From positions 1 to 62,412 of IMG/VR virus record IMGVR_UViG_3300042344_000078: a stretch of 62,412 bases of DNA, one strand, 5' to 3'. Below are positions 1 through 62,412 of the stretch, piece after piece. Both the position numbers and the translations under genes were made by a program. Every line of letters starts with the position of its first letter. Positions within the stretch are counted from its first letter, which is position 1. This DNA comes from a virus. Its lineage: Duplodnaviria; Caudoviricetes. The notes beneath the pieces were generated by a model, which saw only the letters and a program-made list of their open reading frames with translations, was not told the DNA's origin and did no database searches.

Positions 1-77
1 TATAGGCTCGACCGCCGATCTGTGCGACGCGGCGCATGAAATATTTTTCGATGTCTTTCTCTAGCATAAAAAGTCTC

Positions 78-106
78 TTGACATACCCGTAAAGAAAAGT
101 CTAGTG
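78..106 (+). promoter_or_regulatory. Putative sigma70-type promoter
   Basis: TTGACA at 78-83 with a weak -10-like CTAGT downstream, just before the ORF at 130. Confidence 0.4.
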
Positions 107-129
107 TCGAATCACTGAAAGGTAAGGTA

Positions 130-1215
130 ATGACACACAGTAATATCGTCGGCGGCTCGTCCGCAAAGCGTCTAATTAAATGCCCTGGCTCTCGTAAGTT
201 AGTGGCGGAATTACCCCCTAAACCGACAAGCAGTTACGCGGAAGAAGGTTCGCGTCTGCACGACGCCATGCACATGATCTTGTCGCACGGCGCGAAGGTC
301 GACGACTACACGGATAATGAGAAGATTATCCTAGCGCTTGACGCGTTGAATGAAATCGACCCTAATAACGAGTTGGAGTTTGCCACAGAGGTTAACGTTC
401 ACTTTGGAGGCTTCCTTGCCGGAGTTTTTGGTAGTTGCGATCTCGCTGGCCGCATACGCAATCGCGCGATACTGCTAGACTGGAAGTTTGGAGACGGCGT
501 TGCTGTCGACGCAGAAGAGAACGAACAGCTTATGTTCTACACGGCGGCCGGTATGCGCACGCCAGAACTGCGCTGGGTGTTTGAGAACGTCGACGAGATC
601 GAACTAATCATCGTGCAGCCGCCGTATGTAAAGCGCTGGGTGACGACGCCCGGTCGCATAAAAGCGTTTGAGCGCACGCTGTATGATGCTGTGCAGCAAT
701 CTTTCAAGCCCGACGCGCCGTTTGCCGCTGGTGATCATTGCCGTTGGTGTTCGGCTAAGCCTGTCTGTCCGTTGCTTACAGGTAAACTTGAGCGCGCCGT
801 TGCGACTAAAGTGAAGGCGATTGACCCGGAGAAAATGCAACATGCTTTGGCGATGGCGATACTTGCGGAAGAATGGGCTAAAGGCGTTCGTGAACTGGCC
901 CAGACGATGCTGGAAAATAACGCGCCAGTGCCGGGGTGGAAACTCGTGCCCAAACGGGCCACTCGCCAATGGGCTGATCCTGTTACGGCGGAAGCGACTT
1001 TTAATGAAATGGGATTGGGTTTCACGGAGTTCATGGAATTAAAATCGCCGGCACAAATCGAAAAGGCGCTTAAAAAGCGTCATATTGCGATGCCGGAAGG
1101 TTTTACCGTTTCCATGTCAACAGGTAACACGATAGCGCCGGAGAGCGATCCCCGTCCTGCCGTGCTTACAATAGGCAAGGACATCCGTTCTGCCTTCTCT
1201 AAGCTAAAGGTCTAG
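130..1215 (+). CDS. DUF2800-like Cas4/PD-(D/E)XK exonuclease
   Basis: N-terminal GGSSAKRLIKCPGS, EGSRLH, GSCD...LDWKFG nuclease motif, NEQLMFY, C-terminal HCRWC..KPVCP cysteines. Confidence 0.85.
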   Translation: MTHSNIVGGSSAKRLIKCPGSRKLVAELPPKPTSSYAEEGSRLHDAMHMILSHGAKVDDYTDNEKIILALDALNEIDPNNELEFATEVNVHFGGFLAGVFGSCDLAGRIRNRAILLDWKFGDGVAVDAEENEQLMFYTAAGMRTPELRWVFENVDEIELIIVQPPYVKRWVTTPGRIKAFERTLYDAVQQSFKPDAPFAAGDHCRWCSAKPVCPLLTGKLERAVATKVKAIDPEKMQHALAMAILAEEWAKGVRELAQTMLENNAPVPGWKLVPKRATRQWADPVTAEATFNEMGLGFTEFMELKSPAQIEKALKKRHIAMPEGFTVSMSTGNTIAPESDPRPAVLTIGKDIRSAFSKLKV

Positions 1216-1217
1216 TC

Positions 1218-1844
1218 ATGTCTAATATTGTGAAGTTCGGCAACGCCAATCTCCCCACCGCTGCGTCTCTGGCTGAGTCGCTGCGTAAACTCGATACTGA
1301 CGCTGGCGTCGGTTCGGTCATCCTGAAAATGGATAAGACCGGCCATTGGGTTTACGGCGCGGATCAGACTGAGATCGACAAAGACGGACGCTGGGCGGTC
1401 AATCCGTTCTCGTTCGTCCACGGTTTCATCGCGTGGGGCGAAGGCGAAGTGCTTGGCGAGAAGATGGTGTCCATTACGGAGCCGCTTCCCGAACTGGACG
1501 TGCCCCCGCCTGGCGCTAAGCGCGGATGGGAGCCGCAGGTCGGCATGAGCGTCAAGTGCCTCGACGGTGAGGATGCTGGCACGGAAGCCCGCTACACGGT
1601 CACGTCCGTTGGCGGTAAGCGCGCTATGCACCAGCTTGCCATGAAGGTTGCCGATCAGGTCGAGAAAGATCAGGACGCCCCTGTGGCCGTCGTGAAACTC
1701 GGCTCGGAATATTATCAGCATAAGTCCTACGGTCGCGTCTACACTCCGGTGTTTGACGTGATCGAATGGATTTCGCTCGACGGTGCGCCAGCCGAATCGG
1801 TCGATGGCTCTACCGCAGACACTGGCCGTCGTCGTCGCGGCTGA
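1218..1844 (+). CDS. Putative phage ssDNA-binding / recombination protein
   Basis: Follows a DUF2800-like gene as in many phages; YQHKSYGRVYTPVFDVIEW motif. Confidence 0.55.
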   Translation: MSNIVKFGNANLPTAASLAESLRKLDTDAGVGSVILKMDKTGHWVYGADQTEIDKDGRWAVNPFSFVHGFIAWGEGEVLGEKMVSITEPLPELDVPPPGAKRGWEPQVGMSVKCLDGEDAGTEARYTVTSVGGKRAMHQLAMKVADQVEKDQDAPVAVVKLGSEYYQHKSYGRVYTPVFDVIEWISLDGAPAESVDGSTADTGRRRRG

Positions 1845-1852
1845 TGATAGAG

Positions 1853-1880
1853 AGGCGGCGGCTTAGGCCGCCGTCTTTTT
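1853..1880 (+). terminator. Rho-independent terminator
   Basis: AGGCGGCGGC-TTAG-GCCGCCGTCT stem followed by a T run. Confidence 0.8.
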
Positions 1881-1892
1881 CTGGGAGAGCCG

Positions 1893-2162
1893 ATGACTGA
1901 CTATACCGACCTAATCGAACGGCTGCGCGCTCCCGTGCCGACTGTCTATGACTGCAAAGACGCCGCCGACGCATTAGAGGCGCAGGCACGACGGATTGCG
2001 GAGTTGGAAAAGATGCTCGCCGTGCATCGTCTGGCGGTTGACGTTGACGCCTTAAAAGCCCGCATCGCGGAGTTGGAAGCGGAGAACGAAGAACTGAAAA
2101 AGGCAATTTCTAAACCGTGGATGGGTTCTGCCCGCGCCGCTTATCTGGGAGAGAAGGAATGA
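1893..2162 (+). CDS. Array gene 1, modular coiled-coil small protein (MTDYTDLIERLR...ARAAYLGEKE)
   Basis: 89-aa ORF, RBS GGGAGAG upstream, ends in the 33-bp junction repeat. Confidence 0.85.
   Translation: MTDYTDLIERLRAPVPTVYDCKDAADALEAQARRIAELEKMLAVHRLAVDVDALKARIAELEAENEELKKAISKPWMGSARAAYLGEKE
2130..2162 (+). repeat. 33-bp junction element R1
   Basis: GCCCGCGCCGCTTATCTGGGAGAGAAGGAATGA; identical at 2426 and 2803. Confidence 0.95.
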
Positions 2163-2458
2163 CTGACTACACCGATTTAATCGAACGGCTGCGTGGGAAC
2201 GATATGCCTTGGTCTGTCAAAGACGCCGCCGACGCATTAGAGGCGCAGGCGGGGCGGATTGCTGAGTTGCGTAAAGAAGCTGACATGATGCACAGCGAAT
2301 ACAAGACAGCCCGCGCCCGCATCGCGGAACTTAAAGCGGCGCTGAAGCCGTTTGCTGACAAGGCGGATAAAGCCGAAGGCCCGTTTGAGCCGCCGTATCC
2401 TGTGGACTATTCGTTATGGAGAGCCGCCCGCGCCGCTTATCTGGGAGAGAAGGAATGA
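2159..2458 (+). CDS. Array gene 2 (99 aa, MTDYTDLIERLRGNDMPW...ARAAYLGEKE)
   Basis: ATGA overlap with gene 1; RBS inside R1. Confidence 0.85.
   Translation: MTDYTDLIERLRGNDMPWSVKDAADALEAQAGRIAELRKEADMMHSEYKTARARIAELKAALKPFADKADKAEGPFEPPYPVDYSLWRAARAAYLGEKE
2426..2458 (+). repeat. 33-bp junction element R2
   Basis: Identical to R1. Confidence 0.95.
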
Positions 2459-2835
2459 GTGACGACTTTATTGCGCTGCTGCGCGACGAACTTGCGGAAA
2501 TGGCGTCAACCGCTTCCGTCGATATGGAATTGTGGAACAGGTTTTCAAACCGCGTTCTTAAAGCCGCAAACGTCATTGAAGAACAAGCCGTCCGCATTGA
2601 GGACATCGCAGAGAAATACAACAACGCTCTATTGTCGCCTGTTACAGAGAAGATGCTGAAAAACGCGGTTGAAGAGATTGTTCAGTTAAAGGCGGCGCTT
2701 AAGCCCTTCGTTGACATGGCAGACGAGTATGACGCCGCTTTTCCTCGGCCCTTGAATATTTGCCTTGCAGAATATCCAGAGGATTACCCTTTGTGGTGTC
2801 AAGCCCGCGCCGCTTATCTGGGAGAGAAGGAATGA
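2455..2835 (+). CDS. Array gene 3 (126 aa, MSDDFIALL...ARAAYLGEKE)
   Basis: ATGA overlap; RBS inside R2. Confidence 0.85.
   Translation: MSDDFIALLRDELAEMASTASVDMELWNRFSNRVLKAANVIEEQAVRIEDIAEKYNNALLSPVTEKMLKNAVEEIVQLKAALKPFVDMADEYDAAFPRPLNICLAEYPEDYPLWCQARAAYLGEKE
2803..2835 (+). repeat. 33-bp junction element R3
   Basis: Identical to R1. Confidence 0.95.
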
Positions 2836-3047
2836 GTGGTTTTGGTTTCGGAAAAGGACCGCCTTTGACGGCGGAACACCAAGCGGTGCATGAAATCCGC
2901 GCTGATGAAACGCTGGCGCTACGCGCCCGCATCGCGGAACTTGAAGCGGAAGTTGCTGACTTGAACGAGTGTCTTACCCTTGCCCACATGGACGGTTTTG
3001 AAAAAGGGCGTGACGCCGCCCGCGCCGCTTTGGGAGAAAAGGAATGA
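2832..3047 (+). CDS. Array gene 4 (71 aa, MSGFGFGKG...ARAALGEKE)
   Basis: ATGA overlap; RBS inside R3. Confidence 0.85.
   Translation: MSGFGFGKGPPLTAEHQAVHEIRADETLALRARIAELEAEVADLNECLTLAHMDGFEKGRDAARAALGEKE
3018..3047 (+). repeat. 30-bp variant junction element R4
   Basis: GCCCGCGCCGCTTTGGGAGAAAAGGAATGA: one codon shorter, frame preserved. Confidence 0.9.
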
Positions 3048-3208
3048 CTGAACCCAGATCAATAGAACTTGAACTTCGCTGGCTGCGCGCACGTTTTAAC
3101 GACGCAGAGTGGGAGCAAGATGAAGGGATGATGGCTTCACTCTCTTATCAAATCAATCGGTTGGAAATGCTACAATCCTTGGGCGAACGATTCGACGTAA
3201 ATCACTGA
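3044..3208 (+). CDS. Array terminal gene 5 (54 aa, MTEPRSIELELRWLRARF...), not in the ORF track
   Basis: ATGA overlap with R4, open to TGA at 3206-3208. Confidence 0.7.
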   Translation: MTEPRSIELELRWLRARFNDAEWEQDEGMMASLSYQINRLEMLQSLGERFDVNH

Positions 3209-3220
3209 TTTTGTTCGAAC

Positions 3221-3272
3221 TTGACACGCTCAACGTGTTGTGCAATGATCGAACTGTGAACAAATCACACAA
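3221..3272 (+). promoter_or_regulatory. Conserved phage promoter/leader motif
   Basis: TTGACAC-N12-GTGCAATG-ATCGAACTGTGAACAAATCACACAA; related copies at 5713, 56134 and 54601. Confidence 0.75.
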
Positions 3273-3290
3273 TAACTAAGAGGCAATACC

Positions 3291-4283
3291 ATGCGACCGA
3301 CTCAGTTAGAAGCTACTCTTACGGCTCTTATCTCTATCAATCGCACGACTACTATCGAAGGCGCACCCGGTGGTGGTAAGACTACCATTGTTCATGCCGT
3401 CGCCAATAAGATGGGTAAGCACTACATCGAACGGCATCTCCCTACGATGCTTGTCGAGGACTTTGGCATACCCGTTATCGGTGGCGATACGCTGACTTAT
3501 AAAATCCCTGACTGGTTTCCTTCCAAGGGTTCTTCGTGGGATGATGGTAAGGGCGGTGTGCTATGCTTCGACGATAGGAACCAAGCTAATGCAGATATTC
3601 AGAAGGTGCTGGCAAACATTTGTCAGGCTCGTAATCTGCATGGTGTTCCCCTTGCTGATGGCTGGACTGTCGTTTCTACTGGCAATCGGCAGTCTGATCG
3701 TGCTGGCGCAAACCGCGTTCTTAGCCATCTGCGTAACCGTGAAACGGTTATTGAGTTGGATACTCACTTGGATGACTCGACGCAGTGGATGATCGACAAC
3801 GCCGTTAAGCCAGAGGTTATCTCATTCCTTCGCTTTCGTCCCAACCTGCTGCATGACTTCGATCCGCAGCGTGATAGCAACCCCACGCCTCGCTCTTGGG
3901 TCGAAGGTGTTAGCGCAGTGCTTGGCGTTGTGCCTTCCGAGTCTGAGTATGAGTGCTTCAAGGGCGCAGTAGGTGAAGGCGCTGCGGCTGAGTTTGTTGG
4001 CTTCATGCGTATCTTCCGCAAGCTGCCTAATCCTGACGCTATCTTGCTTAATCCAGATAAATCCGATGTGCCTTCCGATCCGGCGACACTCTATGCCTTA
4101 TCGGGCGCTCTGGCTGAACGTGCGTCGGATGCTAACTTTGCTCGTGTCTGCACATATGCCGAGCGTATGCCGCCGGAGTTTTCTGTGCTGACCATTAGCT
4201 ATGCCGCCCGCAAGAACCCATCACTGGCTTCAACCCAAGCGTTTACGACATGGGCTGTTAAGCACCAAGACGTTTTGTTCTAA
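3291..4283 (+). CDS. MoxR-like AAA+ ATPase
   Basis: Walker A GAPGGGKT, Walker B LCFDD, STGNR sensor, PTPRSW. Confidence 0.85.
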   Translation: MRPTQLEATLTALISINRTTTIEGAPGGGKTTIVHAVANKMGKHYIERHLPTMLVEDFGIPVIGGDTLTYKIPDWFPSKGSSWDDGKGGVLCFDDRNQANADIQKVLANICQARNLHGVPLADGWTVVSTGNRQSDRAGANRVLSHLRNRETVIELDTHLDDSTQWMIDNAVKPEVISFLRFRPNLLHDFDPQRDSNPTPRSWVEGVSAVLGVVPSESEYECFKGAVGEGAAAEFVGFMRIFRKLPNPDAILLNPDKSDVPSDPATLYALSGALAERASDANFARVCTYAERMPPEFSVLTISYAARKNPSLASTQAFTTWAVKHQDVLF

Positions 4284-4711
4284 TGGGCTATCGTTCTGAT
4301 GTGGCGTTGGGGATTGCGTTCCCCAACAACGCCGCGCTGGTGTCGTTCCTAACAGCGCAGAAGCTAACAGGCACAAAGGAGATGCAGGAAGCGATTAAAC
4401 AGTTTGGTGTTACGCATATGTCCGCAGCCTACAAGGAATACGTTGTGCTGTGGGTGTATGAGGAACAAGTGAAGTGGTATCCAGACTACCCAGAGGTGAT
4501 GGCCTACAACCAGATCATCCAGAACGCCAAGGACTTAGACTATTCAACGATTGAAATAGAGATAGGAGAGGAAACGAATGACATAAAGTTTGAGGTTAAT
4601 CACGGCGAAAAATCAGACTGTGCCTGTCTATATGACTCGTTTGATATTCGGCGTGAAATAAACCGACCTGAAAGCTGGCAAGATATATCCTCGTTTGTCA
4701 AGGAGAACTAA
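4283..4711 (+). CDS. Hypothetical phage protein (MGYRSDV N-terminus)
   Basis: 142-aa ORF coupled to the AAA gene. Confidence 0.75.
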   Translation: MGYRSDVALGIAFPNNAALVSFLTAQKLTGTKEMQEAIKQFGVTHMSAAYKEYVVLWVYEEQVKWYPDYPEVMAYNQIIQNAKDLDYSTIEIEIGEETNDIKFEVNHGEKSDCACLYDSFDIRREINRPESWQDISSFVKEN

Positions 4712-4713
4712 CC

Positions 4714-5565
4714 ATGAACCTTAACGACCGTGCGCTGCTGGTGCAGCTTAACATTTCACAGTGGACGGCGCGCAAACATGACAAGCGCGCTACGGAGGAC
4801 GTTGCTGCGATGCACAACGCTGGCAAATCTGCTGGCCGGTATCACAAAGCGTTGCTTCCCATGAACGATTATCTGGATAACGTGCAAAAGAAAGCCACGC
4901 TGATCCGCACCCGTTACTACCAGAACACGTTGCCGTGGGCGATGGATGGCACTCAGATGCTTCCATCTGCTAATTACCTGTCGTTTATGACTGACTTCCG
5001 CAAACAGAAAGCGGAGTGGGAGTATGCCGTTGCGTTGTTTATCGACCACTACGATGACATGAAAACCATAGCCAAGCGTGTGCTTGGTTCGCTCTACTCC
5101 GAGGCTGACTACCCGTCGGAGCAAGAGATCATCCACAAATTCAAGATGGATATGGCTGTGTTTCCTGTGCCTTCCACTGACTTTCGTGTGCAGTTATCGA
5201 ACGATGAACTAAACCATATTCGTGGTGACTTAGAAGCTAGGCTTGCTACTGCACAGCAAGCGGCTGTGCGTGATGTGTGGGATCGACTGTTCGACAAAGT
5301 AAAACATATTGCTGACAAGCTGGCCGATCCCAAAGCTATCTTCCGTGACAGCATGGTGGAGAACGCCAAAGAATTGTGCGAACTACTGCCAAGGTTAAAC
5401 TTTACTGATGATCCGAACCTTGAGATGATGCGCGCAGAAGTGGAAGCCAAACTAATCGGCCATCATCCAGAGGCGTTGCGTAACAACCTTGACTTGCGAC
5501 ACGACACTGCGTCCGAAGCGAAAGCTATCATGGATAAGATGTCTGTGTTTATGAATGGCTTATGA
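4714..5565 (+). CDS. DUF3150-like helical protein
   Basis: 283 aa; TLPW, YPS and FRDS motifs typical of the phage family found beside AAA/VWA genes. Confidence 0.6.
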   Translation: MNLNDRALLVQLNISQWTARKHDKRATEDVAAMHNAGKSAGRYHKALLPMNDYLDNVQKKATLIRTRYYQNTLPWAMDGTQMLPSANYLSFMTDFRKQKAEWEYAVALFIDHYDDMKTIAKRVLGSLYSEADYPSEQEIIHKFKMDMAVFPVPSTDFRVQLSNDELNHIRGDLEARLATAQQAAVRDVWDRLFDKVKHIADKLADPKAIFRDSMVENAKELCELLPRLNFTDDPNLEMMRAEVEAKLIGHHPEALRNNLDLRHDTASEAKAIMDKMSVFMNGL

Positions 5566-5659
5566 AATACGATAGCTGCCAGTTTGCTATTGTATAGTCT
5601 CACCTGACTTGCATGGTGATCGAGTGGGACTCGAAAACTGGGAAACGAGGAAGCACTAA

Positions 5660-5704
5660 GAGTCGTCGCGGCAATCGCGTAACACGCTGCGGCGACTCAC
5701 TTTT
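5660..5704 (+). terminator. Hairpin / likely terminator
   Basis: GAGTCGTCGCGGC pairs with GCTGCGGCGACTC (two G-U), followed by ACTTTT. Confidence 0.55.
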
Positions 5705-5712
5705 CCGGCGAC

Positions 5713-5764
5713 TTGACACGCGCCGCAACGTCGTGCATCATCGGGCTGTGAACTGAACACACAA
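5713..5764 (+). promoter_or_regulatory. Conserved phage promoter/leader motif
   Basis: TTGACAC-N13-GTGCATCA-TCGGGCTGTGAACTGAACACACAA. Confidence 0.7.
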
Positions 5765-5776
5765 AGGACTAAGGCA

Positions 5777-6880
5777 ATGGACTTACTCAAGCGGTTATCG
5801 AAAGCCAAGACTGGCCTAATCCTAGAGCATCCCTTCATCGGATCGGTTGCCATTAACATGCCGTTCGAACTGGACGAAACCATTGCGACTGCTGGCACCA
5901 ATGGCAAGCGTGTTAGATTTAACCCTGCGTTTATTGAGAAGCTGACTGATGAGGAACTTAAATTCCTTGTCGCTCACGAGTGTCTCCATCCCATGCTCGA
6001 ACATAACTATCGCCGCAATGGACGGACTGCCAAGCGTTGGAATCAGGCGGCTGACTATGTGATTAACCAGCTTCTTGTCGATGAAAAGATTGGCAAGTTT
6101 ATCGACGGCGGCTGTCTCAATCAGGCTACCTATAACGCTGGCGGTGGCACCAGTGACGGTATCTATAACATACTGCCGGAAGATAACGGCGAAGGTGGAG
6201 GTGACATCGGTGGCGCTGGCAATGATCTGGAAGATGGTGAAGGTTCACCTGCCGAACAGGAACAACAAGCCGCAGAATGGCGTGTCAAAGTTGCCCAAGC
6301 CGCGCAAGCCGCGAAGATGATGGGTAAACTGTCGGCTAACATGCAGCGTTTTGTTGACGAAGTATTGCAGCCCAAGGTTGCATGGCAGGATGTGTTGCGT
6401 CGGTTTGTGCAGAAAGCCAAGACGGATCAGCGCACGTTCGCCCGCCCCAACCGTAGGTTCTTGGCGCAGGGTTTGTATATGCCGTCCATCACTGGCGAGG
6501 TTCTTGGTGAGATTGCCATTGCCGTTGATTGCTCTGGCTCTATCGGTCAGCGTGAACTCAATGAGTTTGCTACTGAAATCAAAGCCATGAAGGAAGATGG
6601 CAACCCGTCTGCGCTACATATCGTTTACTTTGACAGTGAGGTTAGTCACTACGATCACTATGGTCGTGACGATGAGGTTGTTATTGAGCCGCACGGTGGT
6701 GGCGGCACAGCGTTCAGCCCCATCTTTCAGTATCTTGAGCAAAACAATATTAACCCTGTCGCTTGTGTCGTGCTTACCGATTTGTATTGCAATGACTTTG
6801 GTGACACGCCGGACTACCCTGTGCTGTGGGTAACCAATGGCACAGACCAAGCGCCTTGGGGTGAAGTGGTTAAGATGTAA
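5777..6880 (+). CDS. DUF2201-like metallopeptidase + VWA domain protein
   Basis: HECLH (HExxH), WNQAADYVIN, MIDAS DCSGS, GGGGTAF, LTD. Confidence 0.85.
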   Translation: MDLLKRLSKAKTGLILEHPFIGSVAINMPFELDETIATAGTNGKRVRFNPAFIEKLTDEELKFLVAHECLHPMLEHNYRRNGRTAKRWNQAADYVINQLLVDEKIGKFIDGGCLNQATYNAGGGTSDGIYNILPEDNGEGGGDIGGAGNDLEDGEGSPAEQEQQAAEWRVKVAQAAQAAKMMGKLSANMQRFVDEVLQPKVAWQDVLRRFVQKAKTDQRTFARPNRRFLAQGLYMPSITGEVLGEIAIAVDCSGSIGQRELNEFATEIKAMKEDGNPSALHIVYFDSEVSHYDHYGRDDEVVIEPHGGGGTAFSPIFQYLEQNNINPVACVVLTDLYCNDFGDTPDYPVLWVTNGTDQAPWGEVVKM

Positions 6881-6892
6881 AGGGAGAGTGCA

Positions 6893-7105
6893 ATGGATTA
6901 CGAATCATTACGTTTGTTAGCTGCCCTTCTCTGCGGTCTGTGCTTAGCACAGACCGTGTGGATCATAGTGCTGCACTCGCAGCGCGACGAAGCTAGAGAT
7001 ATGGCAGGATTTGTAGCACAGGCTGTCGAGGATATTGCAAGAGGCAAAGCTAAAGCGTTCATGCACATGGGTCGTGTTCACATAACCAATGATATGGGAG
7101 AATAA
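6893..7105 (+). CDS. Small membrane protein
   Basis: Hydrophobic N-terminus, RBS GGGAGAG. Confidence 0.65.
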   Translation: MDYESLRLLAALLCGLCLAQTVWIIVLHSQRDEARDMAGFVAQAVEDIARGKAKAFMHMGRVHITNDMGE

Positions 7106-7107
7106 CA

Positions 7108-7752
7108 ATGGCCGTCGTTCGTATGTCTGATGATCTGCGTCGTAACATTGAATCTATGGCGCGGGCTTCCTTCGATGCTCGTATAGACACAGCTAACAAA
7201 AGCCTCGTCGTTCCTATGAGCGGAGATGAAATCTATAACCTAATGTTTGCCGATACCGTCAATGGTATGCTGGCATTGCCAGATGGTTATTTTAGAATGA
7301 GCGATACGTTTATTGTTAGCAGCGTAAATGGCGTGTCCATCCATTATGATTTTCATACGAGTCAGCCAATGCCGTGGCCGTATGATATTCCTACGAAGCC
7401 ACACTTTGCGAAGAACAATTCCTATGGGAACACAGTTCATATTGTGTTGCGTTTGAATGAATCCGGTCTGTGGGATAGCCTAGAAGCTGCGTTCAGAGAT
7501 TGGCATAAGCGTGTCAAAGACGTAGCCGATTCGCGTGACCAGTTTGTTAGTGGGGTGCGGGCGATCCTCAATAACAATACAACTCTTGGCGCTGCCATTA
7601 AACAGTGGCCCCCGCTGTGGGACTTTATCCCGCAGTATGCCAAGGACAAACACTCGCAGGTTGTTGAAAAGAAAAAGAGAGAACTGATTGAGAAGCCAGA
7701 GGTTGACACCGCAAGCCTGACTGCGATGGCTACATTTAACAAGATGGTTTAA
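7108..7752 (+). CDS. Hypothetical phage protein (possibly Nmad5-like)
   Basis: C-terminal TTLGAAIKQWPPLWDFIP resembles the T(L/V)xxxxxxWP motif of that family. Confidence 0.55.
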   Translation: MAVVRMSDDLRRNIESMARASFDARIDTANKSLVVPMSGDEIYNLMFADTVNGMLALPDGYFRMSDTFIVSSVNGVSIHYDFHTSQPMPWPYDIPTKPHFAKNNSYGNTVHIVLRLNESGLWDSLEAAFRDWHKRVKDVADSRDQFVSGVRAILNNNTTLGAAIKQWPPLWDFIPQYAKDKHSQVVEKKKRELIEKPEVDTASLTAMATFNKMV

Positions 7753-7764
7753 GGGAGAGTCACC

Positions 7765-8565
7765 ATGCCGATGATTGAATCTTATACCGATGCTGTGCGT
7801 TTGTTTGATAGCGCCAAAGATAAGCAGAAGGGTAAACCCCTTCTGTCATTCGGTCGCTTGCTTAAAGACGGCGATGCGTATGTTATTCACGTTCACGCAC
7901 TGGCAGTTGCGCGGATCACATCCGACAACGTGTTGGAATATCTGCCAACGGTCGAGCAGTATCGGTCTTATCACAACACTATCGCTATGTCGTTCCATCA
8001 GATCGTCCCTGTCCAATCCATGCGAGTTGGCCCGTTAAAGTATCGTATCGGTCATATGAAATGGATTGGAACGAAAGTGCAGAAATGGGGGGTTACTACC
8101 AATAATTGGGAAAGACTACGCAGCGAAGCGCAGGAATATTTCAAGGGCGTCAAGATCGACATGGTAAGTGGCGATTACATTAACTCGCGCCCTGATTTTA
8201 CGCATACCATTGTGCCAGAGAAGCGCAAGACTTGGCTGCGTTGCCTTCGCAATTTCAAGAACGGCTTGAAGGTTCGCCATAAACTTGGTGTGTTCGATGC
8301 GCTTATCAATGAGATGGGCCTGTCGGATGCCAACCGTTGGTCGTATCGGTATGACTTTGATGGCACGTATATCGACTCGCTTGTTGGCAATATGAAGGAA
8401 GGAACCTTCGAAGATAATCTTATGCGTAGCTTTGTGCAGTATGCGAGAGGCCAGACCTATGGTGTGATGTCCGGTAAACAAGTTTTGGATACAGCCATGT
8501 ATCTTCTCAAAGACTTGAGCGTTCCACTGCGCCGTGAGTTCGAGGTATTCGGTGATGCTGAGTGA
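7765..8565 (+). CDS. Hypothetical protein
   Basis: 266-aa ORF with RBS. Confidence 0.7.
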   Translation: MPMIESYTDAVRLFDSAKDKQKGKPLLSFGRLLKDGDAYVIHVHALAVARITSDNVLEYLPTVEQYRSYHNTIAMSFHQIVPVQSMRVGPLKYRIGHMKWIGTKVQKWGVTTNNWERLRSEAQEYFKGVKIDMVSGDYINSRPDFTHTIVPEKRKTWLRCLRNFKNGLKVRHKLGVFDALINEMGLSDANRWSYRYDFDGTYIDSLVGNMKEGTFEDNLMRSFVQYARGQTYGVMSGKQVLDTAMYLLKDLSVPLRREFEVFGDAE

Positions 8566-9400
8566 GATTAACCAGCAGATATTAGCAATGGCGAATGACG
8601 GAGTTAAATACTCCGTCATAGCCGAACGGCTTGGGCTAACCTTCCAAGTTGTTAAGAGTCGCTTACACCACATGCGTATGACGCCAGAGCAGAAGGATAA
8701 GCTGCGCGCCCGTCGCCGTAAGACTAAGCGCGATCCAGTGAAGGCAAGGAAATATATAAAGGATTACATAAAGAACCACCCAGAGAAACCCGCAGAGTGG
8801 AGCAAGGCATACCGTGAAAGAAAGAGAGAAGCCGAATACAAATGGAGACGGGAGAACCCAGACAAGTGGGCAGAGCAGCGCCAACGCGACAACGAAAAGC
8901 GTAAAGCGCGACGAGCAGAAGCGCGCAATACTCCAGAAGCTATTGCAGAGCGCACTAGAAAGACGGCTGAAAAAGCTGAACGAAGCGCAGAGTTAAAGCA
9001 GTTACGGCTGGAACGATGGAATGAGAAGCGTAGGGAGCGCAAGCTAAATAACATCTCTGACTACCAGACTTTGAAAGCTAGACTGGATGCAGACCCTGAG
9101 TTCAAAGCACAATATCTTGAGAAGCGGAGCCTGATAAATGCAGAACGCCGACGTAAGAAAAGGGAGGCTATCCCGCCAGAAGAACGGGAGCGCAATGCCC
9201 AACGGGCTAGAGAGGCTAGGATCAAAGCAGTTAGGGAAGCTAACGCGCGTCGTCGTGCCGAGCGTGAAGCAAACCCGCCGCCCAAGCAGCCTAAAGAGAA
9301 GCCTAATAACACTAGGCATTTGCCCAAGGTGGGGGGTAAAATACTAGATAAGCGCAAGCCCGGACGATTGCTGGCGCTGATGGGATGGAGAGGGTTCTGA
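8555..9400 (+). CDS. HTH protein with a long R/K/E-rich charged tail
   Basis: N-terminal GVKYSVIAERLGLTFQVVKSRL helix-turn-helix; highly charged remainder. Confidence 0.65.
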   Translation: MLSEINQQILAMANDGVKYSVIAERLGLTFQVVKSRLHHMRMTPEQKDKLRARRRKTKRDPVKARKYIKDYIKNHPEKPAEWSKAYRERKREAEYKWRRENPDKWAEQRQRDNEKRKARRAEARNTPEAIAERTRKTAEKAERSAELKQLRLERWNEKRRERKLNNISDYQTLKARLDADPEFKAQYLEKRSLINAERRRKKREAIPPEERERNAQRAREARIKAVREANARRRAEREANPPPKQPKEKPNNTRHLPKVGGKILDKRKPGRLLALMGWRGF

Positions 9401-9663
9401 TGAATATAAAGCTAGAACTTAACGAGTATCTCGATCCCCAACGCTATCGCCTTGGGGCGCGGTTGGTTGATGTTGAACTATTACGGAGGGTTATCAGGCA
9501 TGTAGAGAAACAGGAACAACTTGTATTGCAGTTACGAGAGACTCTCGAACTGGCTGTAACCAAATCATGTAGCCACTGTGCTGGAGAGATGACCATAGCG
9601 CGCAAGCTATGTGAAGATATGGAGAAGTGTGATGCTGAAAGTAATAGCGATGGTGATGATTAA
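9400..9663 (+). CDS. Hypothetical protein (CxxC)
   Basis: Coupled ORF; CSHC. Confidence 0.55.
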   Translation: MNIKLELNEYLDPQRYRLGARLVDVELLRRVIRHVEKQEQLVLQLRETLELAVTKSCSHCAGEMTIARKLCEDMEKCDAESNSDGDD

Positions 9664-9904
9664 CATTGTCATCACATTGGCGTTTGCGTCCGCGCAGACT
9701 GTGTATTATAATAACATGCCAACTAGGTCAGGAGACATCGTTACATACAATGACAGGACTGGAGCCTATGCCGGTAGCAGTTATCGGATTGGTGACACTG
9801 TTACGTTTAACGATAAGAACGGAGCCTATGCTGGCAGTGCAAGTGTACTGTCTAATGGAACAATGTCGTCGCCATTATCGGAGCATTACCTTGATGGAGA
9901 ATAA
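9632..9904 (+). CDS. Secreted small protein with an internal duplication
   Basis: Signal peptide ending AFASA; repeats GDIVTYNDRTGAYAGSS / GDTVTFNDKNGAYAGSA. Confidence 0.65.
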   Translation: MLKVIAMVMINIVITLAFASAQTVYYNNMPTRSGDIVTYNDRTGAYAGSSYRIGDTVTFNDKNGAYAGSASVLSNGTMSSPLSEHYLDGE

Positions 9905-10064
9905 ATACGGGCTGCTAATACTTGCCATGCTTCTGCTGGCAGGATGCTCGTATAACCTAGACACTAACGGTGTGTATTACAAATCGAAGAACCGATACAA
10001 CACCGAGTGTAAGCAAGTAAGTGAATATAAAATAGACTGTAGAAGCAATGGAGTAGAGCAATGA
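9894..10064 (+). CDS. Small lipoprotein (56 aa)
   Basis: MENKYGLLILAMLLLAGC lipobox. Confidence 0.65.
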   Translation: MENKYGLLILAMLLLAGCSYNLDTNGVYYKSKNRYNTECKQVSEYKIDCRSNGVEQ

Positions 10065-10477
10065 CTGATAATCCTCTGAGTGAAATCCTTAATCGTGTCG
10101 ATGACCAACTGTCTATGGAACTTGCACAGCTAAAGACAAAGACTAAGCATCCGACCGCAGCCGCGCCGGTCTATGTGGAAGCCGTAAAGAATGATGAGGG
10201 TAAACTCCCTTGGCATTTGCTCCCGTCGGATGCCATCGACGATGTGCTTGAGGTGCTACAGTATGGCGCTGCTAAGTATGGAGAGCGCAACTGGGAGCGC
10301 GGTATGGAATGGAGTCGTCCGTTCTCTGCATTGATGCGCCATATGTGGGCGTGGTGGCGTGGAGAAACGTATGATCCTGAGAGTGGCAAGCCTCATCTTG
10401 CCCACGCAGCGTGTTGTGTTTTGTTCCTAGTAGCATACGAACGTAGAGGCGTAGGCGTAGATAACCGCGTTAAGTAA
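10061..10477 (+). CDS. DUF5664 / dATP-dGTP diphosphohydrolase-domain protein
   Basis: KNDEGKLPWHLLP, GAAKYGERNW, MRH, DPESGKPHLAHAACC. Confidence 0.85.
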   Translation: MTDNPLSEILNRVDDQLSMELAQLKTKTKHPTAAAPVYVEAVKNDEGKLPWHLLPSDAIDDVLEVLQYGAAKYGERNWERGMEWSRPFSALMRHMWAWWRGETYDPESGKPHLAHAACCVLFLVAYERRGVGVDNRVK

Positions 10478-10484
10478 TAATAAC

Positions 10485-10510
10485 GCCGGGGCTACGGCCC
10501 CGGCTACCTT
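10485..10510 (+). terminator. Hairpin / terminator
   Basis: GCCGGGGC-TACG-GCCCCGGC. Confidence 0.55.
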
Positions 10511-10520
10511 TGGTGCGGCT

Positions 10521-10811
10521 ATGAGCAAAAGGTATATGGATGTGAGTAGCTTATCACGCAGCGTAACAACGGGTGCCATAAGTAGCAGCCCTTCATGGAC
10601 TACTGCAACGGTATCAAACACTGTCGCTTCTGCGCCACACAACCACTTAGATATACAGGGAACCTTAAAGATACGCGGTCAAGAGCTTACAGGTGATGAC
10701 GTTAAAGAACTGAAGATGATGCTTGACTTTCTTCGCCATGTCATTGCCACCGATACGCATATGAGTGAGTTGTGGGTAGCATACAAAGCAAAAGAAAAGA
10801 TACTGAGGTGA
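10521..10811 (+). CDS. Hypothetical protein
   Basis: ORF in operon orientation; start uncertain. Confidence 0.6.
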   Translation: MSKRYMDVSSLSRSVTTGAISSSPSWTTATVSNTVASAPHNHLDIQGTLKIRGQELTGDDVKELKMMLDFLRHVIATDTHMSELWVAYKAKEKILR

Positions 10812-10815
10812 TGAA

Positions 10816-11052
10816 ATGTATATGGTTGTCCATCCAGTTAGGCAATACACAGATAGTAGAGGCATAAGCAACAGCATTGTGGACACGCACTTGCTGGAGC
10901 AAGTTGTGAACCAAGTGCAGTATAATTTTACAGAAACAGATGAAAGACTGAAGAAGCTGGAGTCGTTTCTGGAATTTACGCAGACACAATACCCTGATGT
11001 GATCGAAGCATACAGGGTAGCTGCCGAGGCAAAGAAAAGAATGGGTGTGTAA
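10816..11052 (+). CDS. Hypothetical protein
   Basis: RBS GAGGTG; coupled to the polymerase. Confidence 0.65.
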   Translation: MYMVVHPVRQYTDSRGISNSIVDTHLLEQVVNQVQYNFTETDERLKKLESFLEFTQTQYPDVIEAYRVAAEAKKRMGV

Positions 11053-12938
11053 TGGACATCGTGACCATCGACTTTGAAACTTACTATGACAAAGAGTTCT
11101 CGTTGTCCAAGATGACAACGGAAGCATACGTACGTGACCCACGCTTTGAAGTCATCGGAGTCGGCATAAAGGTTAACGATCACCAGACTGACTTTTATTC
11201 TGGCGAGAACCCCGGTCGCTTTCTCCGGTCGCTGGATTACAAAGACAAGGCTATCCTCTGCCACAACACACCGTTCGACGGTCTAATCTTATCGCATCAC
11301 TTTAATATCAGGCCACGGTTCTGGCTTGATACTCTTTCAATGGCGCGTCCAAGACATGCCATCACTGTGGGTGGATCACTCAAAGCATTGGTGGAATACT
11401 ATCGCCTTGGCGCTAAGGGTGACGAGGTTCTCAATGCGCTTGGCAAACGCCGCGCAGACTTCGACGCTTATGAGATGGCGCGCTACGGTGACTACTGCCG
11501 CAACGACGTTGATCTAACCTACAAGTTGTTTCTGGAACTGCGTAAAGGTTTCCCCGCATCTGAACTAAGACTGATAGACCAGACGCTTCGCCTCTACACA
11601 GAGCCGACGCTGGTTATCAATAGGCTTTTGCTTGAGCGCCACCTTGAGAACGTGCTGCAAAAGAAATCCAATCTGGTTGAGGCGCTTGGCTTAGACTGCA
11701 CTGAGGAAGAAGCCAAAAAAATACTCATGTCGAATGAAAAGTTCGCTGAGTATCTCGCTATACGTGGCGTCCAGCCGCCGACAAAGATCAGCCAACGCAC
11801 TGGCAAACAGACCTACGCTTTCAGCAAGACTGACCGTGGGTTCACAGACTTGCTTGAACATCCAGACGAGAGCGTTCAGAACGCTGCGGCTGCTAGGCTT
11901 GGCATTAAATCGACGCTTGAAGAAACACGCACACGTTCATTGATAGGTGTCGCAGAGCGCGGCCCTCTCCCCATCTTGCTTAACTATTACGGCGCACACA
12001 CTGGTCGCTTCAGTGGTGGCGATAAGATGAACCTACAGAACTTGCCTCGTGGTGGTGCGCTACGCAAATCATTGTGTGCGCCAGAAGGTAAGATGCTTGT
12101 CGCTTGTGATTCGGCGCAGATCGAAGCCCGCGTGGTTGCGTGGGTGGCAGAGCAGAATGATTTGCTAGATGCTTTCCGTGAAGGTCGTGACGTTTACTCC
12201 GAGTTCGCCAGTGAGGTCTATGGCAAGAAGGTAACGAAGGCTGACAAGATCGAACGCTTCGTCGGTAAGACTTGTATCCTTGGCCTTGGCTACGGCATGG
12301 GCGCTGAGAAATTCAAGGCGACGTTGGCTATCGGCGCTGGTGGTATGCGCGTCAATCTAGATACACACGAAGCTAAACGTATTGTCCAACTCTATCGCAC
12401 GAAGAACCACAAGATCGCGTCGTTCTGGAACCGCTGCAACGTGGCGCTTGATAGAATCTATGGCAAGCAAGACTTCAATCTCGTCCCGCACTCCCCTCAC
12501 ATTCAGTTAACGGACGATGGTATCCAAATGCCAAATGGTTTGTCTATTAAATATCCGATGCTGACCATGATGGATAACGCTCAAGGCTTTGCTTATGCAG
12601 CAGACGGGCGTGTGTATCGTGAAGCATTGAAAGATAGAGTTCTAGGCAAACCGATAAACACAGAGAAATTTATTCGTGTTTATGGTGGTAAGGTTACAGA
12701 AAACCTAGTCCAAGGGTTAGCCAGAATCGTTGTGGCCGAGCAGATGGTTAAGATTGGCGAACGATATAAGGTCGTTCTTCAAGTACACGACGAAGTAGTT
12801 ATCCTCTGCGATGCCGACGAAGTGGAAGAAGCCAAAGCATATATGCTTGAGGTCATGTCAACGCCACCCAAGTGGGCAGAAGATTTACCTGTCGCATGTG
12901 AAGCAGACTACGGGCTGAATTATGGAGAGTGCAAATGA
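11052..12938 (+). CDS. polA: Family A DNA polymerase with 3'-5' exonuclease
   Basis: ExoI IDFET, ExoII HNTPFD, ExoIII YCRND; motif A CDSAQIEAR, motif B RFVGKTCILGLGYG, motif C VHDE. Confidence 0.95.
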   Translation: MDIVTIDFETYYDKEFSLSKMTTEAYVRDPRFEVIGVGIKVNDHQTDFYSGENPGRFLRSLDYKDKAILCHNTPFDGLILSHHFNIRPRFWLDTLSMARPRHAITVGGSLKALVEYYRLGAKGDEVLNALGKRRADFDAYEMARYGDYCRNDVDLTYKLFLELRKGFPASELRLIDQTLRLYTEPTLVINRLLLERHLENVLQKKSNLVEALGLDCTEEEAKKILMSNEKFAEYLAIRGVQPPTKISQRTGKQTYAFSKTDRGFTDLLEHPDESVQNAAAARLGIKSTLEETRTRSLIGVAERGPLPILLNYYGAHTGRFSGGDKMNLQNLPRGGALRKSLCAPEGKMLVACDSAQIEARVVAWVAEQNDLLDAFREGRDVYSEFASEVYGKKVTKADKIERFVGKTCILGLGYGMGAEKFKATLAIGAGGMRVNLDTHEAKRIVQLYRTKNHKIASFWNRCNVALDRIYGKQDFNLVPHSPHIQLTDDGIQMPNGLSIKYPMLTMMDNAQGFAYAADGRVYREALKDRVLGKPINTEKFIRVYGGKVTENLVQGLARIVVAEQMVKIGERYKVVLQVHDEVVILCDADEVEEAKAYMLEVMSTPPKWAEDLPVACEADYGLNYGECK

Positions 12939-13051
12939 CGTACATGGAAATGCTTACTGACGCTGGCCTACACCTATTTTTCTTTGGCTTTGGTTTACTC
13001 GCTGGCATGTTTATCTTTTGGATTGAAACACGGACAGGAAAGAACCAATGA
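12935..13051 (+). CDS. 38-aa single-TM peptide, not in the ORF track
   Basis: ATGA overlaps on both sides; LFFFGFGLLAGMFIFW. Confidence 0.55.
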   Translation: MTYMEMLTDAGLHLFFFGFGLLAGMFIFWIETRTGKNQ

Positions 13052-13485
13052 CCATGAGTTGGGAAGATTACTTTATGGACTTGGCTTGCAAGATAGCCGA
13101 GCGGTCTAAAGACCCGAGCACCAAGGTCGGCTGCGTTGTGGTGACTGAGGATAAGGTCATCGCTGCCACTGGCTATAACGGTATCCCTCGCGGTGTCGAA
13201 GATAAGCATGAACGTATGGAGAGGCCAGCTAAATATCTATGGACAGCCCATGCAGAGGAAAATGCTGTGGCTCACGCAGCGCGTGTGGGCGCACGATTAA
13301 AAGGTGGGTCGGCGTTCGTGACCCATGAGCCATGCAGTCGGTGTGCGAGGTCACTTATTCAAGCTGGCATTATCCAAGTTCATGTCGGCCCCGGCACTAC
13401 CAAGATGCCAGAAGAAGAATTTGAAGTGTCTCGCATTATGTTCGAGGAAGCTGGAGTAAAGGTGTACCGCGATGGTCTTATATAA
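13048..13485 (+). CDS. dCMP deaminase
   Basis: SKDPSTKVG, GYNG, HAEENA and PCSRC zinc motifs. Confidence 0.92.
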   Translation: MTMSWEDYFMDLACKIAERSKDPSTKVGCVVVTEDKVIAATGYNGIPRGVEDKHERMERPAKYLWTAHAEENAVAHAARVGARLKGGSAFVTHEPCSRCARSLIQAGIIQVHVGPGTTKMPEEEFEVSRIMFEEAGVKVYRDGLI

Positions 13486-13744
13486 ACTAGATAAACAAAT
13501 CGTAAGTGATCTCCGTAAAGAAGCAGAGGAATGTATCGACCCGATCTTGCTTAAATATAATCTGCGTTGGGAGCATGTGTTCGCACACGACCGAGCAGCC
13601 TTATACGTTTTGGCAAGGCAGGAAATATATACCTCCATCCGTACGCGGTTGCGTTGGTCATACCCGAAGATAGGTCGGCTGTTTAACAGGGATCATGCGT
13701 CGATCCTAAATGCAGTGCGGCGATATAAAAATATAAAGAGATAA
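13472..13744 (+). CDS. DnaA C-terminal (domain IV)-like HTH protein
   Basis: ARQEIY...SYPKIGRLFNRDHASILNAVRR. Confidence 0.75.
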   Translation: MVLYKLDKQIVSDLRKEAEECIDPILLKYNLRWEHVFAHDRAALYVLARQEIYTSIRTRLRWSYPKIGRLFNRDHASILNAVRRYKNIKR

Positions 13745-13748
13745 TACA

Positions 13749-14414
13749 ATGAACCTTAGTCATTCCTACTCATCAATGAAGCTATACGAGAACTGTCCAT
13801 ATCGGTACTACCATCAGCGTATAGCTAAGACGGTGGTGGATCAGGGTGGCGAAGCAAGTCAGCATGGAGAACGCGTACATAAATATCTTGAAGATAGAGT
13901 GAACGACAAGGTTGAATTACCCGAAGAACTTAGCCATGTCGAACCAATCGTAGAGTCACTAGAGAATCTATCTAAGGATGGAATCCTACGGGCCGAAGCA
14001 GAGATGACTCTGACGGTTGACTTTACGCCAACAACTTGGTGGGCGAAGGACGCATGGATGCGTTCGAAGCTGGACATCCTCATATCCAAAGACACAACGG
14101 CTGTTGTCGCAGACTGGAAAACAGGGAAGCGTAGACCAGACTTCGCACAGTTGGAGTTATTTGCGTTGCAAGTGTTCGCGCACTACCCGCACATCAACAA
14201 GGTCACATCCAGTTTCATCTGGATCAAAGACATCGCTATGGATCGCAGGACATACACACGTAAAGACCAGCATGAACTGTGGAACAAAGTGCTGACCAAA
14301 ACGCAGCGCATTGAACACTCACTTGAGTGTGAGAACTGGCCCGCTAAACCGAGCGGGCTGTGTGGATACTGCCCATGTAAAAATTTTTGTGAGTTCGCTT
14401 ACGTTAGAACTTGA
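13749..14414 (+). CDS. PD-(D/E)XK (Cas4/RecB-like) nuclease
   Basis: SYSS...CP, KLD...DWKTGK, C-terminal CGYCPC...C. Confidence 0.85.
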   Translation: MNLSHSYSSMKLYENCPYRYYHQRIAKTVVDQGGEASQHGERVHKYLEDRVNDKVELPEELSHVEPIVESLENLSKDGILRAEAEMTLTVDFTPTTWWAKDAWMRSKLDILISKDTTAVVADWKTGKRRPDFAQLELFALQVFAHYPHINKVTSSFIWIKDIAMDRRTYTRKDQHELWNKVLTKTQRIEHSLECENWPAKPSGLCGYCPCKNFCEFAYVRT

Positions 14415-14442
14415 CACCTGTGTAAAGTAGGAACAATATAAT
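14411..14442 (+). promoter_or_regulatory. Putative promoter
   Basis: TTGACA at 14411; AT-rich -10-like region; contains a TGTAAAGT box. Confidence 0.45.
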
Positions 14443-14746
14443 GGCTACACCCGAAGCGAAAATAAAGCTGAAGGTCGATAGGGCTTTGCAACAACTGAAG
14501 ATTTGGTTCTTCAGTCCGCAAGCCGGTCCGTTTGGTAGAGCAGGTATCCCAGATAGGATACTCTGCGTGAACGGGCATTTTGTTGGGATAGAATGTAAAG
14601 CGGATAGGTCGAAGAAACCTACCCGCTTGCAGGTAGATTGTATGCGTAAGATAGAACAAGCCGGGGGAAAGTGTTTCGTTGTCTACGATGATGAGGCACT
14701 GGTTGAAGCAATAGAATATATTAAAGAGGCGATGAAATGCTTGTAG
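14441..14746 (+). CDS. VRR-NUC domain nuclease
   Basis: TPEAKIK, GIPDR, GIECKA, PTRLQ. Confidence 0.88.
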   Translation: MATPEAKIKLKVDRALQQLKIWFFSPQAGPFGRAGIPDRILCVNGHFVGIECKADRSKKPTRLQVDCMRKIEQAGGKCFVVYDDEALVEAIEYIKEAMKCL

Positions 14747-16281
14747 TCGAAAGAGCCAAAGCGCTTGCGCTAAAGCTAGACTACCCAGCGCGTGTGCTGG
14801 AGACAATACCTACTGCCAAGATGCTGCGCCCTAATATCATTGTGGCTCCGCATCGGCTGGATGAAGTGCGCGTGTTACGCAACATGGGCATCGACGCTCC
14901 GTCGCCTATACTGCACTACTATGATTGGCCCGGTAGGTTCCAGCCGTTCGAACACCAGAAAGAGACGGCTGCGTTTCTTACGGTTAACCAACGTGCGTTG
15001 GTGCTTAATGAGATTGGTACTGGCAAAACCCAGAGTTCACTGTGGGCTGCTGACTATCTGATTAAAACCAAACAGGTTAAGAAGGTTCTAATTATCTCTC
15101 CGCTCTCTACACTAGAGCGCGTGTGGGGTGACGCTATCTTCTTTGGCTTTCCGAACCGTAAAGCTGTCGTCTTGCATGGCACAGCCGAACGTAGACGCAA
15201 GCTGCTCAAGAGTGACGCTGACTTCTACATCATTAACCATGACGGCTTTCCGATTATATCAGAGATTACGAATGGCATGTTCGACCTAATCATCGTGGAC
15301 GAGGCCGCAGTGTTACGCAACCACAGCACAATGCGTTACCGCGTAATGCGTAAGTACATGGAACGCAATCCAGATACACGTTTGTGGTTGATGACCGGTA
15401 CGCCTACGCCTAATGATCCGACCGACGCATGGACGCTATCCAGACTGGTCAATAGCCCGTTCATACCATCTAGCTTCACTGCCTTTAGAGATCAGGTGAT
15501 GATGAAGGTTGGTATGTATAAGTGGACGCCGCGTCCGAACAGTATGGAGCTTGTCAAGAACGTACTGCAACCGGCTGTGCGCTATACCAGAGATGAATGT
15601 TTCGATCTGCCTGACACCATAACGCAGACACGTAAGGTTGAACTGACACCCGACCAGAGAAAGCATTATCAGGCGATGATTCGCCATCTGGTTACTGAGT
15701 CTGGCACTGAGGCTGGCACCATCACGGCTGTCAACGAAGCAGTCAAGATGCAGAAACTTGTGCAGATAGCTTGTGGCGTAGCGTACGATGATGATGGCAC
15801 CAACGTCGAACTTGAATGTGCGCCGCGAGTTAATCTGGTTAAGGAACTTATAGAGGAGGCTGGAGAAAAGGTTATCGTGTTCGTCCCACTGACCGGGACA
15901 TTGGAGATGTTAGAGCGTGAGTTGTCTAAGCATTGGACTGTCGGCGTCGTCAACGGCTCTGTCAGTTCGTCGAAGCGCAATGCTATCTTCCATAACTTTC
16001 AGAACGAAAGTGATCCCCATGTGTTGATCGCGCATCCTGCCACGATGGCGCATGGGTTAACGCTGACATCTGCGAGTACTGTGATCTGGTATGGGCCAGT
16101 GACTAGCAACGAACAGTATGTTCAGGCAAACGGTCGCATCGAACGTATTGGCAAGCGGCATGTATCGAATGTCATCCACATAGAGGCGACTGAACTAGAG
16201 CATAAGATGTACAGCAGACTTATGAATAAGCAAAAGCTACAAGGTCTGTTGTTGGATTTGATACAACAAGAAACACGTTAA
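14737..16281 (+). CDS. SNF2-family helicase
   Basis: GTGKT, DEAA, MTGTP, GLTLT, QANGRIERIG. Confidence 0.9.
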   Translation: MLVVERAKALALKLDYPARVLETIPTAKMLRPNIIVAPHRLDEVRVLRNMGIDAPSPILHYYDWPGRFQPFEHQKETAAFLTVNQRALVLNEIGTGKTQSSLWAADYLIKTKQVKKVLIISPLSTLERVWGDAIFFGFPNRKAVVLHGTAERRRKLLKSDADFYIINHDGFPIISEITNGMFDLIIVDEAAVLRNHSTMRYRVMRKYMERNPDTRLWLMTGTPTPNDPTDAWTLSRLVNSPFIPSSFTAFRDQVMMKVGMYKWTPRPNSMELVKNVLQPAVRYTRDECFDLPDTITQTRKVELTPDQRKHYQAMIRHLVTESGTEAGTITAVNEAVKMQKLVQIACGVAYDDDGTNVELECAPRVNLVKELIEEAGEKVIVFVPLTGTLEMLERELSKHWTVGVVNGSVSSSKRNAIFHNFQNESDPHVLIAHPATMAHGLTLTSASTVIWYGPVTSNEQYVQANGRIERIGKRHVSNVIHIEATELEHKMYSRLMNKQKLQGLLLDLIQQETR

Positions 16282-16292
16282 GAGGTAAGGCA

Positions 16293-16694
16293 ATGGATGT
16301 AACAGTGGAACAGGTCGTCGCGGCCTATATGAAACTGCGCGATAAGAAGAAAGCTATCGAAGCCGAGGCTGATAGCAAAGTGCAAGAAATTGTGCAGAAG
16401 ATGGAGAAGTTCGAGACTTGGATAAGGGAGAAAGCCACCGAGCAGGGGGTTACATCCTTCAAGACCAACGCTGGTACTGCGTTCTTAACCACGGTTGACT
16501 TTGCCAACGTCGCTGATTGGGATGCAGTCCTGTCATTCATCAAAACAAATGAAGCGTACGATATGCTTGAGCGCCGCATCAGCAAGACCGCAGTGCGTAG
16601 CTATATCGAAGCGCATAAGGAAGTACCCACTGGCGTTAACTATGGCACCAAGTTGAGTGTCAATGTCCGCAAGCCAGCGGCGAAAGGAGAGTGA
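16293..16694 (+). CDS. Conserved phage replication-region protein
   Basis: Coiled coil followed by DWDAVLSFI...VPTGV. Confidence 0.7.
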   Translation: MDVTVEQVVAAYMKLRDKKKAIEAEADSKVQEIVQKMEKFETWIREKATEQGVTSFKTNAGTAFLTTVDFANVADWDAVLSFIKTNEAYDMLERRISKTAVRSYIEAHKEVPTGVNYGTKLSVNVRKPAAKGE

Positions 16695-16698
16695 GGCA

Positions 16699-16962
16699 AT
16701 GGGAAAGAAACAAAAGTGGGCGTCATCGCAAGTAACCCAAGCGTATCCCGGTGGCATATATCCAGCGGATGTGATCGACAAGTTCAATCCGAATCACTGC
16801 GCTAGGGCAGCGTTCATAGTCTACGAAATCCAGAATGGATACTTGCTTAGAACAGAAGTCTTAGATGAGTCACCATCTAAGATGATCTACTGCAAGAGCA
16901 TACAGGAATTGTCAGAACAAATCCTGACATCACAGGCGCAAATGCGTCTTAACCTTAAGTAA
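16699..16962 (+). CDS. Hypothetical protein
   Basis: RBS GAGG then ATG at 16699. Confidence 0.6.
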   Translation: MGKKQKWASSQVTQAYPGGIYPADVIDKFNPNHCARAAFIVYEIQNGYLLRTEVLDESPSKMIYCKSIQELSEQILTSQAQMRLNLK

Positions 16963-16971
16963 GAGGACAAC

Positions 16972-17946
16972 ATGAGCAATCTTATTCCCGCTAACATTCA
17001 GGTTCCGGCTCACATCGCTAAGCGTATGGGTCAGCCTTCGGCTCTGGCTACCGCCATCATGGGTGGCATCGGTGGTGGTGAGTCGTTCCCGCGCATCTCG
17101 ATTAAGGGTAGCCGTTTCCGTATCAAGGATGGTGACGCCGAGACTGTGCTGGAAACCACTGCGCTCGACGTTATCACCGTCGGCGCTAACCCGCATCCGT
17201 CGAAGACGTACTATGCTTCTGACTGGGACCCCAACGCTGAACCGGCTGCGCCTGATTGCTACTCGCTGAACGGTGTACGTCCGAACCCTGACGTTGCTGA
17301 ACCGCAGAATGACATCTGCGCTACGTGTGAGTGGAACAAGTTTGGTTCTGCCAAGAATGGTAATGGTAAGCGTTGCGCTGATAAGAAGCGTCTTGCTGTC
17401 GTCGCTGCCGACGATCCGACCGGACCGATCTATCTTCTTGAGGTTACTGCGACGGCTATGAAAAGCCTCAACGTGTACCAGAAAGAATTGATTATGCGCG
17501 GCATGGGGCCGGAGGTTGTTCGCACTCGTGTGTCGTTTGATACAGACGCCACGTATCCTAAGTTGCAGTTTGGTTTCGGTGGGTTCTTAGATGAAGAAAC
17601 TATTGATGCAGTTGCGCCGCTGTTCAACTCCGACAAGGTTAAGGAGATCACAGGTGAGTCTGCTTCTGCAGCGGTCGCGGCTATTCCCGCACCCAAGGAA
17701 GCTCCGAAGCCAGTGCTTGTCAAAGCCGCAGCTAAACCCGAACCTGTGCAGGTTGAAGAAGCTGAAGCAGAGGAAGCACCTAAACCGATCCGTGGTTTCG
17801 GCGCTGCAAAAGCGAAGCCCGTTGCGCAAGAATCTGCTAAACCCAAAGCAGCGGCTAAAGTTGCGCCCGTTAAAGCGGAGAGCGTTAGCGATATAGCTGA
17901 CGAAATCGCTGGCTTGCTTGGCGAGATGGACGCGGACGATGCTTGA
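16972..17946 (+). CDS. Putative ssDNA-binding protein with a Cys cluster and A/P/K-rich tail
   Basis: PRISIKGSRF, PDCYS, CATCEWN, acidic C-terminus; position in the replication module. Confidence 0.6.
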   Translation: MSNLIPANIQVPAHIAKRMGQPSALATAIMGGIGGGESFPRISIKGSRFRIKDGDAETVLETTALDVITVGANPHPSKTYYASDWDPNAEPAAPDCYSLNGVRPNPDVAEPQNDICATCEWNKFGSAKNGNGKRCADKKRLAVVAADDPTGPIYLLEVTATAMKSLNVYQKELIMRGMGPEVVRTRVSFDTDATYPKLQFGFGGFLDEETIDAVAPLFNSDKVKEITGESASAAVAAIPAPKEAPKPVLVKAAAKPEPVQVEEAEAEEAPKPIRGFGAAKAKPVAQESAKPKAAAKVAPVKAESVSDIADEIAGLLGEMDADDA

Positions 17947-18220
17947 CCAGATAGACTTTGCTAAAGTCGAGGTGCTGCGTAAACATCTAATGATTACGCA
18001 GAACGACATGGCGCAAATCTTCGGTGTATCTAGGATTACATACCTTAGTTGGATCAAAGGTACACCGCTTCGCCAAAAGAACTTGACTAACGCAAAGCGA
18101 ATCATTCGTCGTCTCATTGGTCTTGTGAAAGACCACGACTGGCCGTCGTTAGAAGTACGCAAGTTAGAACACCAAGATAGATTACAAAGACTACTTGCGG
18201 CGCTTGAGTACGGCGCGTAA
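17939..18220 (+). CDS. XRE/Cro-type HTH regulator
   Basis: LRKHLMITQNDMAQIFGVSRITYLSWIKG. Confidence 0.8.
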   Translation: MLDQIDFAKVEVLRKHLMITQNDMAQIFGVSRITYLSWIKGTPLRQKNLTNAKRIIRRLIGLVKDHDWPSLEVRKLEHQDRLQRLLAALEYGA

Positions 18221-18231
18221 ACTCAAACATT

Positions 18232-18257
18232 CGGGGAGGTAAAACCTCCCCGTTTTC
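18232..18257 (+). terminator. Rho-independent terminator
   Basis: CGGGGAGGT-AAA-ACCTCCCCG-TTTT. Confidence 0.7.
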
Positions 18258-18265
18258 ATCATGCC

Positions 18266-21148
18266 GTGGACATCACTATGAATACGTTGGATTTTCTTCA
18301 GCGGGTACTTCCATCTGATGGGTACTATGTCGCCGTTGCGATTAAGAATAAAAAAGTTTTGCTGCACCGCTTTGTGGACAACATAGTATCTCTAGAGACG
18401 GTAGTAGACGGTATCAGTGCTGGTGGTGGCAATGCGTACTTCGCAGTTGCATCATTTGTTACAAACACTGGCGGTCGAAAACAAGATAATGTGCATAGCT
18501 TAAAGTCTTTATATCTAGATATTGATTGCGGTGTGGATAAACCATACCTCACCCAGCGCGATGGGCTTAAAGCCTTATCCACATTTGTTAAAGAGACGCA
18601 GCTTCCGACGCCAATGATTGTCTCATCGGGCAACGGACTCCATGCGTACTGGATTCTAGATCGTGAGTTGCCGCGTGATGAATGGCAACCGCTGGCCGAC
18701 GCACTGAAGAACGCAACGCAGCAGCTTAAGTTTGAGGTTGATCCCGTGGTGCCAGCCGACAGCGCCCGCATACTGCGGCCAGTCGGGACGATCAATACGA
18801 AGGGCGGGGAACTTGTAACTAGTTTGTTAGCAAAGGATGAGACACACAACGTAGAATATATTGACAGGATACTGTCGCCGTATCGTGTTAACCAAATAAA
18901 GATAAGACCACCGAGCGCGCAGTTCACTCCACTGATTGATCTCAGCACCAAGACTGAGTTCCCCCCGACCAGCGCCGCTGCGATGGTGGATAAATGCCAG
19001 CAGATTCGGTGGGGTGTAGAGAACCAGAAGAAAGTCCAAGAGCCATTCTGGTACGCCTTGCTGGGCATCGCCGCCTATTGCGAAGACCCAGAGGCCACTG
19101 CCGTGGCATGGAGTAAAGACCACCCAGAGTACAGCTACGATAAGACTGTAGCTAAGCTAGAGCATTGGAAGGCGTCAGTCTCAGGGCCGACAACCTGCAA
19201 CAAGTTTCAAGAACTGCGTTCAAGTGGATGCGACAAATGCAAGTTCAAAGGAAGCATAACAACTCCCTGCTCGATTGGCGTAACATATAAGTCTGTTGAG
19301 ATTGATCCTTCCGCACCCGACGAAGTGGCCCACCTCACGCCACTACCACGGGCATACAAACGCGCTAGCGACGGTGGCATTAAGCAGACGATTGACAGCA
19401 CCGACGTAGACATTTGCCCCTTCGACCTGTACCCCGTTGGCTATGGGCGCGACGAAGCGCTGGGCTACGAGACTGTGCGGTATAGGTGGAACAGACCCCA
19501 TGCTGGGTGGCAACCACTGGTATTCAGGCAAGCCTACCTAGCTGACGGAAGCCGCGAGTTCGCGTCGGCCATCGCAGACCAAGGCATTGTGCTACTCCAC
19601 AAACATCAGACGGAAAAATTCCAGATGCTTCTGCGCACCTACATGGATGAACTGCGTAAGATGAAAGCCATGACCAACATCCACACTTCTATGGGGTGGA
19701 AGGATGATAGGTCACAATTCCTAATTGGCGACACGCTGTTCAGACGGCACGACGATGGCTCTGTATCGGAAGAAGTTGTCTCGATCTCGCAGACATCGAA
19801 CCGCGCAGCCCCTACCATGTACGGCGTATCTGGTACGTTGGAAGAAGCCACCAACTTCACCAGCATTATTGATAAAGGCAGACTGCCCATCCAAGGATGG
19901 GCTATGATGATTGGTCTGGCGGCACCGATGTTCGAGTTCACCGGCATCAAGGGCTTGACCATCAATCTGTACGGGCCGTCAGGGTCAGGCAAGTCATTAG
20001 CTCAGCTTATGATTCAGTCCCTATGGGGCAATCCTGATATGCTCCATTACGCATCCAAGTTTACACACAATGCCCTCTATGCCCGCATGGGTCTATGCAA
20101 CAACCTGCCCATGACGATTGATGAAGCCACCACGATGGCGGCTAAAGACATCGGTGATTTCCTGTACGATGTGTCGCAGGGTAGAGAGAAGGCTCGACTG
20201 ACTCGCACTGCAGAGGAACGCAACGCCCGTACGTGGCGGTTACCCTGTATAACATCTGCCAATAAGTCTCTGAATGCCTCGCTTATATCGACTGGCTTGG
20301 AGACCGACGCTCAGATGATGCGCCTCTTTGAGATCACAGTCACCCCGCATCCGTTATTCGAGAAGTCTACAGATGCAGGACAACGTATTTATAACTTCGT
20401 GTCAGTCCATTATGGGACTATTGGTCGGGCCTTCATCCGCAAGCTGTTGGAGATTGGTGCTGAAGACTTAGCCACCATCATTGATAACCACAAGGCTGAG
20501 TTCACCAAGAAGTATAACTGCAAGTTCGAAGGCACCGAACGGTTCTGGGAGCAGAGTGTTATCCTCGCTGACCTAGCTGGCAAGCTGGCCTGCGAGTGGG
20601 GGCTGTTCAAGTTTGACTATACCAAATGCACCAATGCTGTCCTGTCACAGATGGGTTCGATCCGTAAGAATGTGCAGGAGAATGTCACGGATTCCTTCGA
20701 CCTGATCTCTGAGTACCTTAATGCTCATAGCGAGGCAACGATTATCGCTACCCATACTGGTGGTAGCAAGGTGTATGTAGATACCACCCGGCTACCGCGT
20801 AAGGATGTGCGTGTTAGATTTGATCTGTACCGCCCGTCGCATTCCGATCCCTATGAACGAGGCGTTGTCCTGCTGGATAAGACGCACTTCAAACGCTGGC
20901 TCTCCAACAACGGAGCCGATATGCGTACCGTAATGAAAGACATCATAGCGGCGAACGCAGATGCTACGCCCAAGATTGGCAAGGCTTATCTAGCCAAAGA
21001 CTCGTCGATCAAACTGGGCCAGACCTACGTTATTGGTGTCAGTCTACAGCACCCGCGCCTTGTCGGCATCCTTACTGACAAGGATGACAACGCCATCAAC
21101 AACGATCTGGCTGGCTTAACGGTGCTGCAAGGAGGAAGGGTAGATTAG
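18266..21148 (+). CDS. Primase-helicase (AEP/RepB-like primase + Cys-rich domain + DUF927 ATPase)
   Basis: LDID, SSGNGLHAYW, ARILRPVGT; Walker A GPSGSGKS, Walker B MTIDE. Confidence 0.85.
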   Translation: MDITMNTLDFLQRVLPSDGYYVAVAIKNKKVLLHRFVDNIVSLETVVDGISAGGGNAYFAVASFVTNTGGRKQDNVHSLKSLYLDIDCGVDKPYLTQRDGLKALSTFVKETQLPTPMIVSSGNGLHAYWILDRELPRDEWQPLADALKNATQQLKFEVDPVVPADSARILRPVGTINTKGGELVTSLLAKDETHNVEYIDRILSPYRVNQIKIRPPSAQFTPLIDLSTKTEFPPTSAAAMVDKCQQIRWGVENQKKVQEPFWYALLGIAAYCEDPEATAVAWSKDHPEYSYDKTVAKLEHWKASVSGPTTCNKFQELRSSGCDKCKFKGSITTPCSIGVTYKSVEIDPSAPDEVAHLTPLPRAYKRASDGGIKQTIDSTDVDICPFDLYPVGYGRDEALGYETVRYRWNRPHAGWQPLVFRQAYLADGSREFASAIADQGIVLLHKHQTEKFQMLLRTYMDELRKMKAMTNIHTSMGWKDDRSQFLIGDTLFRRHDDGSVSEEVVSISQTSNRAAPTMYGVSGTLEEATNFTSIIDKGRLPIQGWAMMIGLAAPMFEFTGIKGLTINLYGPSGSGKSLAQLMIQSLWGNPDMLHYASKFTHNALYARMGLCNNLPMTIDEATTMAAKDIGDFLYDVSQGREKARLTRTAEERNARTWRLPCITSANKSLNASLISTGLETDAQMMRLFEITVTPHPLFEKSTDAGQRIYNFVSVHYGTIGRAFIRKLLEIGAEDLATIIDNHKAEFTKKYNCKFEGTERFWEQSVILADLAGKLACEWGLFKFDYTKCTNAVLSQMGSIRKNVQENVTDSFDLISEYLNAHSEATIIATHTGGSKVYVDTTRLPRKDVRVRFDLYRPSHSDPYERGVVLLDKTHFKRWLSNNGADMRTVMKDIIAANADATPKIGKAYLAKDSSIKLGQTYVIGVSLQHPRLVGILTDKDDNAINNDLAGLTVLQGGRVD

Positions 21149-24100
21149 TCTGCCGCTTCCTGTTCTCCGGTCAGCGCTTTGAATTGTTCCGCGAACCTGC
21201 GTTCACGCGCAGTCTGCTGCTTCGGCGCACTCTTCAGGTTGGCTATGGCCGATGGCTTGAGGCCGACACGCTTCTTGGCAGACTGGAGAGCCAGCCATTC
21301 AGACTTGGCAGCTTCCACACCAGAACTATCGCCAGCGCGCTGAGCCTCAACGAAGTCGCGGCGCACCTCAGTCGTACGCTCACTGAAGTATTTGTCGTAC
21401 TCGTACATCTCTTGGCGCTTACGGCGGACGTTAGCCATGTTGGTGGACGTAAAGCCAAGTCCCTGCAACATACTGTCAAGAAGCGTAAACTCTTCCGGCG
21501 ATACAACGAGGTCGCCGTTACGGCGCGTGACACCCTTATCGAACGTCTCGCGGTATGCCCGCATCGCGCTCTTGATTCCGTTGGGCATCATAAACTCGAC
21601 GCCTTTCCAGTAATCTCCCTGCGCCATCATGCCCATGCCGTCTGCGAAGTTGGCGGCAGTACCCATAAGCGGGCCACCCACACCAAGAAGCGTACGGCCA
21701 AGACCTTCACGCGAGGTAAGATCAACGTCAGTGTACGGCAGCGGAGAGAAGACATTACCCAAGCCAAGCTGGCCGGAGACATCGACACCGAGGCCAGCCG
21801 GTACACCTTTGAGGATCGTGTCAGCTAACCAGCCATCTCCGATAACCTGACGGAGGAAGCGTTCCTCATTCACCGGCTCATCCGGTGGTCCAAAGATAGC
21901 CGCCAGAATGTAGGACATGAGCGTAGCCAGTGGCAGTCCAAGCGCACCAGTGAACACAGCCGTCTGACCGATGACGTTACGCATGACTGCACGGGCAATG
22001 GCGCGTTCTTCCTTCGATGCACCTGCAAACATATTGTAGCCATTGCGGATCAGCAAAGACGCCTGCATGACTTGGTATTTGCGGAACTGAGTAATCACCT
22101 TGCTGAAGGCGAACGCATTGAAGTAGCGTGGTGCATTCAGGCTAGAGTAATCACCTTGCGTCTGGCTCAGAACTTCAGCCGCATAGTTCAACGCTTGCTG
22201 ATTCGAACGACCATCGGCTTTGGCTAGACGGTACGCAGCCATACCAGCCGTGACACGGTTGGCGACTTCGACCTGACGAGTCAGCGCTGTCAGTTTGTGC
22301 ATGACATCTTGAAGCGCTTTCTGCGGACCACTGGTCTTGAAAGTCTCCCAGTATCCAAGGTCATAGCCCATACCAATGTCGAGCAGTCCGTTGTCACGGA
22401 GCGTCGTCAGAACATCCTGCTCTTCCTTGGAATATGCTGAGCCATCTAGCTTGCGCATCTTGGCTACGTCAAACTCGCCGCGCATAAACTTGTTGAAGTC
22501 GCCTTTGTTCTTGAACAGGCTCGTACCAAGTTCTTTATACGTGCGATTAATCTCGTCGGATGTACGCCCATAGCCAAATTTAGCCGCCATATAAGGGAGA
22601 CTAAGCATGTAGGTCTGAGTCGCATTCTGCAGGTAATACCGAGGTAGCGTAAGCAGCGTCCACATGGAGTTGAACGCCATCAGTTTGTCCTGCAGAGGCG
22701 TCGGCGTATAGGTCAACCCTTGGACATGGCGGCGTAGCACTTCATTCAGCGCCCGCATACGGTCGGCTTTAGAGCCATCAATACCAGCAGCCGCAGCTTC
22801 TTCGTCGGACATACGAGCCTGACGGCTCATCTCTTCAAGCGAGTTCGACACTTCGCTATCATTGGTCATCGACGCAATGAAGTGCGCGTCAGCCGTACCC
22901 TTGGTAGCGAATGCCCGCAGCATGTCGTCATAACCCGCAACGCCAGTACGTGCGAGTTGGTGACGGCGGGCGCTGTTCTCAGCAAGCGTACCAATATACA
23001 GGTCGGTGATAAGCTGATTGATTCGCTCAACTTCTTGAGGCTGGAGATCAGCGGCAAGGTCTTTCTCCACCAGCGTCTTGATTCGCTGGAGGTTGAGCCA
23101 TGCAGGGACATCGACTTTGCCCGGCGACAACTGGCGTTCGAACGCCTCAGTAAACATGCCGGGGAACTGAGCCTTCATCTCCTCTTGCTTCTGCATCGCA
23201 GCGCCAAGCGACTCAGAGAAGATCACAATGTAACTGTCAGGATCAGCACGCAGGGCTTCGAGTTCCGCCTTCTCTTCAGCGGTACGATCCATTGCTGGGA
23301 TAGATTCCAGTTCGCGGAACCGCGCCGACTTGCCGACGGTGACGAACTGACCGAAGCGAGACAGCGGAGCATACGGACCTTCACGCTCCTTGAAGATGGT
23401 ATTCATAAGCTGCAATCTACGTGCAACATCTTCCTGACGCTGCTGCTTGATGTCAGTCGGGAGCGATTCGTACTCTGGTCCCGTGAGTTCGCCCCTAATC
23501 TTTTCTACAATAGCTTGACGCATACGCTTCGAGGTCTTGAAGCCATGCTCGAATATCTGATCCGCCACACGCTGAGCATTTTCAGGCAGCGCTTCGTACT
23601 GCTCTTTGGCAGTCGGGTCTATTACAACTTGTTTACCAATCCATGTAGGCTGGTATCCCCATGCTTGGTCAATAGTGCTGCTGGCTAGAAACTTATTCAG
23701 AGTCTCGCGTGCGTCACCAAGATCACCAGTCTGGAGCATGATCTGATCGACTTCCTGACGCAGCTTATTCGTCAGGGTCATACGGTTAATCATAAAGTCG
23801 AAGTACGTCCGCACCGCTGGCAGCATGGGACTGATCCAGTCCACAAGGTCACGACCAAAGGCCATGCCATATGCTTTCTTCAAAGCGCCATCACGAATGT
23901 TTCTGGCGATAGAGAGCGCAGCCGACTGCATCGGAGCCGGTACCGCACCGGCTACGAACTGCCTGATCGACTCGTCTGTGCTGCGACGTTCCGCTGTTGT
24001 GGCAGTATCCTCCATCGGAGCAATGCCGCCACCGCCGGGAGGAGTCGTATCCTCCTTGATACCGAGGATTTCAGAGAAGTCTGGACCGCCAAGACCGTTG

Positions 24101-27100
24101 AGGAAGTCCGTGACATTCTGTGTAGGCATACCTTCTTTGCGACCAGCATCGAACAACTTGTTCATCAAACGGCCAAGCGTCGAGAAGAACCGTTCAGTGA
24201 TCGTCAGCGGCTTACGCTGCGTCGTAGCCCATTTAGATACCTGATCGGCAAACCATTCGCTAAAGCTATCCCAGTAACCCGGATCAGCCTTAAACATTTC
24301 TCCAGCCGATGCACGACCACGCGCACCGAGAGAACGCACAGATTGCTTGGCTCTCTGCGGCGTACGGAGTAGCCGCATCCATTCAGCCATGGTGGGCATG
24401 GCATATTTAGGATCGGCTTTCCGTAAGAACTTTTCGAAGTCACTCTTGATAGCGGCCTGAACTTCAGGCGAAGCATTGGCGAAGGCGTTAAACTCTACAC
24501 CATGACCGATCTCGTGAGCGATAACTTCGAGCGCCAAAAGATACCGACGCCCACCTGCTTGATTAACCAAGTCTTGGTTAAACAGGATAACATCGGTGCC
24601 GTCACCCAAACGCGTATAAAGGCCACGCGTCGTAGTTGACAACAAATATTTGCGCAGTGAGCCTTTGAGTACAGTTAACTGCGTGTCGGTGATACCGAAC
24701 TGTTTACCACTTTTGGCATTGACAAGTCGCTGCAAATCCCCCTTGGCGATAGAGCCAAAGAGAATCTTGCGGTTGCCAAAGCCAAGCGCCTTCGTCAGTG
24801 CAGACACGTAGTTGGTAAGTCGTGCATCAACATCAGCGATAGTCGTGATGTTACCAACCTTAGTGCCAGCCGGAGTCGGCGTGATTACTTCTTCCGGCTG
24901 CGGCCCGCCTTCGACAACGAGATTGCCACCGCCTGCTTCACCGCCGCCTTCTTGGACTTGGGCCGCGACGTTCCGATTGACCCCTTCGCTTGGTACTTGT
25001 CCACCAACTCCTTGATATTGGCCGACACCACCTTGTTGGACTTGCCCGACTTGAGCGGCATTGGGAACCTCCACTGGTTGAGTAGGAGCGGCAACAGCCG
25101 CAGGAGCGACGGGCGCAGGAGCGGCAGTCGGAGTAGGAGTCGGAGCAGGCGCAGCCGCAGGAGCCGAAACAGGGGCGACAGGAATTGTCGTGGGGTCTGC
25201 TATATATCCATCAAGCTGTTTGAGTAGCTTCTCGCCAGCGTTGATGTGACCCTTGATGATTCGCTCAGCTTCTTTGTACGTGATGCCCTGCGCCTGAGCC
25301 ATCTGAGTAAGCCGCGCCATGGCAGCCTTCGACGGACCGAGAAGTTTTTTTCGTTCCCTCTGTTCAGCAGCGACAAACGCGCGCTGACCCTGAAGGTCTT
25401 GAACAGTCGGAGCCTCTGTAAACTCAAGCGGCTGCACAGGAAGAAGCGTAGCCTTAGCAGCTTCACGACGCGCGTTCATCGCAGTCGTCTCGGCAGCCAA
25501 AGCAGCGCGACTCTGTATCTGCTGTGCGCCAAGTTGGCGCACGATCTGAGCGCCACGACGAAGCCTAGAAACACCGCCTTCCAACGGCATTTCTGTCTGT
25601 GTCTCCACAAGTGGAAGCTGCAGTTGGATCGGCGTAGTAACTGGTATCGTAGCAGGAGTTGGCGCAACGCCAGCACCCCCTTGGAGCGGCAGTGGAATCT
25701 GCTCACCGGGGGGAGTCTGAAGTACACCTTCTGGGAAACCAAATAGCGGCAGTCCTTCGACACCGACCTGCGCGGGCATTGCAGGCGTAGGTGTGGGAGC
25801 AGGAGTCGTGGGCGGTGCAGCGGCAACGCCACGTAGAAGATTCTGTTGCCCAAATGGTAACGTCGGCTGTTCTGCAAGACGTTGCGCCATAGCCTCAGAC
25901 CGACCAGTAGTCGTCAGCCTTCCAGCAGCGTCGATAGCTGCGATAGCTTCACGCGCCCTAGCAATCTGGCTCGTCAGCATGGAGACGCGAACTGGGTCGA
26001 GCGATCCAGCACCAGCAGCGGCAGCCTCAAGCTGGGCATTAGACTCAGCGATCAGACCTTCGAGGCGACGGCGTTCATCAATGGCGGCGAAGTCAGTCTC
26101 ACGAGCAGCGGCAAGCGTCTCACCTGTGGGCTGCATAGTTAACGTCGGAGCTACGCCGAGTTCAGCACCGGGGAACAGTTCGCCCTGTGCGCCCGGTTGC
26201 GGCCCAACAGTCGGAGCTTCTGGCTTCTCACCACCAGCGCCTTCAAGCAAATTGGTGGGTTTCAACGGAGCAGCAACGCCACCCACACCACCGAATGCAC
26301 CACCAAGCACAGCGCCAGCGCCAGCAGCGATGAGTGCAGACTCGCCGTACTTTTCAATGACGTAAGGCGCAAGCGCCTTCCAGTCTGAAGCATTAAGCTG
26401 GCGACGGAACTCAGGATCAAAGACAGCCTGCTGAGCAAGCTGGGTTGCACCTTCAGCAAACGCTTCAGACGCAGCGCCTTCGGCAGTACCAGCGGCTATC
26501 GCGCCAATGCGCGAACTGGCTGCACGTTCACCGGCTTTGACAACCGCATCTTTGAAGAACGGCGAGAAGCCACGGGCAATGACGCCATCGGCTAAGGTCT
26601 GAAGAAGCGTCGTACCACCAGCCGCAGCAGCGATCTGCATACGTGTGCTGGGGTCATCTAGATTATAGGCAGGCGTACCATCAGGATTCTTGGCGTTCTT
26701 CGCTGACTCGTAGAAGTTCTGGAACTCAGACGGGTATGTTGACGCAGCGAGGCCAGTCAGTGCGCCGACTGTACGAGCGCGCCCAATATTAGCAGCAACG
26801 CCAGCAGCCCGAGTGGCGGCAGCAACGCCCCCAACAGCGCCAAGACCACCAGAGACAAGTGAAAAACCAGCAGAAGGAATACCTTGAGCAACGGCGTCCC
26901 ATATGTTTGACAGCGTCGAGTTCGACTGCTGGATGAGGGCGGACCGTGCCTGCTCAGCTTTAGTCTGACCAAAGGTTGATTCGGCAAACCTAGCGATAGG
27001 TTCGCCAACAGATGGAGCACCAACAGTGGTGAGGATATCACCGACGCCACCGATTGTCTGCTCTGCTAATCCACGCGCGCCGAGGGCGACGTTAGCCCCG

Positions 27101-27570
27101 AACCCACGGGGGGTCTTCAGCTTAGAAACATATGCGCCATAGGCGGCGGGACTCATCGGAACCCAGTCTGTCGCCACGCTTGCGGGCGCAGGCTGCATGG
27201 GTTGGTTAATAAGTTTGGAGCCTTCGGATACGTCGAGCGCATTGGTCGCATCAACGAGACGGCCACCGATCCAGAACTTCTGAGTCGAAGGGCTATATGG
27301 AATGTAGGAAGCAGCGCCACCCATGCCGCCAAGACCTTCAGGCGCAGCCGATCCAGTAACGTCAAGACCAGCAGGTGCGCGCTTAAGTTCTGTAGCTCTG
27401 CGAACTTCTTCGCCTATTACTGCAGCATCAGCCTGTGTCGGGCCAATATTACCGACACCCATCTGTGTAGAAGGATCGCCAAGTGCACGTCCATATGGGC
27501 TGCGCGGTCCAATAGCCATAGCATCTAGTATGGGACTGGCGAACTCTACCCCAATTCTGTCCATTGCCAT
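21145..27570 (-). CDS. Giant internal virion / ejection (polyvalent-type) protein, 2141 aa
   Basis: Last gene of the virion operon; HEIGH zincin-like motif; YAPLSRFG (PLxRFG-like) motif. Confidence 0.8.
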   Translation of the reverse strand: MAMDRIGVEFASPILDAMAIGPRSPYGRALGDPSTQMGVGNIGPTQADAAVIGEEVRRATELKRAPAGLDVTGSAAPEGLGGMGGAASYIPYSPSTQKFWIGGRLVDATNALDVSEGSKLINQPMQPAPASVATDWVPMSPAAYGAYVSKLKTPRGFGANVALGARGLAEQTIGGVGDILTTVGAPSVGEPIARFAESTFGQTKAEQARSALIQQSNSTLSNIWDAVAQGIPSAGFSLVSGGLGAVGGVAAATRAAGVAANIGRARTVGALTGLAASTYPSEFQNFYESAKNAKNPDGTPAYNLDDPSTRMQIAAAAGGTTLLQTLADGVIARGFSPFFKDAVVKAGERAASSRIGAIAAGTAEGAASEAFAEGATQLAQQAVFDPEFRRQLNASDWKALAPYVIEKYGESALIAAGAGAVLGGAFGGVGGVAAPLKPTNLLEGAGGEKPEAPTVGPQPGAQGELFPGAELGVAPTLTMQPTGETLAAARETDFAAIDERRRLEGLIAESNAQLEAAAAGAGSLDPVRVSMLTSQIARAREAIAAIDAAGRLTTTGRSEAMAQRLAEQPTLPFGQQNLLRGVAAAPPTTPAPTPTPAMPAQVGVEGLPLFGFPEGVLQTPPGEQIPLPLQGGAGVAPTPATIPVTTPIQLQLPLVETQTEMPLEGGVSRLRRGAQIVRQLGAQQIQSRAALAAETTAMNARREAAKATLLPVQPLEFTEAPTVQDLQGQRAFVAAEQRERKKLLGPSKAAMARLTQMAQAQGITYKEAERIIKGHINAGEKLLKQLDGYIADPTTIPVAPVSAPAAAPAPTPTPTAAPAPVAPAAVAAPTQPVEVPNAAQVGQVQQGGVGQYQGVGGQVPSEGVNRNVAAQVQEGGGEAGGGNLVVEGGPQPEEVITPTPAGTKVGNITTIADVDARLTNYVSALTKALGFGNRKILFGSIAKGDLQRLVNAKSGKQFGITDTQLTVLKGSLRKYLLSTTTRGLYTRLGDGTDVILFNQDLVNQAGGRRYLLALEVIAHEIGHGVEFNAFANASPEVQAAIKSDFEKFLRKADPKYAMPTMAEWMRLLRTPQRAKQSVRSLGARGRASAGEMFKADPGYWDSFSEWFADQVSKWATTQRKPLTITERFFSTLGRLMNKLFDAGRKEGMPTQNVTDFLNGLGGPDFSEILGIKEDTTPPGGGGIAPMEDTATTAERRSTDESIRQFVAGAVPAPMQSAALSIARNIRDGALKKAYGMAFGRDLVDWISPMLPAVRTYFDFMINRMTLTNKLRQEVDQIMLQTGDLGDARETLNKFLASSTIDQAWGYQPTWIGKQVVIDPTAKEQYEALPENAQRVADQIFEHGFKTSKRMRQAIVEKIRGELTGPEYESLPTDIKQQRQEDVARRLQLMNTIFKEREGPYAPLSRFGQFVTVGKSARFRELESIPAMDRTAEEKAELEALRADPDSYIVIFSESLGAAMQKQEEMKAQFPGMFTEAFERQLSPGKVDVPAWLNLQRIKTLVEKDLAADLQPQEVERINQLITDLYIGTLAENSARRHQLARTGVAGYDDMLRAFATKGTADAHFIASMTNDSEVSNSLEEMSRQARMSDEEAAAAGIDGSKADRMRALNEVLRRHVQGLTYTPTPLQDKLMAFNSMWTLLTLPRYYLQNATQTYMLSLPYMAAKFGYGRTSDEINRTYKELGTSLFKNKGDFNKFMRGEFDVAKMRKLDGSAYSKEEQDVLTTLRDNGLLDIGMGYDLGYWETFKTSGPQKALQDVMHKLTALTRQVEVANRVTAGMAAYRLAKADGRSNQQALNYAAEVLSQTQGDYSSLNAPRYFNAFAFSKVITQFRKYQVMQASLLIRNGYNMFAGASKEERAIARAVMRNVIGQTAVFTGALGLPLATLMSYILAAIFGPPDEPVNEERFLRQVIGDGWLADTILKGVPAGLGVDVSGQLGLGNVFSPLPYTDVDLTSREGLGRTLLGVGGPLMGTAANFADGMGMMAQGDYWKGVEFMMPNGIKSAMRAYRETFDKGVTRRNGDLVVSPEEFTLLDSMLQGLGFTSTNMANVRRKRQEMYEYDKYFSERTTEVRRDFVEAQRAGDSSGVEAAKSEWLALQSAKKRVGLKPSAIANLKSAPKQQTARERRFAEQFKALTGEQEAAD
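24885..25061 (-). CDS. Nested alternative-frame gene, 58-aa basic protein (MPLKSGKSNKVVSANIKEL...KQAVAISLSKAG)
   Basis: RBS GGAGGT 5 nt before ATG; resembles a recurrent small phage family (MPLKKGxSxxxISxNI...KQAVAIAxxxAG); overlaps a low-complexity linker of the 2141-aa ORF. Confidence 0.7.
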   Translation of the reverse strand: MPLKSGKSNKVVSANIKELVDKYQAKGSIGTSRPKSKKAAVKQAVAISLSKAGRSRKK

Positions 27571-27581
27571 GGATTAAATCC

Positions 27582-29648
27582 TTAACGGGCCATTGGTATC
27601 GAAAGCGGAATATTCGTAACAGACGGATTAGGCACTACAATGCCATCGGACATCGTAATCTGACCCTGCGGATCAACATAAGCGGCATAAGCCCCGTCTT
27701 TGCGATAGACGAAGAACTTGCCGTCCTCACCTTCTCGTACATCAAATCCGCTCAACTTCAGACGTTCAACTTGTGCCTTAGTGGCGGCGTCATAAAGTTT
27801 TTCAATTTTCTTCTCTTCAATTTTGTAGCCAGCCTTTGCGCTCTCTTTAAGCAATTCGATCTGAAGATCGAGTCTCTTTTTTTCCATTTCATAAGTACGA
27901 GCGCGGTATGATTCACTCAGTGTGTACTGGGCTGCATCCTTAACATCGGCGCGAGACACGTTCGCCCGAGACACTTGGCCATCAACCACCAGATTAAAGT
28001 TGCCATTGGTCAGAGGCTGAATCCCAACCTGACGACCAGTGGCTCGTGACATGGCATTGCTTAGAGATATGTTGTCACCAAGGTCAAAGTTCGTAATAGA
28101 CTGAAGACCTTGAAGATTCTGGTAAGTATTGCGCAACTGGATACGTTTCAAACCAGTCTCAGCAGCTTGGACAATATCACCGCTTTGGGCATAGTACTTC
28201 TGCAGCCGATCAAGTTCACGATCCTGCGCCACAACAACCTGCATATCTCCATTCAGTTTAGGAGGATTACGCAGATATGTCATTGCTGTCGGAGCAGGAG
28301 CAGGTACGCCGGGTTTGGCCTCAAGAGCAGACGTAATAGCTGGAGAAGCTGAAGGTTCTCTTAATCCAGCAGGAGCAACACCGCCCATCGGCGTGGGCGA
28401 TAGCATTTCAGTCGGTAGACCCTGCGGCTGCGCAGCCGCAGTAGCCGCAGCAGTCGTTGGTTCTGCAAGCGCACCGCTGTATTTCTGATAGAATGCCACC
28501 GGATTGCTTTGTGCTTCAGCAAGCAACGTCGGATTCGTGGTTAGCGCATTGACAACTTGCGGAGACTGAAACCATGCCTGTGCTGCTTGCGCCCTCGCAT
28601 CGCGCTGAGCAAGAGCCGCACCGCGTTCTGGTGTGCCTACTAAATAATTAAGGGCGCTAGATACAGGTGCCGCAAAATATTTGCCAGTGGTAGTTGCTGG
28701 GTATCCACCGACAGTTTCCGCTATACCACCAACGGTAAGACCTGCGCCGAGTCTGCTAATGTCCTGTCTAAGACCAGAACTGCCGGGGGGAGCAACACCG
28801 GGACCAGTTTCACCCATCTTGAGCGCAGCCCACTGCTGCATATCACCAGCGGTACGGATGTTTCTAAACACCGATGGATTAGCTGCGATAGCAGCAGCAT
28901 CGACGACTTGAGCGATTGGCGTATTCGGCGCAGCCGACAGCACTTTAGTAGCGCCACCAGCGCCGAGAAAATGCGCAAGGTAAGTATTGGCATTAGTCGG
29001 AGCAAAACCTCTGCTTGCCAATACAGCTTGGTTATCTTCCGTAAACTTCTTGAGCATCGCAGTCTCAACGCCGGTACCGCGTTGAGCAAGAATCTGCTTG
29101 TCAGTCATTCCAGTGGACGCATCAGGAAAAGTTTTCCTAAACGTCTGGACAAATGTGCTGTTGATAAACTGCCCCGGACCCTGAGCCGTTGACAGTGGAT
29201 TACGACCGACACCTTCAGCACGCTGCATCATTGCGTCATAACTAGCAGGCTTAACGCCTACCGTGGTGTATGTACCAAGTCCGCTAGGAGCTACCCCAGT
29301 CGTCGGTGCTTCTACAGGAGCCATATATCCTGCACCAACTGGTGGTCTTGACTGCGCAGGAAGTTCTAGACTGGTACCGCCGCGTGCATACTCTTGCCTT
29401 GCCGCCTCTTGCGACTGCGCTTGGCGTAGTGCGATATCACTAACTTGCCGTTGTTGTTCTAATGCAGCCATTCTATATGGCTGTTCCATAGCAGACTGCT
29501 CTAGCTCCTGCTGATATTTGCGCTGCACGTCTTGTGCAGTAGCTACAGCAGCGGCAGTTCTCTGCCCTTCTTGAAACATCTCCGCAGTTCTTGGACCTGC
29601 AGACATACTTCGCAAATATTCATTAGGATCAAAGACAAGTTCAGCCAT
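27582..29648 (-). CDS. Internal virion protein with a lytic transglycosylase-like domain
   Basis: RAEG...STAQGPGQFINSTF...TYLAHFLGAGGA. Confidence 0.75.
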   Translation of the reverse strand: MAELVFDPNEYLRSMSAGPRTAEMFQEGQRTAAAVATAQDVQRKYQQELEQSAMEQPYRMAALEQQRQVSDIALRQAQSQEAARQEYARGGTSLELPAQSRPPVGAGYMAPVEAPTTGVAPSGLGTYTTVGVKPASYDAMMQRAEGVGRNPLSTAQGPGQFINSTFVQTFRKTFPDASTGMTDKQILAQRGTGVETAMLKKFTEDNQAVLASRGFAPTNANTYLAHFLGAGGATKVLSAAPNTPIAQVVDAAAIAANPSVFRNIRTAGDMQQWAALKMGETGPGVAPPGSSGLRQDISRLGAGLTVGGIAETVGGYPATTTGKYFAAPVSSALNYLVGTPERGAALAQRDARAQAAQAWFQSPQVVNALTTNPTLLAEAQSNPVAFYQKYSGALAEPTTAAATAAAQPQGLPTEMLSPTPMGGVAPAGLREPSASPAITSALEAKPGVPAPAPTAMTYLRNPPKLNGDMQVVVAQDRELDRLQKYYAQSGDIVQAAETGLKRIQLRNTYQNLQGLQSITNFDLGDNISLSNAMSRATGRQVGIQPLTNGNFNLVVDGQVSRANVSRADVKDAAQYTLSESYRARTYEMEKKRLDLQIELLKESAKAGYKIEEKKIEKLYDAATKAQVERLKLSGFDVREGEDGKFFVYRKDGAYAAYVDPQGQITMSDGIVVPNPSVTNIPLSIPMAR

Positions 29649-29655
29649 GATTTAG

Positions 29656-31044
29656 TTACTGCCCATAAGAGAGGGAGAACTGGGAAGGTCTATTCTTATT
29701 GTAAATACCGCCAAACAAACCACCGGTAGCGCGAGCAAGCTGTTCTTGATACTGTTGTTTACGTTTCTCAGCAGCTTGGAAAAGAGGAAGCGCAGCCATT
29801 GTCTCTCCGACAGGAGCAGAAGTTGGCATTAATCCAGCAGCACTTATCATATCTTTTTCAGCACGTGACGTTTCACCTGCAGCGGCGGCAGAGCCAGCAC
29901 GTTGAGCTTCGATAGAACCAGCGCGAGCAAGCCCAGCTTGACGACGCTCAGAACCGGTACCGCCATAAGCACCTGTACCATAGCGACGTTGCTGTTCACG
30001 GAGTCCACGCTGCACACCTGATACCGCTTCGGCATAGGCTTTCTCAGGATTGGCCTGTGCTGCGTTCCAGACTGCATTAGCCTGTTCTACACGCTGCGCA
30101 AATAAATCTTTATTAGTCCGTGCAAGTTGCGCTGTTTCAGCAACTGCTCGTTTTTCTTCTTCAGTTAGCCCGTCCGGCGGTTTATTATACATTGTCATAC
30201 CAAGGTCAGCGAGACCACCAGCAGTAATACCTTCAGCAAATTTACCGACTAAACCACCTATAACATTAGACAGCATTGGACTAGCTGCACCAGCGGCGAC
30301 AGTACCTGCCCCAGCTAAACCTAATGTACCGGCTAACCCACTGGTTCCTCCGGCGACTGGAGCCATAGCGCCACCAGCAGTAGCTGTGCCAGCAAGGATT
30401 GAACCGGGTAGATTAAGCGGCGCAGTAGAAGCGGGAGCTATACCAAGAGCTGATCCTAAACCCATGTATCCGCCGATACCGCCGCCGAGACCTCCGGTAA
30501 TAGCTCCTGTAAGCGCACCGCGCCCAGTCAAAGCACCTGTAGCAGCACCTGCGCCTGCGCCCAAAGCTGCACCTGTTAAGCCTGCACCAAAGCTCGTTGC
30601 TGCAGCGCCACCTAAAACGCCAAGGCCAAGTGCCGAACCAACACCGCCAAGACTGATAGCAGCCAGTCCAGTTCCAATAACAGGAGCGAGAAACGGAGCG
30701 GCGATTGCAGCTACAACGGGGACTGCAATTGTAGCTACAGTTTTTAGTATGCTACCTACTTTACTAGTACTAGGTGCTTCTTCCGCACCACCGCGAGCAA
30801 TGTAAGATGCGGACTCTCCAATGTACTTTGCTGCATTGGGAGAAAGAGCGGCGGCAGCGGCTGCATCTCCTCTTGCAACCGCTTCAGCTGTAGCTTTTGC
30901 AGTTTGTGCAGCAGGTGCAGACGCCGTGATATATTTTGCCGCATCGGGAGAAAGAGCGGCGGCAGTGGCTGCATCTCCTCTTGCAACCGCCTCTGCTGTG
31001 GCCACATTTTTTTGGTGTTGTAACCAATCTTCATACCAGCCCAT
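29656..31044 (-). CDS. Gly/Ala-rich internal virion (ejection) protein
   Basis: Long hydrophobic Gly/Ala stretch; position before the ejection genes. Confidence 0.7.
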   Translation of the reverse strand: MGWYEDWLQHQKNVATAEAVARGDAATAAALSPDAAKYITASAPAAQTAKATAEAVARGDAAAAAALSPNAAKYIGESASYIARGGAEEAPSTSKVGSILKTVATIAVPVVAAIAAPFLAPVIGTGLAAISLGGVGSALGLGVLGGAAATSFGAGLTGAALGAGAGAATGALTGRGALTGAITGGLGGGIGGYMGLGSALGIAPASTAPLNLPGSILAGTATAGGAMAPVAGGTSGLAGTLGLAGAGTVAAGAASPMLSNVIGGLVGKFAEGITAGGLADLGMTMYNKPPDGLTEEEKRAVAETAQLARTNKDLFAQRVEQANAVWNAAQANPEKAYAEAVSGVQRGLREQQRRYGTGAYGGTGSERRQAGLARAGSIEAQRAGSAAAAGETSRAEKDMISAAGLMPTSAPVGETMAALPLFQAAEKRKQQYQEQLARATGGLFGGIYNKNRPSQFSLSYGQ

Positions 31045-31060
31045 AGTAGTCTCCTAAAAT

Positions 31061-31978
31061 CTACTTACTGCCATCTTCATTATAATTCTGGAGCATCTTA
31101 TCAAAGAACTCCGTACCTTTAGCACGAACTATGTGGGCAGGAATAACATATTCGCCTTCATGCGCGCGGATCGGAATAGATCCATCGGCTCGACTGCTCT
31201 TTTGTGGGAGCGGTCCACCTGTCGCCATTGATGGCATAGCACCAGATACTTCTGGTCCAGATACTCCACCCATCTGGGTAGCCCCGGCAGTAAGCGCAGG
31301 GTTCTCAGCAACTGGCTGCATCCCACCCATCTGCATTTGCGGATTAGCTTGTAGTGACTGGCCCATGATAAGGATGGCAAACAGTAAACCGGGATCAAAC
31401 TGCTGGCTAATCTCCTGCTCAGTAAACAGATTCTCGCGTATAGCCATAGCTCTAAGTTGCGGATATATCTCAGGGTTCTGCATTGCTACAGTTGCAAGTT
31501 GAACCAAAATATTAAGTTCCTGCATCGTCAAATTACCAGATTGGATTTCCTGTTGGACGGCCATCTGGATCTGCTGAGCTTGCCGTGGGTTGCGCTGAGC
31601 GAACCGCTGTGCTTCCTGCATTAACTGCGTATTGGATATACGCGGAGCCGCACCCGGAGGGGTAAGTCCCGGCTGAGTCGCAGTGGACATCTGAGGCTGA
31701 GCACCCATCGGCATAGAAGCCTGACCCTCGACACCGGGAGGGAGAATAGGTTGCCCACCGGGGCCGACTTGACCACCGACTTGGTAAGACGAAGGCATAC
31801 CACCGAAGGTATCTCCGATTCCAGTATAAGGGTTTTGCATTGGAGGTTCTATAGCTCCCATATCAAGAAGACTAGCAATAGTCGGCGGTAGGTCCAGAGA
31901 ATTTGTAGACGCCGAAACCTGTGAATTATCAAAGGGTTGCTCAATACCCTGTGCCATTATACTTGCTACGTCTACCAT
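31061..31978 (-). CDS. Gln/Pro-rich virion-associated protein
   Basis: C-terminal DGSIPIRAHEGEYVIPAHIVRAKG motif seen in phage structural proteins. Confidence 0.65.
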   Translation of the reverse strand: MVDVASIMAQGIEQPFDNSQVSASTNSLDLPPTIASLLDMGAIEPPMQNPYTGIGDTFGGMPSSYQVGGQVGPGGQPILPPGVEGQASMPMGAQPQMSTATQPGLTPPGAAPRISNTQLMQEAQRFAQRNPRQAQQIQMAVQQEIQSGNLTMQELNILVQLATVAMQNPEIYPQLRAMAIRENLFTEQEISQQFDPGLLFAILIMGQSLQANPQMQMGGMQPVAENPALTAGATQMGGVSGPEVSGAMPSMATGGPLPQKSSRADGSIPIRAHEGEYVIPAHIVRAKGTEFFDKMLQNYNEDGSK

Positions 31979-31979
31979 A

Positions 31980-32372
31980 TCACGACCTCAAAGCGGCAGA
32001 AAGATTTATAACTGCTTCGCGCAAATTCTTTAGTTCTTGCAGCAACAAGACCGCATCGCTATATCGAGCCGCCGCGTTTATGACCGATGGTATAGTAGCA
32101 GAATCCGTGTTGTATGTTAACACTTGGTTTCCACTATAAGAAAACGACGTTGTTGTATATAAGGGAAGCGTTTGAGCCGATAGTATATTAACAATTCCTA
32201 TTGGGTCTACATACACATCACCCTTGAATAAAGCTGCACTAGCTAGGTCTTGCTCACCACGTATACCACATAAAAGTTCGACATTCTGTTTTAGTGCCCC
32301 AATAGTTCTAACTTGCCAGTTGGCTGCACCCGCAAATGGGACGGGGGGTATAGGGACAAAATTAGCCATCAA
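31980..32372 (-). CDS. Tail-associated paralog 3 (130 aa)
   Basis: Similar to its two upstream neighbours. Confidence 0.75.
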   Translation of the reverse strand: MMANFVPIPPVPFAGAANWQVRTIGALKQNVELLCGIRGEQDLASAALFKGDVYVDPIGIVNILSAQTLPLYTTTSFSYSGNQVLTYNTDSATIPSVINAAARYSDAVLLLQELKNLREAVINLSAALRS

Positions 32373-32764
32373 ACACCACGCAATTTATTGGTGATTGCCT
32401 CGACCGTTGTGCGGATGTTTGCAATATCAGCTTTTATTTTTTCCAGTTCTGTAAAATACCCGCATGTCGCAAGGGTTGTCGGAATACTATTCCAGCTACC
32501 GGTGTCCGTGATAATAAAATCAGATCCGCCTACATTAACAGAACTTATACTCCCTACAGAAACCGGCGTAATAGCCGTAATCTGCGGGAGGCCCGGACTA
32601 ATAAACGAAAAATCCTTCTTCAGCGCCACTTGTGACGAAATATCATTCCTATTAATTTGCCCCAACAATAACTCTATATTCAACTTAAGCGCAGACAGCG
32701 TCTGCTGCTCCCAATCGGGGACATCGCTTGTAGGTAAGGCGGGTAACGCGGTAAACCTAGCCAT
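32369..32764 (-). CDS. Tail-associated paralog 2 (131 aa)
   Basis: MARFTALPALP...W...LSALKLNIELL; C-terminal coiled coil. Confidence 0.75.
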   Translation of the reverse strand: MARFTALPALPTSDVPDWEQQTLSALKLNIELLLGQINRNDISSQVALKKDFSFISPGLPQITAITPVSVGSISSVNVGGSDFIITDTGSWNSIPTTLATCGYFTELEKIKADIANIRTTVEAITNKLRGV

Positions 32765-33160
32765 CTAACTTACCAACTGAATAATAATATTATTAACTGC
32801 ATTTCGTAAGTCTGCGACCTCAGCAATCATTTTATTCATGTCACTAGCCAAAACACATTGATTAACTAACGACGGGTACGTAGACGAGTTACTATCATAT
32901 AATGCGCCGTCGCCATAACTGATAATTGTAGCTCCTGCCATTGGATTATTTGGTAGTTGTCCCATGGTCACAGGGATAGCAGTTGGTATTATATCACCGA
33001 CGTTATATGTAGATCGAAGAACAGCCTGAGTAGTAATACTACTACGTTCTTGATTAGCTGTTAAGAGGTTCACATTCTGGATCATAGCATTTAATATTTG
33101 AACTTCCCACGAAGCTACGCCTGTATATGGTACTGGTGGAATGACAGCAAACCTAGACAT
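32765..33160 (-). CDS. Tail-associated paralog 1 (131 aa)
   Basis: MSRFAVIPPVP...W...LNAMIQNVNLL; C-terminal coiled coil. Confidence 0.75.
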   Translation of the reverse strand: MSRFAVIPPVPYTGVASWEVQILNAMIQNVNLLTANQERSSITTQAVLRSTYNVGDIIPTAIPVTMGQLPNNPMAGATIISYGDGALYDSNSSTYPSLVNQCVLASDMNKMIAEVADLRNAVNNIIIQLVS

Positions 33161-35370
33161 TATGCTTCTCTCAAAGACGTAGGTGTATCACCCATATGTA
33201 TAGCCCGTATACGGACATAGCTTTCAACTTCAAGTTCAAAAGTATCGCTCTTATATCCACTGGGCATACGGAATACATCTGAATTAGTACACGCTCTAGT
33301 AAATTTAAGCTGCTTATCTACATAGAAATTAAATGTAATTGGGTCGTCTGAATCCCAAACCTGATCCGCAGATTCCCAAAGTACGGTAGCAAGATTCCAC
33401 GTATAGGGAGTTTCTTCCGTAACATAATCAGCTATAATTCTTGCAGCTCCCAGATTAATAAAATCTTTTGTGATAAGTGTCTTAGATTTCCAAGTTATTT
33501 TTGAAGATGGCTGCGCAAGGTCATCCCAATGGTATATATCTCCTGACGTGCCTGACACTACATATAAAATATTAGTAAGCGAGTCATACCAAGCTGCTGA
33601 AAATATAAAATCGGAATTAACGAATGACGGCGCTTCTTGTTTTGCACCAAATTCGAGCACAATGGACCCGGCGGAGTGAGATGCAAAGTACGTATCTTTA
33701 TACGTGACACCGATAAGTGTCTCTGGATTTAGAGATTCGTTCCATGTATCACTACTATGAATCAATCTCGTAGAGAGCTGCGCGCCAGCAGATGGTGCCC
33801 AAACAGCTAGCCCATCGTGAGTAGAATAAACAACGCCGTAGCTAGTCTCTACAATACTTCTACTATTCAAGCAAGGATATCTAGAAGGTAGCTTAGCCTG
33901 AGTCAGAATCGCCGGATCACTACCGTCAACGATATATGGGTAAGATTCTGTAAGAACTAATAACTGCCCACCTACAGATGCTAGTCCTATGATGTTACTT
34001 TCGAAGGATCGTTTATATTCATCTGGCCACGCATGAAAGCGATTAGGTTCAGAAAAATATAAGTCATTCCCTACGAAACCTGCAAGGAATGTACTTTGAA
34101 CAACGGTCAAACCCTTAAGATCATCAGGCGGTGCAAGATAACTACTTGTAGCTAATACAGTATTTAAACTTTTATAGTTAAAATCATCGGTAAAATTATA
34201 GTTGCCAGCATCACCCCAGTATCTAGCAGTACTAGTAGAAAGTTCTGACACGTCGTAATAAAGCGTACCAGAAGCAGCCGTAGAAGATACAGTGGCTGCA
34301 GTCTGAGCATAAGTAAATGTATACTCGTCAACAACTTCAGATACAATACCACCGGTGATGTTAAAAGATGCGACAGTACACCCGCTGATTTTAAATCTAT
34401 CAGCGGCAATAAGATTATGCGGATATTGAAACGTAACTGTAGAAACATTCGATGCCCGCGCTACAGTTGTAATTGTATTTGGAAACCAAAGAGTTTGAAG
34501 AAGATAATACTCAGCTTGCGTCGTACCGGAAAGAGTACGGTAGAGCCGAATACCACGAATAAAATTATCCCCCGAAGGTGCGGCTGTAGGTAAATTAGAT
34601 ACCGTAACAATCTGACCTTCTTTAATAAATAGCGCAGTTGATGGATCAGAACCGATTGATTCCTCGTTCCACGGTGTATACCACGTATAAAGATATGTGC
34701 GCGCTTGGATCGAACCACCGAGGTCAATCGTACCGCCGGATGCAGTACCGGCTGGACCCACTGCGTAATAACTAAATGATGTAGAACTGATAACCGTAGC
34801 AGTTGTGACTACGTTAAACGTCGTAGGTGTAACGCCGGATACAGATATAGTAGCGCCGTCTTTAATATTATGGGCGCTCGAAGTCGTGACTGTTACGTTG
34901 TTAGCACTATCCCGGCTATATGAACCAGTCGTTATAGCTGTAAACGCTGTAGCTGTAGTCGTAGCCTTCTGTGTAGGAAGCGGTAGGCCAAGTTCATAGA
35001 ATCCAGTTGCTGAAGGATATGGCGCAGATCCACTCGTAGCCAGTCTATAGTTACTGACTTTAGGCTTACCATCACCGGTATAGTAGAACCGTTGTTCGTT
35101 CAGCGAGTCTTGCGCAGGCGTAACAATGTCAACATCTGTTAGCCATGATAGCCAAACAAGAGCGTCTGTACTTGGATTTCTAAGTGCATAGAGTGTCTTG
35201 ATCGTCCCAGTACGGGAGGCAGAAGCCACAATATATGGTGAGCTAAATGGGATAAGATCACCGGAATATAGTTTACAGTTCTGCGCAGTCTGCGCAGCCG
35301 TAGCTGGTAATAACTCTGAAGCTGACTTCGGAGTTGTACCTAAGAATCCGGTGATCTTAATAGCTGGCAT
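33160..35370 (-). CDS. Tail nozzle / tail tubular protein B-like
   Basis: 736 aa, beta-rich; LYFSEPNRFHAWP; position in a podovirus tail module. Confidence 0.7.
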   Translation of the reverse strand: MPAIKITGFLGTTPKSASELLPATAAQTAQNCKLYSGDLIPFSSPYIVASASRTGTIKTLYALRNPSTDALVWLSWLTDVDIVTPAQDSLNEQRFYYTGDGKPKVSNYRLATSGSAPYPSATGFYELGLPLPTQKATTTATAFTAITTGSYSRDSANNVTVTTSSAHNIKDGATISVSGVTPTTFNVVTTATVISSTSFSYYAVGPAGTASGGTIDLGGSIQARTYLYTWYTPWNEESIGSDPSTALFIKEGQIVTVSNLPTAAPSGDNFIRGIRLYRTLSGTTQAEYYLLQTLWFPNTITTVARASNVSTVTFQYPHNLIAADRFKISGCTVASFNITGGIVSEVVDEYTFTYAQTAATVSSTAASGTLYYDVSELSTSTARYWGDAGNYNFTDDFNYKSLNTVLATSSYLAPPDDLKGLTVVQSTFLAGFVGNDLYFSEPNRFHAWPDEYKRSFESNIIGLASVGGQLLVLTESYPYIVDGSDPAILTQAKLPSRYPCLNSRSIVETSYGVVYSTHDGLAVWAPSAGAQLSTRLIHSSDTWNESLNPETLIGVTYKDTYFASHSAGSIVLEFGAKQEAPSFVNSDFIFSAAWYDSLTNILYVVSGTSGDIYHWDDLAQPSSKITWKSKTLITKDFINLGAARIIADYVTEETPYTWNLATVLWESADQVWDSDDPITFNFYVDKQLKFTRACTNSDVFRMPSGYKSDTFELEVESYVRIRAIHMGDTPTSLREA

Positions 35371-35511
35371 TTATTTGCAGCCGCCCTTTTTGACCATACC
35401 GCCCTTTTTATAAGCAGGCATCTTTTTTTCTTCCGCCATGGCGACTTTACCTTTAGGCATCATTTTACCTTTAGGCATCATGGCTTTTGATTTACTTGCA
35501 ACGTTTTTCAT
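35371..35511 (-). CDS. 46-aa Lys/Met-rich basic peptide, not in the ORF track
   Basis: MKNVASKSKAMMPKGKMMPKGK...AYKKGGMVKKGGCK; ATGA overlap with the o-spanin. Confidence 0.65.
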   Translation of the reverse strand: MKNVASKSKAMMPKGKMMPKGKVAMAEEKKMPAYKKGGMVKKGGCK

Positions 35512-35699
35512 GTTCCCTCACAATAAGCTTTACGTCGCGCATTATGCGCTTTCACTTCCTCAATGGTCTGAACAGTGTCCTTCTTAGACCAAGAGATCGG
35601 ACGCCAGACTAAGCAGCTAGTCTCGGCGGTGGCCATCGTTGTTGAGCAACCCGCCATTAGCGGACTCAACACGAGACTTAGCATCAGCAGCCAGCGCAT
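35508..35699 (-). CDS. o-spanin (Rz1-like lipoprotein)
   Basis: LMAGC lipobox; overlaps the 3' end of the i-spanin. Confidence 0.75.
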   Translation of the reverse strand: MRWLLMLSLVLSPLMAGCSTTMATAETSCLVWRPISWSKKDTVQTIEEVKAHNARRKAYCEGT

Positions 35700-35862
35700 T
35701 TTCTAATCTCCTACGAGCGTCTTCCTCTTGAGCCTTGCGAAGCCCGCTCTCACCTTCCTGCCTACCCTTCTCCTCAGCCATGCGAACAGCAGCCCACACA
35801 GCCACATAGATAGCAGCAAAAAGACCAGCGAAAAACGTAACCGCTGCAACAAACGTGTACAT
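35617..35862 (-). CDS. i-spanin (Rz-like)
   Basis: N-terminal TM (MYTFVAAVTFF...) followed by a coiled coil. Confidence 0.7.
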   Translation of the reverse strand: MYTFVAAVTFFAGLFAAIYVAVWAAVRMAEEKGRQEGESGLRKAQEEDARRRLENALAADAKSRVESANGGLLNNDGHRRD

Positions 35863-36041
35863 TATTTTTCGCCGGGCGGCGTAGTCGTGACCGAACGCAT
35901 GACTGCCATGATGACAGACATAGCGATGATCGACCAGCCCGCCTTGGGGTCCTGAAGGAAAGAGTTCCAATCAGCAACCGCGAGAGCGCCGAACGCTGCC
36001 GTCAGAGCCGAAAGAAGATAAGTGCGCCATCCGATAATCAT
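35862..36041 (-). CDS. Holin-like 2-TM protein
   Basis: MIIGWRTYLLSALT..., two hydrophobic segments, RSVTTTP; RBS GGAGG. Confidence 0.7.
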   Translation of the reverse strand: MIIGWRTYLLSALTAAFGALAVADWNSFLQDPKAGWSIIAMSVIMAVMRSVTTTPPGEK

Positions 36042-36160
36042 AATGACCTCCATGCGTGGGCCGCAGCCACTCCGAGTTTAGCAGACACAGATGCTGCAAG
36101 TGCAGCAATACCAGCAATCACTAGTTTCATAAAGAAATCAAAGTGATCCGGGTGCATCAT
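36038..36160 (-). CDS. 40-aa single-TM peptide in the lysis cassette, not in the ORF track
   Basis: ATGA overlaps with endolysin and holin; LVIAGIAALAASVSA. Confidence 0.55.
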   Translation of the reverse strand: MMHPDHFDFFMKLVIAGIAALAASVSAKLGVAAAHAWRSL

Positions 36161-36552
36161 TTCTTCGGGTCCGGGTAGAGCTTATGAGGAAGCTGCCAAT
36201 GCGGACCGTCTTTGAACGAAGTCCAGTCGCCGCCCCATTCTACAGGGACTTTAACATCCTTCGCTGCTTGTTTCACCACCTTCGAAAGCTGATTATACAA
36301 CGGCCAATCCCAGCGAACTTCACCATTAATCAACGGCGCGAGGTCAACAGCGAATCCGTGAATGTGCCGCGACCTCATGGTGCGCGTAGCCTTCTTGGCA
36401 AATAACTCCCGTTGACGTTCCACCGTACGCTTGCCTTCAAGGACGGTAAAATCAATCGGAGAAATCTCAATGGCGCGACGAACTACTCTGATGAGATCAG
36501 GGTGTACGCCTTTAAGCCGTTGCTCGGAGCGAGTACCTAGCTTGTACCCCAT
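36157..36552 (-). CDS. Endolysin, M15 L-Ala-D-Glu peptidase-like
   Basis: EGKRTVERQ, SRHIHGFAVD, WGGDW, DGPHWQL. Confidence 0.9.
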   Translation of the reverse strand: MGYKLGTRSEQRLKGVHPDLIRVVRRAIEISPIDFTVLEGKRTVERQRELFAKKATRTMRSRHIHGFAVDLAPLINGEVRWDWPLYNQLSKVVKQAAKDVKVPVEWGGDWTSFKDGPHWQLPHKLYPDPKK

Positions 36553-36827
36553 TATTTATGCCCCTCTTTTTCCAGTCTAGTTTCTATCCGGCTGACAATC
36601 TGCAGGATACTAGCCAGTCTTTCATCAGACCGAACTTGGCCTGTCTCAAGAGAGCGAATACGAGCCTCTGCAGCATTCTGCATCGACTCTAATTCTTTGA
36701 TTCCTTTGTGAGTTAAGTCACTGCGCTCAGACATAGACCCCCAAGCGACGGCAACTGCGACTCCCATCGCAGCTAAATTAATTAGATTACCTAGAGAGAA
36801 GTCCCAACGCATAGGCGACTCTTCCAT
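36552..36827 (-). CDS. TM + coiled-coil protein (holin/antiholin-like)
   Basis: N-terminal TM; directly upstream of the endolysin. Confidence 0.6.
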   Translation of the reverse strand: MEESPMRWDFSLGNLINLAAMGVAVAVAWGSMSERSDLTHKGIKELESMQNAAEARIRSLETGQVRSDERLASILQIVSRIETRLEKEGHK

Positions 36828-36830
36828 TAG

Positions 36831-37637
36831 TTAGCCCCAATCACCGAGGGAGACTACGGATGAATCTCCAGCGCGATAGGATTTAAAGTAACTATTAACA
36901 CCAACAACTGCAGCACTAGCTACACCGAGAGAGACTTGTGGGATAATTGTACCCGCTGATGTGATACGGATTACGCCGTTGATATAAGTCATACCTACTG
37001 TGTTGGTGTTAGCAGTGATGAGCGTTGTATTTGCCGCTGTATTAAACGTCTGCTCTGCTGCCGTAGCAGTAGCAAGAGCTGCTGGCTTCGCTGTAGACGA
37101 TCTCCAAGACTGAGTAATTGTGGCAGAACCGCCGAGGGCAAAGCCAAACGAGCCACTAGAAGAACTCATATTTGTAAGCGAGAATCCGCACTCAAAGAAA
37201 TAAACGCCTGTAGATAGCGTAATTGCACCATTAGTTGGACCACCGCCACCATCAAAAATAGCTTGCGCCGCAGTTTGACTCGTTAGCGTATTAGCTGATG
37301 TAAGGGCAATAAACGCGCTACTTAAAGCTGAGTCATTTATAGCATCTGTAATACCTTGTGCCGTAATTCGTAGTTCAACAATGGACCCAGATGGAAATCC
37401 AATAGCGGATGTCCCTTCCTGCGCGCGAGCAATACCAAGAGTATCGGTCGATCTAGAAGTGACCTTGATAATCTCAAAGGACCCGCTCGTAGAGGTTATC
37501 GTTGCATAAAAATATTCGCCAGCGCCGACAGTAGGGAACGATGCACCCCCGCCGGAAGTCAATGCCGCTGACGTATCAGAACTAGATATCGCAGACGATA
37601 AATACCCAATCGCATTATTTTTAAATTTGACAGTCAT
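36831..37637 (-). CDS. Tail fibre / virion appendage protein
   Basis: MTVKFKNNA...EIIKVTSR...RAQEGT N-terminal fibre-type domain; Ser/Thr-rich. Confidence 0.7.
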   Translation of the reverse strand: MTVKFKNNAIGYLSSAISSSDTSAALTSGGGASFPTVGAGEYFYATITSTSGSFEIIKVTSRSTDTLGIARAQEGTSAIGFPSGSIVELRITAQGITDAINDSALSSAFIALTSANTLTSQTAAQAIFDGGGGPTNGAITLSTGVYFFECGFSLTNMSSSSGSFGFALGGSATITQSWRSSTAKPAALATATAAEQTFNTAANTTLITANTNTVGMTYINGVIRITSAGTIIPQVSLGVASAAVVGVNSYFKSYRAGDSSVVSLGDWG

Positions 37638-37646
37638 CCCTGTCTC

Positions 37647-38567
37647 CTACGCAAATCTAGGGCTACGGGCCGTCATGCTCCCGCGCATATTGGATAAGTT
37701 AGCGCGTGCGCGCCGTTCACTCAGATGGAACAAATATTGCCGAGAATGGTACGAAGCCAATTCTATATTCGACCATGTAACATTTGGCATGAGCATAAGT
37801 TGTTGCAACGCACCATGAACGATAACGTCTTCTAGCTCATCAAGTATGTGTTCTTCCATACCATCAGCATCGCGCCGAGGTTTAAGCGCGTAGAACATAC
37901 GCATTGTATAGGTCTTAGAATTGTCCGGCATAGGGAGCACAATATACTTATCAGGGACTACCTGACAGATTGCGCGTGGCTCAGAACCATCGACCATAGT
38001 CGGATCAAGAATATTGAAATTACCACTCAGGTCTGCACGGGCATAAAGTAAACTAATAGCTGAAGTCGCAGTACTTGATGTACTGGTTTCCAATAGCAAC
38101 GCACTACCACTTTCCTGTGTCAGCAGGTCTGCAGCGTCTGTCGAATCCAGAGCTTCAAGAGAACTATAAGTATTAGCTTCGTTGTACTCTACTTTATTGA
38201 ACTGGTTAGAATTTAGAGGAGCTTTAGTTGTGTCGCTCCAAGCAACGTCTGCTGTATATCCACTAAAAAGATCAGCCCATTGAGGATAAAGATACAACGC
38301 ATCCTCAAGAGTTAATTTCTTGAGTGGTTGGTCATTCATCATAGCATCAAAAATAACATGCACATCTGTATTAGCTGGCTTATTGTATCCGTATTCATAT
38401 GCACCGGGAGACAGATTAAACGTAGGTTCAACGTGCCGCCATAATAGCGTGCGTTCACAAGTCCTAATCGCAGACTTACGAATCTCACGATTAATCACCG
38501 GTTGCGGACATCCGGGTACATTTGCACTAACTTCTTGAATTAGCGTGGAAAAAGCTCGGTCTGCCAT
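37647..38567 (-). CDS. Head-tail adaptor-like protein
   Basis: VPGCP...IRTCERTLLWR; position after the capsid genes. Confidence 0.6.
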   Translation of the reverse strand: MADRAFSTLIQEVSANVPGCPQPVINREIRKSAIRTCERTLLWRHVEPTFNLSPGAYEYGYNKPANTDVHVIFDAMMNDQPLKKLTLEDALYLYPQWADLFSGYTADVAWSDTTKAPLNSNQFNKVEYNEANTYSSLEALDSTDAADLLTQESGSALLLETSTSSTATSAISLLYARADLSGNFNILDPTMVDGSEPRAICQVVPDKYIVLPMPDNSKTYTMRMFYALKPRRDADGMEEHILDELEDVIVHGALQQLMLMPNVTWSNIELASYHSRQYLFHLSERRARANLSNMRGSMTARSPRFA

Positions 38568-39232
38568 TAGATTACCTCTCCAGCAATCTGGTCAGCGCGA
38601 GACGGCTTCATACCAGCAGGTTTTGTATCTGTAACAACACGACCCTGAAGTGAAGCACTAAGCTGGCTCGTAAAGAGCTGCAAGAAGAACTCAGCACGCT
38701 TAGAATTAACTGCCTCATCATCAATTGATTCAGCCAACCATACAGTACCATCAATAATCGTTGGGAAAAATGCGCCATTTGGCGTGGTAATCGTATCAGC
38801 CAAAGCGTAATCCGCTGGAACCTTAGCGTATTCTCCAACAAGAACAGTGCCTGACACAGGCGGTGGGTAGAGAAAAAATCGTTCTGCGTTCTTAACATGG
38901 CGCATAAAGTTAACTGGAGAACCAGCAGGGGCGTTCATCCAGTCAGGAGCATAGCGCGCCATGGTCTCACGATCTACTTCAGTAACTGCATTGCCACCCT
39001 TAACCTGAAAGATATCAATAAGTCGTAGCGCATCAGAAGGGAGTGACTGCACTGCAGTGCCAGCGGTTGTAGGAATATCACCGATCTCACCAAACAAGTC
39101 GGGACGAAGCACCACCATACGCTTAATCGTCTGGTTGACAAACTTCAAAAGGTCAGCATCACTGTACCTATTTGGCGTGTCAACATCCTGCAGGATATTT
39201 CTGACTTCGGTGATAACATCGGCTGGCGTCAC
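38567..39232 (-). CDS. Tail tubular A / adaptor (DUF6682-like)
   Basis: ILQD...RYSDADLLKFVN...LRPD; FFLYPPP. Confidence 0.65.
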   Translation of the reverse strand: MTPADVITEVRNILQDVDTPNRYSDADLLKFVNQTIKRMVVLRPDLFGEIGDIPTTAGTAVQSLPSDALRLIDIFQVKGGNAVTEVDRETMARYAPDWMNAPAGSPVNFMRHVKNAERFFLYPPPVSGTVLVGEYAKVPADYALADTITTPNGAFFPTIIDGTVWLAESIDDEAVNSKRAEFFLQLFTSQLSASLQGRVVTDTKPAGMKPSRADQIAGEVI

Positions 39233-39588
39233 TATCCGAGTCTCCTAGTCACTTCTGCGTTCAGTTCTTCGTTAATATACTCGGGTTCTTCTGGTATGTC
39301 ATCCGTATGGAGGTCAACTCCCTTCCGTTTCTTACCTTTACGTACTGTTTTTACTATCGGCGCAGTATCCTCGGACTCAAGTTCCAAAGCTGCAACAATA
39401 TCAGCAACTTCTTCTGCAGCCGGAATTTCCTCAGCGAATTGAGCTACCCGCGACTTAATCGCTGGAGTTAAGAATTTCTCAGGGAACGCAACCTCTTCTG
39501 AAACTTCTTCCAGTTTAGGATGCTTGCCTAGGTACTTATCCCACTCGTAGATAGTACCATCCTGCTTATGCCGAAGCCATCTGGTCAT
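39232..39588 (-). CDS. Hypothetical acidic protein
   Basis: Coupled ORF. Confidence 0.65.
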   Translation of the reverse strand: MTRWLRHKQDGTIYEWDKYLGKHPKLEEVSEEVAFPEKFLTPAIKSRVAQFAEEIPAAEEVADIVAALELESEDTAPIVKTVRKGKKRKGVDLHTDDIPEEPEYINEELNAEVTRRLG

Positions 39589-39746
39589 TTCTTAATAGCC
39601 TTCTTTTTACGAACCATGCCGCCTTTGCGGTACTCTTCACCTTCGTCCTCGCAGCCACCGCGCATCTTCTTGCCGCCGTTTTCTTTCTTCATAACAACAA
39701 TCATCAGAGCTTTACCTTTAGCTTTCTTCATAGGTGCTTTAGCCAT
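39585..39746 (-). CDS. 53-aa Lys-rich peptide, not in the ORF track
   Basis: MAKAPMKKAKGK...EYRKGGMVRKKKAIKK; overlaps both neighbours. Confidence 0.65.
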   Translation of the reverse strand: MAKAPMKKAKGKALMIVVMKKENGGKKMRGGCEDEGEEYRKGGMVRKKKAIKK

Positions 39747-39982
39747 TATTTAGTTCCCTTCCGTTTACCTGATGGTGACACAGGCCATGCCTTACGAGCA
39801 GGACCAGTCTTCTTAGCAGCCATAGACTTCTTCTCTGCTGCAGTCATTTTAGATGCCGCTGCTGCTGGACGACAAGCTGGATATCCTCGCTTATCTTTTT
39901 CACCAGAACGACCGCAGGATTTGCCGGTCTTTACATCGACCCACTTTTCCCCGAACCATTTTCCAAGGCCACCTTTAGCCAC
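39746..39982 (-). CDS. Small basic phage protein (DUF5872-like)
   Basis: LGKWFGEKWVDV...CGR...YPACRP. Confidence 0.7.
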   Translation of the reverse strand: MAKGGLGKWFGEKWVDVKTGKSCGRSGEKDKRGYPACRPAAAASKMTAAEKKSMAAKKTGPARKAWPVSPSGKRKGTK

Positions 39983-40145
39983 GCTTCACCCGATTATCTG
40001 CACCAGACCAAGTACCGCCACGGCTCTTATATTCTTTCGCTGCCCACGCATTTGCATATGCACTTGGATAAACCTTAAACTTCTTCTTGGCTTCAGCTTT
40101 TACGCGAGACCATAGAGCAGCGTTGTTCGGTTTAGATGCAGCCAT
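39975..40145 (-). CDS. Small basic phage protein (DUF5872-like)
   Basis: LWSRVKAEAKKKFKVYPSAYANAW..KEYKSRGG. Confidence 0.7.
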   Translation of the reverse strand: MAASKPNNAALWSRVKAEAKKKFKVYPSAYANAWAAKEYKSRGGTWSGADNRVKRG

Positions 40146-40146
40146 A

Positions 40147-40401
40147 TCAGCAGTTCCACGCGCGAAGGCTTTTATTAATCCGTGAGTTCGGATCATTGGC
40201 TGTTTTGGCGCTTGTCAATTTTTTCTTCATGCCTTTCATACGGGCACAGAAGCTATCACGACGAGGACCGCCTTCAGGCTGGGGCGCTTTCAAACCGGGC
40301 TTATCGGGATTTGCTTTATTATAAGAAGCGCGCCCTTTAGCGTTCAAACCGCCTTTAGGATTCTTACCTTCCTTGCGTGTCCATGCAGGAGTCTTAGGCA
40401 T
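40147..40401 (-). CDS. Small basic phage protein (DUF6321-like)
   Basis: AWTRKEGKNPKGGLNAKGRAS...RRDSFCARM...WNC. Confidence 0.75.
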   Translation of the reverse strand: MPKTPAWTRKEGKNPKGGLNAKGRASYNKANPDKPGLKAPQPEGGPRRDSFCARMKGMKKKLTSAKTANDPNSRINKSLRAWNC

Positions 40402-41471
40402 TATGCAATCCTCTCTGCAGATATAATAGCGGAAGGTGTTGCTGGAACTGCAGGTGGGCCAGTTACTGCTGCGGTATGATCAAGTGTAACTGCGGTATTC
40501 GCAGGGAGCCATAGTACCTGAATATATTGCCCAGCCGTCACTGTAACGTATAACATAATTTGAAAAAAAGCACTCCCACCATCTGTGGCTTTTGGCACTG
40601 ACATCTTGGTATTGGAGCGAACGATATTTGTTCCATTCAGCGAAAACCAAATTGACACAGTGTGATCACTACCATCAGTATTGGTAAATTGAAGGTTAGG
40701 CGTTACAGCGTAAGTTCCTGCTTCAGCAAATGTTAGTCGTGTTAAATTCGTACCATCCGTGACCATTGTAATGCCAGCACCAACTAAGTCAGTTGTGCCA
40801 AATTTTACAGCCGTAGCCGCAGACGTACTACCAGTCTGATCGGTGATGTCAGAGAACGCAGCATAAGCTCGACTGGTAATAGTGCTAAACGGCACCTTAC
40901 CACTAAGGATGTCTACATTGGTTATATTAACTTCACCCGTACCTTTGGGTGTAATATTAAGGTCAATATTTGTATCAGTTCCATCAGCAGCTAATGTGCT
41001 GCCATTAAGATTACATCCGGCTGCGGCATTACCTGTAGCTAATGTCGTAGACTCGACAAGCGTCATGCCTGAGAATGAACCAGAGAATGTAACTCCAGTA
41101 ATAGATCCACCGGTAATTGAAACCGACGAAGCATCCTGCGTAGCTATAGTACCAAGACCTAAGTTCGTACGTGCGCCGGAAGCGTTAGAAGCACCCGTTC
41201 CGCCGTCGGCAACAGCTAAGTCAGTTATGCCGGTAATTGTGCCACTCGTTATGGCAACGCCAGTTATGCCTACGTCACCAGTAATTGCAGAAATAGCGTT
41301 TCCACTTAGACGGATATTCCCAACAGAAGCGGAAGCTGTACCAACTTTAAGCGCCGTAGAAACACCGGTACCGCTAACAACAGTTTTTTCTGTAGCTGCC
41401 GGGCCACCATCTACGTGTAATAATTGAGAATACGTAGCATTAATCTGGCTACCGGTAAGATTTGTTGGCAT
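40401..41471 (-). CDS. Virion fibre/decoration protein
   Basis: T/G/S-rich repeats, LAVADGGTGAS..ARTNLGLG; beta-sandwich-like C-terminus. Confidence 0.7.
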   Translation of the reverse strand: MPTNLTGSQINATYSQLLHVDGGPAATEKTVVSGTGVSTALKVGTASASVGNIRLSGNAISAITGDVGITGVAITSGTITGITDLAVADGGTGASNASGARTNLGLGTIATQDASSVSITGGSITGVTFSGSFSGMTLVESTTLATGNAAAGCNLNGSTLAADGTDTNIDLNITPKGTGEVNITNVDILSGKVPFSTITSRAYAAFSDITDQTGSTSAATAVKFGTTDLVGAGITMVTDGTNLTRLTFAEAGTYAVTPNLQFTNTDGSDHTVSIWFSLNGTNIVRSNTKMSVPKATDGGSAFFQIMLYVTVTAGQYIQVLWLPANTAVTLDHTAAVTGPPAVPATPSAIISAERIA

Positions 41472-41486
41472 ACTCGGCCCTCTAAA

Positions 41487-41513
41487 AGGAGAGGTAGGGG
41501 TCTAGCCCCTACC
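41487..41513 (-). terminator. Terminator-like hairpin
   Basis: GGTAGGGG/CCCCTACC stem after the 41516-41998 gene. Confidence 0.55.
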
Positions 41514-41515
41514 AA

Positions 41516-41998
41516 TTATTCAAGGACGTAATCGAAGATAACGTCGATGTGCGTGGCCGTTGTAATGCTAGAGCCAGTCTTGCTAACATTGATCGCCGTA
41601 CCAGCGTCGTTCGCCGTATAAGACGCACCGTCAGCGAGGACAGCAGCACCAGAACCACCATCAACGAGAACAGTACTTTGCGTCAGGCTGGCCTGAGCGA
41701 AAGCAACGAGCTTACGTGAAGTGGTCGAAGTGCCAGTAACATCAACCGTTGTAACCGCACCAGCAGCGTTGCCAACCGAAATGGCTTTACAACTAACCAT
41801 ACGGATTGATTTGCCAGTAACAGCAGCAACGAGTTCGACACCCGCGTTGACCTGCGCAATCGTAAACCGCTGACGAACATTAAGAACTGCTCCGGTCGCC
41901 CGAAGATTCGTAATGGTTGCAGAAGTAATTGTCGCTGAGTCAGCCTCAAAATTGATGGCCTTCAGTCGAGAGTGTGTAACGCCGTTATAAACAGACAT
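41516..41998 (-). CDS. Putative capsid decoration / structural protein
   Basis: Small beta-rich protein downstream of the MCP; RBS GGAGG. Confidence 0.6.
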   Translation of the reverse strand: MSVYNGVTHSRLKAINFEADSATITSATITNLRATGAVLNVRQRFTIAQVNAGVELVAAVTGKSIRMVSCKAISVGNAAGAVTTVDVTGTSTTSRKLVAFAQASLTQSTVLVDGGSGAAVLADGASYTANDAGTAINVSKTGSSITTATHIDVIFDYVLE

Positions 41999-42011
41999 TG
42001 AGTCCTCCTAT

Positions 42012-42037
42012 GAGAAAGTAGGGGCCGAAGCCCCTAC
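42012..42037 (-). terminator. Terminator with a UUCG tetraloop
   Basis: GTAGGGGC-TTCG-GCCCCTAC-TTTC on the minus strand. Confidence 0.7.
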
Positions 42038-42039
42038 AC

Positions 42040-42510
42040 TCAGTTCGGGTTAAGAACAACCGCGAAGCAGCGGAGAACACAGTCCGTAGGCGCAGCCGTA
42101 TTGATCAGCAAGTCGATGGTGTCATCTGACGTACCAATAATGATCGGTGCTCCAAGGCCGTTACCAGCAGCCCATGACCAGCCGAGAGCGTTCGACGCAA
42201 CGTCGTTACCAAAAGCATTGGCTGCAGCAGGCGAAGCGCCCGTGAAACCAAAGTCAAAGGTAGCTGTCGTGTTCGTCGTCTCTGCCGACGTGACCTGAAA
42301 GCCTGCGTGCAGGATTACAGAGTTAGCTTCAAGAGGAAGAATCTGAAGTGTATCTGCTGCAGCAAGCGCCGTAGCGCCTGCGGCAGAGCGCGCAGCCACA
42401 ATCGCAGCGAAGTCAAGCTCGACTTCGATGAAGGAAATGCGGTTTCCGCCATAGGCAGGAAACGAAGCCGTTCCTTTGTTAAACCCGTAGGAGTCAGTAA
42501 AAGCAGTCAT
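42040..42510 (-). CDS. Capsid cement / decoration protein
   Basis: Immediately after the MCP, strong RBS, Ala-rich beta protein. Confidence 0.6.
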   Translation of the reverse strand: MTAFTDSYGFNKGTASFPAYGGNRISFIEVELDFAAIVAARSAAGATALAAADTLQILPLEANSVILHAGFQVTSAETTNTTATFDFGFTGASPAAANAFGNDVASNALGWSWAAGNGLGAPIIIGTSDDTIDLLINTAAPTDCVLRCFAVVLNPN

Positions 42511-42520
42511 TTATCCCTCC

Positions 42521-43450
42521 TTACGAGAAGCTGACGACGGATTCGACGAGAGCTTCTGGCTTCACCACTTTGTAGCCATACACCTGCAGGCCACGGATGA
42601 TGTCACCGAACGTCGTTTCCGAACGGATGGTTTCCATCTCAGTCATCTGAGAAGCGAAAGTGAAGCCCATCTTGGTGCCAGCAATGATGCTGTACTTCGT
42701 GCTGGACGTAACTTTCAGGTTGTGGCTGACGTAGATCGTGAAGCGATCAATCATGCCGAGACGACCGTTGCGGAGCGGAGACTGGCTATCGCCGGTAAGC
42801 GAAGCGTCTTTCAGTTCCGACTTCTTGATCAAGCCAGCCATACGGGCAGGGATGATAAGAAAGCGGTTCTGCTCTGGGCAGTTAGCTTCGTCAAGAACGG
42901 TGCCCATGTCAACGACAAGGTCCGTAACTGAAGTCGTACCACCTGAACCGTCTTTAGAAACGGTGAGCGGCGAAGCCGTCGTGCCAAGATTGAACGCAGA
43001 TGATACCGCGCCAGCAGTTGCGCCTTTGTTGGTCGCAGCAATATCTGGCAAGATATCGGTCAGAACGCGCTGGTCGATCTTGATCTTCATCTGCTCGGAA
43101 GCATCTTTAGACCACATATCCATCAACTTAACGTCTGACTGAACACGATCAATATCGTCTTCAACGCAAGCGAAGTACTCGCCTTTGTCGATGACAAGCT
43201 GAAGTTTAGGCTTGTCAGGATTTTCGACGACGAGGCTCTGGCCCTTGACGTAGTCACGGATCGTGATGTTCGGAATGGTGCGGATGTTAACCGTATCACC
43301 CTGATTCTTGATCTCGCCTTCGTAGTCGGTGTTAGCGATAGCCGCGAGGACCGTCGCATCGTAGAAGTTTTCAATAAGCTTGCCTGACCAAATCTCAGGG
43401 ATGAAGTTTCCCGAATAATTTGGACGGCCAGCAGAGACCGGATAAGACAT
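42521..43450 (-). CDS. Major capsid protein
   Basis: FIPEIWSGKL, TDYEGEI..GDTVNI, FGDIIRGLQVYGYKVVKPEAL. Confidence 0.9.
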   Translation of the reverse strand: MSYPVSAGRPNYSGNFIPEIWSGKLIENFYDATVLAAIANTDYEGEIKNQGDTVNIRTIPNITIRDYVKGQSLVVENPDKPKLQLVIDKGEYFACVEDDIDRVQSDVKLMDMWSKDASEQMKIKIDQRVLTDILPDIAATNKGATAGAVSSAFNLGTTASPLTVSKDGSGGTTSVTDLVVDMGTVLDEANCPEQNRFLIIPARMAGLIKKSELKDASLTGDSQSPLRNGRLGMIDRFTIYVSHNLKVTSSTKYSIIAGTKMGFTFASQMTEMETIRSETTFGDIIRGLQVYGYKVVKPEALVESVVSFS

Positions 43451-43463
43451 GGAATAGCTCCAC

Positions 43464-44465
43464 TTAACCTGTTGCGACTATACGATCTTCCCGCTGTGCA
43501 GCGAAAATATCGCGTTCAATTCGGTCGCGGTCAGCTTCTTTGCCTCGATAGATGCCTTTTCGTACGTCATCGAAGAACTTGGTAATGTCTGCGCGTGTGT
43601 ACGTCTTAGCCTGTGATGCCGCCGGACCACTGCCATTACGGCTGCGACCGGGAGCTACTTGTTTATCGAGTTCGGAAACTGCGCTCCGAGGTGGTTGAGC
43701 AACTTGTTGGCTACCATTACCCTGCCAAGCATTGAAGAAATTTGCGACTCGGTACACATCCATGCTGCGTTGAGCATCTTCAAGATAGTCCTGCCGTGTA
43801 ACCCCGGTCAGCGGGTCTACTTCCAAAAGCCAATCTAAGAAGTTCTGATCTGCATTGATGTCCCGCCAGTTGGGGATTCTTGCAGAAAGTTCTGCCCAAA
43901 ATGACTGTTCAGATGTCTGCGCTTGTTTCTGTGCAACCTGTTCGACACGAGGAAGAACACTGACCTGCATCTGCCGGACCATATGTTCCAATTCCGCAAT
44001 CTTGTTATCGCGGGCTGTAAGTGATTCTTCGGACACACGTCGCATGACCTCAAGCGAATCACCATATTCCTCAACATCTTTCTCGGTTATCAGCCGCTTA
44101 TCATTAGCATAAGCCGGAGCCGGTGCTGCTGAAAGAGCTGAAAACAAATGCTCCATCTGGGTAAGTCGTTGGTTCAACTGCTGATTCTCAGTACGAAGCC
44201 GCACTGTATCCGCGTTGTACATACCCTGAAGTGTTTTATACCGTTTCTCGAAAGTCTCCTCATTATCCTTGTTACCCGCAGACTTTTGCTCGTTAAGTGC
44301 GGGTGCAGACGCTTCGTTCTCGACACTGTCGGCTTGCTGAACACTCTCTTGCGTACGACCTTCTGATTCTACGTTAGCCTCAGTAGTTTCAGTTTGGGTC
44401 TTCTGCTCTTCGAAATGTTTGGCGACTGCCTCAGATTGACGACGAACTTGCTCAGGTACAGCCAT
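43464..44465 (-). CDS. Capsid scaffolding protein
   Basis: Acidic/coiled-coil protein directly upstream of the MCP; KRYKTLQGMY. Confidence 0.75.
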   Translation of the reverse strand: MAVPEQVRRQSEAVAKHFEEQKTQTETTEANVESEGRTQESVQQADSVENEASAPALNEQKSAGNKDNEETFEKRYKTLQGMYNADTVRLRTENQQLNQRLTQMEHLFSALSAAPAPAYANDKRLITEKDVEEYGDSLEVMRRVSEESLTARDNKIAELEHMVRQMQVSVLPRVEQVAQKQAQTSEQSFWAELSARIPNWRDINADQNFLDWLLEVDPLTGVTRQDYLEDAQRSMDVYRVANFFNAWQGNGSQQVAQPPRSAVSELDKQVAPGRSRNGSGPAASQAKTYTRADITKFFDDVRKGIYRGKEADRDRIERDIFAAQREDRIVATG

Positions 44466-44503
44466 AGAACGCTCCTCTCGGTATGCGTATGGTTAAACGG
44501 CGG

Positions 44504-44731
44504 CTATCTTTTTCTAGATTCTGCTGCCATATCAGGGGCATTTTGCACTAGTTTATATATCTCTGTCAACACTTGGCAACGCCCTTGAGCCAAGTGGACA
44601 GCATCTGGTCCAACATATGGTAGCTGATCTATCTCCCGCTGACGCCACTCGGTTATCCATTCAAGGATCGCCGGATGTGAACGAGAGATAGAAGCCCACT
44701 GTTGGAGAAGTTCTGGGGTAGGGCGAATCAC
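44504..44731 (-). CDS. Small protein between portal and scaffold
   Basis: AQGRCQVL motif; coupled to the portal gene. Confidence 0.65.
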   Translation of the reverse strand: MIRPTPELLQQWASISRSHPAILEWITEWRQREIDQLPYVGPDAVHLAQGRCQVLTEIYKLVQNAPDMAAESRKR

Positions 44732-46776
44732 GCACCACCACCTTGCGGTCTAGCAGTAGCAGCACTCATGCCGCCCGCTGGATTCCCTGCTTGATCGAGT
44801 GTCGCTCCCTGTGGCTGTTGCTGTGGCGCTGCCGCCTGCGCTGCCTGTTGCATCCGCTGAGTATTACTCAGCCGCTCGCGTGAAGGAACGATTTCATCGA
44901 CCGGCATCTGAAGCCCCTTAGCGATCTCACGGAGAATCGCAGCGCGGCCATCTTTGCCGATGATGCTCATATCGACCTCATTGCCAGTGGCGTTGAGGAA
45001 CTCGACACGACGCATATTGACAGTCTCCTTGACTGCCAGATTAACAGCACCACGTGGAATAACTTGAGCGTCACCCTTGATCGACTCATCCGCATCGTAG
45101 CGCATATTGTATACAAACTGGCGCTCAACAATCGGCATGATAATGTCGTTGTCGATGTGCATCACAACCTGACGGATACCCTTACCAGCTGAACCCATGA
45201 GCATGGACAGTCCCGATGCAGTACGACCTGCGCCCTTAACATCTACGTCTCCATAGATATAAGATGGGATACCAGAATGATCGTCAGCTAAGCGGCTAAA
45301 CCGTTCATAAACAGCCATCAACGTATTGGCATTATCATTAGGCTGGTTGAAGCGAATAGCCGGGGCTGACCCACCTAATGGGTCGTTAAGGACTTGCCAA
45401 ATTTTCCATGGGTGCATCTGGGTAATATCCTCGTTAGGAGGAATACGTTCCAGATTAACCTCGACCTGTGGGCCAGAAGCAATGCCCATGTTATTGACGA
45501 GCGCACGCGCCGCCGCATTACAGATATTTTGCAGGTCCTCAATGATCTCAGGAATACCACGCCCCCAGAATGATCCGGGGGTCTTAATGAACGACGTTTT
45601 CGCATAGGGCTTCTCGCCCAAAGGATCGTAGTTCAGAATAGCTTTGATGACATAGTTACCGACAAGCCAGATATTGGCGTCGTACTCACGTGCTTCGTCA
45701 GGCGCATCCTCTTCGGACATACCCCACTCGCGGAGCATAGCTCCACTGACTTTACCCCAGAACTCAAGGGCATCGAACATATCTGTCGGGCGCATCTCGG
45801 TATAGAACTTGCGTTCTTCTTCCTCGCGCTCCTGCTCAATCGTCTCCGCGACCCAAGATTGTCCCGGTCCGATCTCTAATACTTTACGAATGGCTTGGTC
45901 GTCATAGCCGGGACAGCCGATCAAATCAGATAGACCGGTCCGGGTAAGTTTATGGTGTTCAAAAATATATCCGTCGTTGATCCGGGTAATCCCCGGCTCT
46001 GGATAAATATTGAAAGGACTTACCCTCTCAAATTCCGGTGCAAGTCTCTCGCCCGCTTCGACAATAGTTTTACCGTCTGGACCTTTCGCCCAGCTAAGGT
46101 GTCGTTGGCGACGGACCACAGGACCTTTGATAAAAGCACAAGGGAAAGTAACAAGATCAGTGATGAACTCATTGAACGACTCCGGCCATCCCCCTTGAGC
46201 AAACTGATCTTCGATCTTAATCTTCATTTTGTCAACACGGATCTGTGCTGCCTCTAGAATCTTAAACCGATATTGCTGGGAGATAACCTCTTTTAATTCA
46301 ACGAGTTCCGATTTAGACGGTGCAGCGCCTGTTGCCTGAATAACCGCCATAACTTCTTCAGCAAAGGCTGCTTGAAGCGCCGTGCTATCATCAGGCGACA
46401 AGTCTGGAATAGGCGTAGGAGACATATCCCACGGAGGAGACCCCGTTTCGAGCAGGATATCCCGCAGCCAGCTTTCAGCCGCACGGCACTTTACTTCCGT
46501 GAGCATCATGTAGACTTCGGACCCGCCCTGATTCTGGATCGCGTTTAACTTATCTGCCTCATATTCGCCATTGCGCTGCCGCATGGCACGTAGCATGATG
46601 TGGTTAATCGGCTCTCGCGCTATGCGCGCTGCATCCCAGCAGCGTTTAAGATACGCAGATAGTCCAAGGATTACCGAATCCTGCTGCCGTGCCTGAAGTT
46701 CTTGTTCCATGCGTTCGCGTTCAGCTTTATCAAGCTGTTCGCTACTGACAACACGAAGGAGAGTTAATCCGGCCAT
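44728..46776 (-). CDS. Portal protein
   Basis: 682 aa; FWGRGI...LQNICNAAARALVNN; GRTASGLSML; position. Confidence 0.85.
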   Translation of the reverse strand: MAGLTLLRVVSSEQLDKAERERMEQELQARQQDSVILGLSAYLKRCWDAARIAREPINHIMLRAMRQRNGEYEADKLNAIQNQGGSEVYMMLTEVKCRAAESWLRDILLETGSPPWDMSPTPIPDLSPDDSTALQAAFAEEVMAVIQATGAAPSKSELVELKEVISQQYRFKILEAAQIRVDKMKIKIEDQFAQGGWPESFNEFITDLVTFPCAFIKGPVVRRQRHLSWAKGPDGKTIVEAGERLAPEFERVSPFNIYPEPGITRINDGYIFEHHKLTRTGLSDLIGCPGYDDQAIRKVLEIGPGQSWVAETIEQEREEEERKFYTEMRPTDMFDALEFWGKVSGAMLREWGMSEEDAPDEAREYDANIWLVGNYVIKAILNYDPLGEKPYAKTSFIKTPGSFWGRGIPEIIEDLQNICNAAARALVNNMGIASGPQVEVNLERIPPNEDITQMHPWKIWQVLNDPLGGSAPAIRFNQPNDNANTLMAVYERFSRLADDHSGIPSYIYGDVDVKGAGRTASGLSMLMGSAGKGIRQVVMHIDNDIIMPIVERQFVYNMRYDADESIKGDAQVIPRGAVNLAVKETVNMRRVEFLNATGNEVDMSIIGKDGRAAILREIAKGLQMPVDEIVPSRERLSNTQRMQQAAQAAAPQQQPQGATLDQAGNPAGGMSAATARPQGGGA

Positions 46777-46787
46777 TGAATTTATTA

Positions 46788-46922
46788 TTACTCTTTAGGC
46801 GTCTGATCGTCAACGGCCTGTTTTTGAATCGCTGCAATGAGTTCAACGACTTCAATATAAGGACGTTGGCCTAAGACGTTCAGAATGTAATTCCACTGTT
46901 GCGGTGTCAGTTCGATCTTCAT
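46788..46922 (-). CDS. 44-aa protein, not in the ORF track
   Basis: MKIELTPQQWNYILNVLGQRPYIEVVELIAAIQKQA... Confidence 0.6.
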   Translation of the reverse strand: MKIELTPQQWNYILNVLGQRPYIEVVELIAAIQKQAVDDQTPKE

Positions 46923-47152
46923 AGCCCTAACAATTCTTTCAGTTCTGCCACGCTCAACCCCGCCGCCGCGAGCTTCTCTTGTGGCGTTAGTGGAGCTGGT
47001 TCTGGTGGTGGGACGTATGGGTTGGGTGTGTTGCCTTCGTCAATCCAATCTTGGATCGCTTCGACGAGACAGCTTTCCTGCCTACCATCCGGCCATTCAC
47101 GCCAGACAATTGTGTTTTCAGGATCAGCGTATTGCCAAATCGGATCACTCAT
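46919..47152 (-). CDS. Tail fibre assembly/chaperone-like small protein
   Basis: WIDEGNTPNPYVPP...TPQEKLAAAGLSVAELKELLG; follows a fibre gene. Confidence 0.6.
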   Translation of the reverse strand: MSDPIWQYADPENTIVWREWPDGRQESCLVEAIQDWIDEGNTPNPYVPPPEPAPLTPQEKLAAAGLSVAELKELLGL

Positions 47153-48321
47153 AGCTCACATCCTGTGAAGTACATATATGCGGACGATGTGTTCATAAAC
47201 AGCAGCGTAGAATATCCAGCCGTTGTGCCGCTTAATCCGCTGATATTAAAATTAGCGCTTGTCGTAGTAGCACCGCCAAATGTGAAACCAGTTGCGTTGG
47301 TTGTAGCGGTAGACGGCAAGAAAGCCGCAAAATGGCTTGCCGCTGAAACCGTAACGCCGGTTGGTGGAACGCGGGTAGTTACGGGCAACGCAACCGTGAA
47401 CCATGCGGTTGTGGAAGATGATAGTGACGTAACCATGCCTGCGGCAATGTATGGATTTGCGCCGCTTGCGTAAGAAAAAGCAGGCAGATACCGCTGACAC
47501 AGCGCCAACTCCTGCCCATACTGCCTGCGCTCGAACGGCGTGGCGACTGAGCCGACTTCTAGCTGGACGCCGGTGATGTAGAAGGTTGCGCCGTTTGTGC
47601 CAACTATTGAAACTGCGCCTGTGGCTGCAACATAGTTTGCCGAATCCCAAGCTCCGGCTGTGCCGCTATATGTTGAACCAGTGCCAAAATTAAAACAAAT
47701 AAGTGCTGCCCCCGCGTTACTAGCCCCAACCCATGTTCCGCCAGTATCACCGGGAATAGTTATGGTTACATATGTCCACGTATTGGCCTCTTCAGGAGAA
47801 ACAGTAAATGTAAATGGATAAGATCTAGAAGACGCATAATTTTTCATTGCGCCGCTATGTGTTCCTGTTATGGAAGAATACACATAAAACGATAAGGTTA
47901 CAGATTTTGCGCTGCTAGACCCAAAGCCTAAATCCGCAAAATTAAATCCTTCCATAGCTTGTTGAATAATAAAATAATCGCCAGTCAATACTGAATATGC
48001 TGATGATGACGTAAAACCAAGATAATTAGAAAAGCCAGTTGGTGGCGTAACGGAACCGGCATTTTGCTGGCCTGTTCCTTTGCCAGTTTGAGAGGAAACA
48101 AAAGCAAATCTGTCAACAGGGAATATTGCATTATTAGCTGCAACACTAGCCCCCGCGTTTCTCTGATCCACAACCATATCGCCATTGATGATGCGGTTCC
48201 GCAAGAAGCTAGAACCCATCGCCAGCGTATTGCCGACAGTCGCGTTGCCAGCCGTGTCGAGCGCGATGTTTGCCGTCGTGCTAGAAGCGTTCTGTAGCGT
48301 GGAGACTTTTAATGTGGACAT
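47149..48321 (-). CDS. Tail fibre / receptor-binding protein
   Basis: RNRIINGDM..DQR, TGVQLEVGSVATPFE, ELALCQRY motifs. Confidence 0.8.
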   Translation of the reverse strand: MSTLKVSTLQNASSTTANIALDTAGNATVGNTLAMGSSFLRNRIINGDMVVDQRNAGASVAANNAIFPVDRFAFVSSQTGKGTGQQNAGSVTPPTGFSNYLGFTSSSAYSVLTGDYFIIQQAMEGFNFADLGFGSSSAKSVTLSFYVYSSITGTHSGAMKNYASSRSYPFTFTVSPEEANTWTYVTITIPGDTGGTWVGASNAGAALICFNFGTGSTYSGTAGAWDSANYVAATGAVSIVGTNGATFYITGVQLEVGSVATPFERRQYGQELALCQRYLPAFSYASGANPYIAAGMVTSLSSSTTAWFTVALPVTTRVPPTGVTVSAASHFAAFLPSTATTNATGFTFGGATTTSANFNISGLSGTTAGYSTLLFMNTSSAYMYFTGCEL

Positions 48322-48328
48322 TATAATC

Positions 48329-48952
48329 TCACTCGTAAAGGATGTTTACAGTGCCGGCGTCATACGCATCGGTGCCGTTTACGGTAGTTAACCGCACAAA
48401 GTTTAAGGTCCCTGATAGAGATACAGATCCGCCTGAAACAAGCGAATTAGACGAACTTGACACGCCCCCGGTAAAAGCAGCCACCCATGTATTTGATGAA
48501 GCGCTTACAAGAGTTAATGTCATTATTCCATGTATTACGTTTGTCGCAGAGCCAGCGTAAATACCGAATCCAGTTGTGAAATTTGTCGCCACTGGAGTTG
48601 AATTTGGGGTGTTTGAAGCGCCGCAAAGATAGCCGGATGTTGTAGGTGTTCCGCCAGTTCCTATTTGAACTAATGGATTGCTAGTTCCATTTGTAGAAAC
48701 ACTAGCCAGCATAAGAGTAATGCGTTTCACCCATGACGGAATGCTACCAAAATCAATACTTGTTCCGCTAGTCGATGCTTGTGCAGAAGCTGTATTCAAA
48801 TAATTTTGACGCCAAACTGACCCATCATACATCTCAAGCGTAGCAAGCGTAGAGTTATAACCAGTCTGTCCAGCCGTAGCGGGAGACGGACGCCCTGCCG
48901 TTGTCCATGACGGGAATATCTCGCCGGTTGTGCCATTAAGAGTTAGCGGCAT
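48329..48952 (-). CDS. Fibre-associated protein
   Basis: WTTAGRPS...GYNSTL..LEMYDG; STSGTSIDF..IPSWVKRI. Confidence 0.7.
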   Translation of the reverse strand: MPLTLNGTTGEIFPSWTTAGRPSPATAGQTGYNSTLATLEMYDGSVWRQNYLNTASAQASTSGTSIDFGSIPSWVKRITLMLASVSTNGTSNPLVQIGTGGTPTTSGYLCGASNTPNSTPVATNFTTGFGIYAGSATNVIHGIMTLTLVSASSNTWVAAFTGGVSSSSNSLVSGGSVSLSGTLNFVRLTTVNGTDAYDAGTVNILYE

Positions 48953-49000
48953 TATTCAATTCCTCGTCTGTCGGGCGCGGGTAGTCAGGATGCAACATCA

Positions 49001-49615
49001 TCACGCCGCTATTTCTATGATTGTTAAAGTAGTAGAACACGATCCACCAAAAAGCCTAGCATTGATTCCGTTAATAGCTACAGTAGCGGAAGCTGAAGGC
49101 CCAATTCTAACTCTGAATGTCGTGGCCGATGTAGTTCCTGAGGTCATATAATAGGATATGTTTAAGTTAGTCATCGCGCCAGCCGTAGTTATAAAACTTG
49201 GGACGGTAGCAAGCGCATTTGCCGTGCTGTCTTGGAATAGAGCGCCAATGGTCCACGTAAACGCCGCAGACGAATAAACGGAACCGGAGAACAGTATGTA
49301 TAGCTTGCTTGTCGCGCTTTTTGGCGTGATTGTCGCAGTAACAAACTCTGTGCCTTCGGTAATTTGTGGAATTGTATCGTCTAACGGGATTAGCGTAGTT
49401 CCAGACGCATAAGCCGCAGGTGAACTATTGACGACCTGAATTACCGCGCCAGTAGGTAAACTTGCTATCATAGTCCCAGTAACAGTCCCGCTATCAGCAG
49501 ACGTGATGATGTTGCCGGTTTTGGCCGGAAGCGTCAGCGTGTTCGTGCCAGCTATAGCCGTAGGCGTCAGCGTAATCTGACCTGAAGTTGCGCCCTTGAG
49601 GACTAAATCACCCAT
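49001..49615 (-). CDS. Fibre-associated protein
   Basis: MGDLVLKGATSGQITL...TLTLPA; ATITPKSATSK; TLTIIEIA. Confidence 0.7.
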   Translation of the reverse strand: MGDLVLKGATSGQITLTPTAIAGTNTLTLPAKTGNIITSADSGTVTGTMIASLPTGAVIQVVNSSPAAYASGTTLIPLDDTIPQITEGTEFVTATITPKSATSKLYILFSGSVYSSAAFTWTIGALFQDSTANALATVPSFITTAGAMTNLNISYYMTSGTTSATTFRVRIGPSASATVAINGINARLFGGSCSTTLTIIEIAA

Positions 49616-51765
49616 TAAACAATGCTCCACACAGAATCAGTGCTAACTGTAACGGTAATGCCAGCATTTACAGTGACGGGGCCACCTGACAAGCCATTAG
49701 AGCCAGTAGGAACCGTAAAATCTGCCGATACAGCGTTTGCGTTTAGAGATATGCCATTAGTCGATGACGTGGCAATAGCCGACAATATGCCGGTGCTAGG
49801 CGTATAGTTATACTTTGGATTCGACGTGTATATCGTCGATAGCGAACCAGTCGTAGCCGCAGCAAAGAGCGGATATAGCGCCGTTGCGGTAGTTGTATCA
49901 CTCGCAGCCGTAACACCTAGTGCAGGTGTTGACCAAGACGTTACGCCAGAACCATCCGTCGTTAGAACTTGCCCATTGGTGCCGCCAGTTGACGGCAGTT
50001 TCATCGTCCAAGTGCCTGCCGCATCCGCAACTGACAAAGACACAGTGCCAGATGTTGTGCCTTTAAAGTTCGCAATACCTGTGGCAGTAGACGTAACGCC
50101 GAGCGTTATATCGTCGTTAAATGTCGGGCTGTTCGAGAAGACCAGCGAGCCTGTGCCTGTCTCATCAGTAACAGCGGCAGCAAGATTAGCTGACGAAGGC
50201 GTTCCTAAGAATGTGAGGATGCCTGTGCCAGTTGTTGTGGTTGAAGGCGCTACGCCTGCGCCGCCGCCGATAACAAGAGCACTCGCTGTAAGAGCCGCCG
50301 AAGATGCGAGAGTGCCGGTCGCGCTATAGTAAAGAACGCCACCAGATGTTCCGCTTGTCAGCCCTGTGCCGCCAGATGCAACAGCTAATGTAGCCGATAA
50401 GCCAGCAGCCGTTCCTGTCGTATTTTGATTAAACGTGGGCCAAGTAAATGTGCCTGTAGAAAAATTACCTGACGTAGGTGTTCCTAAAACAGGCGTTGTA
50501 AATGTAGGCGATGAAAGCGTCGGAGAAGTCGCTAGGACAACATTACCTGTGCCTGTGGTTGCAAGTTCACCAAGAACGCCAGCGTTATCATAAAGAATAC
50601 GCCCCGACGTGCCGCCTGTGATCGCAGTTGTGCCAACTGTCAGACCCGACGCAACCGTCGTCCATGACAGCGCGCCAGAACCGTTTGTTATCAGAACTTG
50701 ACCATTTGTGCCGTCAGCCGTTGGCAGCGTATAAGTAACCGCAGCGGAAGCGTTGCCACCTTGAATCGTTGTCGCATTGGCGCTTAAGGCGTTATAAAAA
50801 GCTATCTTGCCTGTCGTGGCAGACGCTACACCAAGGGATAGAGCTGCGGTGGCTTTATCAAAATTAAAGGCCGCGTTACCGGCCATGCTGCCAGCGTCAT
50901 TAAACTGAACATTCTTATCAATACCTGCGGCGTTACCCGCTGCGCCACCCGCCGATGCCCATGATGTATTACCGAGGCCATCAGTGACGAGCACATAACC
51001 AGATATACCATTTGATGCTGGCAACTGGAATGTTGTTGTCCCTGCGATAGCAGCCGCTTTTACTGTTACTGTACCTGACGTAGAGCCAATAAAAGTCGCT
51101 GTGCCAGTGAGTGTAGGCGAGCCAATCGTTGGACCTGTACCAAATACTAAAGCCCCAGCGCCCGTTTCATCCGTGACAGCCGAACGGAGATTCGCGCTCG
51201 ATGGCGTCTCCAAGAACGTCGCAACACCTGACCCAAGGCCGTCAACGCCTGTGCTAATAGGTAATCCCGTCGCATTTGCCAATATCGCTGAAGATGGGGT
51301 GCCAAGAGCAGGTGTAACGAGTGTAGGGCTGTTTGATAAGACAATGCTGCCAGAACCAGTGACATTCTGCCCAAGAGCCGTGGCGACACCTGTGCCGAAA
51401 GATGTGATGCCCGTGCCGCCATTAAGAACCGGCAATACACCTGTGACACCAGTTGTAAGCGGGAGGCCCGTGACATTGGTCATCGTGCCGCTGGATGGGG
51501 TGCCTAATGCACCACCAGAATAAAGAAATGTACCGCCGCTACCGAAGTTAACAGAGACACCGTCATTACCATTCAGCGTAATTGTGTTGTTAACTGAAAA
51601 CGTCTTGCCTGCCGCAATAGAAATCGTGCCGTTCGAGCCAAATACAAAGTTCTTTAAGTATTGCGAGGTGACATAATAGTTCTGCCCAGACCTAGCAATG
51701 GGGATAGCATCGGCAGCTTGAGAAGAGCCGCCGTCTTCAAGTTCAGAAATCTTAAGATCGGTCAT
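49615..51765 (-). CDS. Long tail fibre-like protein
   Basis: T/G/S-rich; repeated TPSSANL..AVTDETG and GTNGQVL.T.GSG..SW units. Confidence 0.8.
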   Translation of the reverse strand: MTDLKISELEDGGSSQAADAIPIARSGQNYYVTSQYLKNFVFGSNGTISIAAGKTFSVNNTITLNGNDGVSVNFGSGGTFLYSGGALGTPSSGTMTNVTGLPLTTGVTGVLPVLNGGTGITSFGTGVATALGQNVTGSGSIVLSNSPTLVTPALGTPSSAILANATGLPISTGVDGLGSGVATFLETPSSANLRSAVTDETGAGALVFGTGPTIGSPTLTGTATFIGSTSGTVTVKAAAIAGTTTFQLPASNGISGYVLVTDGLGNTSWASAGGAAGNAAGIDKNVQFNDAGSMAGNAAFNFDKATAALSLGVASATTGKIAFYNALSANATTIQGGNASAAVTYTLPTADGTNGQVLITNGSGALSWTTVASGLTVGTTAITGGTSGRILYDNAGVLGELATTGTGNVVLATSPTLSSPTFTTPVLGTPTSGNFSTGTFTWPTFNQNTTGTAAGLSATLAVASGGTGLTSGTSGGVLYYSATGTLASSAALTASALVIGGGAGVAPSTTTTGTGILTFLGTPSSANLAAAVTDETGTGSLVFSNSPTFNDDITLGVTSTATGIANFKGTTSGTVSLSVADAAGTWTMKLPSTGGTNGQVLTTDGSGVTSWSTPALGVTAASDTTTATALYPLFAAATTGSLSTIYTSNPKYNYTPSTGILSAIATSSTNGISLNANAVSADFTVPTGSNGLSGGPVTVNAGITVTVSTDSVWSIV

Positions 51766-51821
51766 ACAAAGAACCTCTAGGCGCTACCTGAGCATACCGT
51801 AGAGAACTCAGATATGCAAAC

Positions 51822-51864
51822 AAAAAACCCCGGCGGCACAAGGGGGAGGAAACACCGCCGGGGT
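51822..51864 (-). terminator. Rho-independent terminator
   Basis: ACCCCGGCGG/CCGCCGGGGT stem followed by T6 on the minus strand. Confidence 0.65.
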
Positions 51865-51942
51865 GGAGTTTAGACTAGAGGCAATGAACAACCGGGAGGT
51901 TCGTTCACCACTGGTGATAACATGAGTTAAACCGCCTGTCTA

Positions 51943-52287
51943 CTAAGCGCTGCGTAACGCCAGCGTAAAGTCAACATTGTCGCTCGTGCCACCGGACACC
52001 GTCGGCTTAATGTACACAGCGTAGATATTGATCTGCTGGAACTGTGCCGTAGATGTAGCCGACACCGTCGTGCCGCCTGAGTCTTTGAGGTCCGTCCATG
52101 TCGTCCCATCGTTGCTGTACTGCAACTTGGCCGTCGCCCCACCAAACGTCCCGCCAATCAGCAGAGACGCAATGGACCCGCTGGGCACAGCGAACTTAAG
52201 CGGCGTATCCGTCGAGGTGGTGATGCCCGTCCACTTGACAGTAGGCACACCTGCAACAATCGACACAACTGGTGATATATCAGCCAT
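51943..52287 (-). CDS. Small beta-rich virion protein
   Basis: GGTFGGATAKLQYSNDGTTW; RBS AGGAG. Confidence 0.7.
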   Translation of the reverse strand: MADISPVVSIVAGVPTVKWTGITTSTDTPLKFAVPSGSIASLLIGGTFGGATAKLQYSNDGTTWTDLKDSGGTTVSATSTAQFQQINIYAVYIKPTVSGGTSDNVDFTLALRSA

Positions 52288-52297
52288 TTACAACTCC

Positions 52298-53686
52298 TTA
52301 CGTCCACCCTGCAGCCATCGCAGGCTTAACTTCCCTCCGCGCCAACAACGTCCCGCCATCAGCCACTTGAGCTATGTGGAGCATGAGGTACTGTAATGCC
52401 TCAGCCACGTGGGAGTGCGCGTTCTTATCAATGACCCCGTCACCCTTGGGCTTGTAGCGATACCCGCCCATCATGGCCGCTTTAAGGTGTGTGCAGCGTG
52501 GGTCAACGAGAAACGCCGGGTCGCCATCTACTTGGCGCATGAGATAGTCATCGACCGCGTTTATGCGCGCCGCAACGGAGTTGGTCCGCGCTGGCATAAC
52601 CTTAAGCCCCTCAGCCTTGATGATGTCCACCGCGCTGCGTTCGTCAGTCTGTGCTCTCTGCGTCCCTGCCGGATCGACCACAACAAACACAGGCGCACCA
52701 GAAAACTGTTCATAGAGCAACGGCTTGAGCACGGTCCGAATGAAGCGTTGAACCCCCATGTCGAAGCTGACTGCTTCAGCAAATATCAGTGCGCGCCCGC
52801 GCGGGTCTTGCTGTCCAATGACGGCGGCAGGTGTGAGTCCAAGGTCCATTCCCACAATGATTGGGCGAACTCCGTTGGTAATGTGACGGAGTCGAGAAGT
52901 GGCCATATGATAGTCTGCTCGGAAGTATTTGTAAACAGGAAGACCTGCACTGGATAGTCCGTACTCTCCGTCAATATAAACCCTAATGTATTCATCGGAC
53001 CGACCCTGTGTATCATAATACCCGTCGGGCAAATTTTCGATGTTTTCGGCATAGGGGCTGCGTCCTGACGGTTGCTTAAACACATCCCATCCGTTGTCGT
53101 TGGCGCTGACGCCATCGGCGGGACTAAGGTGCTCAAGCTGGTAATACCACCATGTATCCATGGTCGGCGGGTTGGTGTCGCCCCACATCCCATGCCACGT
53201 GGGACCACCGTCTTTCTTGGAAGGGAAACGTCCAATGCGTTTAGACATCGCATCGACGATGTCTGGGTGGATGTCCCGGCACTCGTTAAACCACGCGCCA
53301 GTAAGCTCAAGAGAATTGAGGTTAGCCACATCATCGGCGTCATCCAGCGCACGAAACATGATCTCACTCTCGACATCGCCCACCCTGAAGAAGTAAGTCT
53401 TGGTCGTCCGCATGTAGTCGCCACACACACCCGGCGGGAACCAATCCAGAAACGTCTTGATCGTCGTGTCCTGAAGCTGCCTCGCCGTCTCACGCACCAC
53501 AGCGAAGCGGGTCTTGCGCACTCCTTGGCTATTCGGCTCCTGCGCGCTCGCACGCCTGATTACCTCAAAGCTGCATGTGACCGATTTACCACTACCAACT
53601 GGACCTAACAGGACGCGCATCTTGGCGTCCGACTTCATAAACTTAACACCAGTAGGCGGCGGTGTGTAGTCAATATCAAGAGCCAT
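52298..53686 (-). CDS. terL: Terminase large subunit
   Basis: Walker A LGPVGSGKS, Walker B-like WFNE, DTNPP, nuclease GMDLG and HVAEAL. Confidence 0.9.
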   Translation of the reverse strand: MALDIDYTPPPTGVKFMKSDAKMRVLLGPVGSGKSVTCSFEVIRRASAQEPNSQGVRKTRFAVVRETARQLQDTTIKTFLDWFPPGVCGDYMRTTKTYFFRVGDVESEIMFRALDDADDVANLNSLELTGAWFNECRDIHPDIVDAMSKRIGRFPSKKDGGPTWHGMWGDTNPPTMDTWWYYQLEHLSPADGVSANDNGWDVFKQPSGRSPYAENIENLPDGYYDTQGRSDEYIRVYIDGEYGLSSAGLPVYKYFRADYHMATSRLRHITNGVRPIIVGMDLGLTPAAVIGQQDPRGRALIFAEAVSFDMGVQRFIRTVLKPLLYEQFSGAPVFVVVDPAGTQRAQTDERSAVDIIKAEGLKVMPARTNSVAARINAVDDYLMRQVDGDPAFLVDPRCTHLKAAMMGGYRYKPKGDGVIDKNAHSHVAEALQYLMLHIAQVADGGTLLARREVKPAMAAGWT

Positions 53687-53891
53687 CAGACAACACCATG
53701 ATCCGGTAAATTACGCCCACACGCTTGGTTTTGAGTATCTTAGTCTGATAGGACAGGTTCTGGATTGTCAACAACTTTTCCATCAGAGTCGCTTCGCTTA
53801 GACTTGTGAAGTCAAACGTCGCTGGCTTCGGCCTCAATCTCAGAGTCTGCAGGAGTTGACGCATCAACGTCGATAAGCCTTGCACTTCCAA
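53676..53891 (-). CDS. Possible small hypothetical protein (start uncertain)
   Basis: Fills the gap between putative terS and terL. Confidence 0.35.
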   Translation of the reverse strand: MEVQGLSTLMRQLLQTLRLRPKPATFDFTSLSEATLMEKLLTIQNLSYQTKILKTKRVGVIYRIMVLSDGS

Positions 53892-54303
53892 GCTCCTGAC
53901 CCCCGAGATTTATCATTATGCGCACGCCGCCAGCCGCGCCGGAATCCACTGGTTCATTCTTCGGCTCCAGCCCAGCCCACTTTACCGTAGACTTAATGAG
54001 ATCAGCCTTCACCGCTGCGCTTACGTCTGGATTATGGATCAAACACCACGATGTTGTGAGAAGCTCTTCAGCCTGCAGCCGCGCCTTGGTCTTGAAGAGA
54101 ATGCCCTTGTCACGAATCTCGTCCCGATAGCCTTCCACCTTCTTGAGAAAGATCGGGTCCTTATTGAATGACAACAAGTCTTGCGCTTGGATGCTGTGCC
54201 GCTCCAAAATTTCATCGACCTCCTCACCACTGCCCTCAAGTCTGAGCGCAATGTCGAAGGCTAGGCGGTTTGTCCAACGCGTGGAGTCGTATGCAAGTGA
54301 CAT
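53812..54303 (-). CDS. Putative terminase small subunit
   Basis: First gene of the late operon, upstream of terL; helical with a C-terminal beta strand (GVRIMINLG). Confidence 0.55.
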   Translation of the reverse strand: MSLAYDSTRWTNRLAFDIALRLEGSGEEVDEILERHSIQAQDLLSFNKDPIFLKKVEGYRDEIRDKGILFKTKARLQAEELLTTSWCLIHNPDVSAAVKADLIKSTVKWAGLEPKNEPVDSGAAGGVRIMINLGGQELGSARLIDVDASTPADSEIEAEASDV

Positions 54304-54600
54304 GTGGAGAAAGTAAACTGGGATTGCGGGGATGGCAAGTTGTGAGATTTTCCGAGACTTGTGTATTTTCTTCATAGCTTCACCCCTGAGCTTGTGTATT
54401 TTTTACACAACTTCGTTTTTTGGGGTCTTGTTTTACGAGGTTTACTACACACTGGCTGGGCCTCGCGCGCGTCAGTCCATGTGGCCCCTCCCCTGCCTAC
54501 CCCACTCTGTTGTCATACAGAACGGCCTTGGTTGACATTCATGTTGACATACTATGCCTACGGCCTAGTCTAAGGCATAAGCTATTGATATTGCAGCGAT

Positions 54601-54637
54601 TTGACAACGGCCCCGACTTGTGCATAATGGACACAAC
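54601..54637 (+). promoter_or_regulatory. Promoter, related to the conserved motif
   Basis: TTGACAA-N12-GTGCATAATG-GACACAA. Confidence 0.65.
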
Positions 54638-54681
54638 CCCCGGACTGGCCGGAGGGTTTAGGCAATGGAAAGGTTAAGACT

Positions 54682-54981
54682 ATGGCAATCGCTTCTAAGA
54701 AAACCGCTCAGGTCGAATCAGTCTCTAATGAGCAACTTTTTGAGATGATAAAGCGCCTACAGGCTGAAAATGCTACGTTAAAGGCTGCTAAGGCTACCCC
54801 TACTAATCGCTTTACTGTTAAACTCTCTCCCTCTGGTAAAGGTAATCTTTGCATATACGGCCTGTCACGGTATCCGTTTAGCTTCTATCGTAATCAGATT
54901 GAGGCTATTCTGGAAAACGCTGAAATCATTAAAGATTTTATCTCCAAAAACGAGCCTGCCCTGTCTAAAAAAGGCGAATAA
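54682..54981 (+). CDS. Early hypothetical protein
   Basis: KLSPSGKGNLCIYGLSRYPFSFY; bracketed by a promoter and a terminator. Confidence 0.75.
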   Translation: MAIASKKTAQVESVSNEQLFEMIKRLQAENATLKAAKATPTNRFTVKLSPSGKGNLCIYGLSRYPFSFYRNQIEAILENAEIIKDFISKNEPALSKKGE

Positions 54982-54992
54982 TCTCTATCACT

Positions 54993-55020
54993 GGCCGGGG
55001 CTAGTCCCCGGCCTTTTCTC
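54993..55020 (+). terminator. Rho-independent terminator
   Basis: GGCCGGGG-CTAGT-CCCCGGCC-TTTT. Confidence 0.8.
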
Positions 55021-55043
55021 GTTTCCTGCCAAGAGGTTATACC

Positions 55044-55205
55044 ATGCAAAAAATTAACGAAATCGCAATCGTTCGCCATTACAAGGGCAAGAGCCGCACA
55101 ATTCTGGTGAGCGTTTATGCCAAGCGGAAACGCGCTGTCTCCAAGGCGCTAGTCGAAAAATACGGGTTTAACCTGAAAGGGGCGGAAAATGCTGCCAGAG
55201 CTTGA
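55044..55205 (+). CDS. 53-aa basic protein, not in the ORF track
   Basis: RBS GAGGT; MQKINEIAIVRHYKGKSR... Confidence 0.55.
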   Translation: MQKINEIAIVRHYKGKSRTILVSVYAKRKRAVSKALVEKYGFNLKGAENAARA

Positions 55206-55257
55206 TCTATTAGCAGCGGCGCTAGTCGCCGTTCTCGCCTCGCAATATCTTTTCTAA
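55189..55257 (+). CDS. 22-aa hydrophobic peptide
   Basis: MLPELDLLAAALVAVLASQYLF; ends just before a terminator. Confidence 0.35.
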   Translation: MLPELDLLAAALVAVLASQYLF

Positions 55258-55262
55258 TAACT

Positions 55263-55290
55263 AGGCCGGGATTTTCCCGGCCTTTTCTTT
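55263..55290 (+). terminator. Rho-independent terminator
   Basis: AGGCCGGGA-TTT-TCCCGGCCT-TTTCTTT. Confidence 0.8.
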
Positions 55291-55483
55291 ACCCGTTTGT
55301 TTACATTCATGGGATAGGCTAGGAAGGCTCAGGAATAGCCTATCCTGTTTTCCGGTAGGGTAGTAGCGCCCCGGTTCTAAATCACTCCCTGCGCCGCTCC
55401 CTACCCGTTCTAGCGCCTACCCCATACCCGGTGCGACCCTGCCTCGGCGCAACGCGCCGATCCTCCCCGAACGGTCAAGATTT

Positions 55484-56099
55484 AGCTAATGGCAAAGCAC
55501 AAGCTAATGGCAAAGCTATAGGCTAGGATTATTTTCTCTATATCCAATAGGTTTAGCCATGATTTTGTAGACATATATTTCACTCAAGGGTTACCGGGCG
55601 CACCAAAAATGCTACTCAAGGGTTACCGGGCCAAGTATTTGATTTTATTGAGTTAATCTAACAATCTAAAATTTAGGGCAACAATCCAAAAGAAACTTAC
55701 ACTCGGTTTTGCCCCGAAACTTTACATTTTAATACCATATGTGTTTGTTTTTCCTATATATATATATAGAGTTTAAGATAAATAATCTAATAATATAGAG
55801 AAATTTGTGTCTTCCTTTCCAAATTTTCAAATTTTTGTTCCACACACGAAAACGCGGCGTCACTCTCTCCCCTCCAAAAATTTTATTTTTTGGTGACCCC
55901 TACGAAAAAATTTTAGATTATTTATATTATTGTTGTTTTCAAAGGCATTTCTCCGATACATTTTAGATTATTGCCATATTGTTGCCACAATTTTTAGATT
56001 ATCGCATGTAAAGTTTCCCTCCAAAACTTTACATTTTGTGGCTCCCATTACCAAACTTTACATCCGTGTAAAGTTTCAGTCTACAAACAAACTTTACAT
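55484..56099. repeat. AT-rich non-coding region with several repeat families (origin/terminus candidate)
   Basis: AGCTAATGGCAAAGC x2, ACTCAAGGGTTACCGGGC x2, AAACTTTACA x6 in both orientations, TTTTAGATTA x3, (TA)n palindrome. Confidence 0.75.
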
Positions 56100-56133
56100 T
56101 TTCACTCCGGCAACCCGTTGAACTTGTGTGCAT

Positions 56134-56186
56134 TTGACACAAGCGGCGATTCGTGCAATGCTCGAACTTGTGAACAAAACACACAA
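56134..56186 (+). promoter_or_regulatory. Conserved phage promoter/leader motif
   Basis: TTGACAC-N12-GTGCAATG-CTCGAACTTGTGAACAAAACACACAA. Confidence 0.75.
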
Positions 56187-56201
56187 CGAAAGGGTTAGGC
56201 A

Positions 56202-56543
56202 ATGAAAAAGGGACTCACAAACTGGCAATGCCGCGACTACGTAGCCAAGCTAAAACCATTCCAGAATAAGAATAAAACCCTATACGGCGAATGGGCTGAT
56301 GCTAATACCTATGTGGTTTATAGCTATGGAAGCCACTTCCCTATCTACGCATGGGTGCGCCAAACCAACCGTTGGTATGCCAATGAGGATAGATATAGCC
56401 GCACAACCTCCCACCATCAGAGCCTAGCTAACCCGTCTCCATCCTCTCTCATTCCCGTATCCACCAGCTTTCTCAAATCACTGGCTATCCAAGGCTTCGC
56501 TGCCATCGCCGCTGCGCGCGTCATTCATGGGGAGATTTTCTAA
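56202..56543 (+). CDS. Early hypothetical protein
   Basis: YVVYSYGSHFPIY...YSRTTSHHQ motif recurrent in phage early genes. Confidence 0.75.
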   Translation: MKKGLTNWQCRDYVAKLKPFQNKNKTLYGEWADANTYVVYSYGSHFPIYAWVRQTNRWYANEDRYSRTTSHHQSLANPSPSSLIPVSTSFLKSLAIQGFAAIAAARVIHGEIF

Positions 56544-56740
56544 TGACTTCGCTTTCTTCACCCTCTTTCGTTCTCACAAAAGCGCAGCGCCAGTCTGTCT
56601 ATCGCCTATGGCTTAGGGATGAAAAGAAACAGCCTTATCGCCAGTTTCGACGCCGCGTTCAGCCAGCCTATGGCTGCGTAATGATTAACCTATGGGGAAT
56701 GTGGCTTGGAATTGAGCCTGATGGATACACGCACAGCTAA
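56543..56740 (+). CDS. Early hypothetical protein
   Basis: WGMWLGIEPDGYTHS C-terminus; coupled ORF. Confidence 0.7.
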   Translation: MTSLSSPSFVLTKAQRQSVYRLWLRDEKKQPYRQFRRRVQPAYGCVMINLWGMWLGIEPDGYTHS

Positions 56741-56758
56741 GAAACAGGAGTAGAATCA

Positions 56759-56986
56759 ATGGCTAATTGTGAGTCCGTCCGTGGTGCAAGCGGCTGTGTC
56801 CGCTGCACTAACCCTATTCCAAAGCGTCGTTATGACCTTGGCTACAGGCTTTGCCTGTCCTGTGGCGATGCCCAAGCGCGCAAGATTGTTCGCACCATAG
56901 TCCCAAGCCATAAGGGTGCATATCAGCCCGTTGGCGATGTTAAGTATTTGAAAATGCTGAATAAATACGCAGCGATGGAGGGGTGA
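56759..56986 (+). CDS. TraR/DksA C4-type zinc-finger protein
   Basis: CVRC.NPIPKRR..LG..LCLSC. Confidence 0.65.
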   Translation: MANCESVRGASGCVRCTNPIPKRRYDLGYRLCLSCGDAQARKIVRTIVPSHKGAYQPVGDVKYLKMLNKYAAMEG

Positions 56987-56987
56987 A

Positions 56988-57167
56988 GTGGCTGCTAAGA
57001 AGAAGCATTGGCATTTCAAAGGGGATCGCGTGAGGCTGACTGTGCGGCTTAAACGCGAACTCTACGAAGGCATAGCCAGTATGGCAGGAGACAAAACGAC
57101 GCCATTCAATTCAACAAACGACCTGATTGAAAAGGCAGTAATGCAATTCCTAAACAAGAAAGGGTAA
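56988..57167 (+). CDS. Ribbon-helix-helix (Arc/CopG-like) regulator, 59 aa, not in the ORF track
   Basis: GTG start, RBS GGAGG; RVRLTVRLKRELYEGI...STNDLIEKAVMQFL. Confidence 0.65.
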   Translation: MAAKKKHWHFKGDRVRLTVRLKRELYEGIASMAGDKTTPFNSTNDLIEKAVMQFLNKKG

Positions 57168-57171
57168 AACC

Positions 57172-57405
57172 ATGACATTCAAAGAAGCAACGCTGGACGG
57201 CAAGCGCATTGCCTATTCATCCACAACCACCTTCTTGGTGCAGGTGGGCAAAGCCAAGAGCGGATACAAAACGCGGTATTCGTTCACTGGTGATTTGCAC
57301 AAGGCTGTGGCTTACTACTGCGCCATTAACATTGGCAATGGGTATAAGAAGCGGCTGTTTTCGCCCGACATGAACAAACCCGTGCTGGCTAAAGCCTATA
57401 GCTGA
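57172..57405 (+). CDS. Early hypothetical protein
   Basis: 77-aa ORF with RBS. Confidence 0.65.
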   Translation: MTFKEATLDGKRIAYSSTTTFLVQVGKAKSGYKTRYSFTGDLHKAVAYYCAINIGNGYKKRLFSPDMNKPVLAKAYS

Positions 57406-57423
57406 CAACCAAAGGAGAGGAAA

Positions 57424-57630
57424 ATGACAACCATCAGGCCATTCTTTGAGGACAAGATTGTATTCGTCATATGGAACGATGACAGGCGCGCATGGGTCGC
57501 GGCTGAGGGAACGGGGATGTTTTACACCTCTGACCCTGACAAAACGCGGCAATTTCCAAGCCAAGCGGAAGCTGAGAAATGGGCCAAGGCCGACGGCCAA
57601 GAGACAATCCAGCGCTGGATAGGAGGCTGA
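57424..57630 (+). CDS. Early hypothetical protein
   Basis: RBS GGAGAGG. Confidence 0.65.
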   Translation: MTTIRPFFEDKIVFVIWNDDRRAWVAAEGTGMFYTSDPDKTRQFPSQAEAEKWAKADGQETIQRWIGG

Positions 57631-57631
57631 T

Positions 57632-57970
57632 ATGTTTATGCAATGCGTTGGTGCTTGTCATCAGGCGATGAGCCTTATTCGTAGCCAAGAGAAGCGTATC
57701 GCTGATTTGCGTAAAGAAGCTGACATGATGCACAGCGAATATAAAACAGCGCGTGACCGCATAAACGAATTAGAAGCCGCATTAGAGGCGCAGGCGCGAC
57801 GGATTGCGGAGTTGGAAAAGATGCTCGCCGTTCATCGTCTGGCGGTTGACGTTGACGCCTTAAAAGCCCGCATCGCGGAGTTGGAAGCGGAGAACGAAGA
57901 ACTGAAAAAGGCAATTTCTAAACCGTGGATGGGTTCTGCCCGCGCCGCTTATCTGGGAGAGAAGGAATGA
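57632..57970 (+). CDS. Alternative array gene 1' (112 aa, ends ARAAYLGEKE)
   Basis: RBS GGAGG; 3' half equals array gene 1; 5' half carries the RKEADMMHSEYKTAR module of gene 2. Confidence 0.8.
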   Translation: MFMQCVGACHQAMSLIRSQEKRIADLRKEADMMHSEYKTARDRINELEAALEAQARRIAELEKMLAVHRLAVDVDALKARIAELEAENEELKKAISKPWMGSARAAYLGEKE

Positions 57971-58266
57971 CTGACTACACCGATTTAATCGAACGGCTGC
58001 GTGGGAACGATATGCCTTGGTCTGTCAAAGACGCCGCCGACGCATTAGAGGCGCAGGCGGGGCGGATTGCTGAGTTGCGTAAAGAAGCTGACATGATGCA
58101 CAGCGAATACAAGACAGCCCGCGCCCGCATCGCGGAACTTAAAGCGGCGCTGAAGCCGTTTGCTGACAAGGCGGATAAAGCCGAAGGCCCGTTTGAGCCG
58201 CCGTATCCTGTGGACTATTCGTTATGGAGAGCCGCCCGCGCCGCTTATCTGGGAGAGAAGGAATGA
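57967..58266 (+). CDS. Array gene 2 (repeat copy)
   Basis: Copy of 2159-2458. Confidence 0.85.
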   Translation: MTDYTDLIERLRGNDMPWSVKDAADALEAQAGRIAELRKEADMMHSEYKTARARIAELKAALKPFADKADKAEGPFEPPYPVDYSLWRAARAAYLGEKE

Positions 58267-58643
58267 GTGACGACTTTATTGCGCTGCTGCGCGACGAACT
58301 TGCGGAAATGGCGTCAACCGCTTCCGTCGATATGGAATTGTGGAACAGGTTTTCAAACCGCGTTCTTAAAGCCGCAAACGTCATTGAAGAACAAGCCGTC
58401 CGCATTGAGGACATCGCAGAGAAATACAACAACGCTCTATTGTCGCCTGTTACAGAGAAGATGCTGAAAAACGCGGTTGAAGAGATTGTTCAGTTAAAGG
58501 CGGCGCTTAAGCCCTTCGTTGACATGGCAGACGAGTATGACGCCGCTTTTCCTCGGCCCTTGAATATTTGCCTTGCAGAATATCCAGAGGATTACCCTTT
58601 GTGGTGTCAAGCCCGCGCCGCTTATCTGGGAGAGAAGGAATGA
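58263..58643 (+). CDS. Array gene 3 (repeat copy)
   Basis: Copy of 2455-2835. Confidence 0.85.
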   Translation: MSDDFIALLRDELAEMASTASVDMELWNRFSNRVLKAANVIEEQAVRIEDIAEKYNNALLSPVTEKMLKNAVEEIVQLKAALKPFVDMADEYDAAFPRPLNICLAEYPEDYPLWCQARAAYLGEKE

Positions 58644-58855
58644 GTGGTTTTGGTTTCGGAAAAGGACCGCCTTTGACGGCGGAACACCAAGCGGTGCATG
58701 AAATCCGCGCTGATGAAACGCTGGCGCTACGCGCCCGCATCGCGGAACTTGAAGCGGAAGTTGCTGACTTGAACGAGTGTCTTACCCTTGCCCACATGGA
58801 CGGTTTTGAAAAAGGGCGTGACGCCGCCCGCGCCGCTTTGGGAGAAAAGGAATGA
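58640..58855 (+). CDS. Array gene 4 (repeat copy)
   Basis: Copy of 2832-3047. Confidence 0.85.
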   Translation: MSGFGFGKGPPLTAEHQAVHEIRADETLALRARIAELEAEVADLNECLTLAHMDGFEKGRDAARAALGEKE

Positions 58856-59016
58856 CTGAACCCAGATCAATAGAACTTGAACTTCGCTGGCTGCGCGCAC
58901 GTTTTAACGACGCAGAGTGGGAGCAAGATGAAGGGATGATGGCTTCACTCTCTTATCAAATCAATCGGTTGGAAATGCTACAATCCTTGGGCGAACGATT
59001 CGACGTAAATCACTGA
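58852..59016 (+). CDS. Array gene 5 (repeat copy)
   Basis: Copy of 3044-3208. Confidence 0.7.
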   Translation: MTEPRSIELELRWLRARFNDAEWEQDEGMMASLSYQINRLEMLQSLGERFDVNH

Positions 59017-59098
59017 TTTTGTTCGAACTTGACACGCTCAACGTGTTGTGCAATGATCGAACTGTGAACAAATCACACAATAACTAAGAGGCAATACC

Positions 59099-60091
59099 AT
59101 GCGACCGACTCAGTTAGAAGCTACTCTTACGGCTCTTATCTCTATCAATCGCACGACTACTATCGAAGGCGCACCCGGTGGTGGTAAGACTACCATTGTT
59201 CATGCCGTCGCCAATAAGATGGGTAAGCACTACATCGAACGGCATCTCCCTACGATGCTTGTCGAGGACTTTGGCATACCCGTTATCGGTGGCGATACGC
59301 TGACTTATAAAATCCCTGACTGGTTTCCTTCCAAGGGTTCTTCGTGGGATGATGGTAAGGGCGGTGTGCTATGCTTCGACGATAGGAACCAAGCTAATGC
59401 AGATATTCAGAAGGTGCTGGCAAACATTTGTCAGGCTCGTAATCTGCATGGTGTTCCCCTTGCTGATGGCTGGACTGTCGTTTCTACTGGCAATCGGCAG
59501 TCTGATCGTGCTGGCGCAAACCGCGTTCTTAGCCATCTGCGTAACCGTGAAACGGTTATTGAGTTGGATACTCACTTGGATGACTCGACGCAGTGGATGA
59601 TCGACAACGCCGTTAAGCCAGAGGTTATCTCATTCCTTCGCTTTCGTCCCAACCTGCTGCATGACTTCGATCCGCAGCGTGATAGCAACCCCACGCCTCG
59701 CTCTTGGGTCGAAGGTGTTAGCGCAGTGCTTGGCGTTGTGCCTTCCGAGTCTGAGTATGAGTGCTTCAAGGGCGCAGTAGGTGAAGGCGCTGCGGCTGAG
59801 TTTGTTGGCTTCATGCGTATCTTCCGCAAGCTGCCTAATCCTGACGCTATCTTGCTTAATCCAGATAAATCCGATGTGCCTTCCGATCCGGCGACACTCT
59901 ATGCCTTATCGGGCGCTCTGGCTGAACGTGCGTCGGATGCTAACTTTGCTCGTGTCTGCACATATGCCGAGCGTATGCCGCCGGAGTTTTCTGTGCTGAC
60001 CATTAGCTATGCCGCCCGCAAGAACCCATCACTGGCTTCAACCCAAGCGTTTACGACATGGGCTGTTAAGCACCAAGACGTTTTGTTCTAA
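59099..60091 (+). CDS. MoxR-like AAA+ ATPase (repeat copy)
   Basis: Identical translation to 3291-4283. Confidence 0.85.
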   Translation: MRPTQLEATLTALISINRTTTIEGAPGGGKTTIVHAVANKMGKHYIERHLPTMLVEDFGIPVIGGDTLTYKIPDWFPSKGSSWDDGKGGVLCFDDRNQANADIQKVLANICQARNLHGVPLADGWTVVSTGNRQSDRAGANRVLSHLRNRETVIELDTHLDDSTQWMIDNAVKPEVISFLRFRPNLLHDFDPQRDSNPTPRSWVEGVSAVLGVVPSESEYECFKGAVGEGAAAEFVGFMRIFRKLPNPDAILLNPDKSDVPSDPATLYALSGALAERASDANFARVCTYAERMPPEFSVLTISYAARKNPSLASTQAFTTWAVKHQDVLF

Positions 60092-60519
60092 TGGGCTATC
60101 GTTCTGATGTGGCGTTGGGGATTGCGTTCCCCAACAACGCCGCGCTGGTGTCGTTCCTAACAGCGCAGAAGCTAACAGGCACAAAGGAGATGCAGGAAGC
60201 GATTAAACAGTTTGGTGTTACGCATATGTCCGCAGCCTACAAGGAATACGTTGTGCTGTGGGTGTATGAGGAACAAGTGAAGTGGTATCCAGACTACCCA
60301 GAGGTGATGGCCTACAACCAGATCATCCAGAACGCCAAGGACTTAGACTATTCAACGATTGAAATAGAGATAGGAGAGGAAACGAATGACATAAAGTTTG
60401 AGGTTAATCACGGCGAAAAATCAGACTGTGCCTGTCTATATGACTCGTTTGATATTCGGCGTGAAATAAACCGACCTGAAAGCTGGCAAGATATATCCTC
60501 GTTTGTCAAGGAGAACTAA
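60091..60519 (+). CDS. Hypothetical protein (repeat copy)
   Basis: Identical translation to 4283-4711. Confidence 0.75.
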   Translation: MGYRSDVALGIAFPNNAALVSFLTAQKLTGTKEMQEAIKQFGVTHMSAAYKEYVVLWVYEEQVKWYPDYPEVMAYNQIIQNAKDLDYSTIEIEIGEETNDIKFEVNHGEKSDCACLYDSFDIRREINRPESWQDISSFVKEN

Positions 60520-60521
60520 CC

Positions 60522-61373
60522 ATGAACCTTAACGACCGTGCGCTGCTGGTGCAGCTTAACATTTCACAGTGGACGGCGCGCAAACATGACAAGCGCGCTA
60601 CGGAGGACGTTGCTGCGATGCACAACGCTGGCAAATCTGCTGGCCGGTATCACAAAGCGTTGCTTCCCATGAACGATTATCTGGATAACGTGCAAAAGAA
60701 AGCCACGCTGATCCGCACCCGTTACTACCAGAACACGTTGCCGTGGGCGATGGATGGCACTCAGATGCTTCCATCTGCTAATTACCTGTCGTTTATGACT
60801 GACTTCCGCAAACAGAAAGCGGAGTGGGAGTATGCCGTTGCGTTGTTTATCGACCACTACGATGACATGAAAACCATAGCCAAGCGTGTGCTTGGTTCGC
60901 TCTACTCCGAGGCTGACTACCCGTCGGAGCAAGAGATCATCCACAAATTCAAGATGGATATGGCTGTGTTTCCTGTGCCTTCCACTGACTTTCGTGTGCA
61001 GTTATCGAACGATGAACTAAACCATATTCGTGGTGACTTAGAAGCTAGGCTTGCTACTGCACAGCAAGCGGCTGTGCGTGATGTGTGGGATCGACTGTTC
61101 GACAAAGTAAAACATATTGCTGACAAGCTGGCCGATCCCAAAGCTATCTTCCGTGACAGCATGGTGGAGAACGCCAAAGAATTGTGCGAACTACTGCCAA
61201 GGTTAAACTTTACTGATGATCCGAACCTTGAGATGATGCGCGCAGAAGTGGAAGCCAAACTAATCGGCCATCATCCAGAGGCGTTGCGTAACAACCTTGA
61301 CTTGCGACACGACACTGCGTCCGAAGCGAAAGCTATCATGGATAAGATGTCTGTGTTTATGAATGGCTTATGA
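60522..61373 (+). CDS. DUF3150-like protein (repeat copy)
   Basis: Identical translation to 4714-5565. Confidence 0.6.
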   Translation: MNLNDRALLVQLNISQWTARKHDKRATEDVAAMHNAGKSAGRYHKALLPMNDYLDNVQKKATLIRTRYYQNTLPWAMDGTQMLPSANYLSFMTDFRKQKAEWEYAVALFIDHYDDMKTIAKRVLGSLYSEADYPSEQEIIHKFKMDMAVFPVPSTDFRVQLSNDELNHIRGDLEARLATAQQAAVRDVWDRLFDKVKHIADKLADPKAIFRDSMVENAKELCELLPRLNFTDDPNLEMMRAEVEAKLIGHHPEALRNNLDLRHDTASEAKAIMDKMSVFMNGL

Positions 61374-61584
61374 AATACGATAGCTGCCAGTTTGCTATTG
61401 TATAGTCTCACCTGACTTGCATGGTGATCGAGTGGGACTCGAAAACTGGGAAACGAGGAAGCACTAAGAGTCGTCGCGGCAATCGCGTAACACGCTGCGG
61501 CGACTCACTTTTCCGGCGACTTGACACGCGCCGCAACGTCGTGCATCATCGGGCTGTGAACTGAACACACAAAGGACTAAGGCA

Positions 61585-62412
61585 ATGGACTTACTCAAGC
61601 GGTTATCGAAAGCCAAGACTGGCCTAATCCTAGAGCATCCCTTCATCGGATCGGTTGCCATTAACATGCCGTTCGAACTGGACGAAACCATTGCGACTGC
61701 TGGCACCAATGGCAAGCGTGTTAGATTTAACCCTGCGTTTATTGAGAAGCTGACTGATGAGGAACTTAAATTCCTTGTCGCTCACGAGTGTCTCCATCCC
61801 ATGCTCGAACATAACTATCGCCGCAATGGACGGACTGCCAAGCGTTGGAATCAGGCGGCTGACTATGTGATTAACCAGCTTCTTGTCGATGAAAAGATTG
61901 GCAAGTTTATCGACGGCGGCTGTCTCAATCAGGCTACCTATAACGCTGGCGGTGGCACCAGTGACGGTATCTATAACATACTGCCGGAAGATAACGGCGA
62001 AGGTGGAGGTGACATCGGTGGCGCTGGCAATGATCTGGAAGATGGTGAAGGTTCACCTGCCGAACAGGAACAACAAGCCGCAGAATGGCGTGTCAAAGTT
62101 GCCCAAGCCGCGCAAGCCGCGAAGATGATGGGTAAACTGTCGGCTAACATGCAGCGTTTTGTTGACGAAGTATTGCAGCCCAAGGTTGCATGGCAGGATG
62201 TGTTGCGTCGGTTTGTGCAGAAAGCCAAGACGGATCAGCGCACGTTCGCCCGCCCCAACCGTAGGTTCTTGGCGCAGGGTTTGTATATGCCGTCCATCAC
62301 TGGCGAGGTTCTTGGTGAGATTGCCATTGCCGTTGATTGCTCTGGCTCTATCGGTCAGCGTGAACTCAATGAGTTTGCTACTGAAATCAAAGCCATGAAG
62401 GAAGATGGCAAC
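61585..62412 (+). CDS. DUF2201-like metallopeptidase/VWA (repeat copy, truncated by the window end)
   Basis: Copy of 5777-6604. Confidence 0.8.
   Translation, partial: MDLLKRLSKAKTGLILEHPFIGSVAINMPFELDETIATAGTNGKRVRFNPAFIEKLTDEELKFLVAHECLHPMLEHNYRRNGRTAKRWNQAADYVINQLLVDEKIGKFIDGGCLNQATYNAGGGTSDGIYNILPEDNGEGGGDIGGAGNDLEDGEGSPAEQEQQAAEWRVKVAQAAQAAKMMGKLSANMQRFVDEVLQPKVAWQDVLRRFVQKAKTDQRTFARPNRRFLAQGLYMPSITGEVLGEIAIAVDCSGSIGQRELNEFATEIKAMKEDGN

What the first reader, a model, noticed from the sequence alone, without database searches (positions are those of the whole stretch)
1881..3208. Gene-cassette array joined by a 33-bp element that is C-terminus + RBS + stop + next start
Seen: four consecutive short genes end in GCCCGCGCCGCTTATCTGGGAGAGAAGGAATGA (2130, 2426 and 2803 identical; 3018 a one-codon-shorter variant). 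The element encodes ARAAYLGEKE*, carries GGAG 7 nt before an ATG, and its ATGA is both the stop of one gene and the start of the next. A remnant (CTGGGAGAG, 1881-1889) precedes gene 1. Identity holds even at wobble positions, although the sequence between elements differs in length and content. Inference: the element is a standardised connector. Any crossover between two elements would insert, delete or reorder whole genes while keeping frame and translational coupling. That would be an integron-like, plug-and-play accessory array with no dedicated integrase, plausibly driven by phage recombination functions. I do not recognise it as a named system.
Basis: partly seen in the sequence, partly recalled or inferred. 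Interest (0 to 1): 0.9.

Follow-up and report, generated by a model that had tools for sequence, protein, structure and literature searches.

The report
Shared linker shuffles phage gene cassettes
A lake phage carries a row of small genes joined by one identical short sequence that ends one gene, primes the ribosome and starts the next, and related phages carry the same genes in different orders, joined at that sequence.

Summary
The 33-mer is exact at 2130, 2426 and 2803, with a 30-nt variant at 3018. It joins five translationally coupled genes (1893-3208) in the early region of a podovirus-like lake phage of about 55.8 kb.

The evidence supports the connector idea.
- A codon-blind scan of IMG/VR found 56 distinct contexts of the peptide ARAAYLGEK. 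41 use exactly the same 27 nt and 15 differ by one or two synonymous bases. The phage's own codon usage gives 1.7e-5 for that codon set.
- Gene bodies on either side differ and are often unrelated.
- Relatives pair 100%-identical flanks differently: gene 3 is followed by gene 2 in four contigs, but by gene 4 here.
- 36% of homology breakpoints between arrays fall on the element, which covers 2.4% of the sequence.

No integrase, reverse transcriptase, known annealing protein, RNA structure or promoter was found.

Best reading: this is a triple-coded "boundary sequence" used by general homologous recombination. It is conceptually like T4 PeSLs, but it is coding and works through translational coupling. 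Breakpoints also occur inside genes. The tail is also a protein motif conserved at greater depth, with lineage-specific nucleotide versions.

Limits: the evidence comes from short-read assemblies, and the protein function is unknown. I rate it a new variant of a known kind.

The parts
1854..1875 (+). Terminator-like GC hairpin plus T-run that closes the upstream gene (1218-1844) and precedes the array
   Evidence: One search lists it (stem GGCGGC...GCCGCC followed by TTTTT). folds 1850-1950 at -36.9 kcal/mol with this hairpin.
1881..1892 (+). Head junction. It is the 3' half of the element (CTGGGAGAG plus spacer) and serves as the ribosome-binding site of gene 1, with no upstream ORF tail.
   Evidence: 1869-1927 vs 2135-2193, 76%. 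One search shows the same T-run + CTGGGGGAG + ATGA head in L013, where it precedes a gene-3-type body.
1893..2162 (+). Gene 1, 89 aa, coiled coil, ends in ARAAYLGEKE
   Evidence: Pfam and PHROGs give only sub-threshold coiled-coil matches.
2130..2162 (+). Linker copy 1 (33 nt): tail codons, Shine-Dalgarno sequence and ATGA stop/start
   Evidence: 0 mismatches
2159..2458 (+). Gene 2, 99 aa. Its N-terminus is paralogous to gene 1 and its C-module to gene 3.
   Evidence: The AF2 model has pLDDT 88 with helices at 5-11, 18-72 and 84-95.
2426..2458 (+). Linker copy 2
   Evidence: 0 mismatches
2455..2835 (+). Gene 3, 126 aa
   Evidence: It has 12 related IMG/VR loci.
2803..2835 (+). Linker copy 3
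   Evidence: 0 mismatches
2832..3047 (+). Gene 4, 71 aa, ends in ARAALGEKE
3018..3047 (+). Linker variant (30 nt) with a 3-nt deletion and one synonymous change
   Evidence: family D1 lists this copy as 3007-3051 at 71%.
3044..3208 (+). Gene 5, 54 aa, last gene of the array, without the tail
   Evidence: No Pfam or PHROG hit.
3221..3249 (+). Promoter-like site (TTGACA, 17 nt spacer, AATGAT, with TG) after the array and before the AAA ATPase gene at 3291-4283
   Evidence: 10 of 12 matches. No promoter-like site lies inside 1893-3208.
57632..57970 (+). Gene 1', 112 aa, a chimera. Its N-part resembles the middle of gene 2 (57694-57780 is 82% identical to 2254-2340). From 57778 onward it is the gene 1 tail.
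   Evidence: The same joint is seen in lake contigs at depth 100 in run X11.
57938..59016 (+). Second print of linker 1 and genes 2-5, produced by the contig overlap. It is not an independent array.

Best explanation
**What the region is.** It is a hyperplastic accessory-gene array in the early operon of an uncultivated, podovirus-like lake phage of about 55.8 kb. Five small genes are read as one translationally coupled string.

**What the junction does.** The junction is a sequence of about 25-38 nt with three overlapping jobs.
- Its 5' part encodes the end of a C-terminal helix (ARAAYL).
- Its middle (GGGAGAG / AAGGA, read as G-E-K-E) is the Shine-Dalgarno sequence of the next gene.
- Its ATGA is the stop of one gene and the start of the next.

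**How it acts as a connector.** The same nucleotides stand behind many different genes, both in this phage and in other phages of the same lakes. General homologous recombination between two copies therefore yields products that stay in frame and stay expressed. Recombination within one genome gives deletions or duplications. Recombination between co-infecting genomes gives swaps.

**Why the nucleotides stay identical.** Repeated exchange through the element keeps its nucleotides uniform (concerted evolution) while the gene bodies diverge or are replaced. Other shared motifs inside the genes (AADALEAQARRIAEL, ARIAELEAALKPFAD) act the same way at sub-gene level, so the proteins themselves are mosaics.

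**Shown versus inferred.**
- Shown: the anatomy, the nucleotide invariance, the reassorted neighbours and the breakpoint enrichment.
- Inferred: that homologous recombination by host RecA or an unrecognised phage enzyme is the agent, and that the proteins are dispensable accessory (host-interaction) factors.
For: 1. **Anatomy.** Searches show the anatomy. There is no internal promoter or terminator, a terminator-like hairpin lies before the array, and a promoter-like site lies after it.
2. **Codon-blind scan.** A scan of IMG/VR for the peptide ARAAYLGEK found 56 distinct contexts. 41 carry the identical 27-mer, 14 have one synonymous change and 1 has two. That is 16 changes at 504 degenerate positions.
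3. **Codon bias does not explain this.** The phage's own codon usage gives 1.7e-5 for that codon set, with GCC at 19% of Ala codons and GGA at 12% of Gly codons.
4. **Internal control motif.** The motif ARIAELEA varies freely at synonymous sites, for example Leu CTT 58, TTG 34 and four other codons 16.
5. **Loci found through gene-3 peptides.** 10 distinct tails were seen. 6 are exact, 3 have one synonymous change and 1 has one non-synonymous change. The rest of gene 3 falls as low as 55% amino-acid identity.
6. **Combinatorial neighbours.** 68 contexts gave 40 upstream and 45 downstream clusters in 62 pairings. 8 of 40 upstream clusters have 2-8 different downstream partners. 12 of 45 downstream clusters have at least 2 upstream partners.
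7. **Recent exchange at the element.** With 100-nt flanks 98-100% identical to the window, gene 3 is followed by gene 2 in L004, L005, L006 and L008. These are four IMG/VR contigs from four datasets. In the window gene 3 is followed by gene 4. Gene 1 at 100% identity is followed by unrelated genes in L043 and L064. A gene-4-type body is followed by gene 3 in L003, L014 and L086.
8. **Breakpoint enrichment.** 144 of 396 unique internal end points of blastn matches at 95% identity or more, between 46 arrays, lie within -10..+45 of an element. That zone is 2.4% of the bases.
9. **Unrelated bodies carry the tail.** One search shows only 11 of 11 tail residues aligning. One search found that 124 of 227 tail-bearing products lack both family motifs, and some have hydrophobic, membrane-like bodies.
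10. **A different backbone shares array pieces.** MW202613 is a 43-kb myovirus-like record with an integrase. It shares array pieces at 85-94% identity and nothing else in 9.2 kb.
11. **No dedicated enzyme.** There are no tyrosine or serine recombinases and no reverse transcriptase in six frames.
Against: - All comparative evidence comes from short-read metagenome assemblies. Where the shared stretch nears the assembler's word length, some pairings could be chimeric. The window itself has a suspect 5' end (1-1969 or 1-2024).
- Only k=31 contigs could be laid. They break at the 33-nt repeat, so no single molecule was seen to skip a cassette or to form a circle.
- No RecT, ERF or Rad52-type annealing protein was found, so the recombinase is unknown.
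- The tail peptide is conserved at greater depth with other codons. ARAALGEK appears in 116 C-terminal contexts and 43 nucleotide versions. ARAALEKK appears in 33 C-terminal contexts. It is modelled as a helix. Protein-level selection therefore contributes, and recombination may be a by-product rather than the reason for the design.
- 64% of breakpoints are elsewhere.
- The 3' part of the tail travels with neither neighbour consistently: 15% versus 24% identical, against a 3% background.
Confidence: 0.6

Rival explanations
1. The nucleotide identity is held by a sequence-specific function of the DNA or RNA itself. Candidates are a binding site for a phage or host protein, a target of a dedicated but unrecognised nuclease or recombinase, a phage-specific promoter or processing site, or a recombination hotspot signal of the Chi type. 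On this reading the reassortment is a side effect.
For: - The first 20 nt (GCCCGCGCCGCTTATCTGGG) are the most invariant part. They lie upstream of the Shine-Dalgarno sequence, where translation gives no obvious reason for fixed wobble bases.
- Codon bias does not explain it.
- The GGGAGA core recalls the start region of T7-type promoters. This is my recollection, not a tool result.
Against: - No conserved RNA fold: z-scores are 0.60, 1.16, -0.75 and 0.80, with four different folds.
- No Rfam match reaches its gathering score.
- No sigma-70-like site lies in the array.
- No integrase, resolvase or reverse transcriptase was found.
- No RNA polymerase family was found among 9 large ORFs. The six-frame PF00940 search also found none, but its control did not ring, so it is inconclusive.
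- The same peptide tail occurs in other phages in several discrete nucleotide versions. That fits lineage-wise homogenisation better than one fixed recognition site.
- The element also occurs in a different phage backbone.
Confidence: 0.15
2. This is an ordinary tandem family of paralogous small proteins whose C-terminal helix is functionally required. The identical nucleotides reflect recent duplication and local gene conversion. The connector has no special role in moving genes.
For: - Genes 1 and 2 share an N-terminus, and genes 2 and 3 share a C-module.
- The tail is a modelled helix.
- The motif ARAAL-G/E-EK is conserved at depth with varied codons.
- 174 homologues form one mosaic family.
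- The related Rhizobium phage RHph_TM3_14A has a plain paralogue array in the same genome position.
Against: - Bodies with no detectable likeness carry the identical tail.
- The tail does not diverge with its gene. It shows 0 changes in the 25-mer where gene 3 is only 55% identical.
- Identity extends across contigs with no other nucleotide likeness.
- Neighbours are reassorted with the joint inside the element and flanks 100% identical.
- Breakpoints are about 15-fold enriched there.
Confidence: 0.15
3. The apparent shuffling is an artefact of metagenome assembly, which jumps between co-occurring strains at a shared repeat.
For: - The window's own left end (1-1969) does not match the unit it overlaps. 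In run X11 it has depth 0-6 against about 70 for the backbone.
- Contig depth summed over the array is about 3-10 times the backbone in runs X1-X3, so many variants coexist.
Against: - A 33-nt repeat is shorter than the final word sizes of usual assemblers and than single reads. This is my own knowledge, not a tool result.
- The gene 3 to gene 2 pairing recurs in four contigs from four datasets. The gene-4-type to gene 3 pairing recurs in three assemblies.
- Two GenBank circular records carry such arrays.
Confidence: 0.07

Closest known systems
PeSL (promoter-early stem-loop) cassettes of T4-type phages (Arbiol et al. 2010, PMC2839356, abstract and section 13 read; Comeau et al. 2014, PMC4122927, abstract read)
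   Same: - Both are short repeated motifs at gene boundaries in hyperplastic regions full of small genes of unknown function.
- Both carry the upstream stop, a Shine-Dalgarno sequence and the downstream start.
- Both serve as points of exchange between otherwise unrelated sequences in related phages.
   Different: - PeSLs are intergenic and regulatory. They combine a sigma-70 promoter with a terminator stem-loop, and each gene is its own transcription unit.
- Here there is no promoter and no stem-loop.
- The element here is coding (10 codons of the upstream gene), and expression is passed on by translational coupling.
- The host phage is not T4-like.
- Mini-circles were shown for PeSLs and could not be tested here.
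Short conserved boundary (linker) sequences of the modular theory of phage evolution
   Same: - Both involve homologous recombination at short conserved sequences at module boundaries.
- Pope et al. 2011 (PMC3029335, passages read) cite the model. The original papers are known to me by recollection (Susskind and Botstein 1978) and from a reference-list entry in PMC2327257 (Clark et al. 2001).
- Pope et al. give one case. Island3 gp68 shares its last 18 residues, about 50 bp, with upstream gp67, and recombination there explains an indel.
   Different: [quoted passage not shown]
- Here one element recurs 3-4 times in one array, and tail-bearing ORFs reach 12 in a relative (L039).
- The exact 25-mer occurs in 51 IMG/VR stretches on 49 contigs, with wobble-level identity.
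Integron gene-cassette arrays
   Same: Both are rows of promoterless accessory genes in one orientation, with variable number and order, and a repeated element at each junction.
   Different: - There is no IntI integrase.
- There is no attC-type imperfect inverted repeat or hairpin.
- The junction lies inside coding sequence.
- Exchange would be by general recombination, not site-specific recombination.
Tandem paralogue arrays with gene conversion, for example the early region of Rhizobium phage RHph_TM3_14A
   Same: Both occupy the same genome position, upstream of the AAA ATPase gene. Both consist of small genes, with shared motifs among neighbours.
   Different: - In RHph_TM3_14A the shared motif is N-terminal and only 62-89% identical.
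- Here the shared block is exact, sits on the junction, and is attached to unrelated bodies.

Membership tests
Integron | IntI tyrosine recombinase next to the array | tested here: not met
   A six-frame search with PF00589 gave 0 matches, while the control rang in 14 of 14 genomes. Resolvase PF00239 also gave 0 matches.
Integron | attC sites: imperfect inverted repeats able to fold as single-strand hairpins | tested here: not met
   No inverted repeat lies within or around the element. The junction folds are no better than shuffles.
Integron | Cassettes excised and inserted as circles | not testable with these tools
   Only k=31 contigs were served and there were no raw reads.
PeSL-type regulatory cassette | Sigma-70-like early promoter in each repeat | tested here: not met
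   No promoter-like site lies between 1893 and 3208.
PeSL-type regulatory cassette | Stem-loop terminator or attenuator in each repeat | tested here: not met
   The only + strand hairpin with a T-run near the array is at 1854-1875, before gene 1. The three terminator-like hits inside 1893-3208 are on the - strand.
PeSL-type regulatory cassette | Repeats mark the end points of insertions, deletions and replacements between related phages | tested here: met
Short conserved boundary sequence (modular theory) | Short sequence conserved at a gene boundary between otherwise non-homologous genes | tested here: met
   Conservation falls to background within about 5 nt upstream and about 35 nt downstream of the element start in 68 contexts. 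Bodies are unrelated.
Short conserved boundary sequence (modular theory) | Recombinant joints between relatives fall in that sequence | tested here: met
   One search shows flanks at 100% identity with different partners. One search places 144 of 396 end points on 2.4% of the bases.
Short conserved boundary sequence (modular theory) | Exchange carried out by general homologous recombination | not testable with these tools
   This is inferred. No RecT, ERF or Rad52 family was found. The host is unknown.
Plain tandem paralogue family | The shared block diverges at synonymous sites like the rest of the gene | tested here: not met
Diversity-generating retroelement | Reverse transcriptase with template and variable repeats | tested here: not met
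   PF00078 gave 0 matches in six frames.

The most novel reading that the evidence does not exclude
Freshwater phages share a recombination-based cassette system. A family of triple-coded linkers (C-terminal helix end, Shine-Dalgarno sequence and stop/start overlap) exists in several nucleotide 'compatibility' versions. Each linker works as a universal adaptor, so any small accessory gene that carries it can be moved, copied or dropped among unrelated phage backbones without a dedicated enzyme. It would be a functional counterpart of integrons that runs on homologous recombination. The linkers would be kept uniform because cassettes with intact linkers spread.
Probability: 0.4. Interest if true: 0.8.

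Novelty: new variant of a known kind. Interest (0 to 1): 0.66.

Why it matters
Phage genomes are mosaics, and how modules are exchanged has been debated for a long time. One view is homologous exchange at short linkers. The other is random illegitimate joining followed by selection. Clear linker sequences have rarely been found (PMC3029335 passages).

This array offers an unusually clean natural case.
- One short element recurs in many phages of the same habitat.
- It is invariant at the nucleotide level.
- It sits on the joints of reassorted genes.
- It is built so that every recombinant stays in frame and translated.

If the exchange is confirmed on single molecules, it would make the linker model directly testable. 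It would also show a way to build variable accessory-gene arrays without an integrase. The design might further serve as a pattern for assembling translationally coupled gene strings. What the roughly 200 small proteins do is open. Their position and turnover suggest a role in host interaction.

Tried and rejected
**Protein function.**
- Pfam and PHROGs gave only sub-threshold coiled-coil matches for genes 1-5 and gene 1'.
- The AF2 model of gene 2 had no Foldseek PDB match at E<=0.001 (best E 1.8).
- The ESM Atlas returned only unnamed clusters.
- All named rows among 174 homologues were 'hypothetical' or generic coiled-coil labels.

**RNA element.** The Rfam matches were far below their gathering scores (isrG 22.4 against 100). 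The junction folds were no better than shuffles.

**Promoter idea.** The likeness of the GGGAGA core to T7-type promoters is my recollection. No RNA polymerase family was found. One search was inconclusive because its control did not ring.

**Host.**
- The exact 25-mer had 0 hits in 185,579 species genomes.
- The codon-blind pattern gave 12 stretches. 11 use other codons, mostly inside longer ORFs of GC-rich genomes. One (L086) is a 3.4-kb lake contig binned in a MAG.
- The closest isolates by capsid protein are Rhizobium phages at 54.5% identity.
- Those phages do not carry the family. A tblastn search with E<=0.01 hit only the two Manatee Spring records, with the low-complexity filter on.

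**Reads.**
- Only Logan k=31 contigs were available, and they end at the 33-nt repeat. Joints that skip cassettes, such as 2440>2841, 2451>3017 and 2156>3013, have short sides of 21-29 letters. I do not count them as proof.
- Loose ends show other genes behind the element. One example is the start ATGATTGAAGATCTGTCGCT seen behind 2166, 3033 and 3052.
- Parts without cover are not interpreted.

**Does the 3' part of the tail travel with the downstream gene?** The result was unclear: 31 of 207 versus 30 of 126 identical, against a background of 790 of 26,912.

**Backbone-likeness column.** My filter wrongly dropped hits ending at window 1881, so I do not use that column. I use only the ORF counts from that call.

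**Rows dropped before counts.**
- Searches dropped contexts closer than 100-120 nt to a locus end.
- One search dropped 29 of 75 arrays as contained duplicates, and dropped matches under 80 nt.
- Searches left out the genome loci L075-L085.

**Tools and sources that were unavailable.**
- Supplements of the papers were not seen. PeSL lists and mini-circle data in the supplements of PMC2839356 may bear on the comparison.
- I found no printed description of this element in searches. That covers only those terms and that library.
Full report
**Observation.** The 33-mer GCCCGCGCCGCTTATCTGGGAGAGAAGGAATGA is present without mismatch at 2130, 2426 and 2803. It is present again at 57938, 58234 and 58611. 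No match is expected in 100 shuffles. The second trio is not independent, because window 1970-6604 equals 57778-62412 at an offset of 55,808 with 2 mismatches in 4,635 nt, at 1988 and 2024. The fourth junction, at 3018-3047, is the same element with a 3-nt deletion (TAT CTG becomes TTG) and one synonymous change. Read with ATGA as both stop and start, the genes are 1893-2162 (89 aa), 2159-2458 (99 aa), 2455-2835 (126 aa), 2832-3047 (71 aa) and 3044-3208 (54 aa, no tail). CTGGGAGAG at 1881-1889 serves as the ribosome-binding site of gene 1.

**Where it lies.** The window is a whole IMG/VR virus record.
- Large ORFs give a DNA polymerase A, helicases, a primase-helicase, an exonuclease, a portal/adaptor, an internal virion protein, a major head protein and a large terminase.
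- The head protein is 54.5% identical to that of Rhizobium phages RHph_TM3_14A and relatives, which have the same gene layout.
- The repeat unit is 55,808 nt.
- The first 1,969 nt hold a DUF2800 PD-(D/E)XK nuclease and a 208-aa protein. They do not match the sequence that precedes the second copy. In lake run X11 they have depth 0-6 against about 70 for the backbone. I take the left end to be a variant or a chimeric join.
- At the second copy, gene 1 is replaced by gene 1' (57632-57970). Its front resembles the middle of gene 2 (82% over 87 nt) and its rear is gene 1. This is a joint inside a gene, at the shared motif ALEAQARRIAEL.
- The array has a terminator-like hairpin before it (1854-1875), a promoter-like site after it (3221-3249) and no promoter-like site inside it. 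The only terminator-like hits inside it are on the opposite strand.

**Relatives.**
- Two of 50,697 phage records (MW202613 and MW202748, 43-kb circular myovirus-like records from a spring, with an integrase) match parts of the array at 89-90%. In 9.2 kb around it they match nothing else in the window. They carry their own row of genes ending in ARAALGEKE, ARAALGEKK or ARAAYLGEREPAP.
- IMG/VR holds 12 loci with gene-3 relatives. It holds 51 stretches on 49 contigs with the exact first 25 nt of the element.
- The 185,579 species genomes hold none.
- 23 lake or freshwater metagenome runs hold at least 63% of the sampled words of window 1500-3400, the stretch that spans the array.
- Counts of ORFs whose products end in a tail of this family range from 1 to 12 per locus, the maximum being L039.

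**Is the identity more than protein conservation?**
- A scan blind to codon choice (GCN CGN GCN GCN TAY CTN GGN GAR AAR) found 56 distinct contexts in IMG/VR. 41 have the identical 27 nt, 14 have one synonymous change and 1 has two. That is 16 changes at 504 degenerate positions.
- Under the codon usage of 18 large genes of this phage, the chance of that codon set is 1.7e-5. GCC is only 19% of Ala codons and GGA 12% of Gly codons.
- In bacterial genomes the same peptide, where it occurs, uses other codons in 11 of 12 stretches. The twelfth (L086) is a lake contig with the real array.
- In the same loci the internal motif ARIAELEA varies freely at synonymous sites.
- In loci found through gene-3 peptides alone, 6 of 10 distinct tails are exact, 3 have one synonymous change and 1 has one replacement. 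Gene 3 itself drops to 55-93% identity.
- Conservation falls to background about 5 nt before and about 35 nt after the start of the element. Inside the 25-mer this is by construction of that scan, but the flanks are informative.

**Are neighbours reassorted at the element?**
- Among 68 distinct contexts there are 40 upstream and 45 downstream sequence clusters in 62 pairings. 8 of 40 upstream clusters have 2-8 different downstream partners. 12 of 45 downstream clusters have at least two upstream partners.
- With 100-nt flanks compared to the window, gene 3 (100%) is followed by gene 2 (98-100%) in L004, L005, L006 and L008. These are contigs of four datasets. In the window gene 3 is followed by gene 4.
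- Gene 1 (100%) is followed by unrelated sequence in L043 and L064.
- A gene-4-type end (90%) is followed by gene 3 (100%) in L003 and L014. In L086 only 21 nt follow the element, and they match the start of gene 3.
- L004 has gene 4 (100%) behind a gene-1-type end.
- Across 46 non-redundant arrays, 396 unique internal end points of matches at 95% identity or more were found. 144 of them (36%; 100 right ends and 44 left ends) lie within -10..+45 of an element, a zone holding 2.4% of the bases. Further clusters lie about 80, 120 and 180 nt upstream, at about the distance of the internal shared motifs.
- Exchange therefore happens at the element above all, but also inside genes.

**The proteins.**
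- Gene 1 and gene 3 align only in the tail. A 61-aa product from L011 aligns with gene 2 only in 11 of 11 tail residues.
- Of 227 distinct tail-bearing products in the fetched loci, 60 have the ALKPF motif, 80 have RIAELE and 124 have neither. Among the last group are short hydrophobic, membrane-like products.
- 174 database proteins match gene 2. All are metagenomic, and many match at 90-100% over only half their length, which marks them as mosaics. 86 of the 120 listed end in the tail.
- AF2 models gene 2 as a long helix with a short C-terminal helix made by the tail (pLDDT 88). No solved structure matches.
- The function is unknown. From the position upstream of the replication genes, the small size and the turnover, I infer dispensable host-interaction genes. 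Confidence in that inference is low.

**A wider family.** Codon-blind scans for ARAALGEK and ARAALEKK found at least 118 and 58 stretches.
- 116 of 123 ARAALGEK contexts and 33 of 48 ARAALEKK contexts are C-terminal.
- They fall into discrete nucleotide versions. For ARAALGEK the counts are 21, 18, 17, 8, 7 and so on, with 43 versions in all. For ARAALEKK the top counts are 13 and 9, with 11 versions.
- The peptide, with its built-in Shine-Dalgarno sequence (G-E = GGnGAr), is therefore old and under protein and translation constraints. Each nucleotide version is shared by many different genes.
- That is the pattern expected of homogenisation within exchanging populations, rather than of one fixed recognition site.

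**Other mechanisms tested.**
- No tyrosine or serine recombinase and no reverse transcriptase was found in six frames.
- No RecT, ERF or Rad52 family was found.
- No RNA family, conserved fold or promoter-like site was found.
- The agent of exchange is thus inferred to be general homologous recombination. The 25-38 nt of identity is near the minimal length usually quoted for RecA-dependent exchange. That figure is my own knowledge, not tested here.

**Reads.** Only k=31 contigs were served, and they stop at the 33-nt repeat. They show three things. Summed depth in the array is about 3-10 times the backbone in runs X1-X3. The gene 1' joint stands at depth 100 in X11. Other gene starts appear behind the element. 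Their short sides do not prove single-molecule joints.

**Comparison with known systems.**
- The nearest described system is the PeSL of T4-type phages. PeSLs are repeated boundary motifs that mediate modular shuffling in hyperplastic regions (PMC2839356 abstract and section 13; PMC4122927 abstract). PeSLs are intergenic promoter-terminator cassettes, whereas this element is coding and relies on translational coupling.
- It fits the older 'short conserved boundary sequence' model. Pope et al. say such sequences are missing at most mosaic joints, and they give a single pair sharing 18 C-terminal residues (PMC3029335 passages).
- It is not an integron.

**Verdict.** The mechanism is inferred, and the evidence is assembly-based. 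It is a new variant of a known kind. Interest 0.66.

Noticed in passing
window 1-2024 versus 55809-57832; 1970-6604 = 57778-62412: The record overlaps itself by 4,635 nt with 2 mismatches, both within the first 55 nt. Its first 1,969 nt (DUF2800 nuclease and a 208-aa protein) are not part of the 55,808-nt unit. In run X11 this part has depth 0-6 against about 70 for the backbone. It is probably a variant or chimeric left end joined inside gene 1.
   Followed up: partly
window 55600-56200: AT-rich non-coding stretch with repeated AAACTTTACAT(TTT) motifs, for example 55706-55730 and 56013-56037 at 84% identity. It lies between the divergent late and early gene blocks. It may be an origin or an early promoter cluster.
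   Followed up: no
window 3215-3292, 56120-56203, 5756-5781, 16272-16297: Shared leader motifs lie before several + strand genes. TTGACAC...GTGCAATG.TCGAAC.TGTGAACAAA.CACACAA stands before both the ATPase gene and the first small early gene. AACAC...AAGGCAATGGA stands at 5756 and 16272. These look like phage-specific promoter/leader modules.
   Followed up: no
window 21145-27570 (-): A 2,141-aa ORF with no Pfam family at E<=0.001. The related Rhizobium phage has a similar giant ORF in the same place (record 47471-54394).
   Followed up: partly
window 30805-30894 and 30913-31002: Two 90-nt direct repeats, 83% alike and 108 nt apart, inside the 462-aa ORF at 29656-31044 (-).
   Followed up: no
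L248 (MN988472.1) 21690-24809: The early region of Rhizobium phage RHph_TM3_14A holds 6-7 small paralogous genes. They share an N-terminal motif (...GCCATGCTGCTCGG) at 62-89% identity. This is an ordinary paralogue array in the position that the linker array occupies here.
   Followed up: partly
L086 (JBILLN010000438.1) 3399-3431 (-): A 3.4-kb contig binned in a Bradymonadia MAG carries the phage array (a gene-4-type end, the element and the start of gene 3). It is likely a phage contig placed in the wrong bin.
   Followed up: no
L082 (CAMVNQ010000012.1) 1933-1959: A Clostridia MAG has ...HARAAYLGEK followed directly by a TGA stop that overlaps an ATG, but with other codons. It may be chance or a distant member of the tail family.
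   Followed up: no

Follow-up and report, generated by a model that had tools for sequence, protein, structure and literature searches.

The host-takeover and anti-defence functions of phages reside mainly in small early genes, most of which are unannotated. For the Ea22 genes of lambdoid phages, a mosaic build has been described, in which a short N-terminal part and a central coiled coil are followed by unrelated, dimeric C-terminal domains (PMC10834534). The Ea22-type architecture includes a tetramer in solution. For T4-type phages, the account of the PeSL cassettes (promoter-early stem-loops) assigns to short conserved sequences at gene borders the role of recombination sites, through which small genes of the hyperplastic regions that are not essential become shuffled (PMC2839356). 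A third account concerns Oad2 of HK446, which is related to P22 EaE and is reported as an inhibitor of OLD from a lambdoid recombination-locus hotspot; this hotspot is characterized as highly modular, with small fast-evolving genes beside the phage recombination genes (bioRxiv 10.64898/2026.07.10.737580).

Here, an array of small genes was analyzed in the window, i.e., a whole IMG/VR virus record of 62,412 nt that is classed as linear and 100% complete. An earlier note, made from the letters of this record, had described the array genes as combinatorial mosaics of sub-gene modules and had proposed that a constant scaffold displays variable peptides.

Layout and Coding Capacity of the Array

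The array at 1893–3208 comprises five genes on the + strand (g1 to g5), whose stop and start codons overlap as ATGA. According to the ORF list, g1 (1893–2162) encodes 89 aa and is composed of the modules A, n5, B, E, c1 and G. The ORF list and the module strings assign A, n4, B, D, F, v1 and G to g2 (2159–2458; 99 aa), and P1, C, v4 and a variant of G (ARAALGEKE) to g4 (2832–3047; 71 aa). Between them, g3 (2455–2835; 126 aa; ORF list) has its own N-terminal helical part followed by F, v2 and G. The last gene, g5 (3044–3208; 54 aa), lies outside the family and is a constant small gene that closes arrays in related phages; a copy of it also lies 3' of the arrays in the loci L006 and L040. Upstream of g1, a DUF2800 PD-(D/E)XK nuclease (130–1215; profile match 1.1e-46) and a gene of 208 aa (1218–1844) were found, and an AAA_5-type ATPase is encoded downstream of the array.

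At the junction of g1 and g2 (2130–2166, + strand), the last codons of the C-terminal helix lead into GGGAGAGAAGGA, a ribosome-binding site, and then into the ATGA start/stop overlap. Further copies of this junction motif are located at 2426–2462, 2803–2839 and 3018–3051. The junction motif with block G has a dual role, since it codes for the C-terminal helix and at the same time provides the Shine-Dalgarno site and the start codon of the next gene. Of 11 distinct comparisons between homologs of equal length, 10 gave a dN/dS ratio below 1 (range 0.09–0.98), and a value of 1.54, resting on 13 differences, was obtained for g3 versus its homolog in L029. Together, the ribosome-binding sites, the ATGA overlaps and the mostly low dN/dS values support the view that the array genes are real coding genes.

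Shared Blocks and Reassortment of Modules among Relatives

The in-frame blocks that had been described within the record were recovered. Block A (1893–1927 versus 2159–2193) showed three differences, all of them synonymous (TAT/TAC, GAC/GAT and CTA/TTA), and block B (1955–1987 = 2218–2250) was identical at 33 of 33 nt, with the likeness reaching 52 nt at 92%. By hand arithmetic, the chance expectation for an exact 33-nt match within 1.3 kb is about 1e-14. The 14-mer of block C was present at 2058, 2315 and 2925, where the 28-nt copies were 75–96% identical. Block D was identical at 2267–2301 and 57707–57741, within a wider stretch (57694–57762 versus 2254–2322) of 88.4% identity over 69 nt; the copy at 57707 sits in a fifth family gene, g1', and a third site (58075–58109) lies in a second copy of the array (see below). 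Blocks F and G were present in both g2 and g3 as claimed, and the 3' block (G) occurred in four 45-nt copies with 71–100% identity.

Relatives were gathered by scanning IMG/VR for the junction motif (41 loci), and one GenBank phage was added. Similarity closure from the window genes yielded 131 ORFs and a final set of 122 genes from 42 loci, which encode 103 distinct proteins; eight non-family sequences (three SNase-type nucleases, three HTH proteins and two others) were dropped. Since all relatives were chosen via the 3' junction motif, the sharing of block G is partly given by construction, and the set is biased towards a single habitat and lineage. Among the 5253 pairs of the 103 genes, which like the tract ends considered below are non-independent events, 2173 shared a tract that was 24 nt or longer and at least 90% identical. 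Similarity over at least 90% of both genes was found for just 13 of these 2173 pairs.

For the description of module order, 19 modules were set by coordinates in the stored translations; a decomposition that united blast segments collapsed the coil blocks into a single class and was excluded from the counts. The 19 modules gave 43 distinct strings, and 20 proteins contained none of them. Head n4 was combined with tail c1 in three proteins and with v1 in two, and head N3 with c1 in two proteins, with v1 in one and with v5 in one. Since all four combinations of the two heads (n4 and N3) and the two tails (c1 and v1) were found, recombination is required. The middle module D was found with the heads n5, n4 and N3 and with the tails c1, v1 and v5, and the long variable modules v1, v2 and v3 (20–29 aa) were near-unchanged behind differing N-terminal parts.

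Individual genes illustrate this pattern. In L043, one gene (620–886) joins the head of g2 to the body of g1 and another (16–246) joins head N3 to the body of g2. The gene at 613–930 of L041 consists of N2-N3-D and a tail from a temperate-phage gene, and that at 3495–3827 of L044 combines A, B and E of g1 with F-v3-G. The array of MW202613, an unrelated temperate phage of 43 kb, has pieces in common with these genes (about 89% nucleotide identity), which are combined differently; the phage database contains two records of this one temperate phage, and the GenBank record was deposited as a complete circular genome.

Whole genes were also exchanged. The largest arrays contain 15 (L021) and 11 (L013) family genes, and consecutive family genes overlap by 4 nt in 37 of 60 pairs and by 8 nt in 17 of 60. 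The g3 type, present in six loci, has four different family neighbours downstream and five upstream. In addition, lake metagenome contigs from four runs depart from the window at 2166, 2172, 2254, 2328–2344, 2423 and 2461 and continue with sequences that read as other family modules. For three of these departures, the loose ends, as read by eye, lead into a g5-like start (after 2166), N2 (after 2172) and the start of g4 (after 2461). Thus, the module strings, the head/tail combinations and the partly similar pairs bore out the description of the genes as combinatorial mosaics.

A Direct Repeat, an Uncertain Join and the Reliability of the Mosaics

The record contains a direct repeat of 4635 nt (1970–6604 = 57778–62412) that reaches the record end and is 99.957% identical, with mismatches only at 1988 and 2024. 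Hence, the array is present twice in the record. The earlier note had overlooked this repeat, as well as the possible join within g1 and the dual role of block G. In the second copy, g2 to g5 (57967–59016, + strand) are identical, and the context, referred to as B-type, is the first early operon. It is flanked by constant genes, one of 68 aa that ends at 57630 and that of the ATPase, which starts at 59099. Here, g2 is preceded by g1' (57632–57970, + strand), a chimera of 112 aa made up of the first nine codons of an SNase-type gene, N3, D and the last two thirds of g1. Since positions 1–1969 had no counterpart at 55809–57777 in a self-comparison of the record, the repeat is not the simple wrap of a circle.

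Positions 1–2162 represent a different context (A-type). At 99.8–99.95% identity, L024 matches positions 1–2166 and L045 positions 1171–2166; both carry the two diagnostic bases and run into other genes beyond 2166. The B-type context is backed on both sides by the independent contigs L006, L031 and L040. The switch from A-type to B-type falls within 2025–2162, where 138 nt are identical in both contexts, and it represents either a real recombinant or an assembly join at this identical stretch. The adjacency of g1 and g2 is therefore uncertain and may reflect an assembly join inside g1. On the contig evidence, the array g1'-g2-g3-g4-g5 at 57.6–59.0 kb is well supported. The Logan contigs of four runs are fragmented into pieces of 60–450 nt across the array, and none of those listed bridges from before 2024 to beyond 2163, a gap that proves nothing.

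It could be argued that the mosaics as a whole are largely assembly artefacts, i.e., that short-read assemblers joined phages at repeats and that the chimeras are not real. All loci but one come from metagenome assemblies, where false joins may arise at repeats, and the change of context between 2162 and 2163 across 138 identical nt, the 4.6-kb self-repeat and the short Logan pieces would all fit such an origin. However, the n4-E-c1 gene recurs in L016, L019 and L043 and g3 in six loci, under differing metagenome numbers. The exact g3 protein was found on 78 contigs, besides 26 relatives, among which are partial-coverage matches with 75–81% identity. Moreover, most hub blocks span just 15–50 nt, a length exceeded by the final k-mers of common assemblers. 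Reading frame and junction signals are intact in all combinations, and the genome deposited in GenBank as complete and circular carries such an array. An artefactual origin of most mosaics is thus considered quite unlikely.

Breakpoints and Mode of Exchange

Tract ends were defined as the distinct internal ends of identity tracts of at least 40 nt with at least 90% identity. Of 441 tract ends, 53% were located in 12-mers common to at least 10 other genes, as compared to 14% of 3717 interior 12-mers. The commonest end contexts were LRAAR, IAELE, DLRAA, ARIAE, AADAL and LKPFA, which correspond to blocks B, C, F and G. Breakpoints thus cluster at the shared blocks, a coincidence for which the earlier note had suggested looking. 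The compared genes show reassortment of modules and of whole genes with breakpoints at nucleotide-conserved blocks.

Within these blocks, AADALEA was encoded by one and the same 21-mer at 16 of 19 sites, in 15 loci, and RIAEL by one 15-mer at 35 of 71 sites. The exchange blocks are near-identical over 15–50 nt, so that the term microhomology, which had been used initially, is wrong for most events, and homologous recombination at short homologies fits them. The origin of g1' looks like a single exception, resembling a microhomology deletion: the join between the SNase-type gene and N3 lies in an imperfect match of about 10 nt. An SNase-type gene stands before the array in L040 (Pfam SNase 5.9e-11), L038 and L006.

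Alternatively, the genes could be ordinary diverging paralogs, and the blocks would then be their most constrained protein motifs, held by purifying selection without any reassortment. The blocks do coincide with predicted helices, and conservation acts partly at the protein level, since a similar C-terminal motif with other codons and residues, RAAAAALKETGDE, is found in L007 and L013. Constraint of this kind would not readily account for hub blocks that are identical at synonymous sites amid otherwise unalignable genes, for the four head/tail combinations, for the 2160 of 2173 similar pairs that are alike only in part, or for the variable modules v1 to v3, which with their 20–29 aa persist behind different N-terminal parts. 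This explanation is regarded as very improbable. The same holds for a dedicated machine acting on the blocks (a diversity-generating retroelement, a shufflon-type site-specific recombinase or a homing nuclease): the 15–21-nt block identity across many phages exceeds the needs of protein constraint and nucleases lie beside the arrays in both contexts, but the record has no match to the reverse transcriptase family PF00078, the repeats are direct and in frame with none inverted, no Pfam, NCBIfam or PHROG family was found for any array gene, and the flanking genes vary between loci, so that no constant partner enzyme was seen.

The favoured mode of exchange is homologous recombination at the short blocks that encode helices (AADALEA, RIAELEA, ALKPFA and LRAARAA). 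Recombination also takes place at the border between two genes, whose final codons serve at once as the ribosome-binding site and the overlapping start of the gene that follows. In this way, sub-gene modules and whole genes are reshuffled within an array and between unrelated phages of a shared habitat, presumably during co-infection and by general or phage-borne homologous recombination.

A Large Protein Family and Its Distribution

No Pfam, NCBIfam or PHROG family was found for the window genes and the 103 relatives, for which the searches returned low-scoring coiled-coil noise only. A family profile was therefore derived from 30 C-terminal modules (alignment A3); it consists of RIAxLEAALKPFA, 20–35 variable residues and GDLRAARAAL. 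Among 1.84 billion proteins, the profile found 3891 clusters (50% identity) at E ≤ 0.001 and 134 clusters at E ≤ 1e-10. Among the matches listed, nearly all were proteins of 65–170 aa with the module at the C-terminus, and P0075, P0153, P0158 and P0167 were among the few longer proteins that contain the module twice. The matches of g2 (first row of A3) and of the g3 type (L017 679–849, also a row) are given by construction, while g1 and g4 lack LKPF and carry just the two ends, RIAEL and ARAA(Y)LGEKE.

The cluster look-up provided no informative names. The clusters that came closest in a protein atlas (0.92, 0.92 and 0.91) were all three unnamed, and an Ead/Ea22-like cluster at 0.83 served as a lead only. 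A profile search of the PDB gave four rows at E ≤ 1, the best of which was apolipoprotein A-IV at 0.061. Judged by the profile searches, the arrays consist of paralogs of a large family without annotation, i.e., phage proteins of about 65–170 aa.

With respect to habitat, half or more of the words sampled from 1400–2700 were present in 22 of the 24 runs listed, and all 22 were labelled as lake water metagenomes. The host search found the junction motif to be absent from 185,579 species genomes. A scan of the same number of species genomes with a hub-block 23-mer had a contig of a Rhodanobacter MAG as its sole match, which was rejected as a chance match; its ORF is without the LKPF and C-terminal motifs.

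Predicted Structure of the Array Proteins

The AF2 model of g2 (41-row alignment; pLDDT of 85.8) contained helices at residues 5–11, 18–72 and 85–95 and loops at 12–17 and 73–84. For P0032, a relative of 75 aa, the AF2 model (66 rows; pLDDT of 86.4) consisted of a helix at 3–40, a loop at 41–59 and a helix at 60–71. A constant scaffold with variable inserts, as had been proposed, is a fair description of the modelled anatomy, in which helices are made up of the conserved blocks and the two loops between them of the unrelated inserts.

The homodimer model of P0032, which is a relative and not a window gene, scored 0.54 versus 0.01 for the best of three controls. Among proteins of solved structure, 20 of 30 that are pairs of one chain attained the mark of 0.54, as did 1 of 23 that are single chains. 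The dimer runs showed a contact agreement of at least 91% with a partner pLDDT of at least 76. Contacts between equivalent residues of the two chains were predicted at positions 20, 24, 27, 31 and 34, and residues 47–64 of both chains touch. Since such i-to-i contacts along residues 20–34 indicate a parallel coil, the model supports the formation of a parallel dimer by P0032. A Foldseek search of the PDB with the model gave 13 rows, none of them at E ≤ 0.001. An array protein would accordingly be built, on the models, from a short N-terminal helix, a variable loop and a long helix, the latter aligned in parallel with that of another copy; a further variable segment would then lead to the C-terminal helix, which is conserved.

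Early Position and Proposed Function

The replication genes of the phage lie on the + strand, with the polymerase at 11052, the helicase at 14737 and the primase at 18266, and the structural genes on the − strand, with the terminase at 52298–53686. Matches to an internal virion protein and a head-tail adaptor suggest a podovirus-like phage. By alignment, a conserved promoter/leader-like element was found ahead of the array-bearing early operon (56120–56204, + strand); related copies are present at 3208–3293 and 5700–5779, and the element is found again in front of the ATPase and VWA-type genes. A promoter-like sequence, TTGACA-17-AATGAT with TG, is located at 59029–59057 (= 3221–3249). The first + strand operon begins at 56202, and the B-type array starts 1.4 kb into it. 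Since the array lies in this operon behind the promoter/leader-like element, its genes are probably early, as judged from position. Inside 57632–59016, no promoter-like site was found on the + strand, and one weak stem only. Nucleases adjoin the arrays in both contexts, i.e., the DUF2800 PD-(D/E)XK nuclease in the A-type and the SNase-type nuclease in L040, L038 and L006; no exo/bet/erf-type recombinase was identified.

The array proteins would most likely be dimeric binders of host or defence proteins that serve takeover or counter-defence, and the variable segments would set the binding specificity. The role in host takeover or anti-defence is a guess drawn solely from the gene position and the analogy to lambdoid accessory regions. 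The joint reading, namely that the arrays consist of unannotated helix-loop paralogs that are reassorted by homologous recombination at short blocks and act early as dimeric binders of host or defence proteins, is assigned a probability of about 70%. If the variable segments set specificity, the family would constitute a natural library of dimeric binders and a tractable system for studying recombination-driven protein innovation in natural phage populations.

A more far-reaching interpretation regards the arrays as a combinatorial repertoire carried by phages. On this view, the helix blocks would owe their codon identity to the fact that recombination deals out variable loops and whole genes through them, the shared coil would permit heterodimers between array members, and each phage population would have a quickly renewable library of binders against host defence or takeover targets. 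This interpretation appears unlikely; if true, it would describe the viral equivalent of the antigenic variation that bacteria achieve with cassettes.

Comparison with Known Systems

The Ead/Ea22-like genes (PF13935) of the lambdoid exo-xis region are small early accessory genes near recombination genes, and the array genes are likewise small and, by their position, probably early. When tested against PF13935, g1 reached 15.5 bits (E of 0.026) versus a gathering cut-off of 27, and g2 to g5 gave no match. Among the 103 relatives, one match was found at E ≤ 0.001 (best E of 1.9e-4). The earlier characterization as reminiscent of, but distinct from, the lambdoid ead/ea22 genes agrees with this missed cut-off. 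A possible resemblance concerns the predicted architecture: the models of the array family show a coil stalk with a variable dimeric end, and a check for the Ea22-type architecture revealed a long helix, a parallel dimer and an intertwined C-terminal segment in the predictions. In contrast to Ea22, the array proteins are half its size, their modules comprise 8–30 aa rather than whole domains, the family reaches 15 paralogs per array, and the C-terminal helix doubles as the next translation start.

The PeSL element is non-coding and consists of a sigma-70-like promoter and a stem-loop terminator between genes, whereas the border element of the arrays is coding, with a ribosome-binding site and an overlapping start/stop, and exchange takes place inside the genes as well. 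A PeSL-type cassette was rejected as a description of the locus, as the genes overlap by 4 or 8 nt and 57632–59016 contains no promoter-like site on the + strand and one weak stem. A diversity-generating retroelement was also rejected, with PF00078 having 0 matches in the record and the repeat differences involving more than one base. The Oad2 hotspot and the array are alike in position and evolutionary behaviour only; hosts and phage types differ. The functional guess of anti-defence draws its support from this hotspot by analogy only.

The mosaic pattern of the arrays widens what is known of mosaic evolution in phage accessory genes and is no new mechanism. New are the large unannotated family, the coding junction element, of which a single motif can serve to retrieve such arrays from metagenomes for annotation, and the unusually fine grain of evolution. 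Instead of whole genes or domains, modules of 8–30 residues are exchanged here at defined nucleotide blocks, also between unrelated phages that live in one habitat.

Record Structure and Early-Region Elements

A direct repeat of 4635 nt with 2 mismatches was found between positions 1970-6604 and 57778-62412, the second copy reaching the record end, while positions 1-1969 of the window are single-copy and have no counterpart. The overall layout resembles one unit of 55.8 kb to which 1.97 kb from a different context has been joined within g1, the first small gene of the array. A chimeric or over-extended assembly may be the origin of this structure.

Successive early gene blocks are each preceded by a conserved, roughly 80-nt promoter/leader-like element. 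It occurs in three copies (56120-56204, 3208-3293 and 5700-5779) and comprises, in this order, TTGACAC, GTGCAATGATCGAAC, TGTGAACAAA, CACACAA and ATG. The element ahead of the DUF2800 nuclease gene (60-132) is dissimilar to these three copies. Within the divergent region that separates structural from early genes, a word of about 10 nt (AAACTTTACA / TGTAAAGTTT) is present at 56000-56110 in several copies and in both orientations; these repeated words may represent operators or an origin.

Flanking and Structural-Region Genes

The 54-aa g5 (3044-3208 and 58852-59016) lies outside the array family and is the last gene of the array in the window as well as in the IMG/VR loci L006 and L040. Immediately after it comes the ATPase gene's promoter-like site. 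Among structural genes, the minus strand encodes a 2141-aa protein (21145-27570), of which the C-terminal 800 residues match PHROGs annotated as DarB-like antirestriction (1e-51). This protein may be injected as part of the virion.

Fusions and Resemblance to Known Proteins

In locus L017 (849-1382), an XRE-type HTH domain is joined in frame to a family head with modules A, n4, B and E. One member with an XRE-type HTH part matched HTH_3 (2e-11), and the HTH part of the L017 fusion recurs as a stand-alone gene in L039 (3638-4018). Scans of two other members, L042 1404-1760 and L021 9346-9702 (both minus strand), against Pfam and NCBIfam yielded no match for either. In some family members, these two among them, the N-terminal part carries HTPGPW ... 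ANA.L.A.AP, which looks similar to a motif widespread among Ead/Ea22-like proteins of prophages.

What the first reader, a model, noticed from the sequence alone, without database searches (positions are those of the whole stretch)
24885..25061. Gene within a gene: 58-aa basic phage protein overprinted inside the 2141-aa ejection protein
Seen: on the same (-) strand in another frame, GGAGGT-TCCCA-ATG starts MPLKSGKSNKVVSANIKELVDKYQAKGSIGTSRPKSKKAAVKQAVAISLSKAGRSRKK*. From memory, this matches a widespread family of normally free-standing small phage proteins (MPLKKG.S...IS.NI......G.P.KQAVAIA...AG). The enclosing frame stays open and here reads as a low-complexity V/Q/G linker (VEVPNAAQVGQVQQGG...GPQPEEV) beside Ala/Pro tracts. 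Inference: a complete gene with its RBS was inserted, out of frame but without interrupting the host ORF, into a flexible linker, so the giant protein gained a de novo segment. Standard gene callers would miss it.
Basis: partly seen in the sequence, partly recalled or inferred. Interest (0 to 1): 0.8.

Follow-up and report, generated by a model that had tools for sequence, protein, structure and literature searches.

The report
Old small gene nested inside giant phage gene
A 58-residue basic phage protein gene, usually found on its own just after the portal gene, lies complete and out of frame inside the gene for a 2141-residue virion protein, and related uncultivated phages keep both reading frames intact, so this stretch of DNA appears to encode two proteins.

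Summary
Window 24885-25061 (-) is a 58-aa ORF with ATG and GGAGG. It lies in the +1 frame of the 2141-aa ORF 21145-27570 (-).

The peptide belongs to a real, widespread small phage protein family (phrog_2423, E 1.5e-11). That family normally stands free just after the portal gene.

The nesting is conserved. 42 further IMG/VR contigs carry the same gene, in the same relative frame, about 680-920 codons into a giant ORF. That includes 36 of 36 loci found through the giant's N-module that reach the site.

- In 33 unique sequences the start is ATG or GTG and an SD-like motif precedes it.
- The outer frame has 0 stops in all 33, where 4-6 are expected under synonymous resampling.
- The third frame has at least one stop in all 33.
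- Substitutions follow the inner frame: amino-acid identity is 0.66 inner against 0.37 outer, and inner exceeds outer in 66 of 66 pairs.

The inner gene is therefore the older, constrained one. The giant protein reads its alternate frame as part of a disordered Gly/Gln/Val linker.

Still open: how the nesting arose (insertion or stop-loss read-through), what the small protein does, and whether it is translated. This is a new variant of a known kind (internal overlapping genes), with reversed polarity.

The parts
24885..25061 (-). Nested gene: 58-aa basic protein (pI 11.0) of the phrog_2423 family, ATG start, TAA stop, +1 frame relative to the giant ORF
   Evidence: AF2 model with two helices (9-26, 37-51), mean pLDDT 85.6
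25068..25072 (-). Shine-Dalgarno-like GGAGG, 6 nt before the nested ATG
   Evidence: an SD-like motif lies at -16..-6 in 33 of 33 unique nested sequences; this is the least-structured mRNA stretch within +/-600 nt in 28 loci
21145..27570 (-). Giant 2141-aa ORF, last gene of the virion module, containing the nested gene
   Evidence: PHROG hits to the C-terminal part; the upstream genes match PHROG families annotated 'transglycosylase' (27582-29648) and 'internal virion protein' (33160-35370)
24883..25062 (-). Overlap as read by the giant ORF (aa 837-896): Gly/Gln/Val/Glu-rich, poorly conserved, stop-free
24886..25173 (-). Predicted disordered linker of the giant protein (aa 800-895); the overlap is its last 59 residues, and a folded domain starts right after the inner stop
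   Evidence: pLDDT 25-39 with no secondary structure, against 57-89 and 65-81 in the flanks; the alignment has only 5 sequences
26131..27570 (-). Conserved N-terminal domain of the giant protein (aa 1-480), used to find relatives
   Evidence: hhalign to the L003-type N-module gives prob 94.9%, E 4e-8
24502..24516 (-). HEIGH (HExxH) motif, aa 1019-1023, in the folded domain after the linker
   Evidence: metallopeptidase-like by motif only
21244..23883 (-). C-terminal module (aa 1230-2109) shared with DarB-like / PLxRFG giant phage proteins; PLSRFG at 23350-23367

Best explanation
The 177 nt at window 24885-25061 (-) are genuinely dual-coding.

Ribosomes that start at the giant gene's ATG (27570) read this stretch in frame 0. 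They produce the last ~60 residues of a ~95-residue disordered Gly/Gln/Val/Glu spacer. That spacer joins an N-terminal module (aa 1-~800) to a C-terminal HExxH plus PLxRFG/DarB-like module. The whole protein is a probable packaged or ejected virion protein.

Other ribosomes load at the internal GGAGG (25072-25068) and start at ATG 25061 in the +1 frame. They make a free 58-aa, very basic, two-helix protein of the phrog_2423 family.

The small gene is the older and more constrained partner. The giant gene has recruited its alternate frame as linker. Selection now keeps that frame free of stops through synonymous codon choice in the small gene.

Shown here: conservation of both frames, the start signals, and the substitution pattern.

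Inferred:
- Independent internal initiation.
- Origin. I lean slightly to loss of an upstream stop that sat inside codons 3-4 of the small gene, rather than insertion.
- Function. In other phages the small gene lies just after the portal gene, often overlapping its end, or after portal plus a head-morphogenesis gene. I therefore think it is a head-module factor acting with the portal or internal-protein complex or with packaged DNA, at about 40% for that specific role.
For: (1) Family. phrog_2423 matches at E 1.5e-11. There are 88 clusters with near-invariant MPLK.G...S.N and KQAVAI..SKAG motifs. A 43-aa short form matches 447 phage records.

(2) Conserved nesting.
- 11 of 80 IMG/VR loci found with the small protein are nested in the same relative frame in ORFs of 2172-2790 aa.
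- 17 of 17 loci found through the N-domain that reach the site are nested (19 loci found; 2 truncated).
- 19 of 19 found through P0091 that reach the site are nested (20 loci found; 1 truncated).
- This gives 42 distinct contigs plus the window.

(3) Signals in 33 unique sequences.
- Start codon is ATG in 24 and GTG in 9.
- An SD-like motif is present in 33 of 33.
- The outer frame has 0 stops in 33 of 33.
- The third frame has at least 1 stop in 33 of 33.

(4) Stop avoidance.
- Synonymous resampling expects 4.2-6.3 outer-frame stops, with P(none) 0.0002-0.005 per sequence.
- 69 of 70 free-standing copies have at least one stop in that frame, mean 4.8.

(5) Substitution pattern in 12 nested copies.
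- Amino-acid identity is 0.66 in the inner frame against 0.37 in the outer.
- Inner exceeds outer in 66 of 66 pairs.
- Variable columns number 37, 30 and 53 of 55 at inner codon positions 1, 2 and 3.

(6) Window against L084 along the whole giant gene.
- Outer third-position identity is 0.25-0.58 in 60-codon windows clear of the overlap, 0.70-0.76 in the two windows that partly overlap it, and 0.95 in the window centred on it.
- Nucleotide identity is 0.86 there, the gene's maximum.

(7) mRNA structure. The stretch around the inner start is the least structured within +/-600 nt. Mean MFE is -6.9 against -11.7 +/- 1.3. The z-score is positive in 28 of 28 loci.

(8) Linker. pLDDT is 25-39 for aa 800-895, between better-predicted flanks.

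(9) Context of free-standing copies.
- 8 of 10 sampled upstream genes are portal proteins.
- PB1 gp20 follows the portal and a head-morphogenesis gene.
- DSL-LC04 carries the gene directly after its portal gene.

(10) Origin lead.
- In 40 of 67 unique free-standing loci the upstream gene's TAA lies at nt 9-11 of the small gene (CTT-AAR). This is the same relative frame as the nested outer frame.
- Codon 3 is CTT in 39 of 67 free-standing copies and 0 of 33 nested copies.
- L068 and L069 have only that single stop in the frame.
Against: - There is no direct evidence of translation of either frame. No proteomics, ribosome profiling or cultured isolate is available. The N-domain finds nothing among 50,697 phage records.
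- The 33 sequences are related, so the counts are not independent events.
- My SD motif set was permissive (GGAG, GAGG, AGGA, AAGG, GGGG).
- The low mRNA structure may partly reflect purine- and Lys-codon-rich composition.
- One database protein, P0091 (785 aa, 1 member), is an in-frame fusion of N-module and small protein. The frame switch is about 29 codons before the inner start.
- The tree of small proteins is poorly resolved. It needs 2-5 changes between nested and free states, so a single origin is not established.
- The linker model rests on a 5-sequence alignment, with mean pLDDT 54.
- The small protein's function is unsupported by any solved structure, fold match or Pfam family.
- The giants' N-modules are not portal-like (hhalign prob 1.8% and 0.3%). 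No unfused N-module/small-gene/C-module arrangement was found, so the read-through origin is also unproven.
Confidence: 0.8

Rival explanations
1. Insertion origin. A mobile cassette, the small gene with its RBS, was inserted into an existing flexible linker of an already fused giant gene. By chance it was stop-free in the host frame and its length kept the frame.
For: - The small gene occurs in several contexts: after the portal gene, after portal plus a head-morphogenesis gene, and elsewhere. It therefore moves between positions.
- In the giants it is flanked by Ala/Pro-rich linker on both sides.
- Distant PLxRFG/DarB-like giants of two cultured phages lack it (2 of 2).
- The tree needs at least 2 changes of state.
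Against: - No empty site exists in the same giant family: 36 of 36 loci that reach the site carry it.
- An incoming copy would have to be stop-free in the host frame. P is 0.0002-0.005 by resampling, and only 1 of 70 natural free-standing copies is stop-free.
- Every nested copy uses the one relative frame that matches the usual overlap between the upstream gene's stop and the small gene.
Confidence: 0.35
2. The inner frame is not translated from its own start. It is reached by a programmed +1 ribosomal frameshift, giving an N-module-small-protein fusion that ends at the inner stop, like P0091.
For: P0091 is exactly such a fusion as a called protein. In free-standing loci the small gene also sits in the +1 frame at the end of the upstream gene.
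Against: - The start codon is ATG or GTG in 33 of 33 sequences, and an SD-like motif is present in 33 of 33.
- In 9 of 33 the inner frame has a stop only 3-6 codons before the start. That leaves almost no room for a shift site.
- I saw no conserved slippery motif in the upstream sequences (by eye).
- None of the 19 P0091-type loci that reach the site has the fusion.
- P0091 is a single-member cluster, consistent with a 1-nt indel.
Confidence: 0.05
3. The inner ORF is an unexpressed relic. Its apparent conservation comes from constraint on the giant protein or on an RNA or DNA element.
For: No expression data exist. There is a strong predicted RNA structure near +140 to +150 of the inner gene, with mean MFE -16.5.
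Against: - Variation is concentrated at inner third positions (53 of 55 columns variable).
- The outer peptide is only 37% conserved, against 66% for the inner.
- Start, stop, SD and the family motifs survive between copies down to 53-58% identity.
- Free-standing relatives L005 and L006 fall inside a well-supported clade of nested copies (96/96).
Confidence: 0.03

Closest known systems
Lambda Rz/Rz1 embedded spanin genes (search listing and abstracts of PMC5295617 and PMC6139136; the +1 embedding itself is recalled)
   Same: A small gene lies entirely inside a larger gene on the same strand in the +1 frame. It has its own start, and both products are needed.
   Different: Rz and Rz1 are partners in a single function (abstracts). 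Rz1 is not, to my knowledge, a widespread free-standing family that was captured. Here the inner gene is an older family, usually found beside the portal gene. The container is a >2000-aa virion protein, and it reads the overlap only as a disordered linker.
PhiX174 gene E nested in gene D, and viral 'internal overlaps' generally (Pavesi 2021, PMC8227390, passages seen)
   Same: This is an internal overlap of two same-strand frames, with asymmetric constraint between the two frames.
   Different: In the classical cases, as I recall them (the passages seen do not say which gene is the newer), the contained gene is the de novo one. The review reports that the de novo frame is usually +1 to the ancestral frame. 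Here the contained gene is ancestral, and the novel reading (the container's linker) is -1/+2 relative to it.
phrog_2423 small head-module proteins, e.g. Pseudomonas phage PB1 gp20 and the Phage DSL-LC04 83-aa protein after its portal
   Same: Same protein family. All are basic, share the motifs and lie in virion or head modules.
   Different: Those genes stand free. Many overlap the stop of the portal gene by 11 nt. None has a known function.
PLxRFG / DarB-like 'polyvalent' giant phage proteins (Iyer et al. 2017, PMC5512222, passages seen; Serratia phage Parlo gp81, Vibrio phage 1F273_PE002 gp63)
   Same: They share the C-terminal module (22.9-28% identity over 73-91% of the query among the listed hits). 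They also share the position as last large gene of the virion module. The paper predicts that such proteins are packaged and injected.
   Different: The two cultured examples examined have no nested small gene (best hmmsearch E 0.7). They have other N-terminal parts. The paper's text has 0 occurrences of 'overlapping' or 'frameshift'.

Membership tests
phrog_2423 (small phage protein, function unknown) | Significant match to the family profile | tested here: met
   E 1.5e-11, 45.1 bits
phrog_2423 (small phage protein, function unknown) | Conserved N-terminal MPLK.G..(K)..S.N and C-terminal KQAVAI..SKAG motifs | tested here: met
   Invariant L3, G6, N15, I29, G30, Q43, A44, A46, K51 in 35 sequences including the window's
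Pfam DUF6496 (PF20106) | Score at or above Pfam's gathering cut-off | tested here: not met
   P0001 has no hit. 2 of 35 family members match weakly (best E 0.023). One Atlas look-alike cluster has the family on 17% of members. This is a lead to a distant relationship only.
Internal (nested) out-of-frame overlapping gene pair | Inner ORF wholly inside the outer ORF, same strand, different frame | tested here: met
Internal (nested) out-of-frame overlapping gene pair | Both frames kept open across diverged relatives, beyond chance | tested here: met
   33 of 33 unique sequences; P(no stop) 0.0002-0.005
Internal (nested) out-of-frame overlapping gene pair | Inner gene has its own translation start signals | tested here: met
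   ATG or GTG and an SD-like motif in 33 of 33; low local mRNA structure. This is sequence-level evidence only.
Internal (nested) out-of-frame overlapping gene pair | Both products made | not testable with these tools
   No proteomic or ribosome-profiling data; no cultured relative found
PLxRFG / DarB-like polyvalent giant virion protein | Homology of the C-terminal module, including the PLxRFG motif | tested here: met
   phrog_10089 E 1e-51; 53 phage records; PLSRFG at aa 1402-1407
PLxRFG / DarB-like polyvalent giant virion protein | Encoded among late virion genes | tested here: met
   It follows genes matching PHROG families annotated 'internal virion protein' and 'transglycosylase'. Parlo and the Vibrio phage show the same layout.
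PLxRFG / DarB-like polyvalent giant virion protein | Packaged in the capsid and ejected | not testable with these tools
   Predicted for the class in PMC5512222 (passages)
Programmed +1 frameshift product | Conserved shift site and an open inner frame upstream of the overlap | tested here: not met
   An inner-frame stop lies 3-6 codons before the start in 9 of 33. No shared slippery motif was seen by eye.

The most novel reading that the evidence does not exclude
The nesting is functional, not only tolerated. The small protein is normally co-expressed with the portal. Here it would be made in cis from the giant gene's own mRNA, exactly at the module boundary. It would act as an adaptor or chaperone that delivers the giant ejected protein to the portal/core complex, or coats DNA alongside it. 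Under this reading a whole abundant clade of uncultivated podophage-like viruses has locked an ancient head gene inside its largest gene. The ancestral gene is the contained one, and its alternate frame was recruited as a protein linker. That polarity is the reverse of textbook overprinting. It could have begun with the loss of one stop codon by a single change that is synonymous in the small gene (CTT to CTC at codon 3), but most free-standing copies have further stops in that frame.
Probability: 0.15. Interest if true: 0.85.

Novelty: new variant of a known kind. Interest (0 to 1): 0.68.

Why it matters
- It is a well-supported comparative case of a same-strand nested gene in a large dsDNA phage: 43 contigs in which both frames are maintained. 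The polarity is unusual. The contained gene is the old, conserved one, and the container's segment is the new reading.
- It shows that a disordered linker of a giant protein can be drawn from the alternate frame of an existing gene.
- It suggests a simple route, which remains unproven. The upstream gene's stop sits inside codons 3-4 of the small gene, and one change that is synonymous in the small gene removes it. Most free-standing copies, however, carry further stops in that frame.
- Practically, gene callers that forbid nested calls will drop a conserved head-module gene from every full-length genome of this phage group. The group is abundant: its portal has 4658 database hits at E <= 1e-20 among the 8000 candidates scored.
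- The pair offers a clean genetic handle, because the inner start can be removed without changing the giant protein. That would allow a test of what this widespread, unstudied small protein does.

Tried and rejected
- **Portal-fusion idea.** Free-standing copies follow a ~790-aa portal, and nested copies start ~680-920 codons into the giant. I therefore tested whether the giants' N-modules are portals. BLASTP found no hits at 1e-3. hhalign gave prob 1.8% and 0.3%. Rejected.
- **Fold and sequence searches for the small protein.** Foldseek against PDB gave a best E of 3.0 and nothing meaningful. A profile against PDB sequences found only a 23-residue match to Arc-repressor constructs that runs into their His tags, at E 0.0043. 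PB1 gp20 against PDB found nothing. Pfam gave only sub-threshold hits.
- **Complex prediction** of the window's portal (A5) with the small protein (A1). The verdict was no answer, score 0.00. This is no evidence either way.
- **Promoter and terminator scan** of 24600-25600 found 0 sites of each kind.
- **Searches of the phage collection.** DNA search with 24000-26000 gave one irrelevant 100-nt match. The N-domain protein gave no match.
- **Literature**.
  - 'DUF6496' is in 0 papers.
  - 'PLxRFG' is in 5 papers; the 4 listed titles and abstracts do not concern nested genes.
  - The searches on overprinting, embedded or nested genes combined with internal virion or ejection proteins returned nothing on this arrangement.
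  - I found no published description in those searches.
  - Supplementary files were not consulted.
- **PB1 virion proteomics.** Whether gp20 has been detected could not be settled from the listing. No paper was read for it.
- **Not run.** RNA run search and read laying, because RNA cannot separate the two frames. A formal overlapping-frame dN/dS analysis.
Full report
**What is there.**
- The window is a complete 62,412-bp IMG/VR virus record. CheckV rates it 100% complete. GC content is 50%.
- On the minus strand, 24885-25061 is an ORF of 58 codons plus TAA.
- Its ATG is at 25061, and GGAGG lies 6 nt upstream at 25072-25068.
- It sits inside the 2141-aa ORF 21145-27570, 2509 nt after that ORF's start. 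It is therefore in the +1 frame.
- The peptide is very basic: pI 11.0, with 16 K+R against 2 D+E.
- It is the only copy in the record.
- The giant ORF reads the same bases as a stretch that is 92% G/Q/V/E/P/A/N.

**The small protein is a real family that normally stands alone.**
- It matches phrog_2423 at E 1.5e-11. It passes no Pfam family.
- A search of 5.8 billion clusters gave 88 relatives of 43-99 aa, at E down to 4e-23. Their motifs are near-invariant.
80 were kept.
- A 43-aa short form matches 447 records of cultured or deposited phages. These include PB1-like Pseudomonas phages, Acinetobacter phages, phiEap-2 and Prochlorococcus phages.
- In the 67 unique free-standing IMG/VR loci the gene lies just downstream of a large gene. 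8 of 10 sampled upstream proteins are portal proteins (phrog_1216 or phrog_156).
- In DSL-LC04 it follows the annotated portal.
- In PB1 it follows the portal-sized minor head protein and a head-morphogenesis gene.
- AlphaFold2 on the 35-sequence alignment gives a confident two-helix hairpin: pLDDT 85.6, helices 9-26 and 37-51.
- Nothing in the PDB resembles it by fold or by sequence.

**The nesting is conserved.**
- Of the 80 loci found with the small protein, 11 have it inside a giant ORF of 2172-2790 aa, or an ORF cut by a contig end. All use the same relative frame.
- Searching with the giant's N-terminal domain gave 19 loci. 2 are cut before the site, and the other 17 all carry the nested gene in the +1 frame.
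- Searching with P0091, a second type of N-module, gave 20 loci. 1 is cut, and 19 of 19 are nested.
- After removing repeated contigs this makes 42 contigs plus the window, with 33 unique sequences.
- In those 33:
  - The start codon is ATG in 24 and GTG in 9.
  - An SD-like purine motif lies 6-16 nt upstream in 33 of 33. My motif set was permissive.
  - The outer frame has no stop in 33 of 33.
  - The remaining same-strand frame has 1-4 stops in 33 of 33.
- The nested gene begins 680-920 codons into the giant ORF in full-length cases.

**Both frames are under selection, and the inner one dominates.**
- I kept each nested protein sequence and redrew synonymous codons from the giant gene's usage. 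This gave 4.2-6.3 stops in the outer frame on average, and a stop-free outcome in 0.02-0.5% of draws.
- Natural free-standing copies have a mean of 4.8 stops in that frame. 69 of 70 have at least one.
- The outer frame is therefore kept open by codon choice. For example, Lys AAG:AAA is 269:67 in nested copies against 430:329 in free-standing copies.
- Among 12 nested copies that differ by up to 47% in protein sequence:
  - Mean identity is 0.66 in the inner frame and 0.37 in the outer.
  - Inner exceeds outer in 66 of 66 pairs.
  - Variable columns number 37, 30 and 53 of 55 at inner codon positions 1, 2 and 3. This is the pattern of a coding gene read in the inner frame.
- I compared the window with L084 along the whole giant gene in 60-codon windows. 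Outer third-position identity is 0.25-0.58 in windows clear of the overlap and 0.70-0.76 in the two windows that partly overlap it. It reaches 0.95 in the window over the nested gene. Nucleotide identity peaks there at 0.86.
- The mRNA around the inner start is the least structured stretch within +/-600 nt. Mean MFE is -6.9 against -11.7 +/- 1.3, and the z-score is positive in 28 of 28 loci. Composition may contribute to this.

**The giant protein.**
- Its C-terminal ~880 residues match DarB-like and related giant-protein PHROGs (E 1e-51).
- They also match the 'PLxRFG / DarB-like' giants of ~60-kb phages such as Parlo, PEp14, LASTA, F116 and Vibrio phage 1F273_PE002.
- PLSRFG is at aa 1402-1407 and HEIGH at aa 1019-1023.
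- The giant is the last gene after genes matching PHROG families annotated 'internal virion protein' and 'transglycosylase'. Parlo and the Vibrio phage show the same layout.
- Passages of Iyer et al. 2017 (PMC5512222) predict that such polyvalent proteins are packaged and injected. 'Ejection protein' is therefore a reasonable but untested label.
- An AF2 model of aa 640-1150 was built from only 5 sequences, with mean pLDDT 54:
  - aa 800-895 has pLDDT 25-39 and no secondary structure.
  - It lies between a helical region (57-89) and a folded domain (65-81).
  - That folded domain begins right after the inner stop.
- The giants are mosaics. N- and C-modules combine differently, and some share no BLAST similarity at all.
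- The window-type and L003-type N-modules are probably distant homologues: hhalign prob 94.9%, E 4e-8, over a Gly/Ala-rich region.
- The nested gene is the best-conserved element of these genes.

**Origin.**
- No member of the N-module families lacks the nested gene (36 of 36).
- Only distant giants lack it. The two cultured PLxRFG phages examined gave a best hmmsearch E of 0.7.
- In 40 of 67 unique free-standing loci the upstream gene ends with a TAA formed by codons 3-4 of the small gene (CTT-AAR). This is the same relative frame as the giant ORF in nested loci.
- Codon 3 is CTT in 39 of 67 free-standing copies and in 0 of 33 nested copies.
- In L068 and L069 that TAA is the only stop in the frame. 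One change that is synonymous in the small gene would there extend the upstream ORF through the whole small gene.
- This makes a stop-loss read-through fusion attractive. However, the upstream genes are portals, and the giants' N-modules are not portal-like. No pre-fusion arrangement was found either.
- The tree of small proteins is poorly resolved. It needs 2-5 changes between nested and free states. Free-standing L005 and L006 fall inside a supported clade of nested copies. The gene has therefore changed context more than once.
- I rate read-through at about 45%, insertion at about 35%, and leave the rest open.

**Points against, and open points.**
- No expression data exist.
- P0091 is an in-frame fusion of N-module and small protein. 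Its frame switch is ~29 codons before the inner start.
- P0091 is a single-member cluster, and none of the 19 related loci that reach the site shares the fusion. I read it as an indel, but it keeps a frameshift-fusion product formally possible.
- Against frameshifting: the start codon and SD are universal, and in 9 of 33 sequences the inner frame has a stop only 3-6 codons before the start.
- The small protein's function is unknown. A head-module role is inferred from gene context alone.

**Comparison with known cases, and verdict.**
- Same-strand nested genes are known in phages. Lambda Rz/Rz1 is one (abstracts). PhiX174 E inside D is another (passages of PMC8227390).
- In those textbook cases, as I recall them (the passages I saw do not say so), the contained gene is the newcomer.
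- Here the contained gene is the old, widespread one. The container's reading is the new one, and it is used only as a spacer.
- The literature searches returned no description of this arrangement.
- I file it as a new variant of a known kind, with interest 0.68.

Noticed in passing
window 2024-6604 and 57833-62412: There is an exact 4.58-kb direct repeat, 55,808-55,809 bp apart, running to the end of the record. The ~2 kb before each copy (1-2023 against 55809-57831) is unrelated apart from short 79-88% matches at 1877-2017, 57694-57762 and 57778-57825. It looks like a wrap-around or concatemer assembly with a variable segment, or a real long repeat. IMG/VR classes the record as linear.
   Followed up: partly
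window 44504-44731 (-): In this phage the slot after the portal gene (44728-46776) holds a different 75-aa ORF. It has a GTG start and overlaps the portal stop by 4 nt. It is not a member of the small-protein family.
   Followed up: no
giant genes of window, L082, L084, L087: There is sharp mosaicism inside the giant gene. Window against L087 is 27% identical over aa 1-120 but 95-100% over aa 446-770. Window against L082 drops to 26-30% over aa 710-770 in an otherwise ~98% identical gene. This indicates recombination tracts within the gene.
   Followed up: partly
L092:12111 and L098:12309: A 48-aa short form of the small protein, lacking the central ~20 residues, is also nested in the same frame in giant ORFs (2306 aa, cut by the contig end, and 2454 aa). 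Both length variants of the family therefore occur in the nested state.
   Followed up: no
P0091 (785 aa; relatives L104, L105): This is a single database protein in which the N-module is fused in frame to the small protein. The frame switch is about 29 codons before the inner start. It is probably a 1-nt indel in that contig.
   Followed up: partly
about +140 to +150 nt after the nested start in 28 nested loci (window about 24910-24920): The strongest mean predicted RNA structure within +/-600 nt (mean MFE -16.5 for 50-nt windows) lies near the 3' end of the nested gene. It is unexplained and may simply reflect GC-rich codons for the KQAVAI..SKAGR motif.
   Followed up: no
L068, L069 (free-standing loci): The only stop in the +2 frame of the small gene is the upstream portal gene's own TAA at nt 9-11. 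These phages are one change, synonymous in the small gene, away from a portal ORF that reads through the whole small gene.
   Followed up: no
window 44728-46776 (-): The portal protein carries Pfam PF23899 as precomputed. It has 4658 database relatives at E <= 1e-20 among the 8000 candidates scored, and the best 120 are at least 73% identical. This phage group is very common in metagenomes.
   Followed up: no
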